Positions 1 through 64,000 of a stretch of DNA of 64,000 bases are shown one piece after another. The stretch comes from a virus (taxonomy: Duplodnaviria > Caudoviricetes). The number at the start of each line of letters is the position of its first letter. Position 1 is the stretch's first letter. The notes beneath the pieces were generated by a model. It saw nothing but the letters and a program-made list of their open reading frames with translations, did no database searches and had not been told where the DNA came from. The stretch lies in the IMG/VR virus record IMGVR_UViG_3300009183_000045, one strand, 5' to 3'. The translations under genes and the position numbers were made by a program.

Positions 1-87
1 AGCATTTAAAACACAGCTTTCCGTCAATCGGTTTACTGGTTTAAGTAATTTCTCTAGATAACTTTTAGGAAGAGGAATAAATGCCAT
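1..87 (-). CDS. Partial CDS running off the left edge (MAFIPLPKSYLEKLLKPVNRLTESCVLNA...), possibly a sliding clamp (gp45/PCNA-like)
   Basis: ATG at 87 overlaps the TAA of the 87..584 ORF (TAATG coupling) and the frame is open to base 1. Clamp identity is a weak guess from replication context. Confidence 0.5.
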   Translation of the reverse strand, partial: MAFIPLPKSYLEKLLKPVNRLTESCVLNA

Positions 88-584
88 TATTTGGAGTTGT
101 TAGTTTTTTCTTTATCCATAATAAAATTGAAGACTTTACCCATCATGCCTGCAATTTTACTGAATGTACCGTCTATTTTCAATAAAGTGGCTTTAATAGA
201 TTTAATATCTTCTAAAAGTTCTGCTGTATTGACATTTGCTACTGGAATAACCGGGTCACGGGTGGTGACAAAAGGAAGTGGAGTAAACGTGCCACTTCCG
301 CTGGGGGGACCCGTTATAACCGGAGAATTTTCAATTATATTAATGGACACATCAGGTGCCATTGACTGAACTAATGCCTCAGGAACATATCCTCTATTAG
401 CTGGATCAAAGGGATTAGCCACAGGTGCTGGTCCACCTTTCAAGGGAGCCAAGAAATTGTTGATATCAATTCGATTAGCTGCCTGAGATCTATCAGATGT
501 AATACTATCTACATGTTTAAGATGACCGCCGACCATGCCGGCTAGCATGGCGGCGTCTCTATCAAACTCTTTTTCAGATATCAT
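87..584 (-). CDS. Hypothetical protein, 165 aa, Pro-rich middle and coiled-coil C-terminus
   Basis: Tiles tightly between folE2 and the downstream gene; no family recognised. Confidence 0.7.
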   Translation of the reverse strand: MISEKEFDRDAAMLAGMVGGHLKHVDSITSDRSQAANRIDINNFLAPLKGGPAPVANPFDPANRGYVPEALVQSMAPDVSINIIENSPVITGPPSGSGTFTPLPFVTTRDPVIPVANVNTAELLEDIKSIKATLLKIDGTFSKIAGMMGKVFNFIMDKEKTNNSK

Positions 585-587
585 AAA

Positions 588-1436
588 TTACTTTAAATCC
601 CTGCCTGCGTTAATAACAGAAACCGCGATGCTAGAATGAATACTCTCATAATGATTGACAATTACGAGGTAATCCTTGATACGACCATCAAGATCTTTAT
701 CCAATTCAACTGCAACTTTACGAACCATGTCTTCAACAAACACCGGATTTTCATACATTAATTCAGTTTGATAGGCTTCATCAACTCTCTTAAGAGCATT
801 TACAATAGGAGCAGAAGAACTCTTTTCAACTGCAAGAATCAATTCTTCCAGCCAATAAATATTATCCTGATTAGCTGTGCCAACATTAGCCAATTCTACA
901 GTCACATCTGCATAAGACTGCTGATTATGTGCACCATAATCAGAAATTTCCTTAGAACAAGGACACAGGGAAGCGTAAAGAACATTTCCGTGGAGATAAA
1001 ATTTCTTTTCCCCATTAATCAGGCGACCTTCAAGTGATCCTTGATAATCCATATGAGAAACCACCTTGGAAACTGGTGCTTCTTTCTTCAAGAAATAATC
1101 AAATTTGATTTTAATGTAAGCATTTTCACTCTTCAGGCGAAGCTTACATTCATCCAGCAGGATATTCATCACTTCATCAATGCGATGAGTTTGATTGGCC
1201 AATACTTCTTCTACCAAAATACGGTAGCGACTCATATTTGTGCCTTTAACCTCTGGAGTGAGGTCTGTATACATGCTGATAATTGCTTTGGTGGGATTAA
1301 TGGTTCCATCTCGGCGAAGAATCTGCATAGGGACTACAATATTGCGAGATCCAACCTTTGGAATATATTTCTTAGGAAATCCGTCGACGGTGTTTTGGAT
1401 GTCTGGAATGTCGTTATTTGTTTTGATACGTGGCAT
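588..1436 (-). CDS. folE2: GTP cyclohydrolase I type B (FolE2/MptA family), about 282 aa
   Basis: Motifs IPDIQ, KGTNMSR, SLCPCSKEIS..GAHNQ, NPVFVEDMVR, HYESIH. Start moved to MPRIK (ATG 1436) because the longer ORF overlaps gp32. Confidence 0.92.
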   Translation of the reverse strand: MPRIKTNNDIPDIQNTVDGFPKKYIPKVGSRNIVVPMQILRRDGTINPTKAIISMYTDLTPEVKGTNMSRYRILVEEVLANQTHRIDEVMNILLDECKLRLKSENAYIKIKFDYFLKKEAPVSKVVSHMDYQGSLEGRLINGEKKFYLHGNVLYASLCPCSKEISDYGAHNQQSYADVTVELANVGTANQDNIYWLEELILAVEKSSSAPIVNALKRVDEAYQTELMYENPVFVEDMVRKVAVELDKDLDGRIKDYLVIVNHYESIHSSIAVSVINAGRDLK

Positions 1437-1494
1437 AATGTTGTTTTGTTTGTTGTTATTATTATAGTGGGTTGAGATTTTTTTTCTCCAAGAA

Positions 1495-2376
1495 TTAAAG
1501 GTCTTTGAGAATGTCTTTAATGCGGCTATCGACAGGAATTTCATCTTCATCTTCTGTAGAACGAGCGGGTTTTTCTGTAACTGATTGTGTCTTACTGGGT
1601 GTATAAGAAGGTGTATAAGAAGGTTCATCTTCCTCTGGTACTTCTGGAGTCTTTGTAGCAACTACTGCTTCTGTTTGTCCAAGAAAATGAATATTCAAAG
1701 CTTTTGAAACTTCTTCATAGCTCTTGTGTTCAAAAATGGTGTCCAAAGACTTAACAGAATTGTAAATTACATCTGTATCTGGATCTCCCTCAAGAGCTGA
1801 CGGACCAGTAAATTTAGAGGCAACATATGTAGGATAACCCCCTTCGTTGGTTTCTACCTTAATACGAAGATTGCATCCCTTTTCTGATAGATCAAAAATC
1901 TTTGCTCCCAAATCTTCTGCGTCATCTCCTGAAATTGCTGACGTAATAATCTTGTCCAGCTGTTTGCCGAATCGAAGAATCTTTACCTGACCCTGATTTT
2001 CGGGATTGGTTGGATCCTTGATGACGTATACATTGGCTAACCAGTTTTCATTGCGCTTGATGGGCTTAATGCGTTCAATTTCATTCTTGTCCTGGGTGCG
2101 ATAAATCTTGGAACGACATTCATCAATGGCACAGCGCTCTCCGTAAGTGGAAGGACATAGGCAAGATACCAATTCATTGGTAATAACACTATTCCACAAG
2201 TGGTGGTAATAGTGGAACATGGTGCGCTCGGGATTGGCTAGATTTGGAATAAGACGAACTAGATAAGTCTTACCAATTTCCAATTTCATAAAATCTTTAA
2301 AACTTCCTCCCTCTCCTGAGGATTTTTTAGTAAGGGCTTCTTTGATGGATTCGAATAGGTTGGCTGTGTATTTCAT
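1495..2376 (-). CDS. T4 gp32-like single-stranded DNA-binding protein
   Basis: VRLIP, H..W, C..T.GE.C..C zinc site, WLANVYVIKDP.NPEN.GQVKILRFGKQL, acidic tail. Confidence 0.92.
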   Translation of the reverse strand: MKYTANLFESIKEALTKKSSGEGGSFKDFMKLEIGKTYLVRLIPNLANPERTMFHYYHHLWNSVITNELVSCLCPSTYGERCAIDECRSKIYRTQDKNEIERIKPIKRNENWLANVYVIKDPTNPENQGQVKILRFGKQLDKIITSAISGDDAEDLGAKIFDLSEKGCNLRIKVETNEGGYPTYVASKFTGPSALEGDPDTDVIYNSVKSLDTIFEHKSYEEVSKALNIHFLGQTEAVVATKTPEVPEEDEPSYTPSYTPSKTQSVTEKPARSTEDEDEIPVDSRIKDILKDL

Positions 2377-2379
2377 AGG

Positions 2380-3069
2380 TTAGTTTGTGTTTGTATGGTT
2401 TGTATTAGTGATAATAATAGGTTGTTTGGAGGGGAGTTTCAACATTTCTTTTAAAAAAAGCTGAATTTTTTTAGTTCCTTCTTTGACCAAAGTTTTGGTC
2501 TTGAAAGAAAGGTGGTAGCGGTTACGAAACGCGAAAAAATGATCTACTAAATTAGAATCCCACACAACATTTTCAGTGTGTTCGTGTAGTCTTGAAAATT
2601 CTAAAAGTTCCATCAAGCAATAAGGATTTATTTGATGGGTTCTGTAATGTTCTAACCAAGCCGGTCCGTTTCCGTCTTTAAAAGAAATATAAGAATCTAA
2701 TTCAATTCGGTTTTTCAAACAAAAATGGGTTATAAATTCTAATCCTGCTTTAATTGCGTCAATCTGTTTTTCTGGTGATTGATTTATTCGTTGTTTTAAA
2801 ACTAAGGAATAATTTTTAATAGCTGCTCTGCCTATAAAAAATTTCAAAGGAGGAGTTTCTTCATCAGGATGTAATTCTTTCGCGGCTCCAAAAAAATCTT
2901 CTAATTTAATATAATTAAATTTTAGGAAAAATTGAGACAATTTTTGGAGATAAAGAACCGTAGAACTAGAAATATCTGAAAAATCTTTGCGAGGTTTCCA
3001 AGGACCACCGTTACGAAAATGTTTGAGGTGGCAATTATAGATTTGTTGTTCTAGAGAGGTAAGGTTCAA
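2380..3069 (-). CDS. Probable gp59-like helicase loader
   Basis: Directly upstream of gp32 as in T4; similar size (229 aa); weak KPRKDF...QKLS similarity. Confidence 0.5.
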   Translation of the reverse strand: MNLTSLEQQIYNCHLKHFRNGGPWKPRKDFSDISSSTVLYLQKLSQFFLKFNYIKLEDFFGAAKELHPDEETPPLKFFIGRAAIKNYSLVLKQRINQSPEKQIDAIKAGLEFITHFCLKNRIELDSYISFKDGNGPAWLEHYRTHQINPYCLMELLEFSRLHEHTENVVWDSNLVDHFFAFRNRYHLSFKTKTLVKEGTKKIQLFLKEMLKLPSKQPIIITNTNHTNTN

Positions 3070-3374
3070 GGTTCTGATTTAGTTTGTTGTTTTTGCTTAA
3101 ATCTAAAAATTTTCTTGTATATATTGGGTGTCAGACTTAGGTATGTTTTGATTATAGTCTGTAAATTGTGATCTCCAAGCAATTCAAAATATATTTTTTG
3201 AGTCTTTTTGTCCTCTATTAATATTTTTAGAAAATTTAAGAAATTTAATTTTTTGCCTCTTGCTATACAAACAAAGGACCCAAATTTTAAAGTTATGTTT
3301 TCAAATTCCGTCAAATCTGACATCTCAGACGGATTCATCAAATCTTCTATTTGTTGAGAGGATGTTATAATCAT
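3066..3374 (-). CDS. Hypothetical protein, 102 aa
   Basis: ATGA overlap with the next gene; no motif recognised. Confidence 0.65.
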   Translation of the reverse strand: MIITSSQQIEDLMNPSEMSDLTEFENITLKFGSFVCIARGKKLNFLNFLKILIEDKKTQKIYFELLGDHNLQTIIKTYLSLTPNIYKKIFRFKQKQQTKSEP

Positions 3375-3377
3375 TGA

Positions 3378-4274
3378 TTATCTATTTACAGGCTGTAGGT
3401 TTTTTGTAACCTCCATGAAGAGAGGAGTTATTATACCACCTCCAGCATGAAGATGGCCACCCCCTTCACATATTTTTTCAGCAAAGACTCCTACATTTAT
3501 AGGATCTTCTTTGGTGTATTGTCTAATGCTGACTTTTTCGGTTTTGCTATTGATAAAAAAGAACACATCTGGTCGATGTCTTTGCATAAGAATATCATTA
3601 GAGACACTAGAAAAGTTTTCGGCCATAATTGCTAAAGTTTTTTTCTTTTTGGTTCCAAAATTAATATATCCCTCAAATAAAGGCAATTTGTTAGCAATTT
3701 CTTCTCCTTCTTTTTTGATAAAATTAATGGCTCTTTTTTGTCCATTACTAAATCCTCGAAAACCATTGAAATAATCTTTGATAAATTTTGTAAAATTGTT
3801 TCTATATTCTGACCAAAATAATATATTTAAATCATAAGATTCGGGAATTTCAAGACGATAACAATCATAATCATCAGCTAATGCTATAAGCATCTTTTGA
3901 TCATTTGTTCTTGTTGGAAATTTATCTCCTTTAAATATCTGGGCCATAAGGAGAGCATTGGATGAAATATTTTTGTGTATAATTTTTGCCTTTAAAAATC
4001 TTGGTATAAAATCTATAGAAGTATCGTGATGATCTATAAATGTTATATAGCTCTTATCTAATTCAGGAAGAAATTCTTCACGAAGAGATAAATCCAACAC
4101 AAATGTTTGACAGGGTTTATTAACTTTTTCTAAAGATTTTTTAATATGATCTATCTGTAAATTATTTACACTGTCGTATGTAATGGTGTCTTCTGGTAAA
4201 GCCCACAGTAATGTCAGTAAACTTACAGCTCCGTCAAGATCATTGTGGGTATATGCGTGATAACAATTAGACAT
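3378..4274 (-). CDS. DHH/DHHA1 phosphoesterase (RecJ/NrnA superfamily)
   Basis: HNDLDG, DLS, DHH and C-terminal GGGH motifs. Confidence 0.9.
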   Translation of the reverse strand: MSNCYHAYTHNDLDGAVSLLTLLWALPEDTITYDSVNNLQIDHIKKSLEKVNKPCQTFVLDLSLREEFLPELDKSYITFIDHHDTSIDFIPRFLKAKIIHKNISSNALLMAQIFKGDKFPTRTNDQKMLIALADDYDCYRLEIPESYDLNILFWSEYRNNFTKFIKDYFNGFRGFSNGQKRAINFIKKEGEEIANKLPLFEGYINFGTKKKKTLAIMAENFSSVSNDILMQRHRPDVFFFINSKTEKVSIRQYTKEDPINVGVFAEKICEGGGHLHAGGGIITPLFMEVTKNLQPVNR

Positions 4275-4303
4275 AAAAATAATTAAGGAATACTATATTA
4301 TAA

Positions 4304-5686
4304 TCACTCTTCATCCAAAGATTCAATTATTCTTATAGTGTCTGATACACTATTAATGTTGCTAGAAGAACCAGGCAAATTCTTTTTAGGAACTGTAAAG
4401 GATTTAGACACATCATCCGGATCCTTTAACGATAAAGTTGGATAGTCTATTTCTAATATGGTGTGACACTCTCGAGGGCCAAATCGATTCTTGGTGATGC
4501 CTAAATGAATAATTCCTAATTCAAAATCTTCTTCTTCTGTCCAGATAGGAAACTGACAATCAGCGGTGTGGGATAGACCCATGGATTCACTAGTGGTCTC
4601 AAGACCTGGATTAGATTCATTATAAGCTGATCTATTTGTCTGGGTTGCTGTGATGAGGGGGCAGCTAAAATAATAAGTTAGAGCCCTAATTTGTTCTGTG
4701 ATCTGCTTAATAGATTCATAGGAATTCATCCCCTTTTCTGGCGGTGCTAATAGATTAAGATAGTCCAAAACTATGATATCCGGCTTAATTCCCTTCCTCA
4801 CCAACCGATCAATGTAGGATTTAATTTGAAGAGGAGTGACTGATTTAGGAGGAAATTCTTTAATAATTAATTTAGACATCTTGTGTTGAATTTTATACTT
4901 TTCAACACTTTGTTTGAGAGGACCTATCTGCATGGACAGATCATTCATTGCTATTTTAGATAACTGAGAACTAATGCGCTTGGCGTATACCTGCTCAGAC
5001 ATTTCCAAAGAAATTAATAAAACAGTTTTATCTTGATCTAAAATATTTGTGGCTATATTTCCGAGAAAAATTGATTTACCCACATTAGTAACTCCATAAA
5101 ATACATACAAGGCCCTTCCGGCCGACATGAAGCCCCCACCAATTCTTTCATCCAACCATTTCCATCCTGAGGGAATTACTTTAAACACCTTCTGGAGGTC
5201 CTTACAGTGCTCATCTATGTCTTCTAGATAATCAAAGCCGTAATTTTCTACAAGGTTTATGTTACACGCTTCATCAAAGTCTTGTAATATTTTGGTGGTG
5301 TTTATTTCTCCGGACTGAACATCTATAGAAGTTTTCAATACTGTACTATAAACTGCCTTTTCTCTGAAAAACCTCTCAGAATTCTTCAACAATACATCCT
5401 TATCATAGGATTTATCTATAACCTCAAATCCCAAAGCTACCTGCTTCAAAGAATTGCGTTTTTCATTATCCACCATGTGGACCTTTAATTCAGTAATGTT
5501 GGGTATTTTGTGATAATTTGAGTAATATTCTGCCAAGGATTCAAAAACTGATCTAATGTTTTTGTCCTCAAAATAACTAGGTTTGGCATGTTCAATAATA
5601 CTTTCCAGGTAAACTGGATCCATCAAAGCGTTGTATATAATGAGCTTCTCAAATAGAGCAAGATCAATCGGCAAAGAAGACTTCAT
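4304..5686 (-). CDS. gp41 replicative DnaB-like helicase
   Basis: IPSGWKWLD, Walker A-like GVTNVGKS, ISLEMSE, IVLDYLNL, TATQTNR, SESMGL, KNRFG. Confidence 0.95.
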   Translation of the reverse strand: MKSSLPIDLALFEKLIIYNALMDPVYLESIIEHAKPSYFEDKNIRSVFESLAEYYSNYHKIPNITELKVHMVDNEKRNSLKQVALGFEVIDKSYDKDVLLKNSERFFREKAVYSTVLKTSIDVQSGEINTTKILQDFDEACNINLVENYGFDYLEDIDEHCKDLQKVFKVIPSGWKWLDERIGGGFMSAGRALYVFYGVTNVGKSIFLGNIATNILDQDKTVLLISLEMSEQVYAKRISSQLSKIAMNDLSMQIGPLKQSVEKYKIQHKMSKLIIKEFPPKSVTPLQIKSYIDRLVRKGIKPDIIVLDYLNLLAPPEKGMNSYESIKQITEQIRALTYYFSCPLITATQTNRSAYNESNPGLETTSESMGLSHTADCQFPIWTEEEDFELGIIHLGITKNRFGPRECHTILEIDYPTLSLKDPDDVSKSFTVPKKNLPGSSSNINSVSDTIRIIESLDEE

Positions 5687-5692
5687 ATAAAA

Positions 5693-5721
5693 AGTATAAA
5701 GGCTATTGACGGGAAGATCAA
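5693..5721 (-). promoter_or_regulatory. Sigma70-type promoter TTGATC-N17-TATACT, 6 nt upstream of the gp41 ATG
   Basis: Read directly on the minus strand. Confidence 0.6.
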
Positions 5722-5730
5722 TAGCCTTTA
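5697..5730 (-). terminator. 13-bp perfect hairpin (TAAAGGCTATTGA / TCAATAGCCTTTA, 8-nt loop) followed by a T-rich tract on the minus strand; likely terminator after queD
   Basis: Inverted repeat at 5697-5709 / 5718-5730. Confidence 0.65.
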
Positions 5731-5751
5731 TTCTTAATCTAAGAGGGAATC

Positions 5752-6183
5752 TTATTGGAAGGTTGCGGAGTTATCTGCATGCTCCCAAACCTCAACTTTG
5801 AACACTCTACATCGAGTTCCATACTTTTGTTTAATGATATTATCTGCTGCGTTAAAACACCATTCTGCTGTCTTTTCAATTCCTACTCCATCCATAATTC
5901 GAAGATCACATCCTTTTAAAATATGCAATTCTTCAAAATATCTTAACAACGGATCATCAGCTGCTACACAAAGAGTGTGGTCAAATTGATCCTGTAAAAC
6001 CTTTTTAAGATCTTTGAGATCTCCAAAATCTACACACCAATTTTTATCATCTAATTCTTTGCATTCAAACCAAAATTTGGCTTTAAGTTGGTAGCCGTGA
6101 ACGTATTGACAATGGGAGTGTTGTGCTCTCCATTGACGAAAAGCACAGCTACCCAATTCAATAATTTTTGTAGATTCAAACAT
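5752..6183 (-). CDS. queD: 6-carboxy-5,6,7,8-tetrahydropterin synthase
   Basis: HSHCQYVHGY, VDFG.LK, FDHTL, E..A, VWEHADNSATF. Confidence 0.92.
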   Translation of the reverse strand: MFESTKIIELGSCAFRQWRAQHSHCQYVHGYQLKAKFWFECKELDDKNWCVDFGDLKDLKKVLQDQFDHTLCVAADDPLLRYFEELHILKGCDLRIMDGVGIEKTAEWCFNAADNIIKQKYGTRCRVFKVEVWEHADNSATFQ

Positions 6184-6188
6184 ATTGT

Positions 6189-7337
6189 TTACTCTTGCTC
6201 TTCTACATCATTATCTGGTTCTAAGACCGGAGAATCAACGGTTTCTTTGCGATATTTGAGTTGTTCTTGTAATTTACTTTCAATCTGTGGAAGAATCTTA
6301 TTCCATATTTCTTCATCAGCTCTCCAAGATTTATAATATCCTAATTTAGTCCCGTCAGCTAATGCAAAAGTGGCTCCGTTTTGAACAACTACACCATACC
6401 CAAGTGCCATTTCAAGAAGACCAGAATACTTGGCCAAACCCGACCTGAAATTGAGATATAATTCTGTTTCAAGAAAAGGAGGAACAATGCGATTCTTAAT
6501 TGTAAGAGCTCTTAAAGTCACACCGTTAACATCTTTTGCCATTGGTATAATTTCATCGGAAGCCTCTCTACTGCCATTGGAACCACCAGAAGCCTTTTCA
6601 TTTTTGACAGCCATCTGCACTAGCACAGAAGACATATACAAAGGACCGGAACCGCCAGACTGTTGCTTCACAACTCCTGGAAACATTTCCGAAGGATTTG
6701 TATAGATGTGATTACTGAATATAATAGGCACATCTGCTTTAGCTGCTTTATGTGTTAACACTCGAAGCATACTCTTGAGTCCCTTGGCTCTAGCTCCCAT
6801 ATCCATGGCTTCTTTGCCTGCAGACACATCATTCATCTCCTTAGTAGAAACTAAATTTCCTAGAGAGTCAATAGATATAATAAATTGACTCTTAAGTTTT
6901 TTTTCAATGACAGAATCAAGAAATTGACTAATCTGATTACGACACTGTTCAACTGTTTCAACCGGACAATATTTAACTCTAGAAGGATCTATACCCATGT
7001 TTGATGCAGATTGAGCATCTACTGCATTCTCTGTATCAAAGATAACAACATAGCGACCCGCTTTTTGAGCTTCTGCTAGAATTTTATTAATAACATAAGT
7101 CTTACCACAACTAGTAGGACCACTAAATCCAGTAATACGACCACTAGGAATTCCTTTATACAAAGAACCCCCTACAATGGCATTCAAAGCCATAGACCCT
7201 GTATCAATAAAACTACTAACATTAGACAATGTATTATTATCTAAAAAAGAAGCTTCTGGATTTAATCCATCTAAAACTTTAAAGGCAGATAACACATCTG
7301 CAGGATAATCTTTTTTTGCCATATTTTTATTCATCAA
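6189..7337 (-). CDS. uvsX: UvsX RecA-like recombinase
   Basis: IDTGSMALN, GRITGFSGPTSCGKT, FDTENA, IDSLGNL, QSGGSG. Confidence 0.93.
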   Translation of the reverse strand: MMNKNMAKKDYPADVLSAFKVLDGLNPEASFLDNNTLSNVSSFIDTGSMALNAIVGGSLYKGIPSGRITGFSGPTSCGKTYVINKILAEAQKAGRYVVIFDTENAVDAQSASNMGIDPSRVKYCPVETVEQCRNQISQFLDSVIEKKLKSQFIISIDSLGNLVSTKEMNDVSAGKEAMDMGARAKGLKSMLRVLTHKAAKADVPIIFSNHIYTNPSEMFPGVVKQQSGGSGPLYMSSVLVQMAVKNEKASGGSNGSREASDEIIPMAKDVNGVTLRALTIKNRIVPPFLETELYLNFRSGLAKYSGLLEMALGYGVVVQNGATFALADGTKLGYYKSWRADEEIWNKILPQIESKLQEQLKYRKETVDSPVLEPDNDVEEQE

Positions 7338-7719
7338 ACAAATTGACTACAGTATTATTTGTTTGCTGATTGGGTGCTGGCTGTTGGTTAACTGTACCTG
7401 GAGGCACAAATAAATTATTCTTATTAAATAATTGAGCATATTGGGCCAATAGACGAAAATCTATAGCAGAAATATTCGAAGTGGTGATCAATTTGTTTTG
7501 GAAAGTAAACTGAACATCATCTGCTTTATCTGCAAGAAATTCTCTAAAGAATAGAGGGTATAATTGTACAGTCATACCACCCTTTTCAGCGGGGACAACA
7601 TTTAAAATAACTGGATTGGTCACCACTGTGACATCTTCAGTTTGAGAGGTTAATTCTCCTAGAATGGTTCTTCCTACTGTATCTAGGAACACTGCGGTTT
7701 TTTTGGTTTCTTCACTCAT
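7327..7719 (-). CDS. Hypothetical protein, possibly Sm/LSm-like beta fold
   Basis: G.TILGEL...V.NP pattern resembles small Sm-like proteins of T4-like phages; weak. Confidence 0.55.
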   Translation of the reverse strand: MSEETKKTAVFLDTVGRTILGELTSQTEDVTVVTNPVILNVVPAEKGGMTVQLYPLFFREFLADKADDVQFTFQNKLITTSNISAIDFRLLAQYAQLFNKNNLFVPPGTVNQQPAPNQQTNNTVVNLFDE

Positions 7720-7731
7720 TGTGTTAATTTA

Positions 7732-8538
7732 TTATATTACTAATATTCCATTTTTCAATGCAAATTCTTCTCTTTTTGGTTCTGTTGTTTCTGGAGATAA
7801 TATATCTTCTAGAGATCCTTCTGGACTAGGATGGGATAGTAAGGTGTTTTTGCGTGGTGTTTCTTTATTTTCTTTTTTAGTGGTAACAACCTCTAGAGCT
7901 TCTGCAATGGCCGGAAATAATTGGTTAAAACTTTCCTTGATAGAATTAGCTATTGTCCTGTGTTCAAGTTGAGTATCTACTTTGCACCTCAAATCAAAAT
8001 AATGGATCCAGGAACGAATGTTTCCGGACATATAAAGAGTTGTTTGTGTGCAAAGAGGTAAAACTTTACGAGCACTTTCTCTTGCTCCTCCTTTGGATAT
8101 TATATATTCATACAGATCAATGCCATCTGTTACATGATCTATTACTCTTTTAATATCTTCCTTGCTTAGTGGTAAAATATCTGTACTAGATTGACGATTT
8201 TTTTCTGCCTGAGCTCTAATATCGAAGGATTCAATTCCGGTTACCATACTGTATCGCTGGCTAAATTCTTGAAAAGCAAAAGACTTGTGTCTAATAATTT
8301 GAGCTGATATGTCCCTGCTAGTTTGAATTTCAACCGTCATTGAAGCTTGCTCAAAGATGGACCAATGGCCGTGTTCTATACAATATTTAATTAATTTTGA
8401 AGCAGATTCTAAGTTTAATTGATTAGATGGATTTGAAACTCTGGCACAATATACAATAAATTCTTCTGCGGTTAAAAATCTTGTATTATCTTCAGATCTT
8501 ATAAAGGGTTGAGTAACTGCTACTACTTTGGTGTACAT
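7732..8538 (-). CDS. thyX: Flavin-dependent thymidylate synthase
   Basis: ARVSNP, HWSIFE, RHKSFAFQEFSQRY, ARE.AR.VLP, TQLEHR. Confidence 0.95.
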   Translation of the reverse strand: MYTKVVAVTQPFIRSEDNTRFLTAEEFIVYCARVSNPSNQLNLESASKLIKYCIEHGHWSIFEQASMTVEIQTSRDISAQIIRHKSFAFQEFSQRYSMVTGIESFDIRAQAEKNRQSSTDILPLSKEDIKRVIDHVTDGIDLYEYIISKGGARESARKVLPLCTQTTLYMSGNIRSWIHYFDLRCKVDTQLEHRTIANSIKESFNQLFPAIAEALEVVTTKKENKETPRKNTLLSHPSPEGSLEDILSPETTEPKREEFALKNGILVI

Positions 8539-9332
8539 ATACCTTTAAATTTTAAAATGTTATGCTTAATAAGTTCTAAATTTGAAGAAGAAATTTCTGT
8601 ATCAAATAACTCTACCATTTTTTGAGGAGATTTGTCTAAAAGAGTTTCAATGTCATCATATGATTTACCAGAAATACCTGCCATAACGGGGTGGGATGTA
8701 TCTATACTATCAATAAAATTATATCTCATTGCTACATAATGACTAAATTCTGTAGGGACACCACATCCTAATAAATGATGTGGTTTATTTTTATTAATAA
8801 TACCCATTCCCACTAAGTGATTTATTAATTTAATGCGACCTACATTAAATCTATAAGCATTTGAATTGACATAATGTTCTTGTGTAGATTCTAGAAAATA
8901 ATCATAACCAAAACTAATTGCTATCTTATCAGCCTTTTCATTCATGAACCGATAACACTTTACAAGTTCTTGTAAAGTTTTGCCTTGCAAGACACCAATC
9001 TTTTTACCTGATAATTGAGACAAATCAAAATTATTTGTAAAAGATTCAAATGAACTAATATTGTGATCACAATCTTGCCATACGTCAGGCACTATATATT
9101 CATCTGGTTGAATTTCTAAAAGCCATTTGTAATATTTTTTTGAATCAAATGCTACACCTAATTCAAAAAGACTGCAATCCATAATAATTTGACGACCACT
9201 AATTTTAGCTTTCTTAAAAAATTCTAAATATGCAGGGTATTGTTCCAGTAGATGAACTAAACAATAATCATAATCTGTCATTGTTTGTATCTCGTCCATA
9301 ATTGACATTGGAGCTTCGTGTGCTATTCTCAT
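8523..9332 (-). CDS. TGT/DpdA-like TIM-barrel base-exchange transglycosylase (candidate DNA 7-deazaguanine insertase)
   Basis: Motifs in TGT order: IIMDCS (DSGG-like), PDV, GVLQG, HLLGCG, SIDTS; co-occurs with folE2/queD/queE/queC. Confidence 0.68.
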   Translation of the reverse strand: MRIAHEAPMSIMDEIQTMTDYDYCLVHLLEQYPAYLEFFKKAKISGRQIIMDCSLFELGVAFDSKKYYKWLLEIQPDEYIVPDVWQDCDHNISSFESFTNNFDLSQLSGKKIGVLQGKTLQELVKCYRFMNEKADKIAISFGYDYFLESTQEHYVNSNAYRFNVGRIKLINHLVGMGIINKNKPHHLLGCGVPTEFSHYVAMRYNFIDSIDTSHPVMAGISGKSYDDIETLLDKSPQKMVELFDTEISSSNLELIKHNILKFKGICTPK

Positions 9333-9353
9333 ATTGTTTTAATAATAACCCGA

Positions 9354-11693
9354 CTATCCGAATAAATCAAACAAATCTGTCTGAACTTCTCTTCCTGTTT
9401 GTGGAAGTCTCCATCCAATACAATCATAAAACCTCTCTAGTGGAGGAGATACTATCTTGTCAAACATGGTTTGATAATCGGGTTTGACGTGTTCATAAAG
9501 TTCTGTAGGATATCTTTCCATGAAAGCCATACTTTTGTAATTGAAAGCGTTCTTGCTTGTGTAGAAATATTTCAATTTCATGGCACTTCCTATAGATTCA
9601 TACTGATGATCCAATTTATAATGCTTGAGGAGTTTATTAAAGTGAATAGCACTCTTGGCTTGGAGAGTTGTTCCCTTTCCTATTTGTCCAAAAGCGTCTA
9701 TTTTGGCTTCATATTTTTCATAATCAGAAATTTTGGTTCTAATTGAAATGTTTTCCACCGGCATACTACAAAAGTCTTCATGAGCTTTCTTAAATATGGT
9801 GTCTGCTTTCTTTTTATCTTGAGCCATCATTGCAGATTCAATCACACTTTTGATTAATTCTTTAACTTCCTTCGAGATTGTAGAGCGAGCTATCTCAACT
9901 CCTACATATTTGAAAGGTTTCTTCGGAATCTTGCCTTCTTTGTCTATAATGTGTAGTATATAGCGCTTCTTAGCATCAAATAAAGCTACATCACAAATTG
10001 TTTCTTGTTTAAAAACAAACCGTGGATCACTTACTTTCAGTTCTTTTCGAGCCCATATCTTGATTTGTTCATTGAGATATACGTCAATTTCCCCGATTAC
10101 CTTCCTGGCTCCTTCTGTAATCTTGCCGTTTTCCTGCAGATTGATGTTTAGGGTATTGAGGATGGGTTCGATGGAAAAGTAAGCAGAATCAGTATCTCCG
10201 TAGCGATACAGGTCGCCTTTCTTCCCGGTAAACCCTTGCTGCCGGGCATATTCTAAAACAATTTCTGGAGCTTGCTTGGCCACTGTTTGGCCTGTTAGAG
10301 TAATGCTAGCGGAATGATCAATGTCAAAAAGCGGAGAATATTTCTGTGCAAATACACCATAAATGGAGTTTAGAATCAACTTAAACACATTTTGTTGTGT
10401 GTCAAGGTTAAGAATCTCGGCTTCAAGCCGTAATTTTTCCTCTTTATCTGTTAATGTCTCTGCAATATCTGTTAATCTTGAGGCTTCTCTCTGAGTTTGC
10501 ACTCGTTCATCATACAATCTATCGATTAAAGCAGGCACAACACCACGAAATTTCTGTGTATACAATACATTATACTTAGAAATTGACAATTCTTCTTTCT
10601 GTACCAGGCGATTAAACTTTTCTTCAGAGAGAATTACTGTTTTTTCATTGGAAAGACGAATTGTATACTCATTATTTTCTATTTCGACTATTTTTCCTAT
10701 CTTTGTCTCCGGAGAAATGTTCAAAGTGATGATTGTATTTGGATATAGACTGTTTGCATCATAGCTTACCACAGATTTACACAGACCTCTCTCGGGTTCG
10801 TGTACATATCCACCTACATATTCATCTCTGATGCCGTCATTCTTGAATGTAGGGATGCGATATCCCTGTAAAAGAGCTTGATGAGCAACTGCTCCGGTGA
10901 TCATAGAGACCTTTCCGAGAGATTGTTCGAAGGGAATGAAACCTTTATAGGACAAAGCTCTAATCAATTTGAGAAATTTAAGCTTCTCTTCCATCTTTGC
11001 TAGCAGTCTTACATCTTGTATGTTGTAATCTACAAATAAATCCCAATCAGATTCTGAGAGAGCTGCTAGATTGGTGCCACCAACATCTGTTTTGCCTTCA
11101 TTCAATTCATATTCTGAAATATAATTCAAAGAATAAGACTCTCTGTCGCCGCGGGAGAAGGTTTTATACACCTCCATGTAGTCAATATTACTCACTCCAC
11201 GAATATACCACCTATCAATCATCTTACCCATCTTGTTCATTGCTACATTCTCTCGATAGTAGATAGCCCTTACCGGAGATAGACGAGAAGTCTCCTCTTG
11301 GCCCAAGAGTTTATTAATGCGATTCATTACATAAGGAACGTCAAATCCCTCAGAGTTCCAACCAACCATCATATCTGGAGGATCTTTCTCCCAGAAACTC
11401 AAAAAAGCATTTAATAATTCTGTTTCTTTTTTACAATATGTGTAAACAACATTATCTTCTTTAGGTTTATAGGGTTTCAATCCCCAAGAATAAAATTTTT
11501 GACTGATGGAATCAAAAATTGTAATTAAATTGATTGGGTCATTGGCTATTTTAGGCTCCGGAAATTCTCCTTGTTGACTATAACAAGAATTAAAGTATGA
11601 AGTCCAACACTGTTTATCTTCATCCCATACTTCATAATCTTCAAACATGTTGCTATTACGAAATTCTCCTAATTTTATTGTGGATTCAGCCAT
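9354..11693 (-). CDS. gp43 family B DNA polymerase, C-terminal part (rest of exonuclease plus polymerase domain), 779 aa
   Basis: ExoII GWNSEGFDVPY, ExoIII YNIQD, motif A SYDANSLYP, motif B KLILNSIYG, motif C YGDTDS, KKRY. Confidence 0.95.
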   Translation of the reverse strand: MAESTIKLGEFRNSNMFEDYEVWDEDKQCWTSYFNSCYSQQGEFPEPKIANDPINLITIFDSISQKFYSWGLKPYKPKEDNVVYTYCKKETELLNAFLSFWEKDPPDMMVGWNSEGFDVPYVMNRINKLLGQEETSRLSPVRAIYYRENVAMNKMGKMIDRWYIRGVSNIDYMEVYKTFSRGDRESYSLNYISEYELNEGKTDVGGTNLAALSESDWDLFVDYNIQDVRLLAKMEEKLKFLKLIRALSYKGFIPFEQSLGKVSMITGAVAHQALLQGYRIPTFKNDGIRDEYVGGYVHEPERGLCKSVVSYDANSLYPNTIITLNISPETKIGKIVEIENNEYTIRLSNEKTVILSEEKFNRLVQKEELSISKYNVLYTQKFRGVVPALIDRLYDERVQTQREASRLTDIAETLTDKEEKLRLEAEILNLDTQQNVFKLILNSIYGVFAQKYSPLFDIDHSASITLTGQTVAKQAPEIVLEYARQQGFTGKKGDLYRYGDTDSAYFSIEPILNTLNINLQENGKITEGARKVIGEIDVYLNEQIKIWARKELKVSDPRFVFKQETICDVALFDAKKRYILHIIDKEGKIPKKPFKYVGVEIARSTISKEVKELIKSVIESAMMAQDKKKADTIFKKAHEDFCSMPVENISIRTKISDYEKYEAKIDAFGQIGKGTTLQAKSAIHFNKLLKHYKLDHQYESIGSAMKLKYFYTSKNAFNYKSMAFMERYPTELYEHVKPDYQTMFDKIVSPPLERFYDCIGWRLPQTGREVQTDLFDLFG

Positions 11694-12487
11694 ATATTGC
11701 GCAGATTTGTTAAATTTTTATGTTTACAAGGAGATATATTCTCTATCAAATAAGATATAAATTCCTCTTCAGACATATTAGCGTATCTCTTACCCGAAAT
11801 CTCCCTTTGATTGGTTTTTTTACCCTTTTTGGCTTCTGATATCTTTCGTCCTCTTTCAATGTGGTTAACATTTTGGTTGTGCAAAGATTTTTTTAATCTA
11901 TTTTTTTTATCCTCAGCTGATAATTGAGATATATTTAATTTAGCCTTGCTGGATAGTTGCTGCCTCACCTCTAATGTATATCCTGCAGAGACTACCTTGG
12001 ACCTATCCCAGTGGCCGTAAATATATTTATTTTTTTTAATATTCACCCTATTGCCACATCCACATAAACAAATTGGTAAATTTTCTAATTTAATCTGATT
12101 TAAAATTAAATTTCTTTTTTGGTGGGATTCTGAGACCTTAAGGCGTGTCTCTGGATTTTTCATTGGATGATTGATTGAATATTCTTTCCTGGCAATTTCA
12201 AATTGTCTAGAAGTAGTTTTTCTATTTTTAGAATTATGAAAACACATTCGATTAAAAGCAGATGATAATTTAGTCTTTATCTGAATATTGTCTTTTTTAT
12301 ACATTTTACACAAAAGCCAATGAGCTATAAAATGTTCCCTGGCGGTGAGTAAACTAATATTGGAAGTTTCATTAGAACCCCCTAAACATTTAGGAATTAT
12401 ATGATGTCTTTCATAATATTGAAGAGTTAATTTAATTCTAGTTGTTCCTCTAGTACAGATTTTGAGATATATAGACTTATAATTCAC
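11675..12487 (-). mobile_element. HNH homing endonuclease gene (GTG start) inserted between the two gp43 pieces
   Basis: ERHHIIPKCLGGSN...N...LTAREHFIAH HNH motif, CLCGC and basic C-terminal DNA-binding region. Confidence 0.92.
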
Positions 12488-12490
12488 ATA

Positions 12491-12500
12491 TATAATTATA
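12491..12500 (-). promoter_or_regulatory. Palindromic TATAATTATA, candidate late promoter for the HNH gene
   Basis: Variant of T4 late TATAAATA; the TAATTA core ends 5 nt before the GTG. Confidence 0.45.
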
Positions 12501-12516
12501 AGTCTCTAAGTCCCGG

Positions 12517-12915
12517 TTAAGATTTTTTTCTTATTTTAATTTTATGATCGTCCTTGTATCTCATACCGTACGTTTCAATGTCCCAAAAGTAAATCTTTAA
12601 AGGATTTGCCAGTGCTTCTGGCTTATGGATATCATCTTTGAATGAAGACAACAAAAATTCTTGTTCACAACTGAGATTGTGAAATATTCTTTTAATGGCC
12701 GTCTCGTTTACAAATTTATTACGTTCAAATTGATTTTTGAACTTAACTTTTTTTAGAGGTGTATTAAAAATAGAGACCGCATCTGTGCCGTATGCAGATT
12801 CTACGAACAGATGCGGTTCATAACTGGATTCTAATTTGATTCGTTTACCATTTTCATTCCACGTCCACAGATGGACACACTGTTTTGCGGAATCATAAAA
12901 GACATTTCGATACAT
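12517..12915 (-). CDS. gp43 DNA polymerase, N-terminal part (N-domain plus ExoI motif), 132 aa
   Basis: MYRNV...W..NG.R....YEP.LF gp43-type N-terminus and ExoI YFWDIETY, then ends with KIRKKS-stop. Confidence 0.9.
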   Translation of the reverse strand: MYRNVFYDSAKQCVHLWTWNENGKRIKLESSYEPHLFVESAYGTDAVSIFNTPLKKVKFKNQFERNKFVNETAIKRIFHNLSCEQEFLLSSFKDDIHKPEALANPLKIYFWDIETYGMRYKDDHKIKIRKKS

Positions 12916-12951
12916 CTCAATATTTTCATATCAATGTGATGGAATGTCACT

Positions 12952-13602
12952 CTATTTTACTTTCCATTTAACATCAAACTCGCTCCAATCTTCTGGAACA
13001 TCTTCAAATTTATTTTCTGTTAAAACTCCCCATCCAGATGAGCATTTTTTATAATTATCATCCAAGAAGACTTCAAAATTACTTAATTTGTTTTGAAATG
13101 TTTTAGATTTATTTGTGTAGATATTAGGTCTTCCGTCTTTTTCTACTTCACATTGTATTGTTTCTATAGATTTGTTATCTATTAGCAATTTTAAAGTGGT
13201 TAAAACTAAAAAATCACACCCCTGTAAATCACTTATATAAGTTTTAACACTTTTAATATCATTTTCTTCTAAAAAATTTATTAAATTTACAGTAGGCACC
13301 ACAATTTTTTCTTGGGTTTTAATTAAATGATATAAATTACTTTCTTTATTAGGTTCTAACAATGAACTAGAATCACCGTTGTTGCTTGATATGTAGAAAT
13401 ACATACTTTCATTATGTCTATCACACACAGCAGCATTAATTATTTTTACATGGGGGTGGGAGTTAAATCTTTGAAATAAAATTCTACAAAAATTTGGATT
13501 GGCTTCAAATATAAAAACTTTTTCATAATCATCAATCAAACCAGAAACACCATTTCCGTGATGGCCTCCTACATAAATTAAAACATTTTCGAATTTTTTC
13601 AT
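12952..13602 (-). CDS. FkbM-family SAM methyltransferase
   Basis: YVGGHHG, FEANP, NAAV, SSSL, SDLQGCD (D.EG.E-like). Confidence 0.8.
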   Translation of the reverse strand: MKKFENVLIYVGGHHGNGVSGLIDDYEKVFIFEANPNFCRILFQRFNSHPHVKIINAAVCDRHNESMYFYISSNNGDSSSLLEPNKESNLYHLIKTQEKIVVPTVNLINFLEENDIKSVKTYISDLQGCDFLVLTTLKLLIDNKSIETIQCEVEKDGRPNIYTNKSKTFQNKLSNFEVFLDDNYKKCSSGWGVLTENKFEDVPEDWSEFDVKWKVK

Positions 13603-13605
13603 TTT

Positions 13606-14925
13606 TTATTTGGATAACTGATCTTGATTTAGTTTAATTAAATTAGGACTTTTTAAATTTCGCTCTTTAGATCCCCAATTAGTAAAATACATTGCCTCAA
13701 ATTCATCCAAATGATCTTCTAACCACAATTTGTCCGTAAAATCGTGAATATTTTTAGAAAGTTTCATATATCTGTCATAATCTGATGTAATGTGTTCTAA
13801 TTGGCTTATCAGATCAACACCTTTATCAAATTTTAACTCTGCATCTTTATATGTACAGAGATTTTGAAAGGTTCCTGGCATGCCAAATGCACCGGATTCA
13901 ACAATTTTAATGTTACTTTTAGATTTATTGAAAATATTATCTTGCAAGGGTGCAAAACTTACGTTACATGCTGCATCGTGTATGGCTTTGGGTAAATCAA
14001 ACAAAGAAGACCACGGTAAAAATTCCATTTCACCATTATCAATAAAGGGTTTAACCGAAAGTGGAAATGTTCCTTTCCAAACAAATTTAAATTTCTTGCG
14101 AGCCTTAATAATTTCATCAACAACGTGAGCAAAATCATCCTTTAGTCCAGTTTTATTGGCAACATCTATATGAGTGCCGGAACCAGCATACAATACTCGT
14201 GGTCTCCTCTTATGTTGATCATAAAGTTTTGCTATTCTATCTGGATAATAGTAATGTCCCAACCATTGTTTTGGAGCATAATTAGGAATGACTGTTACTT
14301 TCTTCGAACCAGTTTTTTCAATATAATAATCTTTCATATATTGACAGGTGACTGTCATCTCGTCCATCAATTCCATAATTTCTAAAATAGTGTTTTCCAC
14401 TTCTGAGGATGCAAAAGCTTCCTTGCATCTATTATAATCTGGAATATCATTTCGGAAGACCACATCATCAATTTCATACACCAATTTATAACCAATTTGA
14501 TCTTTATGTTTGTGAAGTTCTTGTATAAAACTTTTTTGTACCGGAGTTGCCTGTCTTTGCATTCTTATAGTTTTAATGTTTTGATAAAAACGCAAATCTA
14601 AAACCATACTAGTTAATCCAGATACACAAGCCTTATGATAAGCATTGAGAGAAATTTCGGGCCATATCATACGCCAGAAACCACAACCACCGTAATCTGC
14701 ATAATAGTTTAATGCTCGTGGTAAGTTGGCTTCTTGCATTACTACAGGTGCCTGCACTGGAATCCGAATAGGAACAGATGAGATGTATCGGTTCTTGGGT
14801 AAAAAAGATTGATAATGTCCAGATGGTAAATTTGGAATACCATGTTCCACAGAAGAATATTCGTAAACTATTTTATCATCTAAATTATGAGATGAATTGT
14901 CTGAAGATTTTAATTTTAAGGCCAT
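13606..14925 (-). CDS. GT-B fold glycosyltransferase, 439 aa
   Basis: DYGGCGFWR, YEIDD, APL..N.FNKSKSNIK.VE (GT4-like nucleotide-sugar motif). Confidence 0.75.
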   Translation of the reverse strand: MALKLKSSDNSSHNLDDKIVYEYSSVEHGIPNLPSGHYQSFLPKNRYISSVPIRIPVQAPVVMQEANLPRALNYYADYGGCGFWRMIWPEISLNAYHKACVSGLTSMVLDLRFYQNIKTIRMQRQATPVQKSFIQELHKHKDQIGYKLVYEIDDVVFRNDIPDYNRCKEAFASSEVENTILEIMELMDEMTVTCQYMKDYYIEKTGSKKVTVIPNYAPKQWLGHYYYPDRIAKLYDQHKRRPRVLYAGSGTHIDVANKTGLKDDFAHVVDEIIKARKKFKFVWKGTFPLSVKPFIDNGEMEFLPWSSLFDLPKAIHDAACNVSFAPLQDNIFNKSKSNIKIVESGAFGMPGTFQNLCTYKDAELKFDKGVDLISQLEHITSDYDRYMKLSKNIHDFTDKLWLEDHLDEFEAMYFTNWGSKERNLKSPNLIKLNQDQLSK

Positions 14926-14956
14926 TGAAATAAATAGAAAAATTTTTCAAATGTCA

Positions 14957-15709
14957 CTAGACTCTTAACGCTCTATCCCAAACCATTAAATGCAAACGAG
15001 GAGACATTTTAAATCCATACTGCTTACACAATTCTGCCACTGGTTCTGCATTATCTATATGTTCTGCTCTTGAACCGGCACATACCATAATCCATATAAG
15101 ATCCCGAGGAATCATAAGACCAGGGTGATTAATAAAATCTATAAACAACTCTTGCATATCAGTTTCATCCTTGATGACAAATTTAAAACAGGAATTGTGA
15201 TCTACATGAAATTTTAAAGCCTGTAAATTATAACGCTTTTGTTTAGAATCTCCGTTAGAGGATAATTTTGGAGACGTTGTAAAAGTTGCATTATATTCTT
15301 CTACCCATTTTGGATCCGGTAGAATGGTACCATTGGTCTCAAAATCTATACGAGGAAGAAATCCAAAGTGATTTTTAAAGGCTTCTACAAACTTTAATAG
15401 AGGTTCTTGCCGGAGCATGGGTTCTCCTCCAGTAATTTTCCATATATCACCTCGACGGAGGTTATCAGCTAATCCATTTTCTTTATAAAATTTGAACAAT
15501 TGTTCAAAACTATACTTATTTTTCTTAGACCAAGAGATATAAGAATCACAACCCCACGGAGAATCTGGTGATGCCCATCCGCGGCAGGTTAGGTTGCACC
15601 CAAACAGCCTCATGAATACACTCGGATAACCAATAAACTTTCCTTCACCTTCAATGGTATGAAAACCAGGTCCATCATCACTGATCAATAGATAATTTTC
15701 TTCAGACAT
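14957..15709 (-). CDS. queE: 7-carboxy-7-deazaguanine synthase (radical SAM)
   Basis: F.TIEGEG...G.PSVF.RL.GCNL.C...CDS, ITGGEP, ETNGT, SPKL, PRLH..W. Confidence 0.93.
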   Translation of the reverse strand: MSEENYLLISDDGPGFHTIEGEGKFIGYPSVFMRLFGCNLTCRGWASPDSPWGCDSYISWSKKNKYSFEQLFKFYKENGLADNLRRGDIWKITGGEPMLRQEPLLKFVEAFKNHFGFLPRIDFETNGTILPDPKWVEEYNATFTTSPKLSSNGDSKQKRYNLQALKFHVDHNSCFKFVIKDETDMQELFIDFINHPGLMIPRDLIWIMVCAGSRAEHIDNAEPVAELCKQYGFKMSPRLHLMVWDRALRV

Positions 15710-15718
15710 ATATTTATA

Positions 15719-17539
15719 TTACTGCAAAATTCTAGTAACGCCATCTTGTTTTTCTAAAAGAATGACTTGATCTATTCCGGCTCTGTCCGTGGCTTTGTTA
15801 TGTGATATGATATACACACTTTCCTGGTAGGTTTCTACCCGAGTCCGAAGAATATTAAGAATTTTGTCAACTCCCTTTTCATCTAGGGCGGAATCAAATA
15901 ATTCATCATACATACTCAAGGAGAAAGAGGTTCCAGCCTGCATGCGTAATACATCTTGGAACATAAAGAGGATGGCTAGATCTATTCTCTTCCGTTCTCC
16001 TCCGCTAAAATTAAAGTAAGAACATTCTATTCCTCTCTCGTTATAAATAGTCTCTTCAAACATTTCATTAAACTCACACTTACAAGGAGCTTCTAGAGCT
16101 TGTAGATAGAAATTAAGTTTTGAATTGAGGATATTTAACATCTTTTTAATGATGAAGGTTTTTACACCTTCTTCTGACACGATATACTTGGCAGATTCTA
16201 AAACATTTATCCTTTTTTGAATGTTAGATAGTTTTGTTTCCAGTTCTTCATTTTTTGAAGAAGCGGTGTCTATTAAAAGAGTAAATTGGTTGGGTTCGTT
16301 CTGTATTTCTAAAATTTCATTGTGAATTTCTTCATTACGGCCTTTAAATTGATTTATTTCCTGGGAGACCAAATTTAAAGAATTTAATTCTTTCCCATGT
16401 TTCTTAATATCTAAATTTAAATTATTAATAGCATCAGATATTATATTGCAATTTTCTTTCTGACTTTGTAATTCCTTAGAAGTAAACTTAATTAATTCTT
16501 GATCAATTTTTATATTAGAATCAAATTCTTGAATGAGCTGTTTAATATGTATTTCATCTACATTCTCAAAATCTCTTTTACACACCGGACAAGTTTTTGT
16601 GGTTTGCTGTAGTTTTAAAATTTCTTCTTTGTTTGTTTTTACGGAAAGATTTAATGCATTTATTTTTAAATTTATATCAAAAATCTTTTCGGAACATTCT
16701 AAAGACAGAGTTTGGAGTTGAGATATTTTAAATTCTTTCTTATCAATTAGTTCTTTTAAATTTTGTTGAGCATTTTCAACTCCTTTAATATCTGCATTTT
16801 TTTCTTCTAAATTTTTGATAGTTTCTAAATTTTCATTAACCTTTTTCTGCAAGGAAAATACTTTTAAATCTAGATTGTCTTTCCATTTTTTGGATTGATT
16901 TTTGTAAGTTTCTAGGTTTTTTTGATTGTCTAAAAAATTAAAACTGTCTTGTTCATTTTGTTTCTTACACTCATTAAGATCTGAGCGAACCTGCAATAAC
17001 ATTTCGCCGAAGATGCCTAGATGCAAAACGCCTTCAACAAATTTACGCTTGTCTACCTTCTTCTGAGCCATAAAAGGTAGTGTGTTATTAGCAGTCATAA
17101 TAACTGCATTCTGAAACACTTCTTCACTGGCTCCTATAATTTCTTTTATGAGTTCGTCTGTTTTGGGTAAGGAGGATCGTGTTATGTCAACTCCATTACA
17201 TAATAATTCTGTTTTGTTGGGTTCGGCCCTTCGTGTTAGTATATAACTGTCTATTTTCTTTGAAGTAATAACATCAAAATTTAAAACAACACAACACCCA
17301 CCTTTGGATTGATTGTGGATAATTTTATCTCTTTTAATGTCTCTTATGGTATTTCCGAATAATGTCCAGTAAACTGATTCAATTAGGGTACTTTTTCCTA
17401 CACCGTTGCGACCACCCTTGTCTCTATTTTCCCCAGTAATAAGACTTATGCCTGAATTAAACCATAACTCCAGAGACTCTTCACCAACTGAGAGAAAATT
17501 TTGTATAATTATTTTTTTAAATAAAATTTGCTTCACCAA
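15719..17539 (-). CDS. gp46 Rad50/SbcC-like recombination ATPase
   Basis: QNFLSVG, Walker A NGVGKST, coiled coil with CPVC zinc hook, FSGGE signature, YDELFD. Confidence 0.95.
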   Translation of the reverse strand: MVKQILFKKIIIQNFLSVGEESLELWFNSGISLITGENRDKGGRNGVGKSTLIESVYWTLFGNTIRDIKRDKIIHNQSKGGCCVVLNFDVITSKKIDSYILTRRAEPNKTELLCNGVDITRSSLPKTDELIKEIIGASEEVFQNAVIMTANNTLPFMAQKKVDKRKFVEGVLHLGIFGEMLLQVRSDLNECKKQNEQDSFNFLDNQKNLETYKNQSKKWKDNLDLKVFSLQKKVNENLETIKNLEEKNADIKGVENAQQNLKELIDKKEFKISQLQTLSLECSEKIFDINLKINALNLSVKTNKEEILKLQQTTKTCPVCKRDFENVDEIHIKQLIQEFDSNIKIDQELIKFTSKELQSQKENCNIISDAINNLNLDIKKHGKELNSLNLVSQEINQFKGRNEEIHNEILEIQNEPNQFTLLIDTASSKNEELETKLSNIQKRINVLESAKYIVSEEGVKTFIIKKMLNILNSKLNFYLQALEAPCKCEFNEMFEETIYNERGIECSYFNFSGGERKRIDLAILFMFQDVLRMQAGTSFSLSMYDELFDSALDEKGVDKILNILRTRVETYQESVYIISHNKATDRAGIDQVILLEKQDGVTRILQ

Positions 17540-17565
17540 TTTAGTTTAACTCAAACTAATGAAAA

Positions 17566-18207
17566 TTACACCAAAAATGAGGTGTTTTTAAAAACAGCTG
17601 ATAATATATTTGTTTGATTGTCAGACGGAACTCTAATACAATCCTCTACATTTGAAGAATTTATTAAATGATAACCAATTTCATTCATAAAATTGGTTAA
17701 AGAAGACAAATTAAAATGCCACAAATGTTCATCTGGTCTTCTATGTTTCCAATTTAAAAACCATTCATCTGAATTATAATGACATTCTGGGACAGATATA
17801 TAAATGTATTTTGTTTTTAATTTCTTAATTTCATATATGTCTTCAAAATGTTCCAACACATCAAAAAAACAAACAACATCATACGAGTCTTTGTAGATAT
17901 CATCTACACAAATGCAGCCACTTGGTGTTATATATTCATTGACCTCAAAACCAAAACAGTTTTGAATCTTGGATTTAGCTGCATTTAAAAAATCACCATT
18001 TCCGAAACCAACATCTAATATACTCGTTGGAACTTTGTCCAACGAGCCTATCAAATAACCCAATCGCAAGTATGACATATTAATAGATAATTCCTTATAT
18101 ACATCATATCTTTGTTTAATATAATCTATATTATATTCTTTTTTGTGTTTAAAAAAATTTTTCTGTTTTATTAAACCGTTTTTGAATTTTTCATAGTTGT
18201 CTACCAT
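17566..18207 (-). CDS. Class I SAM-dependent methyltransferase
   Basis: ILDVGFGNG, YDVVCFFDVLEH. Confidence 0.85.
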   Translation of the reverse strand: MVDNYEKFKNGLIKQKNFFKHKKEYNIDYIKQRYDVYKELSINMSYLRLGYLIGSLDKVPTSILDVGFGNGDFLNAAKSKIQNCFGFEVNEYITPSGCICVDDIYKDSYDVVCFFDVLEHFEDIYEIKKLKTKYIYISVPECHYNSDEWFLNWKHRRPDEHLWHFNLSSLTNFMNEIGYHLINSSNVEDCIRVPSDNQTNILSAVFKNTSFLV

Positions 18208-18208
18208 A

Positions 18209-18916
18209 TTATATTTTTATCCAATTATTTTTAGTTCTGTGTGGTTCTTCGGGATTTCTACAATATTTTAAATCATGATGAAATAATTTACTGTTTGTAG
18301 ATATACTATCAGCTAGTAAATGAAAACAAGAATCAACTGCATGTATTTCTTTTGCATTTTCTATGAGTTTACAATAATCAAAAATTATAGGAGTTATGGG
18401 TTCAACAAAAATTCTTTTTATATCTGTTCTCAAACTTTCATACACTATACGATCACCACCAGAACTTCCGTTTTTGTGTATTAAAATATATTCTTGATTG
18501 TCGGGGTTTAAAATATTATATAGATTATTTTCTCTTTCTTTATCTCTATTAAATTTAAATCCTTCCCATCTAATGTTAAAATCTATCTCATATTGTTTGT
18601 AAAAAATTTCATCCCAGGTTAAAACATTGTTAGGATCTTTTTGCAAGGAACGCAAATGGTCAAATCCTATTTTTAATAAAGAGGGATGTGTCAAATTATT
18701 TTTTGAAATAAAATTATCAATTTGATGATATTGTCCGCTCAAATATTTTACACCATTTATGTCTCTATACATAAATTTAACAGATTCTAAATTTTGAGGA
18801 GTTACTGCAATGTGGGGTTCATCTATTTGATAAAGTTTAATAAGTTTTCTTACTAACCCGTTACAAATTATATGATCTCCTAATCCCAAGTGATGATAAA
18901 TATAGGTTGTTTTCAT
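18209..18916 (-). CDS. Putative GT-B (GT9-like) glycosyltransferase
   Basis: HHLGLGD.I...GL N-terminus and AKEIHAVDS C-terminus. Confidence 0.55.
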   Translation of the reverse strand: MKTTYIYHHLGLGDHIICNGLVRKLIKLYQIDEPHIAVTPQNLESVKFMYRDINGVKYLSGQYHQIDNFISKNNLTHPSLLKIGFDHLRSLQKDPNNVLTWDEIFYKQYEIDFNIRWEGFKFNRDKERENNLYNILNPDNQEYILIHKNGSSGGDRIVYESLRTDIKRIFVEPITPIIFDYCKLIENAKEIHAVDSCFHLLADSISTNSKLFHHDLKYCRNPEEPHRTKNNWIKI

Positions 18917-19602
18917 TTTAATTTTAAATTAAAATTATTTTTACTTCTCTTGTTATAATTTATTTGATCTATAGAATAATACGCTTCATTGCGGACATAT
19001 AATTCATCGTATGTAGATTTTTGCCATGCTGGATGTTGGTGTTCTATGATAACTTTAGATGATTTATAAACTCTTTTTAACTGAATAGAAACTTCCGTAA
19101 ATTCATTATCACACCACAAACTAATATAATCTGGATGGTATATATAATTAAATCTTTCATAATATTTTTTGCCTAATATACTAAGAGTGTTTAACCTGTC
19201 TTGAGCACCATCGTGGTACCATAATACACCATCTGTGTCTTCAAAATTATTCTTCATGTCTTGACGAATAATTTCATCATACCCCATAATTATAGGAATC
19301 ATGTCATCAGACGCCAATAGTAATATATCCCAACCAGATACTTTTTCTAAATCTGCATTTACGGCTTGTATTTTGGTTTTACTATCTCCATAAAAATAAA
19401 TTAATTTTACTCTTTCTTGATATTTCTTCAATTTACAAATAATTTCTTCATTATTCATAAGAGGATCATCTGAATCCATTGAAATCAAAAATGCTATTTT
19501 GGATATATTAAATGCCTTTTCAATATATAAATCCAAAACTTCAAAGAATTTTTCAGATCTTCCACGAGTTGGAAATTTAATTAAAATTTTATAAGAGTTC
19601 AT
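18913..19602 (-). CDS. GT-A glycosyltransferase
   Basis: KFPTRGR, K..AVN, LLASDDM, WCDNE. Confidence 0.7.
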   Translation of the reverse strand: MNSYKILIKFPTRGRSEKFFEVLDLYIEKAFNISKIAFLISMDSDDPLMNNEEIICKLKKYQERVKLIYFYGDSKTKIQAVNADLEKVSGWDILLLASDDMIPIIMGYDEIIRQDMKNNFEDTDGVLWYHDGAQDRLNTLSILGKKYYERFNYIYHPDYISLWCDNEFTEVSIQLKRVYKSSKVIIEHQHPAWQKSTYDELYVRNEAYYSIDQINYNKRSKNNFNLKLK

Positions 19603-19606
19603 ATAA

Positions 19607-20152
19607 TTAACCTGTTGTAGATGGATAATAAAAATAAATAGGATCTGTTATGTAAACTTCTGTAACTAATTCTTCTTTTAAACGGAGAGAATAATCTTTA
19701 TCTTCCTGATATGATAAATCAGGAAATCCTACCTTTAAAGCAATTTCTCTCTTTACTGGATTGAGATGATTTGGACATCTATAATATATGTTATTTTCTT
19801 CATACCATTCTTTATATTTTATAGAATGAATAAATTTGCGGGATCCTAGATGTTTTTGGGTAATAATTCCTTCTATTCCAACACAATCTGGTTGATCTTT
19901 TATGGCTTCTAATATACTAGATATAAAATAAGGAGACACCATATCATCATCATCTACAAATACGATGTAATCTCCTTGAGCAGCATTCAAGAGTTCATTT
20001 CTCTTGGCTCCTATGGTTTTTTCCCCGTCATCTATATTTGCCAACATTTCAACACTATTATTAGATTGAGCATTGAGAATCCGTGCTAGATTATGAAAAA
20101 CTAAAGACCTCTTGGTGAGCGTGGCGGTTAAAATGGAAAGTTTTTTTGACAT
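19607..20152 (-). CDS. GT2 glycosyltransferase
   Basis: LSIL, IGAKRN, GDYIVFVDDDD, QED. Confidence 0.85.
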   Translation of the reverse strand: MSKKLSILTATLTKRSLVFHNLARILNAQSNNSVEMLANIDDGEKTIGAKRNELLNAAQGDYIVFVDDDDMVSPYFISSILEAIKDQPDCVGIEGIITQKHLGSRKFIHSIKYKEWYEENNIYYRCPNHLNPVKREIALKVGFPDLSYQEDKDYSLRLKEELVTEVYITDPIYFYYPSTTG

Positions 20153-20153
20153 A

Positions 20154-21629
20154 TTAAAAAGAAACCAAGTAATGTATATAGTTATCTACAGAAGTTGATA
20201 AAACAACTTGTTTTATATTATCTAAACAATTTGTTATGCCATCTATTTTATGAGATTCTAAATTACTATTTTTGTATGCATTAAATTTTTTCCCATTAAT
20301 TTCATGACATATATTTTCTTGAGGATCATTTAACCGGTGTATATGAGACACACTAAAAAATTTACCAAAGGGGTGTTTGTAAGGAACTAATCCCTCTCTT
20401 ACACATCTTTCATATAAATCATCATCTTCTTTGCCCCATCCTTCATACTGATTACTGTACCCATTGACCTTGATTAGATGATCTTTATTAAAGAGAACAA
20501 CCCCTCCCATGATTTTGTCCGGGATATTAACATAATTAAACTGACTACAATGACTACTAATGTGGGATGGAACGGAAGGATAACTGTAGTCTGCATATTC
20601 GGGTAATAGATCCACATCATGAAAACATATATAATCACCAGAAGACTTGGTGTACCCTATATTGTTCAACAAGCCCTTATTAAAGGGCTTGTTGTTATCT
20701 TGTTCCACAACAATAATTTCATAATTTTCTACTTGTCTGGAAACATAGGAATGAAGAGATGGAATAATTTTTTCTAAAGCATTCTTGCGATCTCTGTATG
20801 GAATTATTATAGAAAGTTTTTTGTCTTTATTAATTTCTTTTTTTCTGCTATAATTATTTTGTAAAAACATTAAAGAATAACATAAATTTTTAATACCCTC
20901 ATCTTCTATACTGTTTGTAAATTTGCCCCATTTATTAGTAAAATGTTTAGCAGAAACGTCCCAATTTTCTTTGTATTTGTCTTTATTGGTTATAGAAGAT
21001 TCTTCATTACTTCCTAGTATATCTGTTATATAATCTTGACTGTTTAATAAATCTGGAAAATACCAAAAAGGAGGTGCTACATTATTGGTAACTAAATTGT
21101 ATGCAAAATCTACATGCTCAAATGCATTTATATAAGTTTCATCAAAATATCCTAATTTAGTTACCAGATTAGAATGTATGTACATAAATGCTCCTTGAGG
21201 GTTGTGGTAAAACCCAAGTTTAGTGCCGTCTGGTTGTTCAAGAACAAATTTTAAGGTCTTTTCATTATTTGCCACCTTTTCAAAACACAGATGATGTATT
21301 CCTGTAGAATTTGCGGCTTTAATGTAAGCATTAAACACACCCGGATCTTTAATTAGAATATCATCTTCTATGAGAAATAAGTGTTTATATCCCTTATCAA
21401 TGAGATATTTTAGGAGTATGTTCTTGCTTTTGGCTACTCCTTTTTGTTTTTTGTTTAGGATTATATGATCTACATCCCACTGAGGAGTAGCATAACTATT
21501 TTCTCCATCATTAACAACAACAAGTGTTCCTATTTTATTTCTAGGAACACTTGCAAGAACTTGCTGATAATAATCAGGTCTATTGTAGGTTAATATACCT
21601 ACTCCTATTTCTGATGGTGAGATTTCCAT
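20154..21629 (-). CDS. Two-domain glycosyltransferase: GT2-like N-domain fused to GT7 (beta-1,4-galactosyltransferase-like) C-domain
   Basis: N: TYNRP, LIEDD. C: IIPYRDR, FNKGLLNN, FHDVD, MGGV, NGYSN.YEGWGKEDDD. Confidence 0.88.
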   Translation of the reverse strand: MEISPSEIGVGILTYNRPDYYQQVLASVPRNKIGTLVVVNDGENSYATPQWDVDHIILNKKQKGVAKSKNILLKYLIDKGYKHLFLIEDDILIKDPGVFNAYIKAANSTGIHHLCFEKVANNEKTLKFVLEQPDGTKLGFYHNPQGAFMYIHSNLVTKLGYFDETYINAFEHVDFAYNLVTNNVAPPFWYFPDLLNSQDYITDILGSNEESSITNKDKYKENWDVSAKHFTNKWGKFTNSIEDEGIKNLCYSLMFLQNNYSRKKEINKDKKLSIIIPYRDRKNALEKIIPSLHSYVSRQVENYEIIVVEQDNNKPFNKGLLNNIGYTKSSGDYICFHDVDLLPEYADYSYPSVPSHISSHCSQFNYVNIPDKIMGGVVLFNKDHLIKVNGYSNQYEGWGKEDDDLYERCVREGLVPYKHPFGKFFSVSHIHRLNDPQENICHEINGKKFNAYKNSNLESHKIDGITNCLDNIKQVVLSTSVDNYIHYLVSF

Positions 21630-22435
21630 ATCTGCTTTAAAGATTCTAACATATCTTTTTCAGAAGTAAACCTTTCCGGAGGACCATAATTGGTTACTAT
21701 TGAAAATTTATTTTTAGATATAAAAATATCTAAATTCTTTTTAAAATTTTCCATAAAATCTTGCTCAGATCTTATTTTACTTTGACCATGGTTTGCTACT
21801 ATATCCTTTACATACAATGAAGAATTTTTAACATCTGCAAACCATCTAAAAGGAGGATGATATCCCTTTAATGATATATGCAAGGTATGGTCTACGTGTT
21901 CGAGTGCATTATAAAAAGATTCATCCATTAATCCTACATCTTTTAAAACGTCTATATGAAAATAACTCAATGCCCCTAAAATATTAGGATAAAGATCTAT
22001 TATGGTTCCGTCTGGGTAATTAACACTCTTTCTTATAATTGGTTGTCCTTGTGGATCCAAATTATGATTTCCGTGTAGCCCAAAATTAAAATGTTTTATA
22101 CCGGTTGTTTTGCTGGCTTCTATGTAAAAATTAAAAACATTGTCATCAATAATTTCTATATCATCTTCTAAAATAAATATATGTTCACATCCCTTGTCTA
22201 TAAGAGATTTTAAAGCCAAATTTTTGGCTTTACCTACACCAATCTTGCCTTCAGTTTTAATATACCAATTAAGAAAAGGTGAGACAACCACACTCTCCAG
22301 TCCATCATCTACCACAACTGTGTAAATGTTTTTGTAAGCCTGCTTTATTTTAACTAGGGACGCTTCACATTGTTTAAAAAACTCAGGCCTATCACATGTG
22401 ATAATTGCTACGCCAATATTAAAGGGTTCTTGCAT
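21605..22435 (-). CDS. GT2-like glycosyltransferase
   Basis: IITCDRP, GVGKAKN, ILEDD, EHVD; paralogous to the N-domain of 20154..21629. Confidence 0.8.
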   Translation of the reverse strand: MQEPFNIGVAIITCDRPEFFKQCEASLVKIKQAYKNIYTVVVDDGLESVVVSPFLNWYIKTEGKIGVGKAKNLALKSLIDKGCEHIFILEDDIEIIDDNVFNFYIEASKTTGIKHFNFGLHGNHNLDPQGQPIIRKSVNYPDGTIIDLYPNILGALSYFHIDVLKDVGLMDESFYNALEHVDHTLHISLKGYHPPFRWFADVKNSSLYVKDIVANHGQSKIRSEQDFMENFKKNLDIFISKNKFSIVTNYGPPERFTSEKDMLESLKQIWKSHHQK

Positions 22436-23168
22436 AATTTTTCTGTATTAATTCCATGGATTTAAACATCTGATCAGCAGAAACACCTGTAGGATCATTT
22501 TGACCAGGAATAAATTGATGTTTGTTATAGAAAAGACCAAAACTAATTTCTGCAGACTTTTGTTCTGTAGTGTTAATTTTATTCATTTTAACCACAGACT
22601 TATATAATCCAGGACTAACACATGGATTGAAATGATTTGGGGGATATGTACCATCTGCTCGAAGTCTTAATATATAATCTAAAGTATCTAATTGATTATT
22701 ACTGTAAAGTTGTTCATTAAAGTAACCGTATCTTTTTATTAAATTAGAATATAAGAATATAACATCTGCATTTAATTCGGGAGAAATGTTTAATGAAATT
22801 TTCTTTTCTTCATCATCAATCACTAATGTATCAGATCCGGGACCCGTCATCATCCATGTTCCAAAATTAGAAGCAGTTATTATGGTTTTATTAAAAAATT
22901 CTGGATCTGTTAATGCATAATTAGAATTAATTAAAAATAAAAATTGTTTTTTTTGTAATCTAAAATGAGTCAATATTCTATTCTTAATGGAAGCAAAAGA
23001 AATTTCCTTTTCATGACGGACACTGTAAGAAGGGAGTGTATTTTTAGTATTTGATACGACAAATATATTATTAGTCAATTCTTTTGGAATAGATTCTAAA
23101 CAGTTGTTTAACTCTGTTTGACTGTATACATCTATTATACCTATTCCTATTTTTTCTGTTAAATTCAT
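22419..23168 (-). CDS. Degenerate GT2-like protein
   Basis: KIGIGII start, S.ASIKN, YGYFNE and YPP..F match the neighbouring GT2 paralogues, but no clear DxD motif. Confidence 0.5.
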   Translation of the reverse strand: MNLTEKIGIGIIDVYSQTELNNCLESIPKELTNNIFVVSNTKNTLPSYSVRHEKEISFASIKNRILTHFRLQKKQFLFLINSNYALTDPEFFNKTIITASNFGTWMMTGPGSDTLVIDDEEKKISLNISPELNADVIFLYSNLIKRYGYFNEQLYSNNQLDTLDYILRLRADGTYPPNHFNPCVSPGLYKSVVKMNKINTTEQKSAEISFGLFYNKHQFIPGQNDPTGVSADQMFKSMELIQKNYARTL

Positions 23169-24082
23169 AAGTCTTTTAAAAAGTTATTAAAATATCCAAT
23201 AGGCGAAAAGTAATCTTCCCACAATTTTCTATTTTTGTCTAAATTAAATGTCCTTTCTTCAATAATAGATGGTAATTTATTAATATCCCCTTCTTTAATA
23301 AAGATTATATAATCTTCCCAATTTATAATTGATTCAAACGGCAAATTAACATCAGAATCAATTAATATTGGAACCCTTCCAAAGGATAAAGTTTCATAAA
23401 ATCTGTAAGAAAAATTACCATGACCCCTGTAACAAAAATGATACATATTTTCTGTTAAATTTTTATTAAATTCTCTTCGTGATTGTATTAATTTATCATT
23501 GTTATCTGCCCAGTGATGCCAATAGGCCTCTCTTATTATAAAATCTGTTTTACATCCAATTTCTTTTATTGAATCTAATATTTTATGTCTTCCGTGTTGA
23601 ACCCTTCCACAAAATCCCACAGCCTTTTCTGGAATTAAATTACTATATTTTTGATCAGGTGATATGAAGGGTAAAATTCTTTCATTTTTGTGTCTAACTG
23701 ATTTATACAAAGAAGATCTATACAAAATAACATTATCCGGCAAATTAAACATGCCAGAATTATCATCAAAATAAAAATTAATTATTTTTATGTTCAATTT
23801 ATTAGATAATTCTAAAAAAGGTTCAATGTCTGTTAAATTAAATTTAAACGGATTTATAATCACATCTGCTAGAGATGGGTCTTCCACTAAAATATGATCA
23901 CAATTTTTACCATTTAAAAAAAGAGAATGGATTATGTTTTCATAAATTAAATCTGATAATTGTACTTTTTTTATTTCTTGATAAGTTTCAATTTTAATAA
24001 AAGGAATAACACAAAAAGAACTATGCCAATCTGATAACTTTTCCGGCGTTAACTTATCTTGATTTAAAATGTAAATTTTCAT
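23165..24082 (-). CDS. Exostosin-like (GT47) glycosyltransferase
   Basis: GFCG, FCYRGHGNFSYRFYETLSFGRVPILI...LPFE..I.W. Confidence 0.85.
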   Translation of the reverse strand: MKIYILNQDKLTPEKLSDWHSSFCVIPFIKIETYQEIKKVQLSDLIYENIIHSLFLNGKNCDHILVEDPSLADVIINPFKFNLTDIEPFLELSNKLNIKIINFYFDDNSGMFNLPDNVILYRSSLYKSVRHKNERILPFISPDQKYSNLIPEKAVGFCGRVQHGRHKILDSIKEIGCKTDFIIREAYWHHWADNNDKLIQSRREFNKNLTENMYHFCYRGHGNFSYRFYETLSFGRVPILIDSDVNLPFESIINWEDYIIFIKEGDINKLPSIIEERTFNLDKNRKLWEDYFSPIGYFNNFLKDL

Positions 24083-24088
24083 ATATTT

Positions 24089-25147
24089 TTAAGATGCAAG
24101 TTTGAGATAAAGTTCATTCAAGTATTCATAAGTCTCATCTTTATGAGATATATCTAATGCTTGAATAAAATCTAAAATATTTTTAGTAATGTCTACAGAA
24201 TCAAAAGAATTATCTGAGTCATTTAAAGTTAAATCTTTATCTGCAATTTTATAATCTAATCTAAAAAATTGAGGTTTAAGTTTTTGCAATTTAGAAGATA
24301 TTAGACTAATTTCTTCTGGGGTTATATCTACATCAATTAAAAGACATACAATATTTCCAGTTACATTAGTTTTTATATAATCAGATGGTAATTCTTTAGA
24401 TAGAATTTTTGCCAAAGATAATTTGATGTGTTTAGGAGATACTGTATTTTCTATAAATTCAAATTTATTGGTAATAAGATCTAAAATATAAATGCCCCTT
24501 TCTTCATCAACATCTCCAAAATTTTGTTGGTAAGGACTACCCAAATATAGAATCTCTCCATTTTCATATTCACGATGAGTTCTTTTATGAAAATGACCAG
24601 TTATTACAAATTTTGATTTATTTAAAAGATCTGCAGATGACATACCGTGATCACATGTAGAGTGATTGTTCATCTTAAAACTTTTAATTTCAAAATGGCC
24701 TACAATATAATCCATATCTCCTGGTATGGATTTGATGTCGGTGCCCCAAGGAACCATACACAGTTGTTTTGTGGAATTAACTACTTGAAAAATGTGAGGA
24801 ATTTTATCAATGACTGTAATATTGTTCCAACCATCAAATAAAGATATAGAATTAACGTCGCTACGTTCTTTGTAATAGCAGTCATGATTACCCGTAGAGA
24901 TAAAAATTTTAAAATCACTTAATATGTCAAAAAATTGTTTTGCAGTACTTAAAGTGTTAACAGATATTTCATTTCTATTATGAAAAATATCTCCCGGGAT
25001 TAAAATTTCATTAATTCCATTTTTACTATAAACTTCTGAAGCCCAGGTTGCAAAATTTAATATGTTAGAGTGCCACGCAAGGCTGTCTTGACCCAAACCT
25101 ATGTGTATGTCGGAAAATATTCCTATACGTGACCCCTTAATTTTCAT
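24089..25147 (-). CDS. gp47 Mre11/SbcD-like nuclease
   Basis: SDIHIG, GDIFHNR, GNHD, GHF, GHFH, YLGSP. Confidence 0.95.
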   Translation of the reverse strand: MKIKGSRIGIFSDIHIGLGQDSLAWHSNILNFATWASEVYSKNGINEILIPGDIFHNRNEISVNTLSTAKQFFDILSDFKIFISTGNHDCYYKERSDVNSISLFDGWNNITVIDKIPHIFQVVNSTKQLCMVPWGTDIKSIPGDMDYIVGHFEIKSFKMNNHSTCDHGMSSADLLNKSKFVITGHFHKRTHREYENGEILYLGSPYQQNFGDVDEERGIYILDLITNKFEFIENTVSPKHIKLSLAKILSKELPSDYIKTNVTGNIVCLLIDVDITPEEISLISSKLQKLKPQFFRLDYKIADKDLTLNDSDNSFDSVDITKNILDFIQALDISHKDETYEYLNELYLKLAS

Positions 25148-25149
25148 AT

Positions 25150-25788
25150 TTAATAATTGTTGCTTTGAGATATTCTTAATTGATTGTTCTTAACAACTGT
25201 TTTATAGTTTTCAGAAAATAACATTAATTCATTTTGATACTTTTCATGGGTATCTCTCAAGTGTTTTTCTTTTTTAATTCTATTACGGAAAGCATTAAAA
25301 GCAATGCGTGTAAAGTAAGAAAATGGATTTGAGCCCTTGGCGTGATCATATTTTTTAGAAGTTAATGCTTTAAACATGCGTATTATGCCGTCTCCCACCA
25401 TTTCTTCTCTGTATGTATAGTTGATAAAATTTGGTGCATAACTTAATTTGTTGGCAATTTTACTAACCATCAATGCCAAATTATCTGACATATGACCAGA
25501 CTTATAATAATCAATGATCTCGGTGTCAAATTCAACGGGATTTACGTAGAATTTTTCCTTATCAGTTGGTTTTTTCTTTTTAATGACCTCTTTAACTATT
25601 ATTTTTTCTTCTTCCTCTTCATCTTCTTCTATATCCTCATCATTATCATCTTCATCATCTTCTTCATCGTGTGAAGAAGGATGATCATATCCTAAAAATT
25701 CAGCCTCTTCTTGGGTATAAACAATTTCTGTGACGTCTTCATTTTCTAGAGAGGCCTTCTTACGAGATTTCCGTTTCGGTGTATTCAT
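25150..25788 (-). CDS. gp55 late-transcription sigma factor with acidic N-terminal extension
   Basis: IANKLSYAPNF.NYTYREEMVGDG, NPFSYFTRIAFNAF..RIKKEK. Confidence 0.93.
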   Translation of the reverse strand: MNTPKRKSRKKASLENEDVTEIVYTQEEAEFLGYDHPSSHDEEDDEDDNDEDIEEDEEEEEKIIVKEVIKKKKPTDKEKFYVNPVEFDTEIIDYYKSGHMSDNLALMVSKIANKLSYAPNFINYTYREEMVGDGIIRMFKALTSKKYDHAKGSNPFSYFTRIAFNAFRNRIKKEKHLRDTHEKYQNELMLFSENYKTVVKNNQLRISQSNNY

Positions 25789-27199
25789 ATTTTTCTAATT
25801 TGTATATTTTCTTTCTTTCTTCAACGTGTTTTTTGCCGTATTTGGTATTATCTGCAATATCAAATATTACAGCTTCTGATTTGGTGTGGTGAAGGCGCAA
25901 TACCCTACCAATGGATTGCATAATTTTTATCTTAGCTTTCCCGGCCGATGCAAAAATAATGTTGTGTAAATTAGGTATATTAATACCCGTACTAAAAATC
26001 TTAGAAATTGCAATAACTATAACATCACGGCGATCATCCATGAGTGTTCTTATTTTTTCCCTGTCCTCCATCTCTGTGGAACCTTGAATAAAATACACTG
26101 GTCTCAATGGAGTGGATGTAGGTGTCGTGAGTTCTAGTAGTTTATTGTAAAGGTTAATGCCGTGTTCAATACGGTCAACCATTATTAAAGTGTTTTCCTT
26201 TAACTTGAGAGATAAATTTGTAATAATTTCATTACGTCTTGCGTTAGCTTGTAAAAATTCTAATTCTTGCTGAAAAGCAAGAGCCGGTTGTGTTAAATCT
26301 AATTCTATATTAGGTAATACAGAATGAATAACTTTTAATATAATAATCTTAAAATTAGAAATATAAGATTGTTCCTTTAAGGTGTGGGTTTTTTGTTCAT
26401 AGGTAATAGGACCTATCTTGCCCACTATATTCCATTGATCGATTTTAGAGGATGGCATTGTTCCTGTAAATCCAAATTTAAATGGTGTATTAATAAATTT
26501 TAAAACATCATTTATTTTATTGCCTCTTTTTAAAGAATGAACTTCATCTACTAATAAAACATTAAAATCACTTAAAACTGATAAATCTGTTTTTTCTGAC
26601 ATTAAAATCTGTGTGCCCGCAACTACTATATCTGAAAAAGAATTATATTCATTATCACCTGACCACTTAGAAACATTTTTTAATCCATATTCTAAAAAGT
26701 CATTAGTGGTCTGCTCTACAAGTTGTATAGAAGGCACCAAAACTAATGTTTTAACTACCTCTTTTATTAAAGGTGTTATACTTTTAATAACACCCGCCAT
26801 TATTAAAGTTTTTCCTCCCGCTGTTGGGATGACTGTTACTCCCCTGCCCTGTTTTAATGATGTATAAATGCTCTTTTCTTGATAATCTCTGTATTGTTTA
26901 TTATCAAAAGATAAAATCATAGGAAATTCAAATCCTGGGTTGTATATATATTTTATTTCCTGGCTAACCTTATACTGATAATGATTTAGATCTAAAAATG
27001 ATAAAAGTTCTCCTAAAAGACCAGTATCAAATTTTCCCTGTGGAGTAATTGAATATAAACGAGTTGGTGTAAAGTGTGAACATCCCCTCCTGTATGAGGG
27101 GTTAGAAATAGAAAAATTCTCTCTAATTAAAGAGAGAATATCCTTTTCACAAATTATTTGAATTTGTTTATCTTTATTAACAAGAGAGAATTCAATCAT
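25760..27199 (-). CDS. uvsW: UvsW SF2 helicase
   Basis: RDYQ, PTAGGKT, DEVH, GFTGT, STGINIPNLHNIIFA, QSIGRVLR. Confidence 0.95.
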   Translation of the reverse strand: MIEFSLVNKDKQIQIICEKDILSLIRENFSISNPSYRRGCSHFTPTRLYSITPQGKFDTGLLGELLSFLDLNHYQYKVSQEIKYIYNPGFEFPMILSFDNKQYRDYQEKSIYTSLKQGRGVTVIPTAGGKTLIMAGVIKSITPLIKEVVKTLVLVPSIQLVEQTTNDFLEYGLKNVSKWSGDNEYNSFSDIVVAGTQILMSEKTDLSVLSDFNVLLVDEVHSLKRGNKINDVLKFINTPFKFGFTGTMPSSKIDQWNIVGKIGPITYEQKTHTLKEQSYISNFKIIILKVIHSVLPNIELDLTQPALAFQQELEFLQANARRNEIITNLSLKLKENTLIMVDRIEHGINLYNKLLELTTPTSTPLRPVYFIQGSTEMEDREKIRTLMDDRRDVIVIAISKIFSTGINIPNLHNIIFASAGKAKIKIMQSIGRVLRLHHTKSEAVIFDIADNTKYGKKHVEERKKIYKLEKYEYTETEIS

Positions 27200-27597
27200 T
27201 AGGTTGTCTCCAATTTATTAATTTCTATGATATTTTTTATATCATAGGTCATAGATCTGAGTATAGTCTCCACTTTTTCAAGATATTCAATCAAGAGTTC
27301 TGTTTCTTCTATGTCCTGATTGATTTTTTGTATAGTATCTGAATTTTCTATCTTCTTTTCTAAAGAGGCTTTAGGAATTCCGTTGGGAATGCCTTGTTCT
27401 TCTAAAGAAGAAAATACAGCTAGTTTAGACATTCTTTTTTTTCTTTCTAAACCATTAAGGTATCGCTTTTGTTCAATCAAGCGAAAAACCCATTTATGCT
27501 TAATTGAAGGAAGAGTCAATTGCTTCTGAGAAAGATTTAATTCATCAATTCTGGTGTCTTCTTTAAGTTCTTGACTAAGTTTATCAAAATCTAACAT
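27199..27597 (-). CDS. uvsY: UvsY recombination mediator
   Basis: Adjacent to uvsW; helical; ends ..YDIKNIIE..KL as in UvsY. Confidence 0.8.
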   Translation of the reverse strand: MLDFDKLSQELKEDTRIDELNLSQKQLTLPSIKHKWVFRLIEQKRYLNGLERKKRMSKLAVFSSLEEQGIPNGIPKASLEKKIENSDTIQKINQDIEETELLIEYLEKVETILRSMTYDIKNIIEINKLETT

Positions 27598-27627
27598 AAA
27601 TATTAATATCTTTTATTATAATCCCTT

Positions 27628-27843
27628 ATGTCCACAAAATTTCAACAATTATTTTTACAACTCATGGAGGACAACTCAGCGGCTCCAGGAGGTGCTTTTG
27701 GACCCAATGACGCATGGTCTCCCGAAAATATCCCCAATAATGACACAAGAGCCACTATGTCTGTGGTAAACTGGGGAAAAGGAAAAAAAGAAAAAAAGAA
27801 AAAATTTCCGTTGATAAAAAGAAATTTGAATAGATCTTTATAA
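27628..27843 (+). CDS. Small hypothetical protein, candidate internal head protein
   Basis: MSTKFQQLFLQLME leader, basic tail, TAATG coupling to the next gene. Confidence 0.6.
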   Translation: MSTKFQQLFLQLMEDNSAAPGGAFGPNDAWSPENIPNNDTRATMSVVNWGKGKKEKKKKFPLIKRNLNRSL

Positions 27844-28268
27844 TGGCAACGGAAGAAACCACAGGACATTGGATATTATCCGATGGAATAATAATAAATG
27901 AATTAACCTTTGGCTTTATATATGAAATTACTAATAATATAGAAAATAAAATATATATTGGTAAAAAACAATGTAATTCTAGAATTAAAAGAAAACCATT
28001 AAAAGGAAAAACTAGAAATAGAATAGATTATAAAGAATCAGATTGGAAGACCTATACAAGTTCTTCGGAAAATTTAAATAATGATATTTTACGCCTAGGA
28101 AAAGAAAATTTTACATTCAAAATAATTAGAACAGGCACCTGTAAGTGGGAATTAGCGTATTATGAGGCTAAAGAACAATTTGATCGCAATGTTCTCTTTC
28201 AAAAAAATTATTACAATGGTATTATAAACTTAAGAATTGGTTCACCTCCTAAAAATTTAACAACTTAA
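27843..28268 (+). CDS. Stand-alone GIY-YIG nuclease
   Basis: GFIY.ITN....IYIGKKQ, ESDWKTY.SS, F.FKII, E..EQF, YYN. Confidence 0.85.
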   Translation: MATEETTGHWILSDGIIINELTFGFIYEITNNIENKIYIGKKQCNSRIKRKPLKGKTRNRIDYKESDWKTYTSSSENLNNDILRLGKENFTFKIIRTGTCKWELAYYEAKEQFDRNVLFQKNYYNGIINLRIGSPPKNLTT

Positions 28269-28269
28269 T

Positions 28270-28809
28270 ATGTCACAATCACACTGTATATACTGCAATT
28301 CAGATTCTTTTGGAGTTCCTTGTTTGTTTTCTCCTACTAATACTCATGTACATATGGGAGAAGCTTCTAAATGTATATACTGTGGTTCAACCTCTGTTGG
28401 AAGTGGTTGTTTGTATAATCCTTATAATAAAATACACACCAGAGGGCCGGAATTTTTAAATAGATCTAATATACAGGCAGAAAGGGCTTTAATATTAAAT
28501 TATATAACAGACCAAATAACACAGGAGAATTCTTTAGATTATTTATCTCCTCTAGACAGATTTTATAAAAGAATTTCGTACATAATATCACACACTTCTG
28601 AACCTTTAATGGAAGCTCTTTCTTTACAAGAAACTCCAGTTTATTCTTCAGTAGAAAAATCTCATTTAATAAAGGCTTATAAATTAAAGATGGAAATTGT
28701 GCAAATTCTTGAAAATTTAAGAGAAGTGATTAAAGATGCCAGTTTAAGCATCACTCCAGAACTTGTAGAAGAAACTATATTAGATGCTATTATATCCGCT
28801 CAGGAATAA
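28270..28809 (+). CDS. Hypothetical protein with a duplicated CxxC-x8-C-x7/8-H motif
   Basis: CIYCNSDSFGVPCLFSPTNTH and CIYCGSTSVGSGCLYNPYNKIH. Confidence 0.7.
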   Translation: MSQSHCIYCNSDSFGVPCLFSPTNTHVHMGEASKCIYCGSTSVGSGCLYNPYNKIHTRGPEFLNRSNIQAERALILNYITDQITQENSLDYLSPLDRFYKRISYIISHTSEPLMEALSLQETPVYSSVEKSHLIKAYKLKMEIVQILENLREVIKDASLSITPELVEETILDAIISAQE

Positions 28810-28812
28810 ATA
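28807..28812 (+). promoter_or_regulatory. Late promoter core TAAATA, 6 nt before the fibre ATG
   Basis: Matches the T4 gp55 -10 core; gp55 is encoded in the window. Confidence 0.5.
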
Positions 28813-28818
28813 TAGTAT

Positions 28819-32724
<3,906 letters not shown>

Positions 32725-32728
32725 AGAG

Positions 32729-32757
32729 TTGATTTTTTAACAAAAACCTAATAATAT
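32729..32757 (+). promoter_or_regulatory. Sigma70-type promoter TTGATT-N17-TAATAT, 5 nt before ATG 32763
   Basis: Read directly. Confidence 0.6.
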
Positions 32758-32762
32758 TAGGC

Positions 32763-33236
32763 ATGAAGATTAAAGATTCTCTGGTGGTTTACCTCCCCCA
32801 GAGAATCATCATGTTTCCCCTACATCTATACATTAATTCACTAATAACAAGGGTGTTAAATAGATTGTATGAATGGGATATACACACTAGCAAAAAAATT
32901 TCTGGCAAAGAAAAATATTTTAATCATTTTTTAGAAAAAGAAATATTAGACATTCTTTCTGAAATTAAAATAGTTTACAAAGATTTAAACCTTAAAATAT
33001 TTACCTTTTATATTAAATGTAATATTTCTGAAACAAATCAAGAATTTTTATCTTTAGACAATTGTGTAATTAAAAAAGTTTTAAAAACCTTCAACAAAGT
33101 GTGTGGAAAATATTTTATTAAAAATATACCCAAAAATATTTATTTTAAACCATCTGAAAAAAGTTTTAAAAATATAAAATGCGGAGTTTTAACTGGTGAA
33201 GAGTTGGAATTCCTAGTTAAACTAACAAATGATTAA
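32763..33236 (+). CDS. Hypothetical protein, 157 aa
   Basis: Promoter upstream; overlaps the next gene. Confidence 0.6.
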   Translation: MKIKDSLVVYLPQRIIMFPLHLYINSLITRVLNRLYEWDIHTSKKISGKEKYFNHFLEKEILDILSEIKIVYKDLNLKIFTFYIKCNISETNQEFLSLDNCVIKKVLKTFNKVCGKYFIKNIPKNIYFKPSEKSFKNIKCGVLTGEELEFLVKLTND

Positions 33237-34125
33237 CATGTCTGAAAAATATATTATATTTCACATAGATGGTGGTGTAGGCAAAAGTGTGTTAGCCACC
33301 GCAGTTTGCACTTCTATAAAAGCAGCTCATCCAAACAGAAAATTAATTGTTATTTCTGCGTGGCCAGAAGTATTTTTACACAATCCCTTAATTTATAGAG
33401 TTTATAAAGCTGGTAATTTTGCATATTTTTATGAAGATTTTATTAAAAATAAAGACTCTTTAATTTTTCGACTAGAGCCCTATCATGCTCATGATTTTGT
33501 ACATCAATCTAAATCTTTAATTGAAATCTGGTGTGATTTACTGCACATTCCTTGCTCGACTCTACAACCCACTATAGTGTTGTCTCAAAGAGAAATTGTA
33601 AATGCTCAAAGTGTACTTGACAAAAAGAAATCTATATTAATGATTCATCCATTTGGTGGGGGAGATAATGAACCAAATTCCTATTCATGGGCCAGAGATC
33701 TACCACCAGCATTTGCTCAATCCCTGGTTAACAAGTTGTACAAACAATTCGATAAAGTTCTTCAAGTAAGGAGAGATAAGCAGATTTTATTAGAAAATAC
33801 TGTAAGTGTAACAGACAATTTGAGAAATTTATTTTGTTATGTTCATCTTTCAGATAAGATCATAGCCATGGACTCTATGATTCAGCATATAGCAGCAGCT
33901 TTAAACAAACCAGCGGTGGTTGGATGGATAGGCAATTCTCCAAATGTATTTGGGCATAAAATTCACACAAATGTACCACCACAACAAAGACCTGCCTTTA
34001 GACATTCCATTGATTCTTACATGGAAGAGTTGGATTGGACTGGAAAAAGATATCACGAATGTCCTTATGAAGACATTAATCACATTTTTGATGAAAAAGA
34101 ATTTTTAGAATATTGTAAATTATGA
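33229..34125 (+). CDS. GT9 (heptosyltransferase-like) GT-B glycosyltransferase
   Basis: DGGVGK.V..TAV, IHPFGG, IAMDSMIQH.AAALNKPAVV.W. Confidence 0.7.
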   Translation: MINMSEKYIIFHIDGGVGKSVLATAVCTSIKAAHPNRKLIVISAWPEVFLHNPLIYRVYKAGNFAYFYEDFIKNKDSLIFRLEPYHAHDFVHQSKSLIEIWCDLLHIPCSTLQPTIVLSQREIVNAQSVLDKKKSILMIHPFGGGDNEPNSYSWARDLPPAFAQSLVNKLYKQFDKVLQVRRDKQILLENTVSVTDNLRNLFCYVHLSDKIIAMDSMIQHIAAALNKPAVVGWIGNSPNVFGHKIHTNVPPQQRPAFRHSIDSYMEELDWTGKRYHECPYEDINHIFDEKEFLEYCKL

Positions 34126-34403
34126 GCCAAGATATAAATCCTGAAACAGTTGAAACCATCGTTAGCATAGGTAGAATTTTTTCCGAAAAGGAAAACATGT
34201 GGATGCCTTGTTTGAAAGATGAAGCCACACATGATATAGATCCTATGTGGGTTGCAGCAGTAATGTATTTGGTTCTAGACAGATATACTGGATGTGTTCC
34301 AGATGATAAACAAATAGAATTTTATGAAATGACTATGAAGTTTTTTGAAACCATGAAAGAAGATGGGGCTCAATATATTCTAAAAGTTCCTAGCGCGGAC
34401 TAA
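34122..34403 (+). CDS. Hypothetical protein, 93 aa
   Basis: ATGA overlap with the upstream gene. Confidence 0.6.
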   Translation: MSQDINPETVETIVSIGRIFSEKENMWMPCLKDEATHDIDPMWVAAVMYLVLDRYTGCVPDDKQIEFYEMTMKFFETMKEDGAQYILKVPSAD

Positions 34404-34406
34404 ATA
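34401..34406 (+). promoter_or_regulatory. Late promoter core TAAATA, 5 nt before the first DUF1501 ATG
   Basis: Read directly. Confidence 0.5.
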
Positions 34407-34411
34407 CCTAT

Positions 34412-35683
34412 ATGAACAGACGTGATTTTTTATACACTGGGTTGTTTGGGGGTTTGGGTTTAGCTACGGGTGACATGCTCAAACTGCAAGCGCAGTCTGG
34501 GTTGGTTCCGAAGGCACAGTCAGTAATACATATCTATTTGCCCGGCGGAGCTGCCGCTCAAGAAATGTGGGATCCAAAACCATTAGCACCTGCAGAGTAT
34601 AGAGGACCCTTAGGTTCCGTACAAACTGTAATTCCTGGTGTACATTTTTCTGAACACTTGGCCAAGACAGCAAAGATTGCAGATAAGATTACAGTAGTTC
34701 GATCTATGACCCATGGTGATGCCGCTCACGAGAGAGGAACCAGTACCATGTTTACCGGATATAGGCCTTCTCCAGCAGTTAACTACCCATCTTTTGGTGC
34801 AGTTACGTCTCATCAATTTGGTAGCAAAAATAATTTGCCAGCATACGTTTGTATTCCACAAAAATTAGACAACAATGGTAGCGATGTGGCAGGGACCGGA
34901 TATCTTTCTAATGCATTTGGTCCTTTTAGCTTAGGCAGTGACCCTGCAGCTCCTGGATTTAAAGTAAGAGATCTTCAAACCACAGTTAGTGATGAGCGCT
35001 TTAGCAAAAGACTAGGAATTCTTGACACAGTTGATAGTCACTTTAAATATCTAGAAAAGAGTGACAATCTTACTGCCATGGATACGTTCTACCAACAGGC
35101 GTATGATCTTATTGCTTCGCCGAAAGCAAGAGGAGCTTTTGATCTGACCCAGGAAAAAGATATGCTCCGAGACGCTTACGGCCGCAATCAAGCCGGCCAG
35201 CGTTTGTTAATGGCTCGCCGCCTAGTTGAATCAGGAGTTCGATTTGTATCTGTAACATATGGAGGATGGGATATGCATACTGGTATTGGTTCAGGGATCA
35301 GCAAGACATTGCCTCCCTTTGATCAGGCTTATTCTACTTTAATTAACGACTTAGATCAAAGAGGAATGCTTAATGACACCATTGTAATGGTATCTTCTGA
35401 GTTTGGTCGTACTCCAAAAATTAATAAAGACGGCGGAAGAGATCATTGGCCTCGAGTATTTTCAGTAGTATTTGCGGGTGGAGGCTTTAAACGTGGATAT
35501 ATTCACGGTGCTTCTGATGCAACTGGAGGAGATGTGGATAATTCACCTCTAACTATTGAAAACCTAGCGGCAACTCTGTATACTCAGCTTGGAATTGATC
35601 CAGATTCTAAGCTTATGACACAAGATGGCCGGCCCGTTGCGGTTGTTTATAACGGAACAGCAGTAAAAGAACTTATAGCATAA
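34412..35683 (+). CDS. DUF1501 family protein with Tat signal (copy 1)
   Basis: MNRRDFL, KAQSVIHIYLPGG, WDPKP, ARRLVESGVRFV, WDMH, SEFGRTP, RDHW, GGGFKRG. Confidence 0.93.
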   Translation: MNRRDFLYTGLFGGLGLATGDMLKLQAQSGLVPKAQSVIHIYLPGGAAAQEMWDPKPLAPAEYRGPLGSVQTVIPGVHFSEHLAKTAKIADKITVVRSMTHGDAAHERGTSTMFTGYRPSPAVNYPSFGAVTSHQFGSKNNLPAYVCIPQKLDNNGSDVAGTGYLSNAFGPFSLGSDPAAPGFKVRDLQTTVSDERFSKRLGILDTVDSHFKYLEKSDNLTAMDTFYQQAYDLIASPKARGAFDLTQEKDMLRDAYGRNQAGQRLLMARRLVESGVRFVSVTYGGWDMHTGIGSGISKTLPPFDQAYSTLINDLDQRGMLNDTIVMVSSEFGRTPKINKDGGRDHWPRVFSVVFAGGGFKRGYIHGASDATGGDVDNSPLTIENLAATLYTQLGIDPDSKLMTQDGRPVAVVYNGTAVKELIA

Positions 35684-35684
35684 T

Positions 35685-37052
35685 ATGAAAGACTGTGGTA
35701 ATCATATCGAGTCCGTTCCTACTACTAGGAGAGAATTATTAACTAATTTTGGGTGGGGTATGGGAGGATTGTCTTTAGCTTCTTTGTTGGGAGTATGTCC
35801 TAATACAGCCGAAGCCGTATCTCCTCTTGCAGCAAAAAATCCACACTTTCCTGTAAAGGCAAGAGCAGTCATTCAACTAGTAGCAAGTGGTGCTCCAAGC
35901 CATGTTGATACGTTTGATTACAAACCCGAACTGCAAAAAAGAGATGGCCAAAAAGGAGACAATGGCAATCTTCTTGCTTCACCTTTCGAGTTTCCTCGAT
36001 TTGGTAAATCTGGATTGCACATTTCTGAAGTATGGTCCAAGTTAGGAGCTCATGCTGATGATATGGCGATCATCAATTCCATGTTTACCGAAATTCCTGA
36101 TCACAACATTGCCCAAAAAATGTTTAATACCGGATCAGCACAATTGCCCAAGCCTAGTTTAGGAAGTTGGTTGGCATATGGACTAGGAACCACTAATCAA
36201 AATATGCCGGCATTCATTTCTTTAAATGGGAGTCCAGAATGGAGACAGTGTGCTTTTTTACCCGGAATGTTTCAGGGTTGCAATGTTCAATATAAAAATA
36301 ACATGAAGTCAGATCAGATCCTTTCTAATCTAACCAGTCAGTTTTCTACATTAGACCGCCAGCGCCGGCAGTTAGATTTAGCCAAGATGATGAATTATGA
36401 TCACATGAGTCGCCTACAGAAGGACATTCAGCTGGAATCTAGAATCGAAACATTTGAAACTGCATTTAAGATGCAAACAGAAGCAACAGACGCTTTTGAT
36501 ATATCTAAAGAATCAGAAGCTACCCATGAGTTATATGGCAAAAACGAAGAAGGAAATAAAATGATGGTTGCTCGGCGCCTGGTAGAGAGAGGAGTTCGGT
36601 ATGTTCAAGTCCAAGTTGGTGGTTATGATCATCATATGGATATAAAAACAGCTATGACCCGGACCGCTGGTAGATATGACCAAGCCTTCTCTGCTCTTCT
36701 TACTGACCTTAAACAGCGAGGACAGCTAGATTCCACTCTTGTAATCTGGGGTGGAGAGTTTGGTCGTACTGTCACGGCAGGCGGCGGCGCGGGTGCCCCT
36801 GGAAGAGATCATAATGGTAAGGCATTTTCTGTGTGGATGGCTGGTGGAGGTGTTAAAGGCGGCCAGCGATATGGCGAAACAGATGAAACCGGCTCCAAAT
36901 CAATTAAAGATGTAGTACATATTCATGATTTACATGCTACAATTTTAGCCCTTATGGGATTTGATCATAAAAAATTGACTTACAATTATAACGGAAGAGA
37001 GTTTCGATTAACTGATAACTTTGGAAACGTGGTTAAAGAAATTATTTCTTAA
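35685..37052 (+). CDS. DUF1501 family protein with Tat-like signal (copy 2)
   Basis: TRRELL..G.G.G.LSLA.LL, KARAVIQL...GAPSHVDTFDYKP, ARRLVERGVR, YDHH, WGGEFGRT, GRDHN. Confidence 0.93.
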   Translation: MKDCGNHIESVPTTRRELLTNFGWGMGGLSLASLLGVCPNTAEAVSPLAAKNPHFPVKARAVIQLVASGAPSHVDTFDYKPELQKRDGQKGDNGNLLASPFEFPRFGKSGLHISEVWSKLGAHADDMAIINSMFTEIPDHNIAQKMFNTGSAQLPKPSLGSWLAYGLGTTNQNMPAFISLNGSPEWRQCAFLPGMFQGCNVQYKNNMKSDQILSNLTSQFSTLDRQRRQLDLAKMMNYDHMSRLQKDIQLESRIETFETAFKMQTEATDAFDISKESEATHELYGKNEEGNKMMVARRLVERGVRYVQVQVGGYDHHMDIKTAMTRTAGRYDQAFSALLTDLKQRGQLDSTLVIWGGEFGRTVTAGGGAGAPGRDHNGKAFSVWMAGGGVKGGQRYGETDETGSKSIKDVVHIHDLHATILALMGFDHKKLTYNYNGREFRLTDNFGNVVKEIIS

Positions 37053-37054
37053 TT

Positions 37055-37867
37055 TTACTCTTCATAAAAGAAATTAATTTTTAACTTGGACAGACTATCG
37101 CATACCCACGCAACACTATCATCTCTAGTCCACTCCTGAGTTTTAGTGCGAATTCCTTTAATAAACACATCGGAGAAATTTTCACCAAAATTAATTTCCG
37201 GTGTTCCATACCTACCATGAATAACACCCAACGCAGCTGCATTAGGTAAACTTTCAATAACTCTCATCCAGCATTGTCTAAACGCGTCCGGACAAACTAA
37301 CCAAAAAGATAATAAATTCATATCCAGGGTCTGTTCGGCGGTTTTGAGAATTACAGAACCCCGAAATGTATGATTATTTTTTGATATTGAACAATATTGA
37401 GTTATAGAAACCGCCCGCCCCGACTGTTCTATCAAATAAGCCAACACCGCAACAATAGCACCCCTTTCAATCATGGCATTTTTAGAGAAACCAGAAGGAG
37501 CGGTGGAGTTTATTCCTATTTTAATGATTTTTCTTTCATCATCCGGGTCTTTAGATATAAAAGATCCCTTATTAAAAGATTGCTGAGGATCAAGCCAGCA
37601 CTCTGGCGCACCAGAACAAACTAAACCTATATCAAAAAATAAGCCAGCTGTAGCAGGAAAAAATTCCTTCCAGAATTTTTCTGGTTCTATTTGTAGCGGC
37701 AGATTTTGAAGTAAATCAACTATATAGGACATCCCATCAGACCACCCACCCCGAGCATTACTCAGAACAGATGAGTCACTACCATAATCTATAAAATCTA
37801 TAAGATCTTGTGTAGATTCAAAGTTGAGAATAGTTTCCATGCAATTAAGCCTGACGTATTTTGTCAA
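37055..37867 (-). CDS. vWA-like partner of a MoxR/CobS AAA ATPase
   Basis: FDIG....GAPECW, IGINSTA.SG, RGAIV..L...IE..G; adjacent to the AAA gene. Confidence 0.6.
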   Translation of the reverse strand: MTKYVRLNCMETILNFESTQDLIDFIDYGSDSSVLSNARGGWSDGMSYIVDLLQNLPLQIEPEKFWKEFFPATAGLFFDIGLVCSGAPECWLDPQQSFNKGSFISKDPDDERKIIKIGINSTAPSGFSKNAMIERGAIVAVLAYLIEQSGRAVSITQYCSISKNNHTFRGSVILKTAEQTLDMNLLSFWLVCPDAFRQCWMRVIESLPNAAALGVIHGRYGTPEINFGENFSDVFIKGIRTKTQEWTRDDSVAWVCDSLSKLKINFFYEE

Positions 37868-38897
37868 TTGTATTTGGTGACATGGCTTTATACAAAAGAC
37901 CCTTTTCTAAAAATTGAATAGGAACTCCCTGCTTAATTAAAGCAATTCCTATATAAGTGGCTCTCGGCGAAATAATAGCCTTAATACCCAATTCTACTAT
38001 TGTATCTCGTGTTTTCTTAACAGTTTCAAGCCAGGATTCTACTGTTGGAACTTTTTGACCAGCATTATCCCATTGAGGTGAAGAAATTCCTGGGTAACCA
38101 GCAACATGAGATTCTAATCCATCATCATACGGCATTTCAATAAAAAAGAAACGATCCAGCGTTGCGGCATCTATCTGAACTCTGCCTACATATCCACTGG
38201 TTGCTCCTAAACCAAAAGTGTTAGCACATGCAATAACCACAAAATCTGCATGGCGTTTAACTGCTCTGTCAGGAAACTCATTTGAATCATTGGCCAACGC
38301 ACTATTAAGTACCGCCAAAACATTAGCATTGCCGTTGTCTATTTCATCGAGACAAAATATACCACCATTTTCATAGGCCTGCCTAAAACTAGTAGACCTA
38401 TAAACACCCTGGGCGTCCATATATCCCAAGAGATCTGTTTTAGTAGTTTGACTACACACACTTAAGGCAGCATATGGTAGATTCAATTTAGCAGCAGTAG
38501 CGGCAGCTAAGGTAGATTTTCCGCTTCCAGCCGGCCCCACAAGCCACACATGACAACGAGCATTTAATACTTTTGTAACAAGGGGAAATAAATAGTGATG
38601 ACGAACTTTGTCTGGTTTAATCTCCAAAGTAGCCGCCAAAGGTGAAGACACTTCTTTAATAATTTCTTTAATAAGAGGATCTTCTTCCTTTGCCTTCTTA
38701 ATAAGTTCTTGTATTCTCAATTCTTCTCTTTGTTTATGTAAATCTTCTACATCTCTAGATCGAACTATGTGAATATTTGCTCTAAGTATTTGTTGTTCCG
38801 GTGTCAAAGTGGCGGTAAACTGATCACTTATTTCATGCATCAATTTACTTTTTTCTTTAATCAATTCATCAAGTTGTTTTATTGTATAATTTTCCAT
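37845..38897 (-). CDS. MoxR/CbbQ/CobS-type AAA+ ATPase
   Basis: GPAGSGKST, LDEID.GN, ACANT.G.G, DAATLDRF. Confidence 0.9.
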   Translation of the reverse strand: MENYTIKQLDELIKEKSKLMHEISDQFTATLTPEQQILRANIHIVRSRDVEDLHKQREELRIQELIKKAKEEDPLIKEIIKEVSSPLAATLEIKPDKVRHHYLFPLVTKVLNARCHVWLVGPAGSGKSTLAAATAAKLNLPYAALSVCSQTTKTDLLGYMDAQGVYRSTSFRQAYENGGIFCLDEIDNGNANVLAVLNSALANDSNEFPDRAVKRHADFVVIACANTFGLGATSGYVGRVQIDAATLDRFFFIEMPYDDGLESHVAGYPGISSPQWDNAGQKVPTVESWLETVKKTRDTIVELGIKAIISPRATYIGIALIKQGVPIQFLEKGLLYKAMSPNTIDKIRQA

Positions 38898-38953
38898 ATA
38901 GTTATATTTATTAATTTAGTTCATTCTCTTGCACTTTAGAATCATCATTGGAT

Positions 38954-39931
38954 TCATATTAATTCAAAATAATTAGGTTTTATGTTAAAACTCAGTCCCT
39001 CATTATAACTAGTTATGTTAATGTTGTTAATCATGAGCTTGGTTCTGCCTATTAAGTGCAAATACAGATGTTCGGTTTTAATGCCCCGCTCGTCCTGAAT
39101 TCTAAATAATTTTCCTTTTTGATAAGAAAAATACTGGTTGGTGTAATTTTTAATATTATTTTCTTCAAAATGTCTTGGTATGAAAACATCTTTATAAGAA
39201 GCATTTTCTGCGGGGTTAAACAAATCACACATTTCACCGTTTTCCGTCAACTTATAAAATTTATAAGTTGGAATCAACGTAGAATACACCTTTACAGTGC
39301 CCTGTGACCACCCTTCACAAGTTAAAAGATGTTTATGATTTTTGTTAATAAGTTCATCTTTATGTTTATTTAAACTAAGGTTTAAATAATTTTTATGCCC
39401 ATTTTCAGGCCAAACACCAATATTTGTGAGAATTTGTTTAATAAACCCATCATTTTTATATAGACAAAAATGCCCTCTAGAACCTATAAAATTATAGTTT
39501 TTATCCATTAAAGGTTGTATTATATTTTCAATATCACCCATTATGGTATCATTATCAAAATAACCACAATATTCATACCCCTCTAAGTCTTTTTTAAAAA
39601 TGTCATCAAAATAACACCTATAATCGGCAAATTTATACATTGGAGTTTTTGCTTTAAATACAGTTTCTTTTTCTCTAACGTTTAAAAGCAAAGGATCCGG
39701 GATATCTAAATCAAACCAATCTTTTAAAGTAGCAGTTAACATGGGATTTAAATCTTCAGCAGTTAAAAATTTATCTATTACATTAGAAGGTAGTTCCGGT
39801 TTATTTTTTATGTCATTGATAAACAAAAAGTCTATATTCTTATTTTGTGCCAAGCTGTACAAAAATAAATTAAAAAACGGATGCAGTTGTCCGTGCATGT
39901 GAAATATTAGACATATTTTATTTTTTTTCAT
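38954..39931 (-). CDS. DUF6625-like putative glycosyltransferase
   Basis: G.L..FFNLFL.S...N..IDFL, YKFADYR, GY..CGYFDND..MGDI; start moved to MKKNK (ATG 39931) to remove the overlap. Confidence 0.65.
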   Translation of the reverse strand: MKKNKICLIFHMHGQLHPFFNLFLYSLAQNKNIDFLFINDIKNKPELPSNVIDKFLTAEDLNPMLTATLKDWFDLDIPDPLLLNVREKETVFKAKTPMYKFADYRCYFDDIFKKDLEGYEYCGYFDNDTIMGDIENIIQPLMDKNYNFIGSRGHFCLYKNDGFIKQILTNIGVWPENGHKNYLNLSLNKHKDELINKNHKHLLTCEGWSQGTVKVYSTLIPTYKFYKLTENGEMCDLFNPAENASYKDVFIPRHFEENNIKNYTNQYFSYQKGKLFRIQDERGIKTEHLYLHLIGRTKLMINNINITSYNEGLSFNIKPNYFELI

Positions 39932-39938
39932 ATTGGAT

Positions 39939-40940
39939 TTATAACAAACTTTGTATTTTTTTGAGTACATCCTCTTTTCTGAGTTTAAAATTTGCACAAG
40001 TAGGATCCGAGGCTCTGGCTTTATTAGTGGGAGTAAAATTTTCATAACCTTCAAGGCCACTATAGGCCATATTCATCCCCTTTGCTGTGCGTTGACTGCA
40101 CTGTAAAGCTCCGTTCTTAGGAGATACAAATAGTATTTTAGCTTTGTTTGGGTTGCAGTATATTTGGTTTGTACTTCCTGTACCGCCGATAACCATTACA
40201 AATTTTGCGTTTCTGAATAGTTGTACTTGTTCTATATAAGGCATTCCGGTTAATGTAATTTTTCTAATTGGTATATCGTTTTCATTTAAAAACTGTAGTA
40301 TTTCTTCTTGATTTAGCAAAAGCCTGCAATCGGAGTCATCCCTGCCTACATATATAAAATCTGTTGGGTTCTCTTCAGGAATTAAGTATTTTTCTAATTT
40401 TTCTGAAAAATAGGATAAAGGTAGGCACCCAGCCGTGGATGTTTTGGTTGAAATTACAAGATTTTCTTTTGTAGTATATAGAACATCACGTTCCGCAAAA
40501 ATTAGCTCATAACTATCTATATTAAAATTAAAAATGTGTCGCAGGACTTCTTTTAAAACGTTACCTGCTCTGCACCACGTCATAAGTATGGCAGTGTTCT
40601 CTGGTGTATATTTTTCAAGAACACCCAAATCTTTATAAAGCAAAAATTGCCCGATAGTCTCATGATGAAGATGCCAGTAATGGCTACCAGTATTTAACTG
40701 AAGCAAATTTTTATCACTCTTTATAGTATGTTTTGGAATTTTTTCCGGTATAGCTTCTTTTTTACTATCTTTAATCCTATTACCAGAACACGAACGTATT
40801 ATTTCTCCAAAAGAGTCTTTAGCTACATCTATATCCCCATCCATGGACATAAAAGATCCTTTAGGAAGCTCATATAAAAAATATGGATCTGGTTGAAAGT
40901 GCAAACTAGAGGATTTATCAAAGTATTTTGTTTTTTTCAT
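39939..40940 (-). CDS. GT61 (DUF563) glycosyltransferase
   Basis: YWHLHHE, IYVGR....RLLLNQ.E, EQVQLF.NAK.V...G. Confidence 0.8.
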   Translation of the reverse strand: MKKTKYFDKSSSLHFQPDPYFLYELPKGSFMSMDGDIDVAKDSFGEIIRSCSGNRIKDSKKEAIPEKIPKHTIKSDKNLLQLNTGSHYWHLHHETIGQFLLYKDLGVLEKYTPENTAILMTWCRAGNVLKEVLRHIFNFNIDSYELIFAERDVLYTTKENLVISTKTSTAGCLPLSYFSEKLEKYLIPEENPTDFIYVGRDDSDCRLLLNQEEILQFLNENDIPIRKITLTGMPYIEQVQLFRNAKFVMVIGGTGSTNQIYCNPNKAKILFVSPKNGALQCSQRTAKGMNMAYSGLEGYENFTPTNKARASDPTCANFKLRKEDVLKKIQSLL

Positions 40941-40945
40941 AATGT

Positions 40946-41740
40946 TTAATAGGTCTGTCTTAAAAAGCCGTTGTATAGATTAACGCAGTATTTGTATTCT
41001 AGCTCATGCTTTTCATTAAGAAAACTACCGTAGTTTTTAATGTGAGGGTTTGTTAATTTTCTACTTTCATTAAGGTATATTTTAAAATGATAGGGTTTAG
41101 GTCCGTGGAAATGAATTAAATAGGCACTTTCATTTATGCCCCAATAAGGTTTCCAATTTATTTCATCTGATATTTTTTGATGTTTATAAAATTCATTTAA
41201 TGCTCCTTGATCTGTCGCTACAAATTTAAATTGTTTGGAAATTACAAAATCATAAAATTCCTGATATGTATCAAGCATATTTTTGGTATTACACCACATT
41301 ACACCGGAGTTGAACATCTTTACATCATTTTGATTAAATTCTCCAGTGGCTGCTATGGTTTCTGGAGTAAGTTTCAATAAAAAATCTGTAGGATCTCTGG
41401 TAAAAATAACGTCACAGTCTGTATACAAATAATACTCTATATCCAAGTTTAGCTGTTTAATTATTAAAGGTATATCTATGCGCAAAAAGGCCCCATAAAA
41501 AGTTTTGTGAGCAACCTCTTCAACCATTTCTGTTATTTTATTTTTAAAAGAAGATTCGTGTAATATTACAGTCACTCCATTTTCTTTTAGAAAATTAATG
41601 AATTCTTTATTATCACCATCATATAAGCAGTAAGCATTAAAATTGTAACTCAATGAACTTAGAACTGCAACTTTAGCCATGTCCATAAAGGCCCCGGACC
41701 TATTTTCATTCAAACAAAAAAACCAATTTATTTTTTTCAT
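40946..41740 (-). CDS. GT8 glycosyltransferase
   Basis: FLRIDIP, LYTDCDV, FNSGVM, DQGALN, NWKPYWG, IHFHGPKP. Confidence 0.88.
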   Translation of the reverse strand: MKKINWFFCLNENRSGAFMDMAKVAVLSSLSYNFNAYCLYDGDNKEFINFLKENGVTVILHESSFKNKITEMVEEVAHKTFYGAFLRIDIPLIIKQLNLDIEYYLYTDCDVIFTRDPTDFLLKLTPETIAATGEFNQNDVKMFNSGVMWCNTKNMLDTYQEFYDFVISKQFKFVATDQGALNEFYKHQKISDEINWKPYWGINESAYLIHFHGPKPYHFKIYLNESRKLTNPHIKNYGSFLNEKHELEYKYCVNLYNGFLRQTY

Positions 41741-42522
41741 AACAATTTTTTAACTTTTTCTACATATTTAAGAGCTAGGTCATCATAGACATCATTTTTA
41801 TCATATGTATCAAACATTTCTATAGGCCTTTTTTCATTAACAGTGGCTCTTCCTCTTCGTCTTTTTTCTATCCAGTCTTCATAAGATCTGTTAAAATAAT
41901 GATTAACTCTTATTTTATTTGCTATTGATTTTTCTATTCTACCTTCTTGAGTTTCATCTATTAAATCGCCGTTTTCATTTACTATTCCTTTGGTGGTAGA
42001 AAACATATGAGGTGTCATATAACCTTTTATTTCATTGGGTTTAACTATTACTTTTACATGAGTATTAGGATGCCAGTCATCACGAGCTCTGTATAAAAAA
42101 TTTTCTAAACAAGTACCAGGTTTTCTTAATATATTTCCGGAAGAACCGTATATACGCCAGCTGACACCCAGCCCGGAATAATTTTTATAATCTTCTAGAA
42201 AAGTCCTTAAATCTGTTGGTTCTTCTGGCATGAAATATTCATCTGCATCACAATATATCATCCATTCAGTGTTGTTTCTTCCGTAATTTTTATAAGAAAC
42301 TTGATAAGCATAACCCTGTCTATCTGGGCTTGGTGAATCAAAATCTATTAAAAGTATATCATCTCGGAAAGATAGATCATTTATTTTATCTTCTGTGTCA
42401 TCAGTACTCTTATCATTAAAAACATAAAATTTTTCAACGCCAAGGGTCTTGTAATAGGTCAACCATTCCTGGATGTAATGAGATTCGTTTTTAACACAGG
42501 TTGTAAGAGAAAGATATTCCAT
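41737..42522 (-). CDS. GT92/GT2-like glycosyltransferase
   Basis: KNE..YIQEWL.YY..LGVEKFYVF.D, WMIYCDADEY, HVKVIV, INHY-like VNHYFNRS. Confidence 0.85.
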   Translation of the reverse strand: MEYLSLTTCVKNESHYIQEWLTYYKTLGVEKFYVFNDKSTDDTEDKINDLSFRDDILLIDFDSPSPDRQGYAYQVSYKNYGRNNTEWMIYCDADEYFMPEEPTDLRTFLEDYKNYSGLGVSWRIYGSSGNILRKPGTCLENFLYRARDDWHPNTHVKVIVKPNEIKGYMTPHMFSTTKGIVNENGDLIDETQEGRIEKSIANKIRVNHYFNRSYEDWIEKRRRGRATVNEKRPIEMFDTYDKNDVYDDLALKYVEKVKKLL

Positions 42523-42527
42523 AAAAA

Positions 42528-42875
42528 TTATACACTAACGTATGTAATTCCCTGAATTTTTACATTTTCAACAGTTCTGGTAGAAACTTTTCTATTAGGT
42601 TCATCTGTTAACAAATAAGACCTTTGTTCTCTTTTACCGTGTAATGTGTAATGTTTTTTAAGTTCTAAATCTGTTAATTTTTCCAAATCATTATTCATTA
42701 TTTTGTAATTATTAGAGTCAAATTTTTCAGGTAAAATGTGTTTATGTTTACGATTTTCGTGCACACCAAATCTGGTGTAGTGTATAATCAATTGTTCTTC
42801 ATTCATATGAGAGAGGTCTTCGTTATACAATTTGTATAATTCCCAATCTATATCTTCTAATGATTCTTCTGACAT
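42528..42875 (-). CDS. Small protein with two Y...N.DL...HY...G..E.R repeats
   Basis: DWELYKLYNEDL..HYTRFGVHENR and NNYKIMNNDL..HYTLHGKREQR. Confidence 0.7.
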   Translation of the reverse strand: MSEESLEDIDWELYKLYNEDLSHMNEEQLIIHYTRFGVHENRKHKHILPEKFDSNNYKIMNNDLEKLTDLELKKHYTLHGKREQRSYLLTDEPNRKVSTRTVENVKIQGITYVSV

Positions 42876-42876
42876 A

Positions 42877-43950
42877 TTAAAAATGATGTGCGCAATACAT
42901 TGACCCGTCTACATACTGTTCCCAGCCATCTTCAGCCCACTCTTCACCTATAGTTCCATCCCACCCAGTCATATAATAATTTCCGTGAGGCAATTTATAG
43001 GTTAATTTATAAGGAAGAACCTCTTGAAGTGCCTTGCAATTATATAAAGCAAAGCCACCGCCTTGCATCTCTACTCGTATCAATCGAGGTTGCATTTCAT
43101 CAACTCTAGGAATTTTACCCCACAATTCGGGCTGCATTGATATGCAAGTAGTTAATGGATTTAATTTTTGTGGATAATATCCAGCCACACATGCCACTTT
43201 CTTTTTTTGTTTTTTCAAATTTTTCATGTGTTTATATAATTTTTGAAAACCATCATTAGGTGGCTCCATGTCATCTTCTATTTTCAATATATAATCATAA
43301 TGTAAAGAAGGTTCTCTAAGCAATTCTGAATAATTAACTGCTACATGAACGTGTTTATCTATAGCCAGATAGTGTTCTCCTTCTTTTATTTGATAAGATT
43401 TTCCTAAATCACAAATATAATAGTTGTTATATTTGCGACCACATTGAGACATTACATCATATAATAAATCTCTAATTTTATTATCATCACTATTATCTCC
43501 TAGAATTACATCTACTATGATATTTTCTGGTAGACAAGTTTCTCTTAAAAAGGTTTTCCAATATTCTACAAATGCTTTATTGGAAAACATTGTAACAATA
43601 GCAATACGAACCAGAGAATCTTCTGGTTTATCTTCAAAATTAAATTTTCTTTGAGACATTACTCTTCCAAAACGCAAAGAGTTTACAACATATCCACAAT
43701 TTACCAATTTTTGTATCAAGCCAAATAAATTGTCAAAATAATTGATAAAATGTGACAATAAATGGGTGTTTATAACATAAACACCATCTTGTGGCTCTAA
43801 CCAGGCTAAATTTTTATCACTTAATAATTCTTCTGCTATATTGATATTAGAATCCTTGCACACCGTAGAGTCTATTATCACATAATGTAAAGTTCTACAG
43901 TCTTCAACTCCTTTTTTAATTTCTTTTAAAAGTTCTTCTTCTGTAATCAT
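42877..43950 (-). CDS. Putative GT-A glycosyltransferase with N-terminal extension
   Basis: YILKIEDDM, GGGFALY, GWD. Confidence 0.6.
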   Translation of the reverse strand: MITEEELLKEIKKGVEDCRTLHYVIIDSTVCKDSNINIAEELLSDKNLAWLEPQDGVYVINTHLLSHFINYFDNLFGLIQKLVNCGYVVNSLRFGRVMSQRKFNFEDKPEDSLVRIAIVTMFSNKAFVEYWKTFLRETCLPENIIVDVILGDNSDDNKIRDLLYDVMSQCGRKYNNYYICDLGKSYQIKEGEHYLAIDKHVHVAVNYSELLREPSLHYDYILKIEDDMEPPNDGFQKLYKHMKNLKKQKKKVACVAGYYPQKLNPLTTCISMQPELWGKIPRVDEMQPRLIRVEMQGGGFALYNCKALQEVLPYKLTYKLPHGNYYMTGWDGTIGEEWAEDGWEQYVDGSMYCAHHF

Positions 43951-44075
43951 TTTTTAACAATGGTTATTCCAGACTTTCTAATATTTTTTACAATTTGAGG
44001 TGTGTTTTGACTATTGGCTCCATAATAATGAGGATTTATAGTTTTTACCAATTGCTTGGTTCTTATCATACTCAT
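43947..44075 (-). CDS. Unlisted small ORF, 42 aa (MSMIRTKQLVKTINPHYYGANSQNTPQIVKNIRKSGITIVKK)
   Basis: Fills the intergenic gap; its TGA overlaps the ATG of 42877..43950. Confidence 0.55.
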   Translation of the reverse strand: MSMIRTKQLVKTINPHYYGANSQNTPQIVKNIRKSGITIVKK

Positions 44076-44088
44076 TCTTCCGACTGTA

Positions 44089-44706
44089 TTAAACAAAATT
44101 TTGTCCTCCTACAAATCCGTACCAAGAGCCACCGCCCGTAAAAGTTGTAAATGAGTATATGTCTTCTGTGTAAGCATCCTGAGACATTTGAGGTATATCA
44201 TTATTTGACCACTTAACAACATTGTTGTCAAAATTCCAACTAACACTTCGTAGACCTCGTTGTTTTATTATTAAGCTAAAGGTATAAGTTTCCTGTGGTG
44301 TATGAATTAATACAAAGCTTGTAATATTATTATTTAAATCAATGTGAAATGTATTACCCTTAGAAAGATCTAAAGTAACTGTATTGTTTAATATAGGAAG
44401 GTAGGTAGTTGTTTCTGAATAATTTACAGTTCTAACACTGGTGTTTTCTAGTGTTGCTTCCCTTGCAAATATATTATCTGTCATTATAGCATGATGTAAT
44501 GTATAAATTAAATAATTTAAAACCATCCTTATGCCGGTGGCCGCAGGCACCTCTGCATTTATATAATCATATTCAGTTCCGTTTATGTATTTAGCAGTTA
44601 GGGTATTTCCTACAAATAAATCATTATCGACTATAATATCATCAAAAGCCGAGAAATCTTCTGGCCCGGTCGTAGCATCTATGTTGTTTAGAAATCTAAT
44701 GCTCAT
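44089..44706 (-). CDS. Virion/fibre-associated protein with a common phage fibre C-terminal beta domain
   Basis: TLDLSKGNTF..L..N, F.LIIKQ.G...V.W...VKW....P, DI.SF....GG..WYG. Confidence 0.6.
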   Translation of the reverse strand: MSIRFLNNIDATTGPEDFSAFDDIIVDNDLFVGNTLTAKYINGTEYDYINAEVPAATGIRMVLNYLIYTLHHAIMTDNIFAREATLENTSVRTVNYSETTTYLPILNNTVTLDLSKGNTFHIDLNNNITSFVLIHTPQETYTFSLIIKQRGLRSVSWNFDNNVVKWSNNDIPQMSQDAYTEDIYSFTTFTGGGSWYGFVGGQNFV

Positions 44707-44750
44707 ATAATAGGGTTAATAATTTATTTACGTTAAACATTCAGTTTTCC

Positions 44751-44758
44751 TATAAATA
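44751..44758 (+). promoter_or_regulatory. T4-type late promoter TATAAATA
   Basis: Exact consensus, 5 nt before ATG 44764. Confidence 0.7.
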
Positions 44759-44763
44759 AAAAT

Positions 44764-45474
44764 ATGTCTCAGGCCTCTTTTGTACAAAAACTTATTCAAG
44801 AACAAATCAGCATAGCCAAAAATAGAATTAATTCTAAATTTGATACGTTGTTGGAACACATTTTAAGAGAAGATGAGATAGCCACTGGTACGGTATCTTC
44901 TCCCCCTGACACTTCAGCCGGTGGACCCCCAACGGTACCCAATAATAACCCAATAATGCCCCAAGCAGATGATCAAACAGAATTGCCGCCGGAAAATGCA
45001 GATATTCAAATCAAATTAGCCAAACTAGCAGCATTAGCTTTATTAACAAATATGGACAAGGTGGTGGAGGACCACGAAGAAATGAGGCAAGATGAAATAT
45101 TTTTATCTAGACTAAAAAATAGTGGAGTCACAGGAGGAGAAGATAGTATAAAAGTCTTGCAAAAAATCTTAAAAATTGTAAAATTAGGAGGCAATACTGT
45201 AAATTTTGACATAAATCAAAATTTTATAGACAAATTTGATCCAGCGGCCAATGATGCAATAACAAATTTAATAGTTAAAGTTTTGTTCATCTCTAAAGAT
45301 AAAATTCTCCAAAATAATGATTCATTGAGAGGGGTAATAGATAGCATAGGAACTTTATTATCACAAATAAAACCCATAGAACAGTCAGATCCGGCAGCGG
45401 CCGTTAAAATTGCCGGTGAAATTATCCAAAAAATAAATAACGATATTCTTCCATCTGCAGACTTGACTATATAA
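44764..45474 (+). CDS. Hypothetical late protein, candidate head/internal protein
   Basis: Late promoter; F..LL..ILRE motif followed by a Pro-rich linker. Confidence 0.65.
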   Translation: MSQASFVQKLIQEQISIAKNRINSKFDTLLEHILREDEIATGTVSSPPDTSAGGPPTVPNNNPIMPQADDQTELPPENADIQIKLAKLAALALLTNMDKVVEDHEEMRQDEIFLSRLKNSGVTGGEDSIKVLQKILKIVKLGGNTVNFDINQNFIDKFDPAANDAITNLIVKVLFISKDKILQNNDSLRGVIDSIGTLLSQIKPIEQSDPAAAVKIAGEIIQKINNDILPSADLTI

Positions 45475-45490
45475 TATAAATGACTAAAAT
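45463..45490 (+). promoter_or_regulatory. Sigma70-type promoter TTGACT-N16-TAAAAT, 5 nt before ATG 45496
   Basis: Read directly. Confidence 0.55.
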
Positions 45491-45495
45491 AAGTC

Positions 45496-45747
45496 ATGCC
45501 AGATGTATGCCTTTCTAAAAAAGAGATTCAATTAACACTTGAATCTCTATTGTACTGTGCTTCATCAGACTTCGATCACTCTCAGTATTGTGAAGATCTT
45601 ATTGAAATATCTCAATTAGCAATCAGGTTGAGACTATTACACCAGGAAATTCCTGTATCAAATATTACATTTGTTAAGGAAAATCCTTTCACTTCACAAT
45701 TCACTCATGAATTATTAAAATTCTTTCCAGAAATACAAATTATATAA
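45496..45747 (+). CDS. Hypothetical protein, 83 aa
   Basis: Promoter upstream; operon with the kinase-like gene. Confidence 0.6.
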   Translation: MPDVCLSKKEIQLTLESLLYCASSDFDHSQYCEDLIEISQLAIRLRLLHQEIPVSNITFVKENPFTSQFTHELLKFFPEIQII

Positions 45748-45751
45748 ACAT

Positions 45752-46384
45752 ATGAAATTAGCAGTAGTAGGCACTCAGTGCATAGGCAAAAGCACTTACA
45801 TTAAAGATTTTTTAAATAAGTGGAAAATGTATACAACTCCTGAAAAAACATACAGAGATGTAGTCAAAGAAAAAAACATACCGATTAACAGATTAGGAGA
45901 TGAAGAATCACAACAAATTATATTAGACTTTCTGATTGATCAGGCCATGTCTTGTTCTAAAACTGAAAATGTAATATTCGATCGTTGTATATTAGACAAT
46001 CTAGCATACTCTTCCTGGCTTCATCTTAATGATAAAGTATCAGAAAAATTTTTAGACAAGTCCCGACTATTGGTAAGAGAAACTTTAAAGATGTTTGACA
46101 TCATTTTCTTTTTGCCTATTACAAAGATGTCACCAGTTGCTTTAGTTGAAGACGGTGTGAGAGACACAGATCCCGTATATAGGGAAGAAATAGACAACAT
46201 ATTTAAAGCTTTCTTAAAGTCCTATCATCAAGAAGACGGGAGAGTGTTTCCTAAAGGTGACAGTCCCCCGATTATAGAAATTTACGGAAGTCCAGAACAG
46301 CGCTTGTCTTTGACCGCTTTATACCTTAATGAAGAAGGTAAAGCCTTTGGTGAAGAACAAAGTCTTATATCTGAACTATATTAA
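45752..46384 (+). CDS. P-loop nucleotide kinase (NadR/Ttd14 AAA_28-like, possible dNMP kinase)
   Basis: AVVGTQCIGKST, IFDRCILD, YDI-like FDIIFFLP, R.EID. Confidence 0.75.
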   Translation: MKLAVVGTQCIGKSTYIKDFLNKWKMYTTPEKTYRDVVKEKNIPINRLGDEESQQIILDFLIDQAMSCSKTENVIFDRCILDNLAYSSWLHLNDKVSEKFLDKSRLLVRETLKMFDIIFFLPITKMSPVALVEDGVRDTDPVYREEIDNIFKAFLKSYHQEDGRVFPKGDSPPIIEIYGSPEQRLSLTALYLNEEGKAFGEEQSLISELY

Positions 46385-46387
46385 TGG

Positions 46388-46393
46388 TAAATA
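46388..46393 (+). promoter_or_regulatory. Late promoter core TAAATA, 6 nt before ATG 46400
   Basis: Read directly. Confidence 0.5.
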
Positions 46394-46399
46394 AAAGAT

Positions 46400-47377
46400 A
46401 TGAATTTATTTAATTCTCTTTATACTGAGCAATTGGAAGAAATGGCAAGATCCTCAGATGTTGCAGATTTTGGAAGTGTGCCAGAAGACTTCCCCAGCAA
46501 AGCAGTCCCGAGCAGAGGAACAGCTAATCGTTTTGGCAGGCATCAAAATTCAGATGTCCAACCATTCTTTCAAGCAGTTGTGCAGGACTTCCTATCTAGA
46601 GATAATAAGAAAATTACATATGCAGAAGTTTCAACAGCTATTAAAAACATTTTACTAAAAGGCAAAGAACGCGGAGGAATGGGCATGGGACCAACTTTTG
46701 CTGATAAATGGACTCAGCATTTATCAGATGTCTTGTTTAAATTATTAAAAGGAGTTAATGCAGCTTCAAAGGCACCAGACAGTAATCCTGCAATTACAAA
46801 TGATTCATCAGATAAATCTCCTATTAATGTGGCACCGGAAGCATCCACAGAACCATCGGGAGAAGAACCTTCAGGAGAAGAGGCAGAAACAGAAGGTACT
46901 CCAGAATCAGAAGAGTCTGATGAAGAACACGTTGAAGGAGAACAAGAATCTCCTTCCGCAGATAAAGACTTGGAGGCCACTGCTGAATTAAACTTGAACC
47001 CTGATGAAGAAACTTTGTTGGATGTAATTAAAAATTTAGGAGGTAATGAAGTTTCTAATAAACAAATTTTGGCGGATTCTTCGACCCCTTTCAAATTAAG
47101 AGATGATCCTTCTAAATTGAGAGAAGTTTTAGGAAAAATGGCCCGAGAAGGCCTTATTAGCAGAGGCGACACCGGCTGGTCCATCAAAGAAAAAGAATCT
47201 GCTGATTCTGAAGCCGTTTTTGATAGAGAAGAAGGAGGAGAAGATTATGGTGCCAAAGACACCATATCTAAATATGCATCTCATTACGGAGATAAGCAAG
47301 AATTCGGGTCACAATTTGAGAATTATGACATTATGAAATCTTTTGTAGATGTCTTTAAGGCAAAAAGTCGTGAGTAA
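46400..47377 (+). CDS. Hypothetical late protein with acidic linker and probable C-terminal winged helix
   Basis: MNLFNSLYTEQLEE leader; TLLDVIKNLG...KLREVLGKMAREGLISR wHTH-like segment. Confidence 0.65.
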   Translation: MNLFNSLYTEQLEEMARSSDVADFGSVPEDFPSKAVPSRGTANRFGRHQNSDVQPFFQAVVQDFLSRDNKKITYAEVSTAIKNILLKGKERGGMGMGPTFADKWTQHLSDVLFKLLKGVNAASKAPDSNPAITNDSSDKSPINVAPEASTEPSGEEPSGEEAETEGTPESEESDEEHVEGEQESPSADKDLEATAELNLNPDEETLLDVIKNLGGNEVSNKQILADSSTPFKLRDDPSKLREVLGKMAREGLISRGDTGWSIKEKESADSEAVFDREEGGEDYGAKDTISKYASHYGDKQEFGSQFENYDIMKSFVDVFKAKSRE

Positions 47378-47404
47378 TACTTAAAAATCCGTTATACTGG
47401 TTAC

Positions 47405-48364
47405 ATGAGGGCTCTACCGGGAACTTATGTTTTAAGCAAATTCTATACCTTAGCAGGAGAACCTTCTTTTCGTAAATTTGACGGCAATTATAATGCCTCT
47501 TGTCCAATATGTCGTGAAGGTAAGAGCTGGTTGAAAAAGAAAAGACTTTTCTTCTATCCTTCAACCAGCTCTTTTTATTGCTTCAATTGCAATAAATCAT
47601 GGAATGCCTGGAGATGGATCACTGAATCCTCTGGTCTTACTAGAGAAGAGATTGAAATAGAAGCATTCAATGGCAACACCTCAACAGATGTCACTGATCA
47701 TATAGGATTAGTTAAACAAATTCGCAAAGAAAAACCAAATCTTCCTCATGATTCAGTTAATTTGAGTGATTTACAACAACAAAAATTTTATAGATCTTCT
47801 AATCACTTTAATAATGCTCTTGAATACTTAAAAAGTAGAAAATTAGATGTAGCAATCAACCGAAGTGTTAATTTTTATATAAGTTTAACAGACCACTTTC
47901 ATAAAAATAGGTTATGTATTCCCTATTTTGATCGCAATCGTAAAATAGTATTCTATCAAACAAGATCTTTAGACGGTTCAGAACCTCGTTATTTAAATAA
48001 AATAGGATATGACAAAACTGTTTTTGGTATAGACAGAGTTGATAGTGAGTTGGATAAAATTTTTCTATTTGAAGGACCTATTGATGCCATGTTTGTAAAG
48101 AATGGAGTATCTTTAGCCGGCCTTTCCCTCACCAATACCCAAGAGAAACAATTATCAGAATTTCCTTTTCATGACAAAATATGGGTATTAGACAATCCAA
48201 GAATAGACAAGGCCTCCAAAGAGAAGCTTTTTAGCTTGTTAAGCACAAAACAAAAGGTATTCCGGTGGCCTCTCGACAAGCCCTATAAAGATTTCAATGA
48301 ATGGGCGGTTAAAGAAGGAATCAACGAAATACCTATTGATTTTATTTTAAATTCTTTATACTAA
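47405..48364 (+). CDS. gp61 DNA primase
   Basis: CPIC zinc finger, YCFNC, IPY, YQTR, RYLN, TOPRIM FEGPIDAMF, LDN, YKDFNE. Confidence 0.95.
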   Translation: MRALPGTYVLSKFYTLAGEPSFRKFDGNYNASCPICREGKSWLKKKRLFFYPSTSSFYCFNCNKSWNAWRWITESSGLTREEIEIEAFNGNTSTDVTDHIGLVKQIRKEKPNLPHDSVNLSDLQQQKFYRSSNHFNNALEYLKSRKLDVAINRSVNFYISLTDHFHKNRLCIPYFDRNRKIVFYQTRSLDGSEPRYLNKIGYDKTVFGIDRVDSELDKIFLFEGPIDAMFVKNGVSLAGLSLTNTQEKQLSEFPFHDKIWVLDNPRIDKASKEKLFSLLSTKQKVFRWPLDKPYKDFNEWAVKEGINEIPIDFILNSLY

Positions 48365-48936
48365 CCACCAACCTGAGTTTGTTCAAAATCTCTTTGTTTT
48401 TTGGGTGCCATAATAATGAAAGAGTTAAGAACTTCTTTCAACTTTTCAATTTCACCAGCAATGCGAGTAATACTGTCGGAGGCCTTACGAGTGACTCCGC
48501 GTAATAAAGAACCCGGCCGGTCTTCTGCTGCAAGTATTTTGTGCAAGGACTGGCTGTCAGGGTTGTTCATGAAGTCTGCAAAATCATCTAATTTCTTGGA
48601 CCATTCTCTTATTGCCGTGATAGCATTGGCGGTTACATTAGGATCAGTGCCTTCTGTGTCAAAATTATCCCCTGGAGTTTCTTTTTCTAAAGAATCACCA
48701 AAATCTTTTTGATTTTGGTCTGGTGTAAAATCTTCTGGAGTCTTTGGATCCACCGCTTGGGCGGCGGCGGCCACATCCCCTTCGGCTTCTCTTACTAAGT
48801 GAGATATAAAACTTTTCAAAAACGGAACATATGATTCATCATACTCGCAGCTTGCCTGATTAGCTTTTAGAATTCTTGCAACCTCTTTGGCATGCACATT
48901 TGAATTATTTTTCGTGTTTTTGATTGAATTCTTCAT
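48361..48936 (-). CDS. Hypothetical protein, 191 aa, candidate late/internal protein
   Basis: Opposite strand; TAAATA upstream (48949-48954); F..HLVRE motif. Confidence 0.65.
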   Translation of the reverse strand: MKNSIKNTKNNSNVHAKEVARILKANQASCEYDESYVPFLKSFISHLVREAEGDVAAAAQAVDPKTPEDFTPDQNQKDFGDSLEKETPGDNFDTEGTDPNVTANAITAIREWSKKLDDFADFMNNPDSQSLHKILAAEDRPGSLLRGVTRKASDSITRIAGEIEKLKEVLNSFIIMAPKKQRDFEQTQVGG

Positions 48937-48952
48937 TGATTTATAGTATATT
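48924..48952 (+). promoter_or_regulatory. Sigma70-type promoter TTGAAT-N17-TATATT, 6 nt before the queC ATG
   Basis: Read directly. Confidence 0.55.
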
Positions 48953-48958
48953 TACCTC

Positions 48959-49702
48959 ATGGACAGTACAAATACATTGAAGTCTTGTGTAGTTTTATTT
49001 AGCGGAGGCATGGACAGTACCGTTGTACTGCATCATGCATTAGCCAATTATGATAAAGTGTATGCTTTAGCTATTGATTATGGGCAACGTAATATTAGAG
49101 AATTAACAAATGCAGAAGATTATCTTACCAGTTACATTTTAAAATCTTCATATGCAGAAAAAATCAAATATTCACGCTTGCCCCTTCCAGTTAAGCTATT
49201 GAATTTTAATTCAGCATTAACAAATGATGAGATAGAGGTGCCTAAAATGAAAGAGGTTATTGGAGATCCTCAAAATAATGCTTATGTACCCAATCGAAAT
49301 ATGATATTTTTATCATTGGCCGTTGGAATGGCAGAGAGTGTGGGTGCAACTCACGTACTATACGGAGCAGCAAAAGCAGATGATACATCAGGGTTCTGGG
49401 ATTGTACAGCTGACTTTAGAAATTATCTAAATACCATTTTATCCTTAAATCGTAGGAATTTAATAGAGATTAAAACACCTCTAATAGATAAAACAAAAAA
49501 AGAAATTATAGAATACGGTATTGAATTAGGAGTTGAGTTTGCACTGACGAGGACATGTTACACAGAACACGAAAAATCCTGTGGAGAGTGTCCTAGTTGT
49601 TCAGCAAGAATTGCAGGGTTTATTCACTCCAAAAAAATTGATCCTCTAAAATATTCTAGAGATATACCGTGGCAAAATTGGAATTGTGAACCATTATATT
49701 AA
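48959..49702 (+). CDS. queC: 7-cyano-7-deazaguanine (preQ0) synthase
   Basis: FSGGMDST, DYGQR, YVPNRNMIFLS, DC, TPL, T.TCY, CGECPSC..R. Confidence 0.95.
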   Translation: MDSTNTLKSCVVLFSGGMDSTVVLHHALANYDKVYALAIDYGQRNIRELTNAEDYLTSYILKSSYAEKIKYSRLPLPVKLLNFNSALTNDEIEVPKMKEVIGDPQNNAYVPNRNMIFLSLAVGMAESVGATHVLYGAAKADDTSGFWDCTADFRNYLNTILSLNRRNLIEIKTPLIDKTKKEIIEYGIELGVEFALTRTCYTEHEKSCGECPSCSARIAGFIHSKKIDPLKYSRDIPWQNWNCEPLY

Positions 49703-49705
49703 GAT

Positions 49706-50347
49706 ATGTGTGCAATTAGTGGATCTAACAATTTAGAAAAGGCGTTTGCTCTTTATAAACTTAATTTACAAAGAGGTGCCCAGTCCTCGGGTATGCTAGC
49801 AGTTGGCTCCAGAGGATCCAATGTAAGCAGAATAGCAAATACATATGATGAGGATTATATATCTCATTTTAAAAAACAATTTGCTCAAAGCCCTTTCAAC
49901 TATCATTATTTTTTATTCCATTCCAGGGCTCCTACAAATAGTACAGTAACAACCTGGAGCCAAGAAACTACACACCCGTTTGCGTCTTCCAGTGGCCCAG
50001 ATTATCTCGTAGCACATAATGGAATTATAACAAATTTTTCTTCTTTTGAAGAAAGTAAACATCTAACAATAGATTCTCAAATAATTCCAGAACATCTATC
50101 GAAAACTCAAAACATTGTTGAAACATTTTCAAAATACGAAGGATTGTTTACCTGTTGGATAGTAAACAGGGATAGAATACAATTAGTTAAAGCGGGCAGT
50201 TCTCTATGGATGGATGAAAATTCCTTTTCTTCTTCCAAGTTTGAAGGTGCAGAATGTGTGGAAGATGATGGTGTTATATTTGATTATAAAGACGGAAAAT
50301 TTGAAAAGAGTGGAACCTTTCCGTACACCAACACTTATTTTATATGA
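49706..50347 (+). CDS. Class II (Ntn) glutamine amidotransferase
   Basis: N-terminal Cys (MCAISG), RG..SSG, HSRAPT, HPF, AHNGII. Confidence 0.88.
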   Translation: MCAISGSNNLEKAFALYKLNLQRGAQSSGMLAVGSRGSNVSRIANTYDEDYISHFKKQFAQSPFNYHYFLFHSRAPTNSTVTTWSQETTHPFASSSGPDYLVAHNGIITNFSSFEESKHLTIDSQIIPEHLSKTQNIVETFSKYEGLFTCWIVNRDRIQLVKAGSSLWMDENSFSSSKFEGAECVEDDGVIFDYKDGKFEKSGTFPYTNTYFI

Positions 50348-51042
50348 AAAAAGTAACTGCAATTATTGCAACAGAAGCCAAGTCAATGCAAGAATTTGAA
50401 AAACGTCCAATTTTTAAATCTCTACAGAGACATTATGACTCTAAAGATCTTTTTACTTTGAATAAATTTGATTTTGTTGTCGTAAAAAACAACAAAGAAG
50501 GTTTGTCTAAGGTTTATAACAAATTTTTAGAAGACCCAAAGTATTCAAAGGATATACTTTTGTTTGTACATGATGATGTTGAACTAGAAGATGTGTTTTT
50601 AATTGAAAAATTGAGAGAATCTCCTTATGAGGTAACTGGTCTGGCAGGAACAAAAAAGGCAGACTTGAGTAAACCTTCTGGTTGGCATTTAATGAGTGGC
50701 AAAGAAGATTGGGTTGGGGAAGTGGCTCATGCAGAAATTAAAGAGGGCAAAAAAAATGTTTGGACAACTAGTTTTGGATCCACAGATTCCAGAGCCCTTT
50801 TGATAGACGGACTTTTTATTGCAGTAGACGTCAAAGCTTTAAGGGATAAATCTGTTAAATTTAATGAAAAGTTTGAATTTCATCATTATGATTTAGCCTT
50901 CTGTCTTGAGTGTAATAAAGCAAAAGTAAAAATTGGTGTGTTGCCTATAAGAGCAATCCACCACGGTCTAGGTGATAGTATGCTTTCTGAAGATTGGAAG
51001 ATCAGTGCTGAAATATTCAAGCAAACCTACGGTACAAATTAA
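50344..51042 (+). CDS. GT-A glycosyltransferase (Glyco_tranf_2_5-like)
   Basis: LSKVYN, FVHDDV, GLAG, IDGLFIAV, FHHYDL..C; ATGA overlap with the GAT gene. Confidence 0.82.
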   Translation: MKKVTAIIATEAKSMQEFEKRPIFKSLQRHYDSKDLFTLNKFDFVVVKNNKEGLSKVYNKFLEDPKYSKDILLFVHDDVELEDVFLIEKLRESPYEVTGLAGTKKADLSKPSGWHLMSGKEDWVGEVAHAEIKEGKKNVWTTSFGSTDSRALLIDGLFIAVDVKALRDKSVKFNEKFEFHHYDLAFCLECNKAKVKIGVLPIRAIHHGLGDSMLSEDWKISAEIFKQTYGTN

Positions 51043-51064
51043 AAACAAACTATATAATAAAAAT

Positions 51065-51658
51065 ATGAGCAGATCTAGAATTTATAATGATGAAGACTAT
51101 GACGGATCTTTGATCCACGAACGATTTGGTTACAGAATCTTTCGTAAAGAATACAATCCACTTGGTGTCCTTTATATTACCAGAGGCAATATGGACGTTA
51201 AAGATAATCTGATTGATTTAGAGGATAAACTATCTGATGATTTTATTTATTCTGATGATGCATTGAGCATTTGCTGGGAGATTCCTAACATGAATGCTAT
51301 CGGAGCTGTATTCTTTCAGCGTCTATTTGTGCAAGAAATTGCTAACCTTTTCAGAACAGACAAGTTTGGTCTTTATGATGTTGAAGTAAATGGAGATGAT
51401 TTAATGCTTCGCAAAAAGGGCATGGGGGAGAATAATAGAGAAGAATGGGGCAAAGCTAGTGTAAGCATTACCAAAGTAACAGACACAGTTGCCTTGGGTC
51501 ATTTTGGAATCAATATTAGTGCGGGTGAAAGAGCACCTAGTTTTGCATTTTCTCTTTTCTTAACAGATGAGTTGGTTGAAAAGTTGGCTAGCAAAATTGA
51601 TGACATTTTTTATGAAATTGTTCGGGATTGTTTTACAGCAACCACCAAAGTAATTTAA
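51065..51658 (+). CDS. DUF366-like protein (BPL/LplA-like fold)
   Basis: YDGS.IH..F.YR, RG.MDV...LIDLED, FI.SDD, GDDL, K.SVSI, HFGINI; start taken at MSRSR (ATG 51065), preceded by TATAAT-N6. Confidence 0.75.
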   Translation: MSRSRIYNDEDYDGSLIHERFGYRIFRKEYNPLGVLYITRGNMDVKDNLIDLEDKLSDDFIYSDDALSICWEIPNMNAIGAVFFQRLFVQEIANLFRTDKFGLYDVEVNGDDLMLRKKGMGENNREEWGKASVSITKVTDTVALGHFGINISAGERAPSFAFSLFLTDELVEKLASKIDDIFYEIVRDCFTATTKVI

Positions 51659-51754
51659 TATTATGATAGTAACCCTATATACCCTACTAGCAGAACTCTC
51701 TATAACAGTGGCACAACTATTTTGTGAATTTTTTAATATTTGAAATAAAATTTA

Positions 51755-52144
51755 ATGGTTAAGAAAAAGTATAATGATGATCTATTTGTGTACCTTAACT
51801 GGATCCTTAAAAAACCAGTTAAGGAATTACAAGTTCAAAACACTCCATCTACCTACATAACTAATAGGTGGCTGTCTATGGTAGATGCCAGTACAGCCAA
51901 TATTATTAATGTAACATTTAATAGGTGGTTGATAAACAAAGCATTTAGTTCAGATAATTTAATGGCAGGAAAATTCTATAGAACATTAATGCCTTTTAAT
52001 AATAAAAGAATTTCTTATATTAAGAAACCCACAGCAGACAGTTCCAAAGATTGTGAAGACATTTCCAATCTAGCCAAAAATTTAGAAATGTCACAAAAAG
52101 AGATAGAGATGTATAATCAAACCCTTGATTTATTGAAGTTTTAA
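51755..52144 (+). CDS. gp62-like clamp-loader small subunit
   Basis: YITNRWLSM...FY..L......SYIKK...LAKNLEMS. Confidence 0.65.
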   Translation: MVKKKYNDDLFVYLNWILKKPVKELQVQNTPSTYITNRWLSMVDASTANIINVTFNRWLINKAFSSDNLMAGKFYRTLMPFNNKRISYIKKPTADSSKDCEDISNLAKNLEMSQKEIEMYNQTLDLLKF

Positions 52145-52157
52145 TTTAAATAATTTT

Positions 52158-52544
52158 ATGATAGATAGACCCAGTAATTTAGAAGATCGTATCGGAGGAA
52201 AGGTTCAAATTGAACACTATGTTGGCGGCGAATTTGAAATGGAAGATTGGTTTTTAGATAAGGTATTGGATAATATTCTTATGGTTCAGTATGTGGATGT
52301 TAATGATGCAGGCACTGAAGTCAAAAGAGGCAGTATTTGGGTACCACTTGGTGCAGTTCAGCACACCTGGAGAGTTGCTCGAGTGATCAAAGCGGGTCCT
52401 GATTGTAAGCTAGTTGAGGAAGGCAATTACGTAGTATTTCCTAATGACAGAGGATTACAGGTAGCCAATCTCAATGGTCTTAAGAATGTAGCATTTGTTA
52501 ACGAAGATCGCATCTTCGGCATCTGCAGCCCCAAACCCGAATAA
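52158..52544 (+). CDS. GroES/Cpn10-like co-chaperonin
   Basis: LDNILMV, GSIWVP, A.VIKAGPDCK.VEEG..VVF, FVNED.IFG. Confidence 0.75.
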   Translation: MIDRPSNLEDRIGGKVQIEHYVGGEFEMEDWFLDKVLDNILMVQYVDVNDAGTEVKRGSIWVPLGAVQHTWRVARVIKAGPDCKLVEEGNYVVFPNDRGLQVANLNGLKNVAFVNEDRIFGICSPKPE

Positions 52545-52545
52545 A

Positions 52546-52929
52546 GTGAATTTATCTTCTTCTGGTCTTGCTTCTCTTCTACAAGCAAATGTTGTAGAAT
52601 TAAAATTTGTAAGGAAACATCCTATTAAAAATAGACCAACAACCAGAAGAATGATAGCATCTTTAAATTCTTCTATATTAGATTCTGATTTAGGCAGAAC
52701 AATTTTAAACTTCAAGCCACCAATTGGTACACCTCCTTATACCGCCAGTAATTACAATTTATTAGTAGTCTTTGACTTGTTTATGCAAGATTGGAGAGCT
52801 ATACCAATAGATAAAACTGAAGTAATAAGAGTATTACCTTCAGACCCAGTTTCAGATTTCTGGGAGTATTTTTCAGTCTCTCTTGCTAAAATGTCCTCTT
52901 CACAAAAAGCAGCTTTCATGGATCAATAA
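52546..52929 (+). CDS. SH3-like WYL_2-type small protein
   Basis: VVELKF.RK....R.M.ASL...VFDL..QDWR; GTG start assumed. Confidence 0.55.
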   Translation: MNLSSSGLASLLQANVVELKFVRKHPIKNRPTTRRMIASLNSSILDSDLGRTILNFKPPIGTPPYTASNYNLLVVFDLFMQDWRAIPIDKTEVIRVLPSDPVSDFWEYFSVSLAKMSSSQKAAFMDQ

Positions 52930-53285
52930 TGAATATTAACAACACCAACTTAGAAGAAGCCTGTAAATTTCTTTTACAAAAAAATATATCACTAGAAATT
53001 AACAATAAAATTTTTAAGTCTGGAAAAATGTTATTGTTTTACCAGAAAAATTTCTTTTTAACTTTTGTATTAAATTCAAATAAAAAGGAAAGAGATAAGG
53101 TAGAAATACCTATACCCTATGACACAGAAATGCACATAGAAGATGATCTAATTTATTTTGATTACAGAATTAAAACTTTAAGTAAATTGGCCCCTGACAT
53201 GGAAAATTATTTAAAAATATATCCAACCAAAGTAATCGGAAACAAATACTGGGATACCATATTAACAATTAATGCAAACAATTAA
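52929..53285 (+). CDS. Hypothetical protein, 118 aa
   Basis: TAATG coupling to the upstream gene. Confidence 0.65.
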   Translation: MNINNTNLEEACKFLLQKNISLEINNKIFKSGKMLLFYQKNFFLTFVLNSNKKERDKVEIPIPYDTEMHIEDDLIYFDYRIKTLSKLAPDMENYLKIYPTKVIGNKYWDTILTINANN

Positions 53286-53532
53286 TTCTATTTTAATTTA
53301 TAGTGTTTTTTCTGGTTCTTTTTATGATCTGCCAGAATCTGATGCAAGCTTACTAGAAGTTGGCCATCTTCCGTTAACCGGAAAGCCTAAAAAATGTAAT
53401 AAGTGTTACAACAGGGGATACAGCGGAAGAGATTCTGTCAATCTCACCTATTCCCCGTGTTTGTGCGTGCATAAAGTGTTAAATTTTGATATTCTTAAGA
53501 AGATTGAAAACAAACACACCAAACTTTCTTGA
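53272..53532 (+). CDS. Small zinc-ribbon protein
   Basis: CNKC..RG...PCLC. Confidence 0.6.
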   Translation: MQTINSILIYSVFSGSFYDLPESDASLLEVGHLPLTGKPKKCNKCYNRGYSGRDSVNLTYSPCLCVHKVLNFDILKKIENKHTKLS

Positions 53533-55180
53533 TTACTTTCCTTCAGCCAAAGGTGAGACGCCTCGCGGACAACAAATTGAAGGACTGAATGCAATTAGAA
53601 AGGCATTTGATGCCGGTAAAAAATATGTCATAGCCCGTCTTCCTACGGGGTCTGGTAAATCTCATATGGCAACAGCCATTGCTCGTTCCTCCAGACCAGT
53701 AAACCCCCAATGTAGAGGTTTACTGGAAAGTTATGAAGCGTTTCGCAAAGATAAAAACGGAACATGGCTCCACGAAAACACCTTTGAGGAAGCTCCTGCA
53801 TTTGGAGCTTATATTCTGACAATAACTAGATCATTGCAGGATCAATATTTGGACCTGTTTCCGGATCAATTAGCGGTTAAGGGACAAAACAATTACCAAT
53901 GTGCCGTTGATAAAAATTTAACCATTGATTTTGCGCCTTGCTTATTTACTCCAGAACTAAAACAAGAGTGTCTCAAATTAGACAGATGTCCGTATCACAA
54001 GGCCCGCAAAAACGCCATCGCCTCTCAAGATTCTGTGTTAAATTATAGGGTATTTTTTAATCTTCCCAAATTTCTTCAGAGAAGAGAATATATTATTTGT
54101 GATGAGGCCAAGGAGATAGAAAAAGAACTGGTGGGTCAATATTCAATTACACTTAATTATGCTCAATTACTAGCAGAAGAGATTTCTTTTAAAAAAATCA
54201 TATCAGACGACAGCGAGGAAGCTTTTTTGTGGCTACAGGATATTTTTCTACAGCTTAAAAATCAATGCGCAGACCTCAAGCATAAATTGTCGTTAATGAA
54301 TAATAAAGGAAGTGCATTAGAAGGCATTGTATATAAAACCGTACAGAGACTTGGAAAATTAAATAATTTATACAACTCGGTTTGGGATGTAGTGGACAAT
54401 TGGCATGAGTGTGAATATCTAGTAGAAAGCAAAGATGCCAAATCTGTCATTTTTGTTCCTTTTAATATCAAACCAATTGCTCAACGCATTTTTAGCAGAG
54501 CAGAAAAAATTATCCTCACGTCTGCAACAATCAGTGATCCAGAAGAATATGCTAAAAGCTTGGGTATTAAGAAGAGTGAATATGCAGTTGTAGACATATC
54601 TTCTATATTTGATCCTTTAAAATCACCCATCTACTGTTCTTCCAAGTATAGTCTGTCATTTAAAACCCTAGAAGCCAATCTTCCTAAGGTTATAGATATG
54701 GTATCAAAGATATGTGAGTTGCACAAGGGTCAGAAAGGACTAATTCACACACACACCAATCAGATTACAGAAGTAGTTCGGAGAAAATTAGGTAAAAACA
54801 AAAGATTTTTGTTCCGAGAGGTTGGTGTGTCTAATCAAGACATTATATCTGAACACCGAATCCGAGTAGACGAAGACACTGTTCTTGTAAGTCCTTCTCT
54901 CGACACAGGAGTGAGCTTAGATGATGACCTGGGTAGATTTCAAATCATTATTAAAGCCCCTTATCTGCCTTTGGGTTCTAAGAGAATCAAAAAAATGTTT
55001 GATAAAAGTCCTCGACATTACAGTATGTCTATGCTAGACACATTAATACAAATGTCTGGCAGGTGTACTCGTTCAAAAGACGACCATTCAGTCACTTATA
55101 TTCTTGATGGATCAGCGGTCAAGGCAATAACAACAAATAAAGATCATTTACCTAAATACTTTTTAGATAGATTTATGTAA
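53486..55180 (+). CDS. DinG/XPD-family SF2 helicase with Fe-S cysteines (start uncertain)
   Basis: PTGSGKS, four Cys (C..APC..EC..RCPY), DEAK, TSAT, F.P.KS, G.IHT, QMSGR..R. Confidence 0.88.
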   Translation: MIFLRRLKTNTPNFLDYFPSAKGETPRGQQIEGLNAIRKAFDAGKKYVIARLPTGSGKSHMATAIARSSRPVNPQCRGLLESYEAFRKDKNGTWLHENTFEEAPAFGAYILTITRSLQDQYLDLFPDQLAVKGQNNYQCAVDKNLTIDFAPCLFTPELKQECLKLDRCPYHKARKNAIASQDSVLNYRVFFNLPKFLQRREYIICDEAKEIEKELVGQYSITLNYAQLLAEEISFKKIISDDSEEAFLWLQDIFLQLKNQCADLKHKLSLMNNKGSALEGIVYKTVQRLGKLNNLYNSVWDVVDNWHECEYLVESKDAKSVIFVPFNIKPIAQRIFSRAEKIILTSATISDPEEYAKSLGIKKSEYAVVDISSIFDPLKSPIYCSSKYSLSFKTLEANLPKVIDMVSKICELHKGQKGLIHTHTNQITEVVRRKLGKNKRFLFREVGVSNQDIISEHRIRVDEDTVLVSPSLDTGVSLDDDLGRFQIIIKAPYLPLGSKRIKKMFDKSPRHYSMSMLDTLIQMSGRCTRSKDDHSVTYILDGSAVKAITTNKDHLPKYFLDRFM

Positions 55181-55192
55181 GTAATATAATAA

Positions 55193-56452
55193 ATGAAGCA
55201 ATATACATATCATGCGGAGATAATGACCATGATAGAGCAGTTTACCGCTGCTTTTAATGATATTATTATTAAGGGATATGATAAAAATGGAAGTGTTATA
55301 GCAGATAGTAACAAAAAAGTTCGATTTGTATATGCTCCTAAACAAAGAGTATATGAAACTCTCAACACCCCAGGACCCGGTGGTATTTCTGTTCCAGTTG
55401 TTTCTATAAGTATGGCAGCATTGACCAGAGACAAAACTCGGGTCTTTAATAAAAACCAAGGATTTACGGTTCCTTTTCACACTTTAGAGAATCCAGATCA
55501 ATTAATTAAGAATATTCCTCAGCCGGTTCCAGTTAACCTAACTGTAAACATGTCTATAATGACAAAATACCAGGAACACATGGATCAAATTATTAGTAAT
55601 TTTGTTCCTTATTGTGATCCTTATATTATAATCTCTTGGAAGTGCCCAGGTTTAAAAGATTCTAGTGTACCTTATGAAATTCGTTCTGAGGTTTTATGGG
55701 ATGGTAATATACGAACCACTTACCCCACAGAATTAAATGCCAATCAGCCATACAGGATGACTGCAGATACATCCTTTACCATAAAAGGATGGCTCTTTAA
55801 GAGCATGGAGGAAATATATAAAAAGATTTATTATATAGACAGTGACTTTACTCCAATAGATCAAAATTTTTTACTAGAAGATTTACAAACAGAAACTTTC
55901 CATTTATCCGCCACTCCTTTAATAAAGAGTGTCAGTCCTTATAATATGTCTTTTTGGACAGGTATTGGCAATCTTTCAGGTACCAATTACTTTGACATTG
56001 ACATATACGGCAAATATTTCTTTGATATAAAGAATATATACTTAAGCGCTTCAAAGATAGACATGCTAGACAACACAGAGAGGTGGGATCTGTTTAGCGA
56101 TAGACCACGACTCTCTGCAGACAACCCTCCATTTTACGGTGTAAAACTTTCAAATTTTAATTTAGATTCTGATCACTATATATCATTTAAAATGCCCCAA
56201 ATACCTAATAAAAGTGGCACAATTGATGTAATAGCAGAAAATGAAGCTGGATACGGCAAATTAACATTAGGCAGTCTGAGACCTCCTTTGAGTTCCTGGT
56301 GTGGATGGACATTAGAACAGCCTCCTTATGTACAGGGAATTGTGGTTTCTGTATATGAAGTTACCGAAATAGATCCAATTGCGGGTCAAATATATTCAGA
56401 AGATCATACAACCATTATAGATGAATACGGAAATGATGTAATTTGGATCTAA
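55193..56452 (+). CDS. gp15-like tail terminator/sheath stabiliser with C-terminal Ig-like extension
   Basis: F..AFNDI, V.F.YAPKQR, PVPVNL..NMSI.TKYQ..MDQI, F.IKGWLF. Confidence 0.85.
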   Translation: MKQYTYHAEIMTMIEQFTAAFNDIIIKGYDKNGSVIADSNKKVRFVYAPKQRVYETLNTPGPGGISVPVVSISMAALTRDKTRVFNKNQGFTVPFHTLENPDQLIKNIPQPVPVNLTVNMSIMTKYQEHMDQIISNFVPYCDPYIIISWKCPGLKDSSVPYEIRSEVLWDGNIRTTYPTELNANQPYRMTADTSFTIKGWLFKSMEEIYKKIYYIDSDFTPIDQNFLLEDLQTETFHLSATPLIKSVSPYNMSFWTGIGNLSGTNYFDIDIYGKYFFDIKNIYLSASKIDMLDNTERWDLFSDRPRLSADNPPFYGVKLSNFNLDSDHYISFKMPQIPNKSGTIDVIAENEAGYGKLTLGSLRPPLSSWCGWTLEQPPYVQGIVVSVYEVTEIDPIAGQIYSEDHTTIIDEYGNDVIWI

Positions 56453-56466
56453 ATATATCATAGCAT

Positions 56467-58737
56467 ATGCAAAAACAGATATCTGAATTTCCTACGGTTA
56501 ATGTTCCGTTACCAACAGACCTACTTTTAATAAGCCATAGTGGGATGACAGCTAATATGAGCCTTAACACGGTTGCATTGTATACAAATTCTTTAATATC
56601 AGGCAGCATCAACTCAATAAATTCCAACATTTCTAGATTAAGTGCGCTAGAACATCTAGACACAGTCACTATAGGTTCCAATGTTTTAACTTTAAGTGCT
56701 GATATTAATTCTTTAAAGGATGAAAGCACATTAATAAATGCTAATATATTGAGATTAAGTTCTCTAGAACATTTAGATATTGTTTCATTAAATTCTAATG
56801 TTTTAAACGTAAGCTCAAATATTGATCTATTAAATACAGATTATATTTTATTTAAGAATAACTCTTCTGGCAATATAATAACTCTTCAAGATCAAGTAAC
56901 TGCTGTAAAAGAGACCCTCCTTGCGACCATCCTTTACAATAATACATATTTAGACGCCTTAAGTGCTGATAGTGAAACATTGCACCTCAGCAGCAAGGAA
57001 TTTGCATCTGATATTAATTCTCTTAGTGGATTTTATCACACCTTAAGTGCTTCTGTAGATTTGTTAATCACTTCTACAACTGAATTAAGTGCAAATGTTT
57101 CATCCTTAAGTGCTAGTTATTTGTTAAATTCTAGTGACATTCTAACTTTAAGTGCAGACAATGCTTCTTTAAGTGCTGGTTATTTGTTGAATTCTATTGA
57201 CATTTTATCCCTAAGTGCTGACAATTTATCTTTAAGTGCTAGTTACTGGATAAACTCAGGTGACATTCTAACTTTAAGTGCAAATGTTTCATCTTTAACT
57301 GCTAGTTACTTGTTAAACACTGGTGACATTCTAACTTTAAGTGCAAACAACACCTCTCTAAGTGCTGGTTACTTGTTAAACACAGGTGATATTTTGTTTT
57401 TAAGCTCTGGCTATTTAAGGTTAGAATCTGGAACATCTTTTTTAAGTGCCTGGGTAGATTCTTTAGACTTTACATCACCCACAAATCCCACCATTCAGTT
57501 GTTACAAACTCAAATAGATGCTGTTAGTTCAACTCATGATTCTGTAATATTAAATTTATCCTCATGGAATGATGCTTTAAGTTCAATGGGATATTCCCAG
57601 AGTTTAGATATTTCATCTTTAAGTGCTAGTTACTTGTTAAACACGAGTGACATTTTGACTTTAAGTGCAGACTATGCATCTTTAAGTGCTAGTTACTTGT
57701 TGAACTCCGGCGACATTCTAACCCTGAGTTCCAGTTATTTAAAACTGGAATCTGGAACATCTTTTTTAAGTGCCTGGGTAGATTCTTTAGACTTTACATC
57801 ACCCACAAACCCCACCATTCAGTGGTTACAAACTCAAATAGATGCAGTTAGTTCAACTTCATCTTCCATGTATTCTGATATTACCTCACTAAGTGCTGGT
57901 TACTTGTTAAACACTGGTGATATTTTATCTTTAAGTGCAAATGTTTCATCTTTAACTGCTAGTTACTTGTTAAACACTGGTGACATTCTAACTTTAAGTG
58001 CAAACAATACATCTTTAAGTGCTGGTTACTTGTTAAACACTGGTGACATTCTAACTTTAAGTGCAAACAACACCTCTCTAAGTGCTGGTTACTTGTTAAA
58101 CTCCAGTGATATTTTATCTTTAAGTGCAAATATTATTTCTCTGAGCGGAAATGTTTTGGGTTTAAATTCTTTATCAGTCACTGTAGACCTCATTTCTGCT
58201 ACTGGTATATTGGACAGTCACATTAACTTTTTAACGGATGAAATACTCGGGAGAGGATCTTTAACTATATCACCCTCTAGTAATTTGTTAATTCAAACTA
58301 GTGATTCAATCAACACAAAAACATGGTCTTTTGATTGTAGTGGGCAATTAACTCTGCCCGGCACTTTAATATTTTCAAGTGCCGCAGCAAACGGGGGTCC
58401 TTATGTAAGCCCTATAGAATTAGACTTATCTTTATCTGTACAAAAATTAAATTCAGGAATATATAGACTGTCTAACGGCTCCGAAGGCCAAATTATGTAT
58501 TTTGTACCCAAGACTAATTCTGTAGGAGACACTTCCACTCAGGTTTATATCCCAAATGCTCGATATTGGATTATAGACGGACTGGGACACAAATTTGCGG
58601 TCTCTTCATCCATTTATTGGGTTCCCTGGATACTTCGTGATCATCGCCTAGATCCGGTCTATGACATACTTCCAACAATAACCACAGCTATCTTTACAGA
58701 CGGAGCCTGGAACGTTTCTACTGGTGGCAGAGACTAA
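56467..58737 (+). CDS. Coiled-coil virion fibre protein with 21-aa repeats
   Basis: KQISEFP N-terminal virion motif; repeats such as LSANVSSLTASYLLNTGDILT. Confidence 0.75.
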   Translation: MQKQISEFPTVNVPLPTDLLLISHSGMTANMSLNTVALYTNSLISGSINSINSNISRLSALEHLDTVTIGSNVLTLSADINSLKDESTLINANILRLSSLEHLDIVSLNSNVLNVSSNIDLLNTDYILFKNNSSGNIITLQDQVTAVKETLLATILYNNTYLDALSADSETLHLSSKEFASDINSLSGFYHTLSASVDLLITSTTELSANVSSLSASYLLNSSDILTLSADNASLSAGYLLNSIDILSLSADNLSLSASYWINSGDILTLSANVSSLTASYLLNTGDILTLSANNTSLSAGYLLNTGDILFLSSGYLRLESGTSFLSAWVDSLDFTSPTNPTIQLLQTQIDAVSSTHDSVILNLSSWNDALSSMGYSQSLDISSLSASYLLNTSDILTLSADYASLSASYLLNSGDILTLSSSYLKLESGTSFLSAWVDSLDFTSPTNPTIQWLQTQIDAVSSTSSSMYSDITSLSAGYLLNTGDILSLSANVSSLTASYLLNTGDILTLSANNTSLSAGYLLNTGDILTLSANNTSLSAGYLLNSSDILSLSANIISLSGNVLGLNSLSVTVDLISATGILDSHINFLTDEILGRGSLTISPSSNLLIQTSDSINTKTWSFDCSGQLTLPGTLIFSSAAANGGPYVSPIELDLSLSVQKLNSGIYRLSNGSEGQIMYFVPKTNSVGDTSTQVYIPNARYWIIDGLGHKFAVSSSIYWVPWILRDHRLDPVYDILPTITTAIFTDGAWNVSTGGRD
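57080..58140 (+). repeat. Coding 63-bp tandem repeats, plus a near-identical ~111-bp block duplicated at 57424-57534 and 57748-57858
   Basis: Recurring ttaagtgct..tacttgttaaac..gacattcta; block gaatctggaac...gttagttcaact occurs twice. Confidence 0.85.
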
Positions 58738-58782
58738 TAACAGTTGTATATTGACTTAAATATGTAATTATACATAGTATAT

Positions 58783-60660
58783 ATGGCCGACCTTCTTGCT
58801 TCATCCAATAGAAATGCTAGTTCTAATCGTAATTTTATATCCAGTATATTACAGAGATTACCTTACGTTTCTACAGAAATAGAGACAGATACAAATAATC
58901 CAAAATATGAATTATTTGATAGACTTTCTAAAAGAACTGAATATCGTTTACTAAAACAATCAGTCATAACCGGCGGGGCCATGCAGAGTGAATATGGATC
59001 TGGTCCGGGTGGACATGGATCTATTACTTCTCACAGCCCATATCACAAGTATTTGTATGCAAATATAGATACAGACAAAATCAGAAGAATATCTGAATAC
59101 AGAAGAATGGCTTCTTTTGCAGAAGTTGCAGATTGTTTAGATGAAATATGTGATGAATTTATCGTCAAGGATGAAAACAATCATATATTACACTTTGATT
59201 TTTCTAATTTCTGCGACTTGGCTTCTGAAGAAAAGATTGAATTGCAAAAAGAATTTGAAAAATTTGTTACCATATATGATTTAGAACACAAGGGATGGGG
59301 ATATTGTAGACAACTGCTTGTAGAGGGTGAGTTATTCTTTGAAAATATCACTTATAAAGACAAGCATGAATATGGCATTATAGGTGTATTGACCATTCCA
59401 GGAGAATTGATCAATCCGGCATATGATAACATTCAAAACAATGTTATAGAAAATTTTACATTTCAAAAACCCATTAATTTACAGCAAACCGCGGCGACTC
59501 CTTTGTCTCAGATGCAAGCAAACAAGAGTCCAGTAAATGCTCTTCAGCAACAAATAGTTACTCTTCAATCAAACCAGGTAACTTATATGCATTCTGGTTT
59601 ATGGAACGAAGATCATAGCATCCGTATTCCGTTTATTGAAAATTGTAGAAGAGCATATAAGATGCTTTCTCTTTGTGAAGATGCCATCATTATATATCGT
59701 CTAGTAAGAGCACCCGAAAGGTTAAAATTCACTATAGACGTAGGCAACATGCCACCCGCCAAAGCAGAATCCTATATGAAGGGATTAATGCAGCAGTATT
59801 ACTCCAAACAAGTGTATGACGGTGGAGCAAACTCTACTGGTCCGGTTAGTAATTCTTATAATCCACAGTCTATGTTAGATAGCTACTGGTTTGCAAGGAA
59901 ACCAGGTGAAACCGGATCTGATGTATCAGTGCTACAAGGTGGCGACAACTTGGGTAAGTTAGATGATTTGATGTACTTTGTGGGCAAATTATATAAGAGC
60001 CTTAAAGTTCCTATTTCAAGACTCAACCCCAATGAAGCATTCAAAGACGGTGGTGAAATTCTTAAAGAAGAATTAAGATTTGCAAAATTTATTGTCAGGT
60101 TGCAGAATCAAGTAGCCGCAGGCATTAAAAATGCTTTCATTAGTCACTTAAAAATTAAAGGATGGTGGAATGAATATAAATTACACGAGTCCTATTTAAA
60201 TTTTGAATTTAATCCGCCATCAAACTATTTTGCTATTAGACAGCAGCAAATGGTAGAACTTAAACAGAAGAATTTCTCTGACATGTCTCTAAATGAAGGG
60301 ATATCTAATATATTTGCTCAAAGACACTATCTCCAATTCAGTGATGCTAAAATTAGTGAAAATATGGAATGGCAGCGCAAAGAAGCGGCCTTTAAATGGG
60401 AGCTTGCTCAAATTCAAAATGCAGGACCTAATTGGAGGGAGCAGATAGAAGCGGCTCAACAGGCAGCTTCTGCGGGTGGCGTCGCTGCCGACACAGGCGG
60501 AGGCGGAGGAGGCGGCGGAGGTGGATCATCAGCTATACCAGAATTTGGTTCAGCAGGTGGCACACCGGCCGCCACTCCAGAAGCCGGAGAAACTCCAGAA
60601 GCTGGTGCCGCTCCCGGAGGAACTCCAGTAGCTGCTGCTCCTCCTAGTCCTGCTACTTAA
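58783..60660 (+). CDS. gp20 portal protein
   Basis: I..YR.MA...EV, YRLVRAPER..F.IDVGNMP..KAE.Y, YWFAR, GG.NLG, EILKEELRF.KF. Confidence 0.95.
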   Translation: MADLLASSNRNASSNRNFISSILQRLPYVSTEIETDTNNPKYELFDRLSKRTEYRLLKQSVITGGAMQSEYGSGPGGHGSITSHSPYHKYLYANIDTDKIRRISEYRRMASFAEVADCLDEICDEFIVKDENNHILHFDFSNFCDLASEEKIELQKEFEKFVTIYDLEHKGWGYCRQLLVEGELFFENITYKDKHEYGIIGVLTIPGELINPAYDNIQNNVIENFTFQKPINLQQTAATPLSQMQANKSPVNALQQQIVTLQSNQVTYMHSGLWNEDHSIRIPFIENCRRAYKMLSLCEDAIIIYRLVRAPERLKFTIDVGNMPPAKAESYMKGLMQQYYSKQVYDGGANSTGPVSNSYNPQSMLDSYWFARKPGETGSDVSVLQGGDNLGKLDDLMYFVGKLYKSLKVPISRLNPNEAFKDGGEILKEELRFAKFIVRLQNQVAAGIKNAFISHLKIKGWWNEYKLHESYLNFEFNPPSNYFAIRQQQMVELKQKNFSDMSLNEGISNIFAQRHYLQFSDAKISENMEWQRKEAAFKWELAQIQNAGPNWREQIEAAQQAASAGGVAADTGGGGGGGGGGSSAIPEFGSAGGTPAATPEAGETPEAGAAPGGTPVAAAPPSPAT

Positions 60661-60679
60661 AGGATAAGTAGTAGTTTAT

Positions 60680-62062
60680 ATGTCTGTTCTACCCGTCAAC
60701 TTCGGAAGCACCACTTTTAATAATAGAATCTCTAGTTACGACTTATTATCTTCTCGTATAAAACACATGCTAGGAGAACCACTGATACAAGTGGAAATAA
60801 GTGACGCTCAGATGTATGAATGCATAGACACTGCCTGTGAATTTTTTACTAAATTTGCAGGCACTACTGAAGAATTTTTAATATTCCGCTCAGATTTGTA
60901 TATACCCGGAAACGGTCTTCCTATTGGCCGTTTACTTAATATTACTCCCGAATTAACAAATGCCGAAAATCCGGATCAACAACAATTTCCTCAGATATAT
61001 CAACAAATAGGTGCCAACCACGGATCACAATACACAGCTATAATAGGTGACGGAATTCGAGAATCTTATGAAGTGTTACATAATCTAAACACAGAAAATA
61101 TTATTGTTCAAGTATATGATAATGTTACCAATGAAGTGGTGTTTACGGAAGTTGTAATTGTTTCACCTACAATTTGTCGGATAATATTTAACGAAGCCAT
61201 TAATGTCAATTCTTTTAGGGTTGTTATTTTTTCTGGTATATCTGCGTCAACCTATATGTCTCTATTAGGTAATGGAGTAGACAATGTGTTCGTAATATCA
61301 CATAATTTAAATTCTCAAAACATAATAATACAGGTATATGACCAAGTAACAAATGAATTGGTGTATCCTTCTATATCAAACATTTCTCCTAATCAGAGCT
61401 TGGTGTCCTTTAAACACCCCATTGCATTGAATGCTTACAGAGTTGTTATGTTGGTCAGTGCTGCCTCACCAGGAGTTAATCCTATTTTTGCAAAGACCCA
61501 CAGTGCTGGATGGGATCTTGATTTAAATTGTTACCGCAAAGTAGTTGATGTATATTCCTTTGCTGAAGGAAATAATTCAGGTATTAACACTTTATTCTCA
61601 ATAGAACACACAGTGGCTCAACAAGCATATTTTGGACATTTGTTGGGTAATGTGGGTTATGATTTAATTACATGGCAATCTTTAAAAGGATGGTTAGATA
61701 TGAGAGATAAAGTGTTGGCCCTCACTCCTCTATTGAGGTTTAATCCAGATACTCAAATGTTGAGAATTATTCCCGAGCCTAGCCAAAACTCTGCTGCATA
61801 TTACGGTTTAGTTGGATGTCATTTACAAAAACCCATTAAAGACATAGTCAATCAATTATGGGTTTATAGATATGCAATGGCATTGGTTAAAATGACCACA
61901 GCTCATGTAAGATCTAAGTTTGGCGGCACCAATTTATTTGGTGGCCAGGTGGTGTCTTATCAAGATCTTATGTCTCAGGGCATATCCGAAAGAGATAAGC
62001 TAGAAGATGAATTAATGAACAAACACGTTGACTCCATGCCTACAAGATTTTTCGTAGGTTAA
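60680..62062 (+). CDS. gp13-like neck protein with an internal two-repeat insertion
   Basis: IK..LG.P.I.VE....Q....ID.A; C-terminal W...Y.MALVK...G.NLFGG...Y; two HNL repeats inside. Confidence 0.85.
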   Translation: MSVLPVNFGSTTFNNRISSYDLLSSRIKHMLGEPLIQVEISDAQMYECIDTACEFFTKFAGTTEEFLIFRSDLYIPGNGLPIGRLLNITPELTNAENPDQQQFPQIYQQIGANHGSQYTAIIGDGIRESYEVLHNLNTENIIVQVYDNVTNEVVFTEVVIVSPTICRIIFNEAINVNSFRVVIFSGISASTYMSLLGNGVDNVFVISHNLNSQNIIIQVYDQVTNELVYPSISNISPNQSLVSFKHPIALNAYRVVMLVSAASPGVNPIFAKTHSAGWDLDLNCYRKVVDVYSFAEGNNSGINTLFSIEHTVAQQAYFGHLLGNVGYDLITWQSLKGWLDMRDKVLALTPLLRFNPDTQMLRIIPEPSQNSAAYYGLVGCHLQKPIKDIVNQLWVYRYAMALVKMTTAHVRSKFGGTNLFGGQVVSYQDLMSQGISERDKLEDELMNKHVDSMPTRFFVG

Positions 62063-62063
62063 T

Positions 62064-62531
62064 ATGCGTAAACACCTTCATAAAGATTCTAGATACAATC
62101 AAGGCAAATTCCATCCTCAAAATATTGGCAAATACAAAGGATCTTTGCCAATTATATACAGATCTAGTTTAGAACTTAAATCATTTAGGTGGATGGACAG
62201 AAATCCTAACATTATTAGTTGGGGTTCTGAGTCTGTAATAATACCATATTATTCACCTATCGAATTAGAAAAAAAAATCCACAGATATTTTGTGGATTTG
62301 GTGGCTCACTTAAAAAGTAAAGATGGTACTATTAAAAAATTATTAATAGAAGTTAAACCACATAAACAAGTATCTGCTCCCACTTACAGTCCTCGTAAAG
62401 GAAAAAAAACTGTGCTGTATGAACAGACACAGTTTTTAATTAATACTGCTAAGTGGGAAGCTGCTAGGGCTTGGTGTGACAAGAATGATTATACATTCAT
62501 AATACTCACAGAAAAACACCTAAAAGACTAA
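62064..62531 (+). CDS. gp4-like head-completion nuclease (TnsA-like)
   Basis: Y.QGKF.P.N..KYKG, YRSS.E, WGSE...IPY, HRYFVD, IEVKP, N.AKW.AA. Confidence 0.9.
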   Translation: MRKHLHKDSRYNQGKFHPQNIGKYKGSLPIIYRSSLELKSFRWMDRNPNIISWGSESVIIPYYSPIELEKKIHRYFVDLVAHLKSKDGTIKKLLIEVKPHKQVSAPTYSPRKGKKTVLYEQTQFLINTAKWEAARAWCDKNDYTFIILTEKHLKD

Positions 62532-62743
62532 GCATACCCTATAAGAGAATTAGGAGAAGTTTTGCTTAAAATACCATGAGCATTATAAAGGGTTACTGCA
62601 GGCATATTATGAGCATTTTCTTGTATAGTGCCCATTGTATCCACTGGTAAATCATTCTTGGGCAAATGATCTGTCTGACTTTTCATGGCAGCCATTAAAG
62701 GCTGGAGTGTTTCATATTGATTAACGGAAGATATAGATTGCAT
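62528..62743 (-). CDS. Small hypothetical protein (start 62743 or 62761)
   Basis: Opposite strand; TAATTA motif 7 nt upstream of ATG 62743. Confidence 0.5.
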   Translation of the reverse strand: MQSISSVNQYETLQPLMAAMKSQTDHLPKNDLPVDTMGTIQENAHNMPAVTLYNAHGILSKTSPNSLIGYA

Positions 62744-62829
62744 CTGAATATAATTATACATTTAATGCATCTAAAATCTCTTTTATTTTGAGATTAAAAA
62801 ATGATTTTCTTAATATGACATCTTTCAGG

Positions 62830-62837
62830 TATAAATA
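62830..62837 (+). promoter_or_regulatory. T4-type late promoter TATAAATA upstream of gp21
   Basis: Exact consensus. Confidence 0.7.
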
Positions 62838-62854
62838 TCTTTTATAATTCATAT

Positions 62855-63529
62855 ATGAGTAACAACATGTACCGTTTATTGGTTGAAGAACCCACTTACG
62901 AGGTAAAGTATCTAATAGAAGAGAAAAATCGTAATACCCCTTCTAACATGTTTATTCACGGCCCCTTTCTCATGGCCAATGAGGCTAATAAAAACAAGAG
63001 AGTTTATCCCCTAGAAGAAATGGTGAAGGAAGTTAACCGATATACTTCAGAGATGATTGATAATCATCGAGCCACTGGTGAATTAAATCATCCTCAAACT
63101 CCAGACATTAATCTTGAAAGGGTGTGTCACATGGTTACTGAGATGAAACAAAACGGTAACATATTTGAAGGCAAATCTAAAATTCTCTCAAACCCGATGG
63201 GTCAATTGGTTCGCTCTTTAATATTAGATGGAGTCAAGCTTGGAGTTTCAAGCAGAGCGTTGGGAAAATTAGAACCCGGCAGCAATGGCACCAACAGAGT
63301 TTCAGATTTTAAATTGGTAGCAGTAGATGTTGTTGCCGATCCTTCAGTGCCCACCGCCTTTGTAAATGGGATCTTGGAATCAAAGCAATGGGTATTGGCA
63401 GAAGACGGAAGTTTTGAACCTTCTTATGAAAAATTTGAAAAGAGCATTGCTTCTTTGCCTCTTAAAAACACAAACGCCTTTTTAAAAGAACAAATAATTG
63501 CATTTATTAATGCACTTAAATCCGCTTAA
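62855..63529 (+). CDS. gp21 prohead protease
   Basis: GPF..A...N.N.RVYP, GELNHP, VCH, GVSSRALG, D.VADPSVP.AFVNGILE. Confidence 0.95.
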   Translation: MSNNMYRLLVEEPTYEVKYLIEEKNRNTPSNMFIHGPFLMANEANKNKRVYPLEEMVKEVNRYTSEMIDNHRATGELNHPQTPDINLERVCHMVTEMKQNGNIFEGKSKILSNPMGQLVRSLILDGVKLGVSSRALGKLEPGSNGTNRVSDFKLVAVDVVADPSVPTAFVNGILESKQWVLAEDGSFEPSYEKFEKSIASLPLKNTNAFLKEQIIAFINALKSA

Positions 63530-63561
63530 GGACAACTACTAGATAAATATCATTATATTTT

Positions 63562-63816
63562 ATGCATTCCACTAACCAATTAATTTCAAAATTTATAGCA
63601 CAGCTTTGTGAAAAGCAATTTGCATTTGCTAATTCCACTCTTGGAACTATCGTTGAAGCGAAGTTAAAAGAAAAGATCAAAAAGGAAGCAAAGAAACTTT
63701 CAGGTAAAAAAACGCCAGCCAAGGCTCAGTCTAAGGCAGATAAAAAGAAAGAATTTCTTGCCAGAATGGCAAAAAGTAAAAAAAACTCTAAAGGGGCATC
63801 TGGAAAGAATAAATAA
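63562..63816 (+). CDS. Small basic hypothetical head-region protein
   Basis: Lies between gp21 and gp22; Lys-rich. Confidence 0.6.
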   Translation: MHSTNQLISKFIAQLCEKQFAFANSTLGTIVEAKLKEKIKKEAKKLSGKKTPAKAQSKADKKKEFLARMAKSKKNSKGASGKNK

Positions 63817-63830
63817 ATTATAACAATTGT

Positions 63831-64000
63831 ATGAACATAGCCGCTATTCTTAAGAATATTGACAAAGAAGTTTTAAACGAAGAATCTGCAACAGCAATTG
63901 CTGAAGCTTTTGAATCTGCCGTTAATGAAAAGGTTTCAACTCGTATTGGTCTTGAAATTGAAAAGGCTTTAAATGAGCAAGACGTAGACCATTCTGTAAA
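63831..64000 (+). CDS. gp22-like prohead scaffold, 5' partial (MNIAAILKNIDKEVLNEESATAIAEAFESAVNEKV...)
   Basis: Open to the window end; L.EE....I.EAFE.AV motif; follows gp21. Confidence 0.8.
   Translation, partial: MNIAAILKNIDKEVLNEESATAIAEAFESAVNEKVSTRIGLEIEKALNEQDVDHSV

Follow-up and report, generated by a model that had tools for sequence, protein, structure and literature searches.

Four adjacent genes in an uncultured T4-like phage raised the question of whether 7-deazaguanine in phage DNA is further decorated with a sugar or an acyl group. The genes lie at positions 48959-51658 of IMG/VR record IMGVR_UViG_3300009183_000045, of which a stretch of 64,000 nt was analysed here (the window). 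They are queC (48959..49702), a stand-alone class II (Ntn) glutamine amidotransferase gene (GAT, 49706..50347), a GT-A glycosyltransferase gene (GT, 50344..51042) and a DUF366/COG2029 gene (51065..51658), all tightly packed and co-oriented on the plus strand. The initial annotation had described this four-gene, same-strand layout in DNA from a phage, and the description held in each part: all genes were present with family matches, the origin from a phage was confirmed, and the coordinates agreed with the 3-nt gap between the queC stop and the GAT start and the 4-nt ATGA overlap at the GAT/GT junction. For the DUF366 gene, the ATG at 51065, 22 nt past the GT stop, is the most likely start, rather than the GTG at 50972, because a length of about 197 aa was common to every homologue and to the gene call of the database. 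As each protein had hundreds of homologues, the arrangement was not a chance pattern of open reading frames. A gap of 22 nt parted queC from a divergent gene (48361-48936, minus strand), and two overlapping sigma-70-like promoter matches, TTGATT-16-TATAGT and TTGAAT-17-TATATT (48920..48952, plus strand; consensus matches only), were located there. The T4 late motif TATAAATA was absent upstream of all four genes, and a blastn search of the 2.7-kb stretch against GenBank phages gave no match.

The queC product, a PP-loop ATPase with a C-terminal Cys cluster, was identified as a preQ0 (7-cyano-7-deazaguanine) synthase by matches to PF06508 (6.6e-55), the TIGR00364 equivalog (166.9 bits, cut-off 150.3) and phrog_1550 (6e-61). 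Elsewhere in the window, the minus strand encoded FolE2, GTP cyclohydrolase IB (588..1661; PF02649, 1.6e-63), QueD, 6-carboxytetrahydropterin synthase (5752..6183; PF01242, 4.1e-18), QueE, a radical SAM 7-carboxy-7-deazaguanine synthase (14957..15709; phrog_2076 'QueE-like radical SAM', 4.7e-46, with a weak Fer4_12 match), and a DpdA3-type DNA guanine transglycosylase (8523..9332). The last of these showed 44.5% identity over the full length to DpdA of Flavobacterium phage immuto_2-6A and 39% to the homologue of CP220, and matched phrog_19058 at 1e-49; its Atlas neighbours carried TGT/DpdA names. FolE2, QueD, QueE, QueC and DpdA3 constituted a complete pathway within one window, in which a transglycosylase of the DpdA3 subfamily was accompanied by the genes for base synthesis. 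The DpdA3 family was defined in PMC10516641, and all G is replaced in the phages that carry it (PMC10516641). QueC and GAT are, as had been proposed, parts of a known kind of phage system exchanging guanine for 7-deazaguanine in DNA, and DUF366 is probably a part of it as well.

The window shared with the systems of immuto_2-6A and CP220 a DpdA3 homologue, a GTP cyclohydrolase (FolE in those phages, FolE2 here), QueD, QueE and QueC, as well as the setting of a large myovirus. The outcome expected here, as in those systems, would be a phage genome in which G is replaced. In contrast to the clustered genes of these two phages, those of the window were scattered among replication genes; its QueC was accompanied by the stand-alone GAT and DUF366, and QueF, DpdL, DpdM and DpdN were not found nearby.

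The GAT protein begins with MCAISG, providing Cys2, and retained all class II (Ntn) catalytic residues: C2, R23-G24, H104-N105-G106, N110 and D123 were invariant across the homologues and the Gat domain of JenK1. Matches at the family level were weak for Pfam GATase_6/7 and reached 9e-6 for the N-terminus of GlmS, and the nearest phage relatives were encoded not among que genes but within the amidoligase clusters of Pseudomonas phages. The 'aminotransferase' of the PA11 type was considered as a Gat-QueC and rejected, since its locus is an amidoligase cluster. In phage 9g, Gat-QueC acts with DpdA to give dG+ (PMC6884629). The Gat-QueC of Enterobacteria phage 9g and Nonagvirus (dG+), and that of Crenarchaeota (G+), combine class II GAT and QueC chemistry as the present pair would (PMC6884629), and the catalytic residues (Cys1, R-G, HNG, N, D) were common to both. 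In Gat-QueC, however, the two activities form one polypeptide with the GAT part N-terminal, whereas QueC and GAT were separate reading frames in all relatives and, in the window, QueC came first with a stop codon between. The possibility that GAT is a split Gat domain of the 9g type was rejected on sequence, as GAT had almost no pairwise similarity to the JenK1 Gat-QueC (BLASTP E=0.048). QueC was a canonical TIGR00364 member, nearer to its closest cultured relatives, the plain QueC proteins of T4-like vibriophages (36-38% identity), than to the QueC part of the JenK1/JenP2 fusions (25.7%), and neither GAT nor QueC grouped by sequence with the Gat-QueC family. The transglycosylase also differed, being DpdA3 here and DpdA1 in the 9g-type systems, and the GAT of the window type, unlike 9g-type Gat-QueC, occurred in QueF-encoding relatives as well.

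A partnership of GAT with QueC was suggested by their joint behaviour in related phages. The presence or absence of GAT followed that of QueC in the loci examined, with the single exception of L120. The two genes were adjacent in the clade of the window, and had moved jointly to the uvsX-gp41 slot in five genomes of a distant clade; the orders QueC-GAT-GT and QueC-GT-GAT were both seen among the relatives, and a GNAT gene was sometimes wedged between GAT and GT. GAT was encoded in genomes with QueF (G001 and G002) and in one without it (G016), which fits a role upstream of preQ0. A predicted complex of QueC and GAT scored 0.02 in a run without controls and was given no weight in either direction. 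We infer from the residues and the synteny that GAT is the glutaminase subunit of QueC, and that the base in DNA would be dPreQ0, dG+ or dADG.

Two other assignments of these genes were weighed, and both appeared highly improbable. The que genes could raise the queuosine content of host tRNA instead of modifying phage DNA, given that preQ0 is a tRNA precursor too. Against this, the transglycosylase is DpdA3, with its 44.5% identity to the enzyme of a phage in which all G is replaced, and no Pfam TGT match was found in the window. In addition, QueF, which is needed for bacterial queuosine synthesis, was absent from G016, the closest complete relative, from which the QueF status of the window's phage was read by proxy. 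GAT might otherwise serve GT in the synthesis of an amino sugar, with QueC not involved, as it adjoins GT or is separated from it by only an epimerase/dehydratase or GNAT gene, and its best family matches were to the GlmS N-terminus. The protein nevertheless lacked a sugar-isomerase (SIS) domain, the order QueC-GT-GAT was found in many loci, and GAT was lost together with QueC while GT stayed.

The third gene product was assigned to PF13712 (Glyco_tranf_2_5, majastridin/StrF-like) with 7.4e-9 and 36.1 bits (cut-off 27). Its motifs HDD (H76-D77-D78), of the DxD type, DG[LV]F and H.YD were invariant, and the structural model (pLDDT 92.5) adopted a GT-A fold. The best PDB match was 2nxv/2qgi (TM 0.68), and StrF was found among the Swiss-Prot models; majastridin and StrF were the closest structures overall (TM 0.67-0.69). 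The PF13712 GT-A core, the binding of UDP and the DxD-type motif were common to majastridin (PDB 2nxv/2qgi), StrF and the phage GT, but sequence identity was only 16-19% and the phage gene, unlike the other two, sits in a block of replication genes. In this last respect it resembled the T4 alpha- and beta-glucosyltransferases, which are likewise encoded among replication genes. The T4 enzymes are of the GT-B type and act on hydroxymethylcytosine, whereas the phage GT was GT-A, and no homologue of PF00303 (thymidylate-synthase-family hydroxymethylase) was detected in five related genomes, four of which were at least 99% complete. Searches by tblastn with GT gave no match in cultured phages.

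The fourth product matched PF04017 (2.6e-17, 63.3 bits, cut-off 29.9), its profile matched PDB 2ddz at 1.7e-24, and its Atlas cluster was named COG2029. The model (pLDDT 92.7) was closest to 2ddz (TM 0.74-0.77), followed by biotin/lipoate ligases (TM about 0.55), in agreement with the BPL/LplA-like fold proposed earlier. The protein 2ddz, PH0223 of Pyrococcus horikoshii, was the sole solved DUF366 protein among the search matches; it shares family, fold and kinship to biotin/lipoate protein ligases with the phage protein, which, unlike PH0223, belongs to the core gene set of a T4-like clade. A literature search on DUF366, COG2029 and PF04017 found nothing relevant.

In the initial annotation, GT, with or without DUF366, was thought to decorate G+ or a preQ intermediate; phage DNA would then contain an undescribed 7-deazaguanine bearing a sugar or an acyl group, which we consider improbable. 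In its form for GT alone, also improbable, the enzyme of the QueC-bearing phages in this clade would glycosylate deazaguanine at its 7-substituent, which could be the amidine of G+, the amide of ADG or the amine of preQ1, either on the free base or once the base is in DNA; in some lineages the sugar donor would come from an inserted epimerase/dehydratase, and relatives without QueC would have redirected GT to another acceptor. Several observations were in favor of such decoration. The GAT-GT ATGA overlap was found here and in distant relatives. The linkage of GT with QueC and GAT looked ancestral, as the linked GTs occupied deep branches of the GT tree, and it had survived one relocation, to the uvsX-gp41 slot, and at least one change of order, the three genes being still together at that slot and found in two orders among the relatives. 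In one subclade a gene for a sugar-nucleotide epimerase/dehydratase separated GAT from GT, a DpdA3-like paralogue overlapped the GT start in one clade, and the structural neighbours included StrF, a small-molecule enzyme. The product would be undescribed, as the list of eight deazaguanine derivatives in phage DNA includes no glycosylated one (PMC10516641). On the other side, overlaps of 4 nt were the rule for all genes of this block and are not specific evidence, and translational coupling was rejected as a functional argument on that ground. The phage encoded several further glycosyltransferases, and GT was present equally in genomes with QueF and in those lacking it, two groups whose bases should differ. 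A check for GT homologues unlinked from que genes had been set beforehand, and such homologues were found. QueC and GAT were both missing nearby at 55 of the best 80 GT loci, and orthologues with 44-57% identity and intact HDD, DG[LV]F and H.YD motifs persisted in three or more lineages that lack QueC/GAT. Among them, the 99%-complete relative G006 kept GT (57% identity) and lacked QueC, GAT, QueD, QueE and DpdA3. Three unlinked clades were nested in the GT tree among the linked ones, indicating repeated loss of QueC/GAT with GT retained. A sugar-bearing DNA base is unlikely because related phages keep GT after losing the deazaguanine system; action of GT on the base was not borne out, and GT is probably a resident neighbour with an acceptor independent of deazaguanine. 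As for DUF366, its postulated role as a finishing enzyme decorating G+ did not fit the data either, as the gene was retained in QueF-plus and QueF-minus phages alike, whatever the predicted end product, and was coupled to a transporter gene in Chloroflexota. A more serious competitor, though still the less probable one, is that DUF366 is a positional T4-like core gene with no link to 7-deazaguanine, its adjacency to que genes being an accident of the site where QueC-GAT landed. The gene was indeed among the core genes of the clade, often located 30-50 kb away from QueC, and at least 567 viral contigs carried it, always followed on its 3' side by the constant block of orf128, orf144, helicase and gp15. 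No QueC was encoded within 10 kb at about 55 of 80 loci, and dCMP deaminase occupied the upstream slot in distant T4-like contigs. DUF366 was found in none of the 73 cellular QueC loci sampled, in none of 201 Thermoplasmatota genomes and in none of 124 genomes of a second phylum. At the sensitivity of tblastn it was absent from cultured deazaguanine phages, the only match being a bacterial-looking region of a record.

The conservation of DUF366 nevertheless tracked QueC, in support of the tie to que genes that had been proposed for it. DUF366 identity divided by helicase identity was 0.97-1.7 where QueC adjoins and about 1.06-1.7 in the loci of the clade with QueC elsewhere, all five of the tested genomes with unlinked DUF366 encoding QueC; it was 0.52-0.67 in the QueC-less clade. 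In QueC-less lineages DUF366 was either degenerate (26-32% identity, with half of the invariant residues gone; 15 and 18 of 37 were kept) or absent, being missing from three QueC-less records. These QueC-less phages with decayed or absent DUF366 were the closer relatives of the window, and the co-variation of DUF366 and QueC represents about three evolutionary events. Outside phages, a PF02592 gene lay directly 5' of DUF366 in three of four Chloroflexota genomes and was translationally coupled to it; PF02592 is the YhhQ/QPTR family of transporters for preQ0 and queuosine precursors (PMC5372724, PMC11130926). As a core gene of the clade that decays or is lost without QueC and neighbours a YhhQ-family transporter gene, DUF366 looks like a general partner of the 7-deazaguanine pathway, not a hypermodifier.

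The gene identities, folds, synteny and joint patterns of gain and loss are best explained by a dispersed DpdA3-type deazaguanine DNA-modification system, in which QueC and GAT carry out the final biosynthetic step, DUF366 is an accessory and GT an unrelated neighbour; we assign this reading a probability of roughly 0.6. FolE2, QueD and QueE would supply 7-carboxy-7-deazaguanine, which QueC would convert to preQ0; the ammonia for this step would be released from glutamine by the separately encoded class II GAT, making the pair a putative counterpart, in two genes, of the AsnB-like or Gat-QueC architecture. In a lineage lacking QueF, the QueC/GAT pair may take preQ0 further to the amidine G+. 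DpdA3 would then swap guanine in the phage DNA for the deazaguanine base, presumably conferring protection from restriction. DUF366, with its biotin/lipoate-ligase fold, may be a conserved accessory of 7-deazaguanine metabolism, and the GT-A enzyme would use an acceptor of its own, independent of deazaguanine.

If GT did act on deazaguanine, the phage would provide the first case of DNA with a glycosylated 7-deazapurine; this attractive but weak claim of a sugar-bearing deazaguanine was removed by the test of GT linkage. Through this analysis, a complete DpdA3-type pathway for deazaguanine is assigned to a very large, uncultured clade of aquatic T4-like phages, whose GT or DUF366 gene is present in hundreds of IMG/VR contigs. 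Two ideas follow for the biology of this pathway. QueC and a separate glutaminase subunit may constitute a glutamine-dependent preQ0 synthase. DUF366/COG2029 decays once the pathway is lost, is missing from three records without QueC and is coupled to a YhhQ-family transporter gene in Chloroflexota, three lines of evidence that it may be an unrecognised, ligase-fold player in 7-deazaguanine metabolism.

The window is AT-rich (~33% G+C) and densely packed, and belongs to a large T4-like myophage with genes for the gp20 portal, gp15, prohead protease, gp32, family B polymerase, Rad50-like gp46 and primase. On the plus strand, after a 191-aa gene of divergent transcription, lies a row of four genes encoding QueC (48959-49702; PF06508, 6.6e-55; TIGR00364, 166.9 bits, above the cut-off of 150.3), a 213-aa class II glutamine amidotransferase (GAT; 49706-50347) with the N-terminus MCAISG, a GT-A glycosyltransferase (GT; 50344-51042; PF13712, 7.4e-9) and a 197-aa DUF366 protein (PF04017, 2.6e-17). 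The four genes, the 3-nt gap between queC and the GAT gene and the ATGA overlap between the GAT and GT genes were as described in the initial annotation, but the start of DUF366 was moved from GTG 50972, from which the ORF had been listed, to ATG 51065, 22 nt past the GT stop, as the resulting length of 197 aa is that of every homologue and of the gene call in the database. The 4-nt overlaps were uninformative on function, because every gene in the block overlaps its neighbor in this way. The T4 late-promoter word TATAAATA has only four copies in the window, three of which, at 15718 (-), 44751 (+) and 62830 (+), are located immediately upstream of queE, a gene at 44764 and the prohead protease gene. 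A tandem pair of DUF1501 genes (34412-37052, +), together with the cellular QueCs nearest to the phage QueC (Verrucomicrobiota, Lentisphaerota, Hydrogenedentota and Anaerolineae), gives a hint of a PVC-group host.

The window also encodes FolE2 (588-1661; PF02649, 1.6e-63), QueD (5752-6183; PF01242, 4e-18) and QueE (14957-15709; phrog_2076, 4.7e-46), as well as a 269-aa DpdA3-type protein (8523-9332, minus strand), whose gene overlaps thyX and for which neither a Pfam match nor a PDB sequence match was found. In phages with the proteins defining the DpdA3 subfamily, all guanine is replaced (PMC10516641). By these homologies, the phage encodes a complete DpdA3-type gene set for deazaguanine modification of DNA. 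QueF was not found in G016 (227 kb), the nearest relative with a complete genome, so the base in the window lineage should be preQ0-derived, namely dPreQ0, dADG or dG+. Two distant-clade relatives have a bimodular QueF right beside DpdA3 (G001:159800-162008; G002:10441-11100), and these phages probably carry a preQ1-type base.

QueC and GAT were either both present or both missing across the loci, with the sole exception of L120, a locus that looks frameshifted; such joint presence and absence is the behavior of two subunits of one function. GAT retains every class II catalytic residue (C2, R23-G24, HNG104-106, N110 and D123). In phage 9g, Gat-QueC plus DpdA yields dG+ (PMC6884629). The window GAT can barely be aligned with the Gat domain of a 9g-type Gat-QueC (E=0.048), and its nearest phage relatives lie in amidoligase clusters, by which a merely split 9g gene was ruled out. 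As the same GAT occurs both in the QueF-encoding G001 and G002 and in the QueF-less G016, its conserved role is more likely to be feeding ammonia to QueC than forming the G+ amidine, while QueC/GAT might still form G+ in the QueF-less lineage. A short gene of the IMPDH/GMP-reductase family (PF00478, 4.6e-60) separates QueC from GAT in a distant clade (L100:7132-8088), and the QueC-less genome G006 has one too, unlinked (191003-191926). In pathways of the toyocamycin type, deazapurine nucleotides are acted on by homologues of GMP reductase, and by this analogy the gene may provide a nucleotide-level step. A contig in an Acidimicrobiaceae MAG bin (L214:2900-4986) carries QueC and, ~0.7 kb on, a phage-type GAT (HMM E=1e-23); its DNA may be that of a phage that was binned with a bacterium.

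Relatives were gathered separately around each of the four genes. GT relatives were found on at least 544 contigs, and among the best 80 of these loci QueC and/or GAT adjoined GT in 25, while neither was beside it in 55. Forty of the 55 unlinked loci had the order primase, 191-aa gene and GT, with DUF366 undetected, and the remaining 15 had a divergent DUF366. The gene for a DpdA3-like paralogue (phrog_20335) overlapped the GT start in 11 of the 55. One such locus (L123:6089-9199) consists of thyX, a small P-loop kinase, the paralogue, GT and a degenerate DUF366, and the same row recurs in L125, L133, L137, L140 and L143; the paralogue of this clade is 24-29% identical to the window DpdA3, and QueC was not on its fragments (46-61 kb each). 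In a maximum-likelihood tree of 76 GTs, all deep branches were QueC/GAT-linked genes and three unlinked clades were nested among them, for which the simplest history is an old QueC/GAT/GT neighborhood from which QueC and GAT were repeatedly lost together, with GT kept. The genome G006 (210,586 bp, 99% complete), in full synteny with the window at 45-65% identity, keeps GT (57% identity), FolE2 and a DUF366-like gene (26% identical), and no QueC, GAT, QueD, QueE or DpdA3 was found in it; QueC was likewise missing from four further partial records of unlinked GT clades.

A glycosylated deazaguanine made by GT, as suggested in the initial annotation, would be striking, and the members of the QueC-GAT-GT trio have indeed remained neighbors despite a relocation and at least one change of gene order. 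Genes for an NAD-dependent sugar epimerase/dehydratase (PF01370, 4.9e-41; L023:8290-9303) and a GNAT acetyltransferase (L098:3503-3976) lie precisely in between GAT and GT in one subclade each, with 4-nt overlaps at both ends, and the DpdA3-like paralogue abuts GT in one clade. These features leave the proposal a small residual probability; however, GT survives intact after loss of the whole deazaguanine pathway, and GT homologues unlinked from que genes in related phages are the outcome that the initial annotation itself had named as refuting its proposal. The HDD, DG[LV]F and H.YD motifs are preserved in the GTs retained without QueC/GAT, and the identities of these GTs to the window GT are normal for their lineages. 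Deazaguanine is thus not needed as the GT acceptor, and both a link of GT to the pathway and a glycosylated product are improbable. The predicted GT structure (pLDDT 92.5) was a confident GT-A fold, best matched by majastridin (TM 0.68), a UDP-binding protein of unknown function, and StrF, then by polypeptide GalNAc-transferases. A T4-style hydroxymethyl-pyrimidine is also an unlikely target, as a search of five related genomes for a hydroxymethylase of the thymidylate synthase family found none. Further sugar-related genes, comprising DUF6625, GT61, a nucleotide-diphospho-sugar transferase, GT2_4, a weak GT9-like match, a phrog_7162 glycosyltransferase and an FkbM methyltransferase adjoining queE, are located at 38954-42522 (-), 33229-34125 (+) and 12952-14925 (-).

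DUF366 relatives were found on at least 567 IMG/VR contigs, and the block downstream of DUF366 was the same in all 80 kept loci, consisting of small ORFs, a DinG-like helicase gene and gp15. About 55 of these loci had no QueC, GAT or GT within 10 kb; in five of the five examined records with an unlinked DUF366, QueC was encoded elsewhere, between uvsX and gp41, with GAT and GT again alongside. Homologues of 23-25% identity occupy the same slot in T4-like contigs, sometimes after dCMP deaminase. By synteny alone, DUF366 is a core gene. The BPL/LplA-like fold named in the initial annotation was confirmed by a profile match to PDB 2ddz (PH0223; 1.7e-24) and by superposition of the model (pLDDT 92.7), with TM values of 0.74-0.77 to 2ddz and ~0.55 to biotin and lipoate protein ligases.

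The reading of DUF366 as a mere neighbor was weakened by its relative conservation, its invariant residues and its adjacency to a transporter gene in Chloroflexota. The ratio of DUF366 identity to neighboring-helicase identity was 0.97-1.35 in every locus with adjacent QueC, so that DUF366 roughly equals or exceeds the helicase in conservation, and about 1.1-1.7 in the clade with QueC elsewhere (confirmed in 5/5 tested), but only 0.52-0.67 in the clade of the QueC-less G006 and G007, a closer relative of the window. The DUF366 proteins of the QueC-less G006 and L123 retained just 15 and 18, respectively, of the 37 invariant residues, with losses at E53-D54, R86, GDD110-112, K130, S132/S134, H146 and N150, and DUF366 was wholly missing from three other QueC-less records. 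Among cellular genomes, DUF366 was detected in none of 73 QueC loci and in neither of two sampled phyla. Of 301 Chloroflexota genomes, four carried it, and three of these four had a PF02592 gene directly upstream (4-nt overlap in L274). PF02592 is the YhhQ/QPTR family, transporters of preQ0 and queuosine precursors (PMC5372724, PMC11130926). These three lines, few and partly dependent on one another, agree in suggesting that DUF366 has as its substrate or partner a 7-deazaguanine intermediate shared by every branch of the pathway, with which a G+ finishing enzyme does not fit. In the Chloroflexota loci (L274:8260-13069, L276 and L277), the transporter gene overlaps the DUF366 start and DUF366 is in turn followed by a DUF6884 gene, a row that may form a so far undescribed operon for the salvage of queuosine precursors. 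The 108-125 kb region of GenBank MW495066.1, 'Microcystis phage MaAM05' (L014), with secF, glyS, mtgA, fabI, engB and fliM around DUF366, looks like bacterial rather than phage DNA.

The evidence gathered points away from glycosylated deazaguanine, and GT is part of the resident gene order of the phage, beside the deazaguanine genes. The stretch is predicted to contain the end part, forming preQ0, of a DpdA3-type system for deazaguanine modification of DNA, to which the DUF366 accessory probably also belongs, and QueC and GAT as two genes represent a new form within this known type of system.
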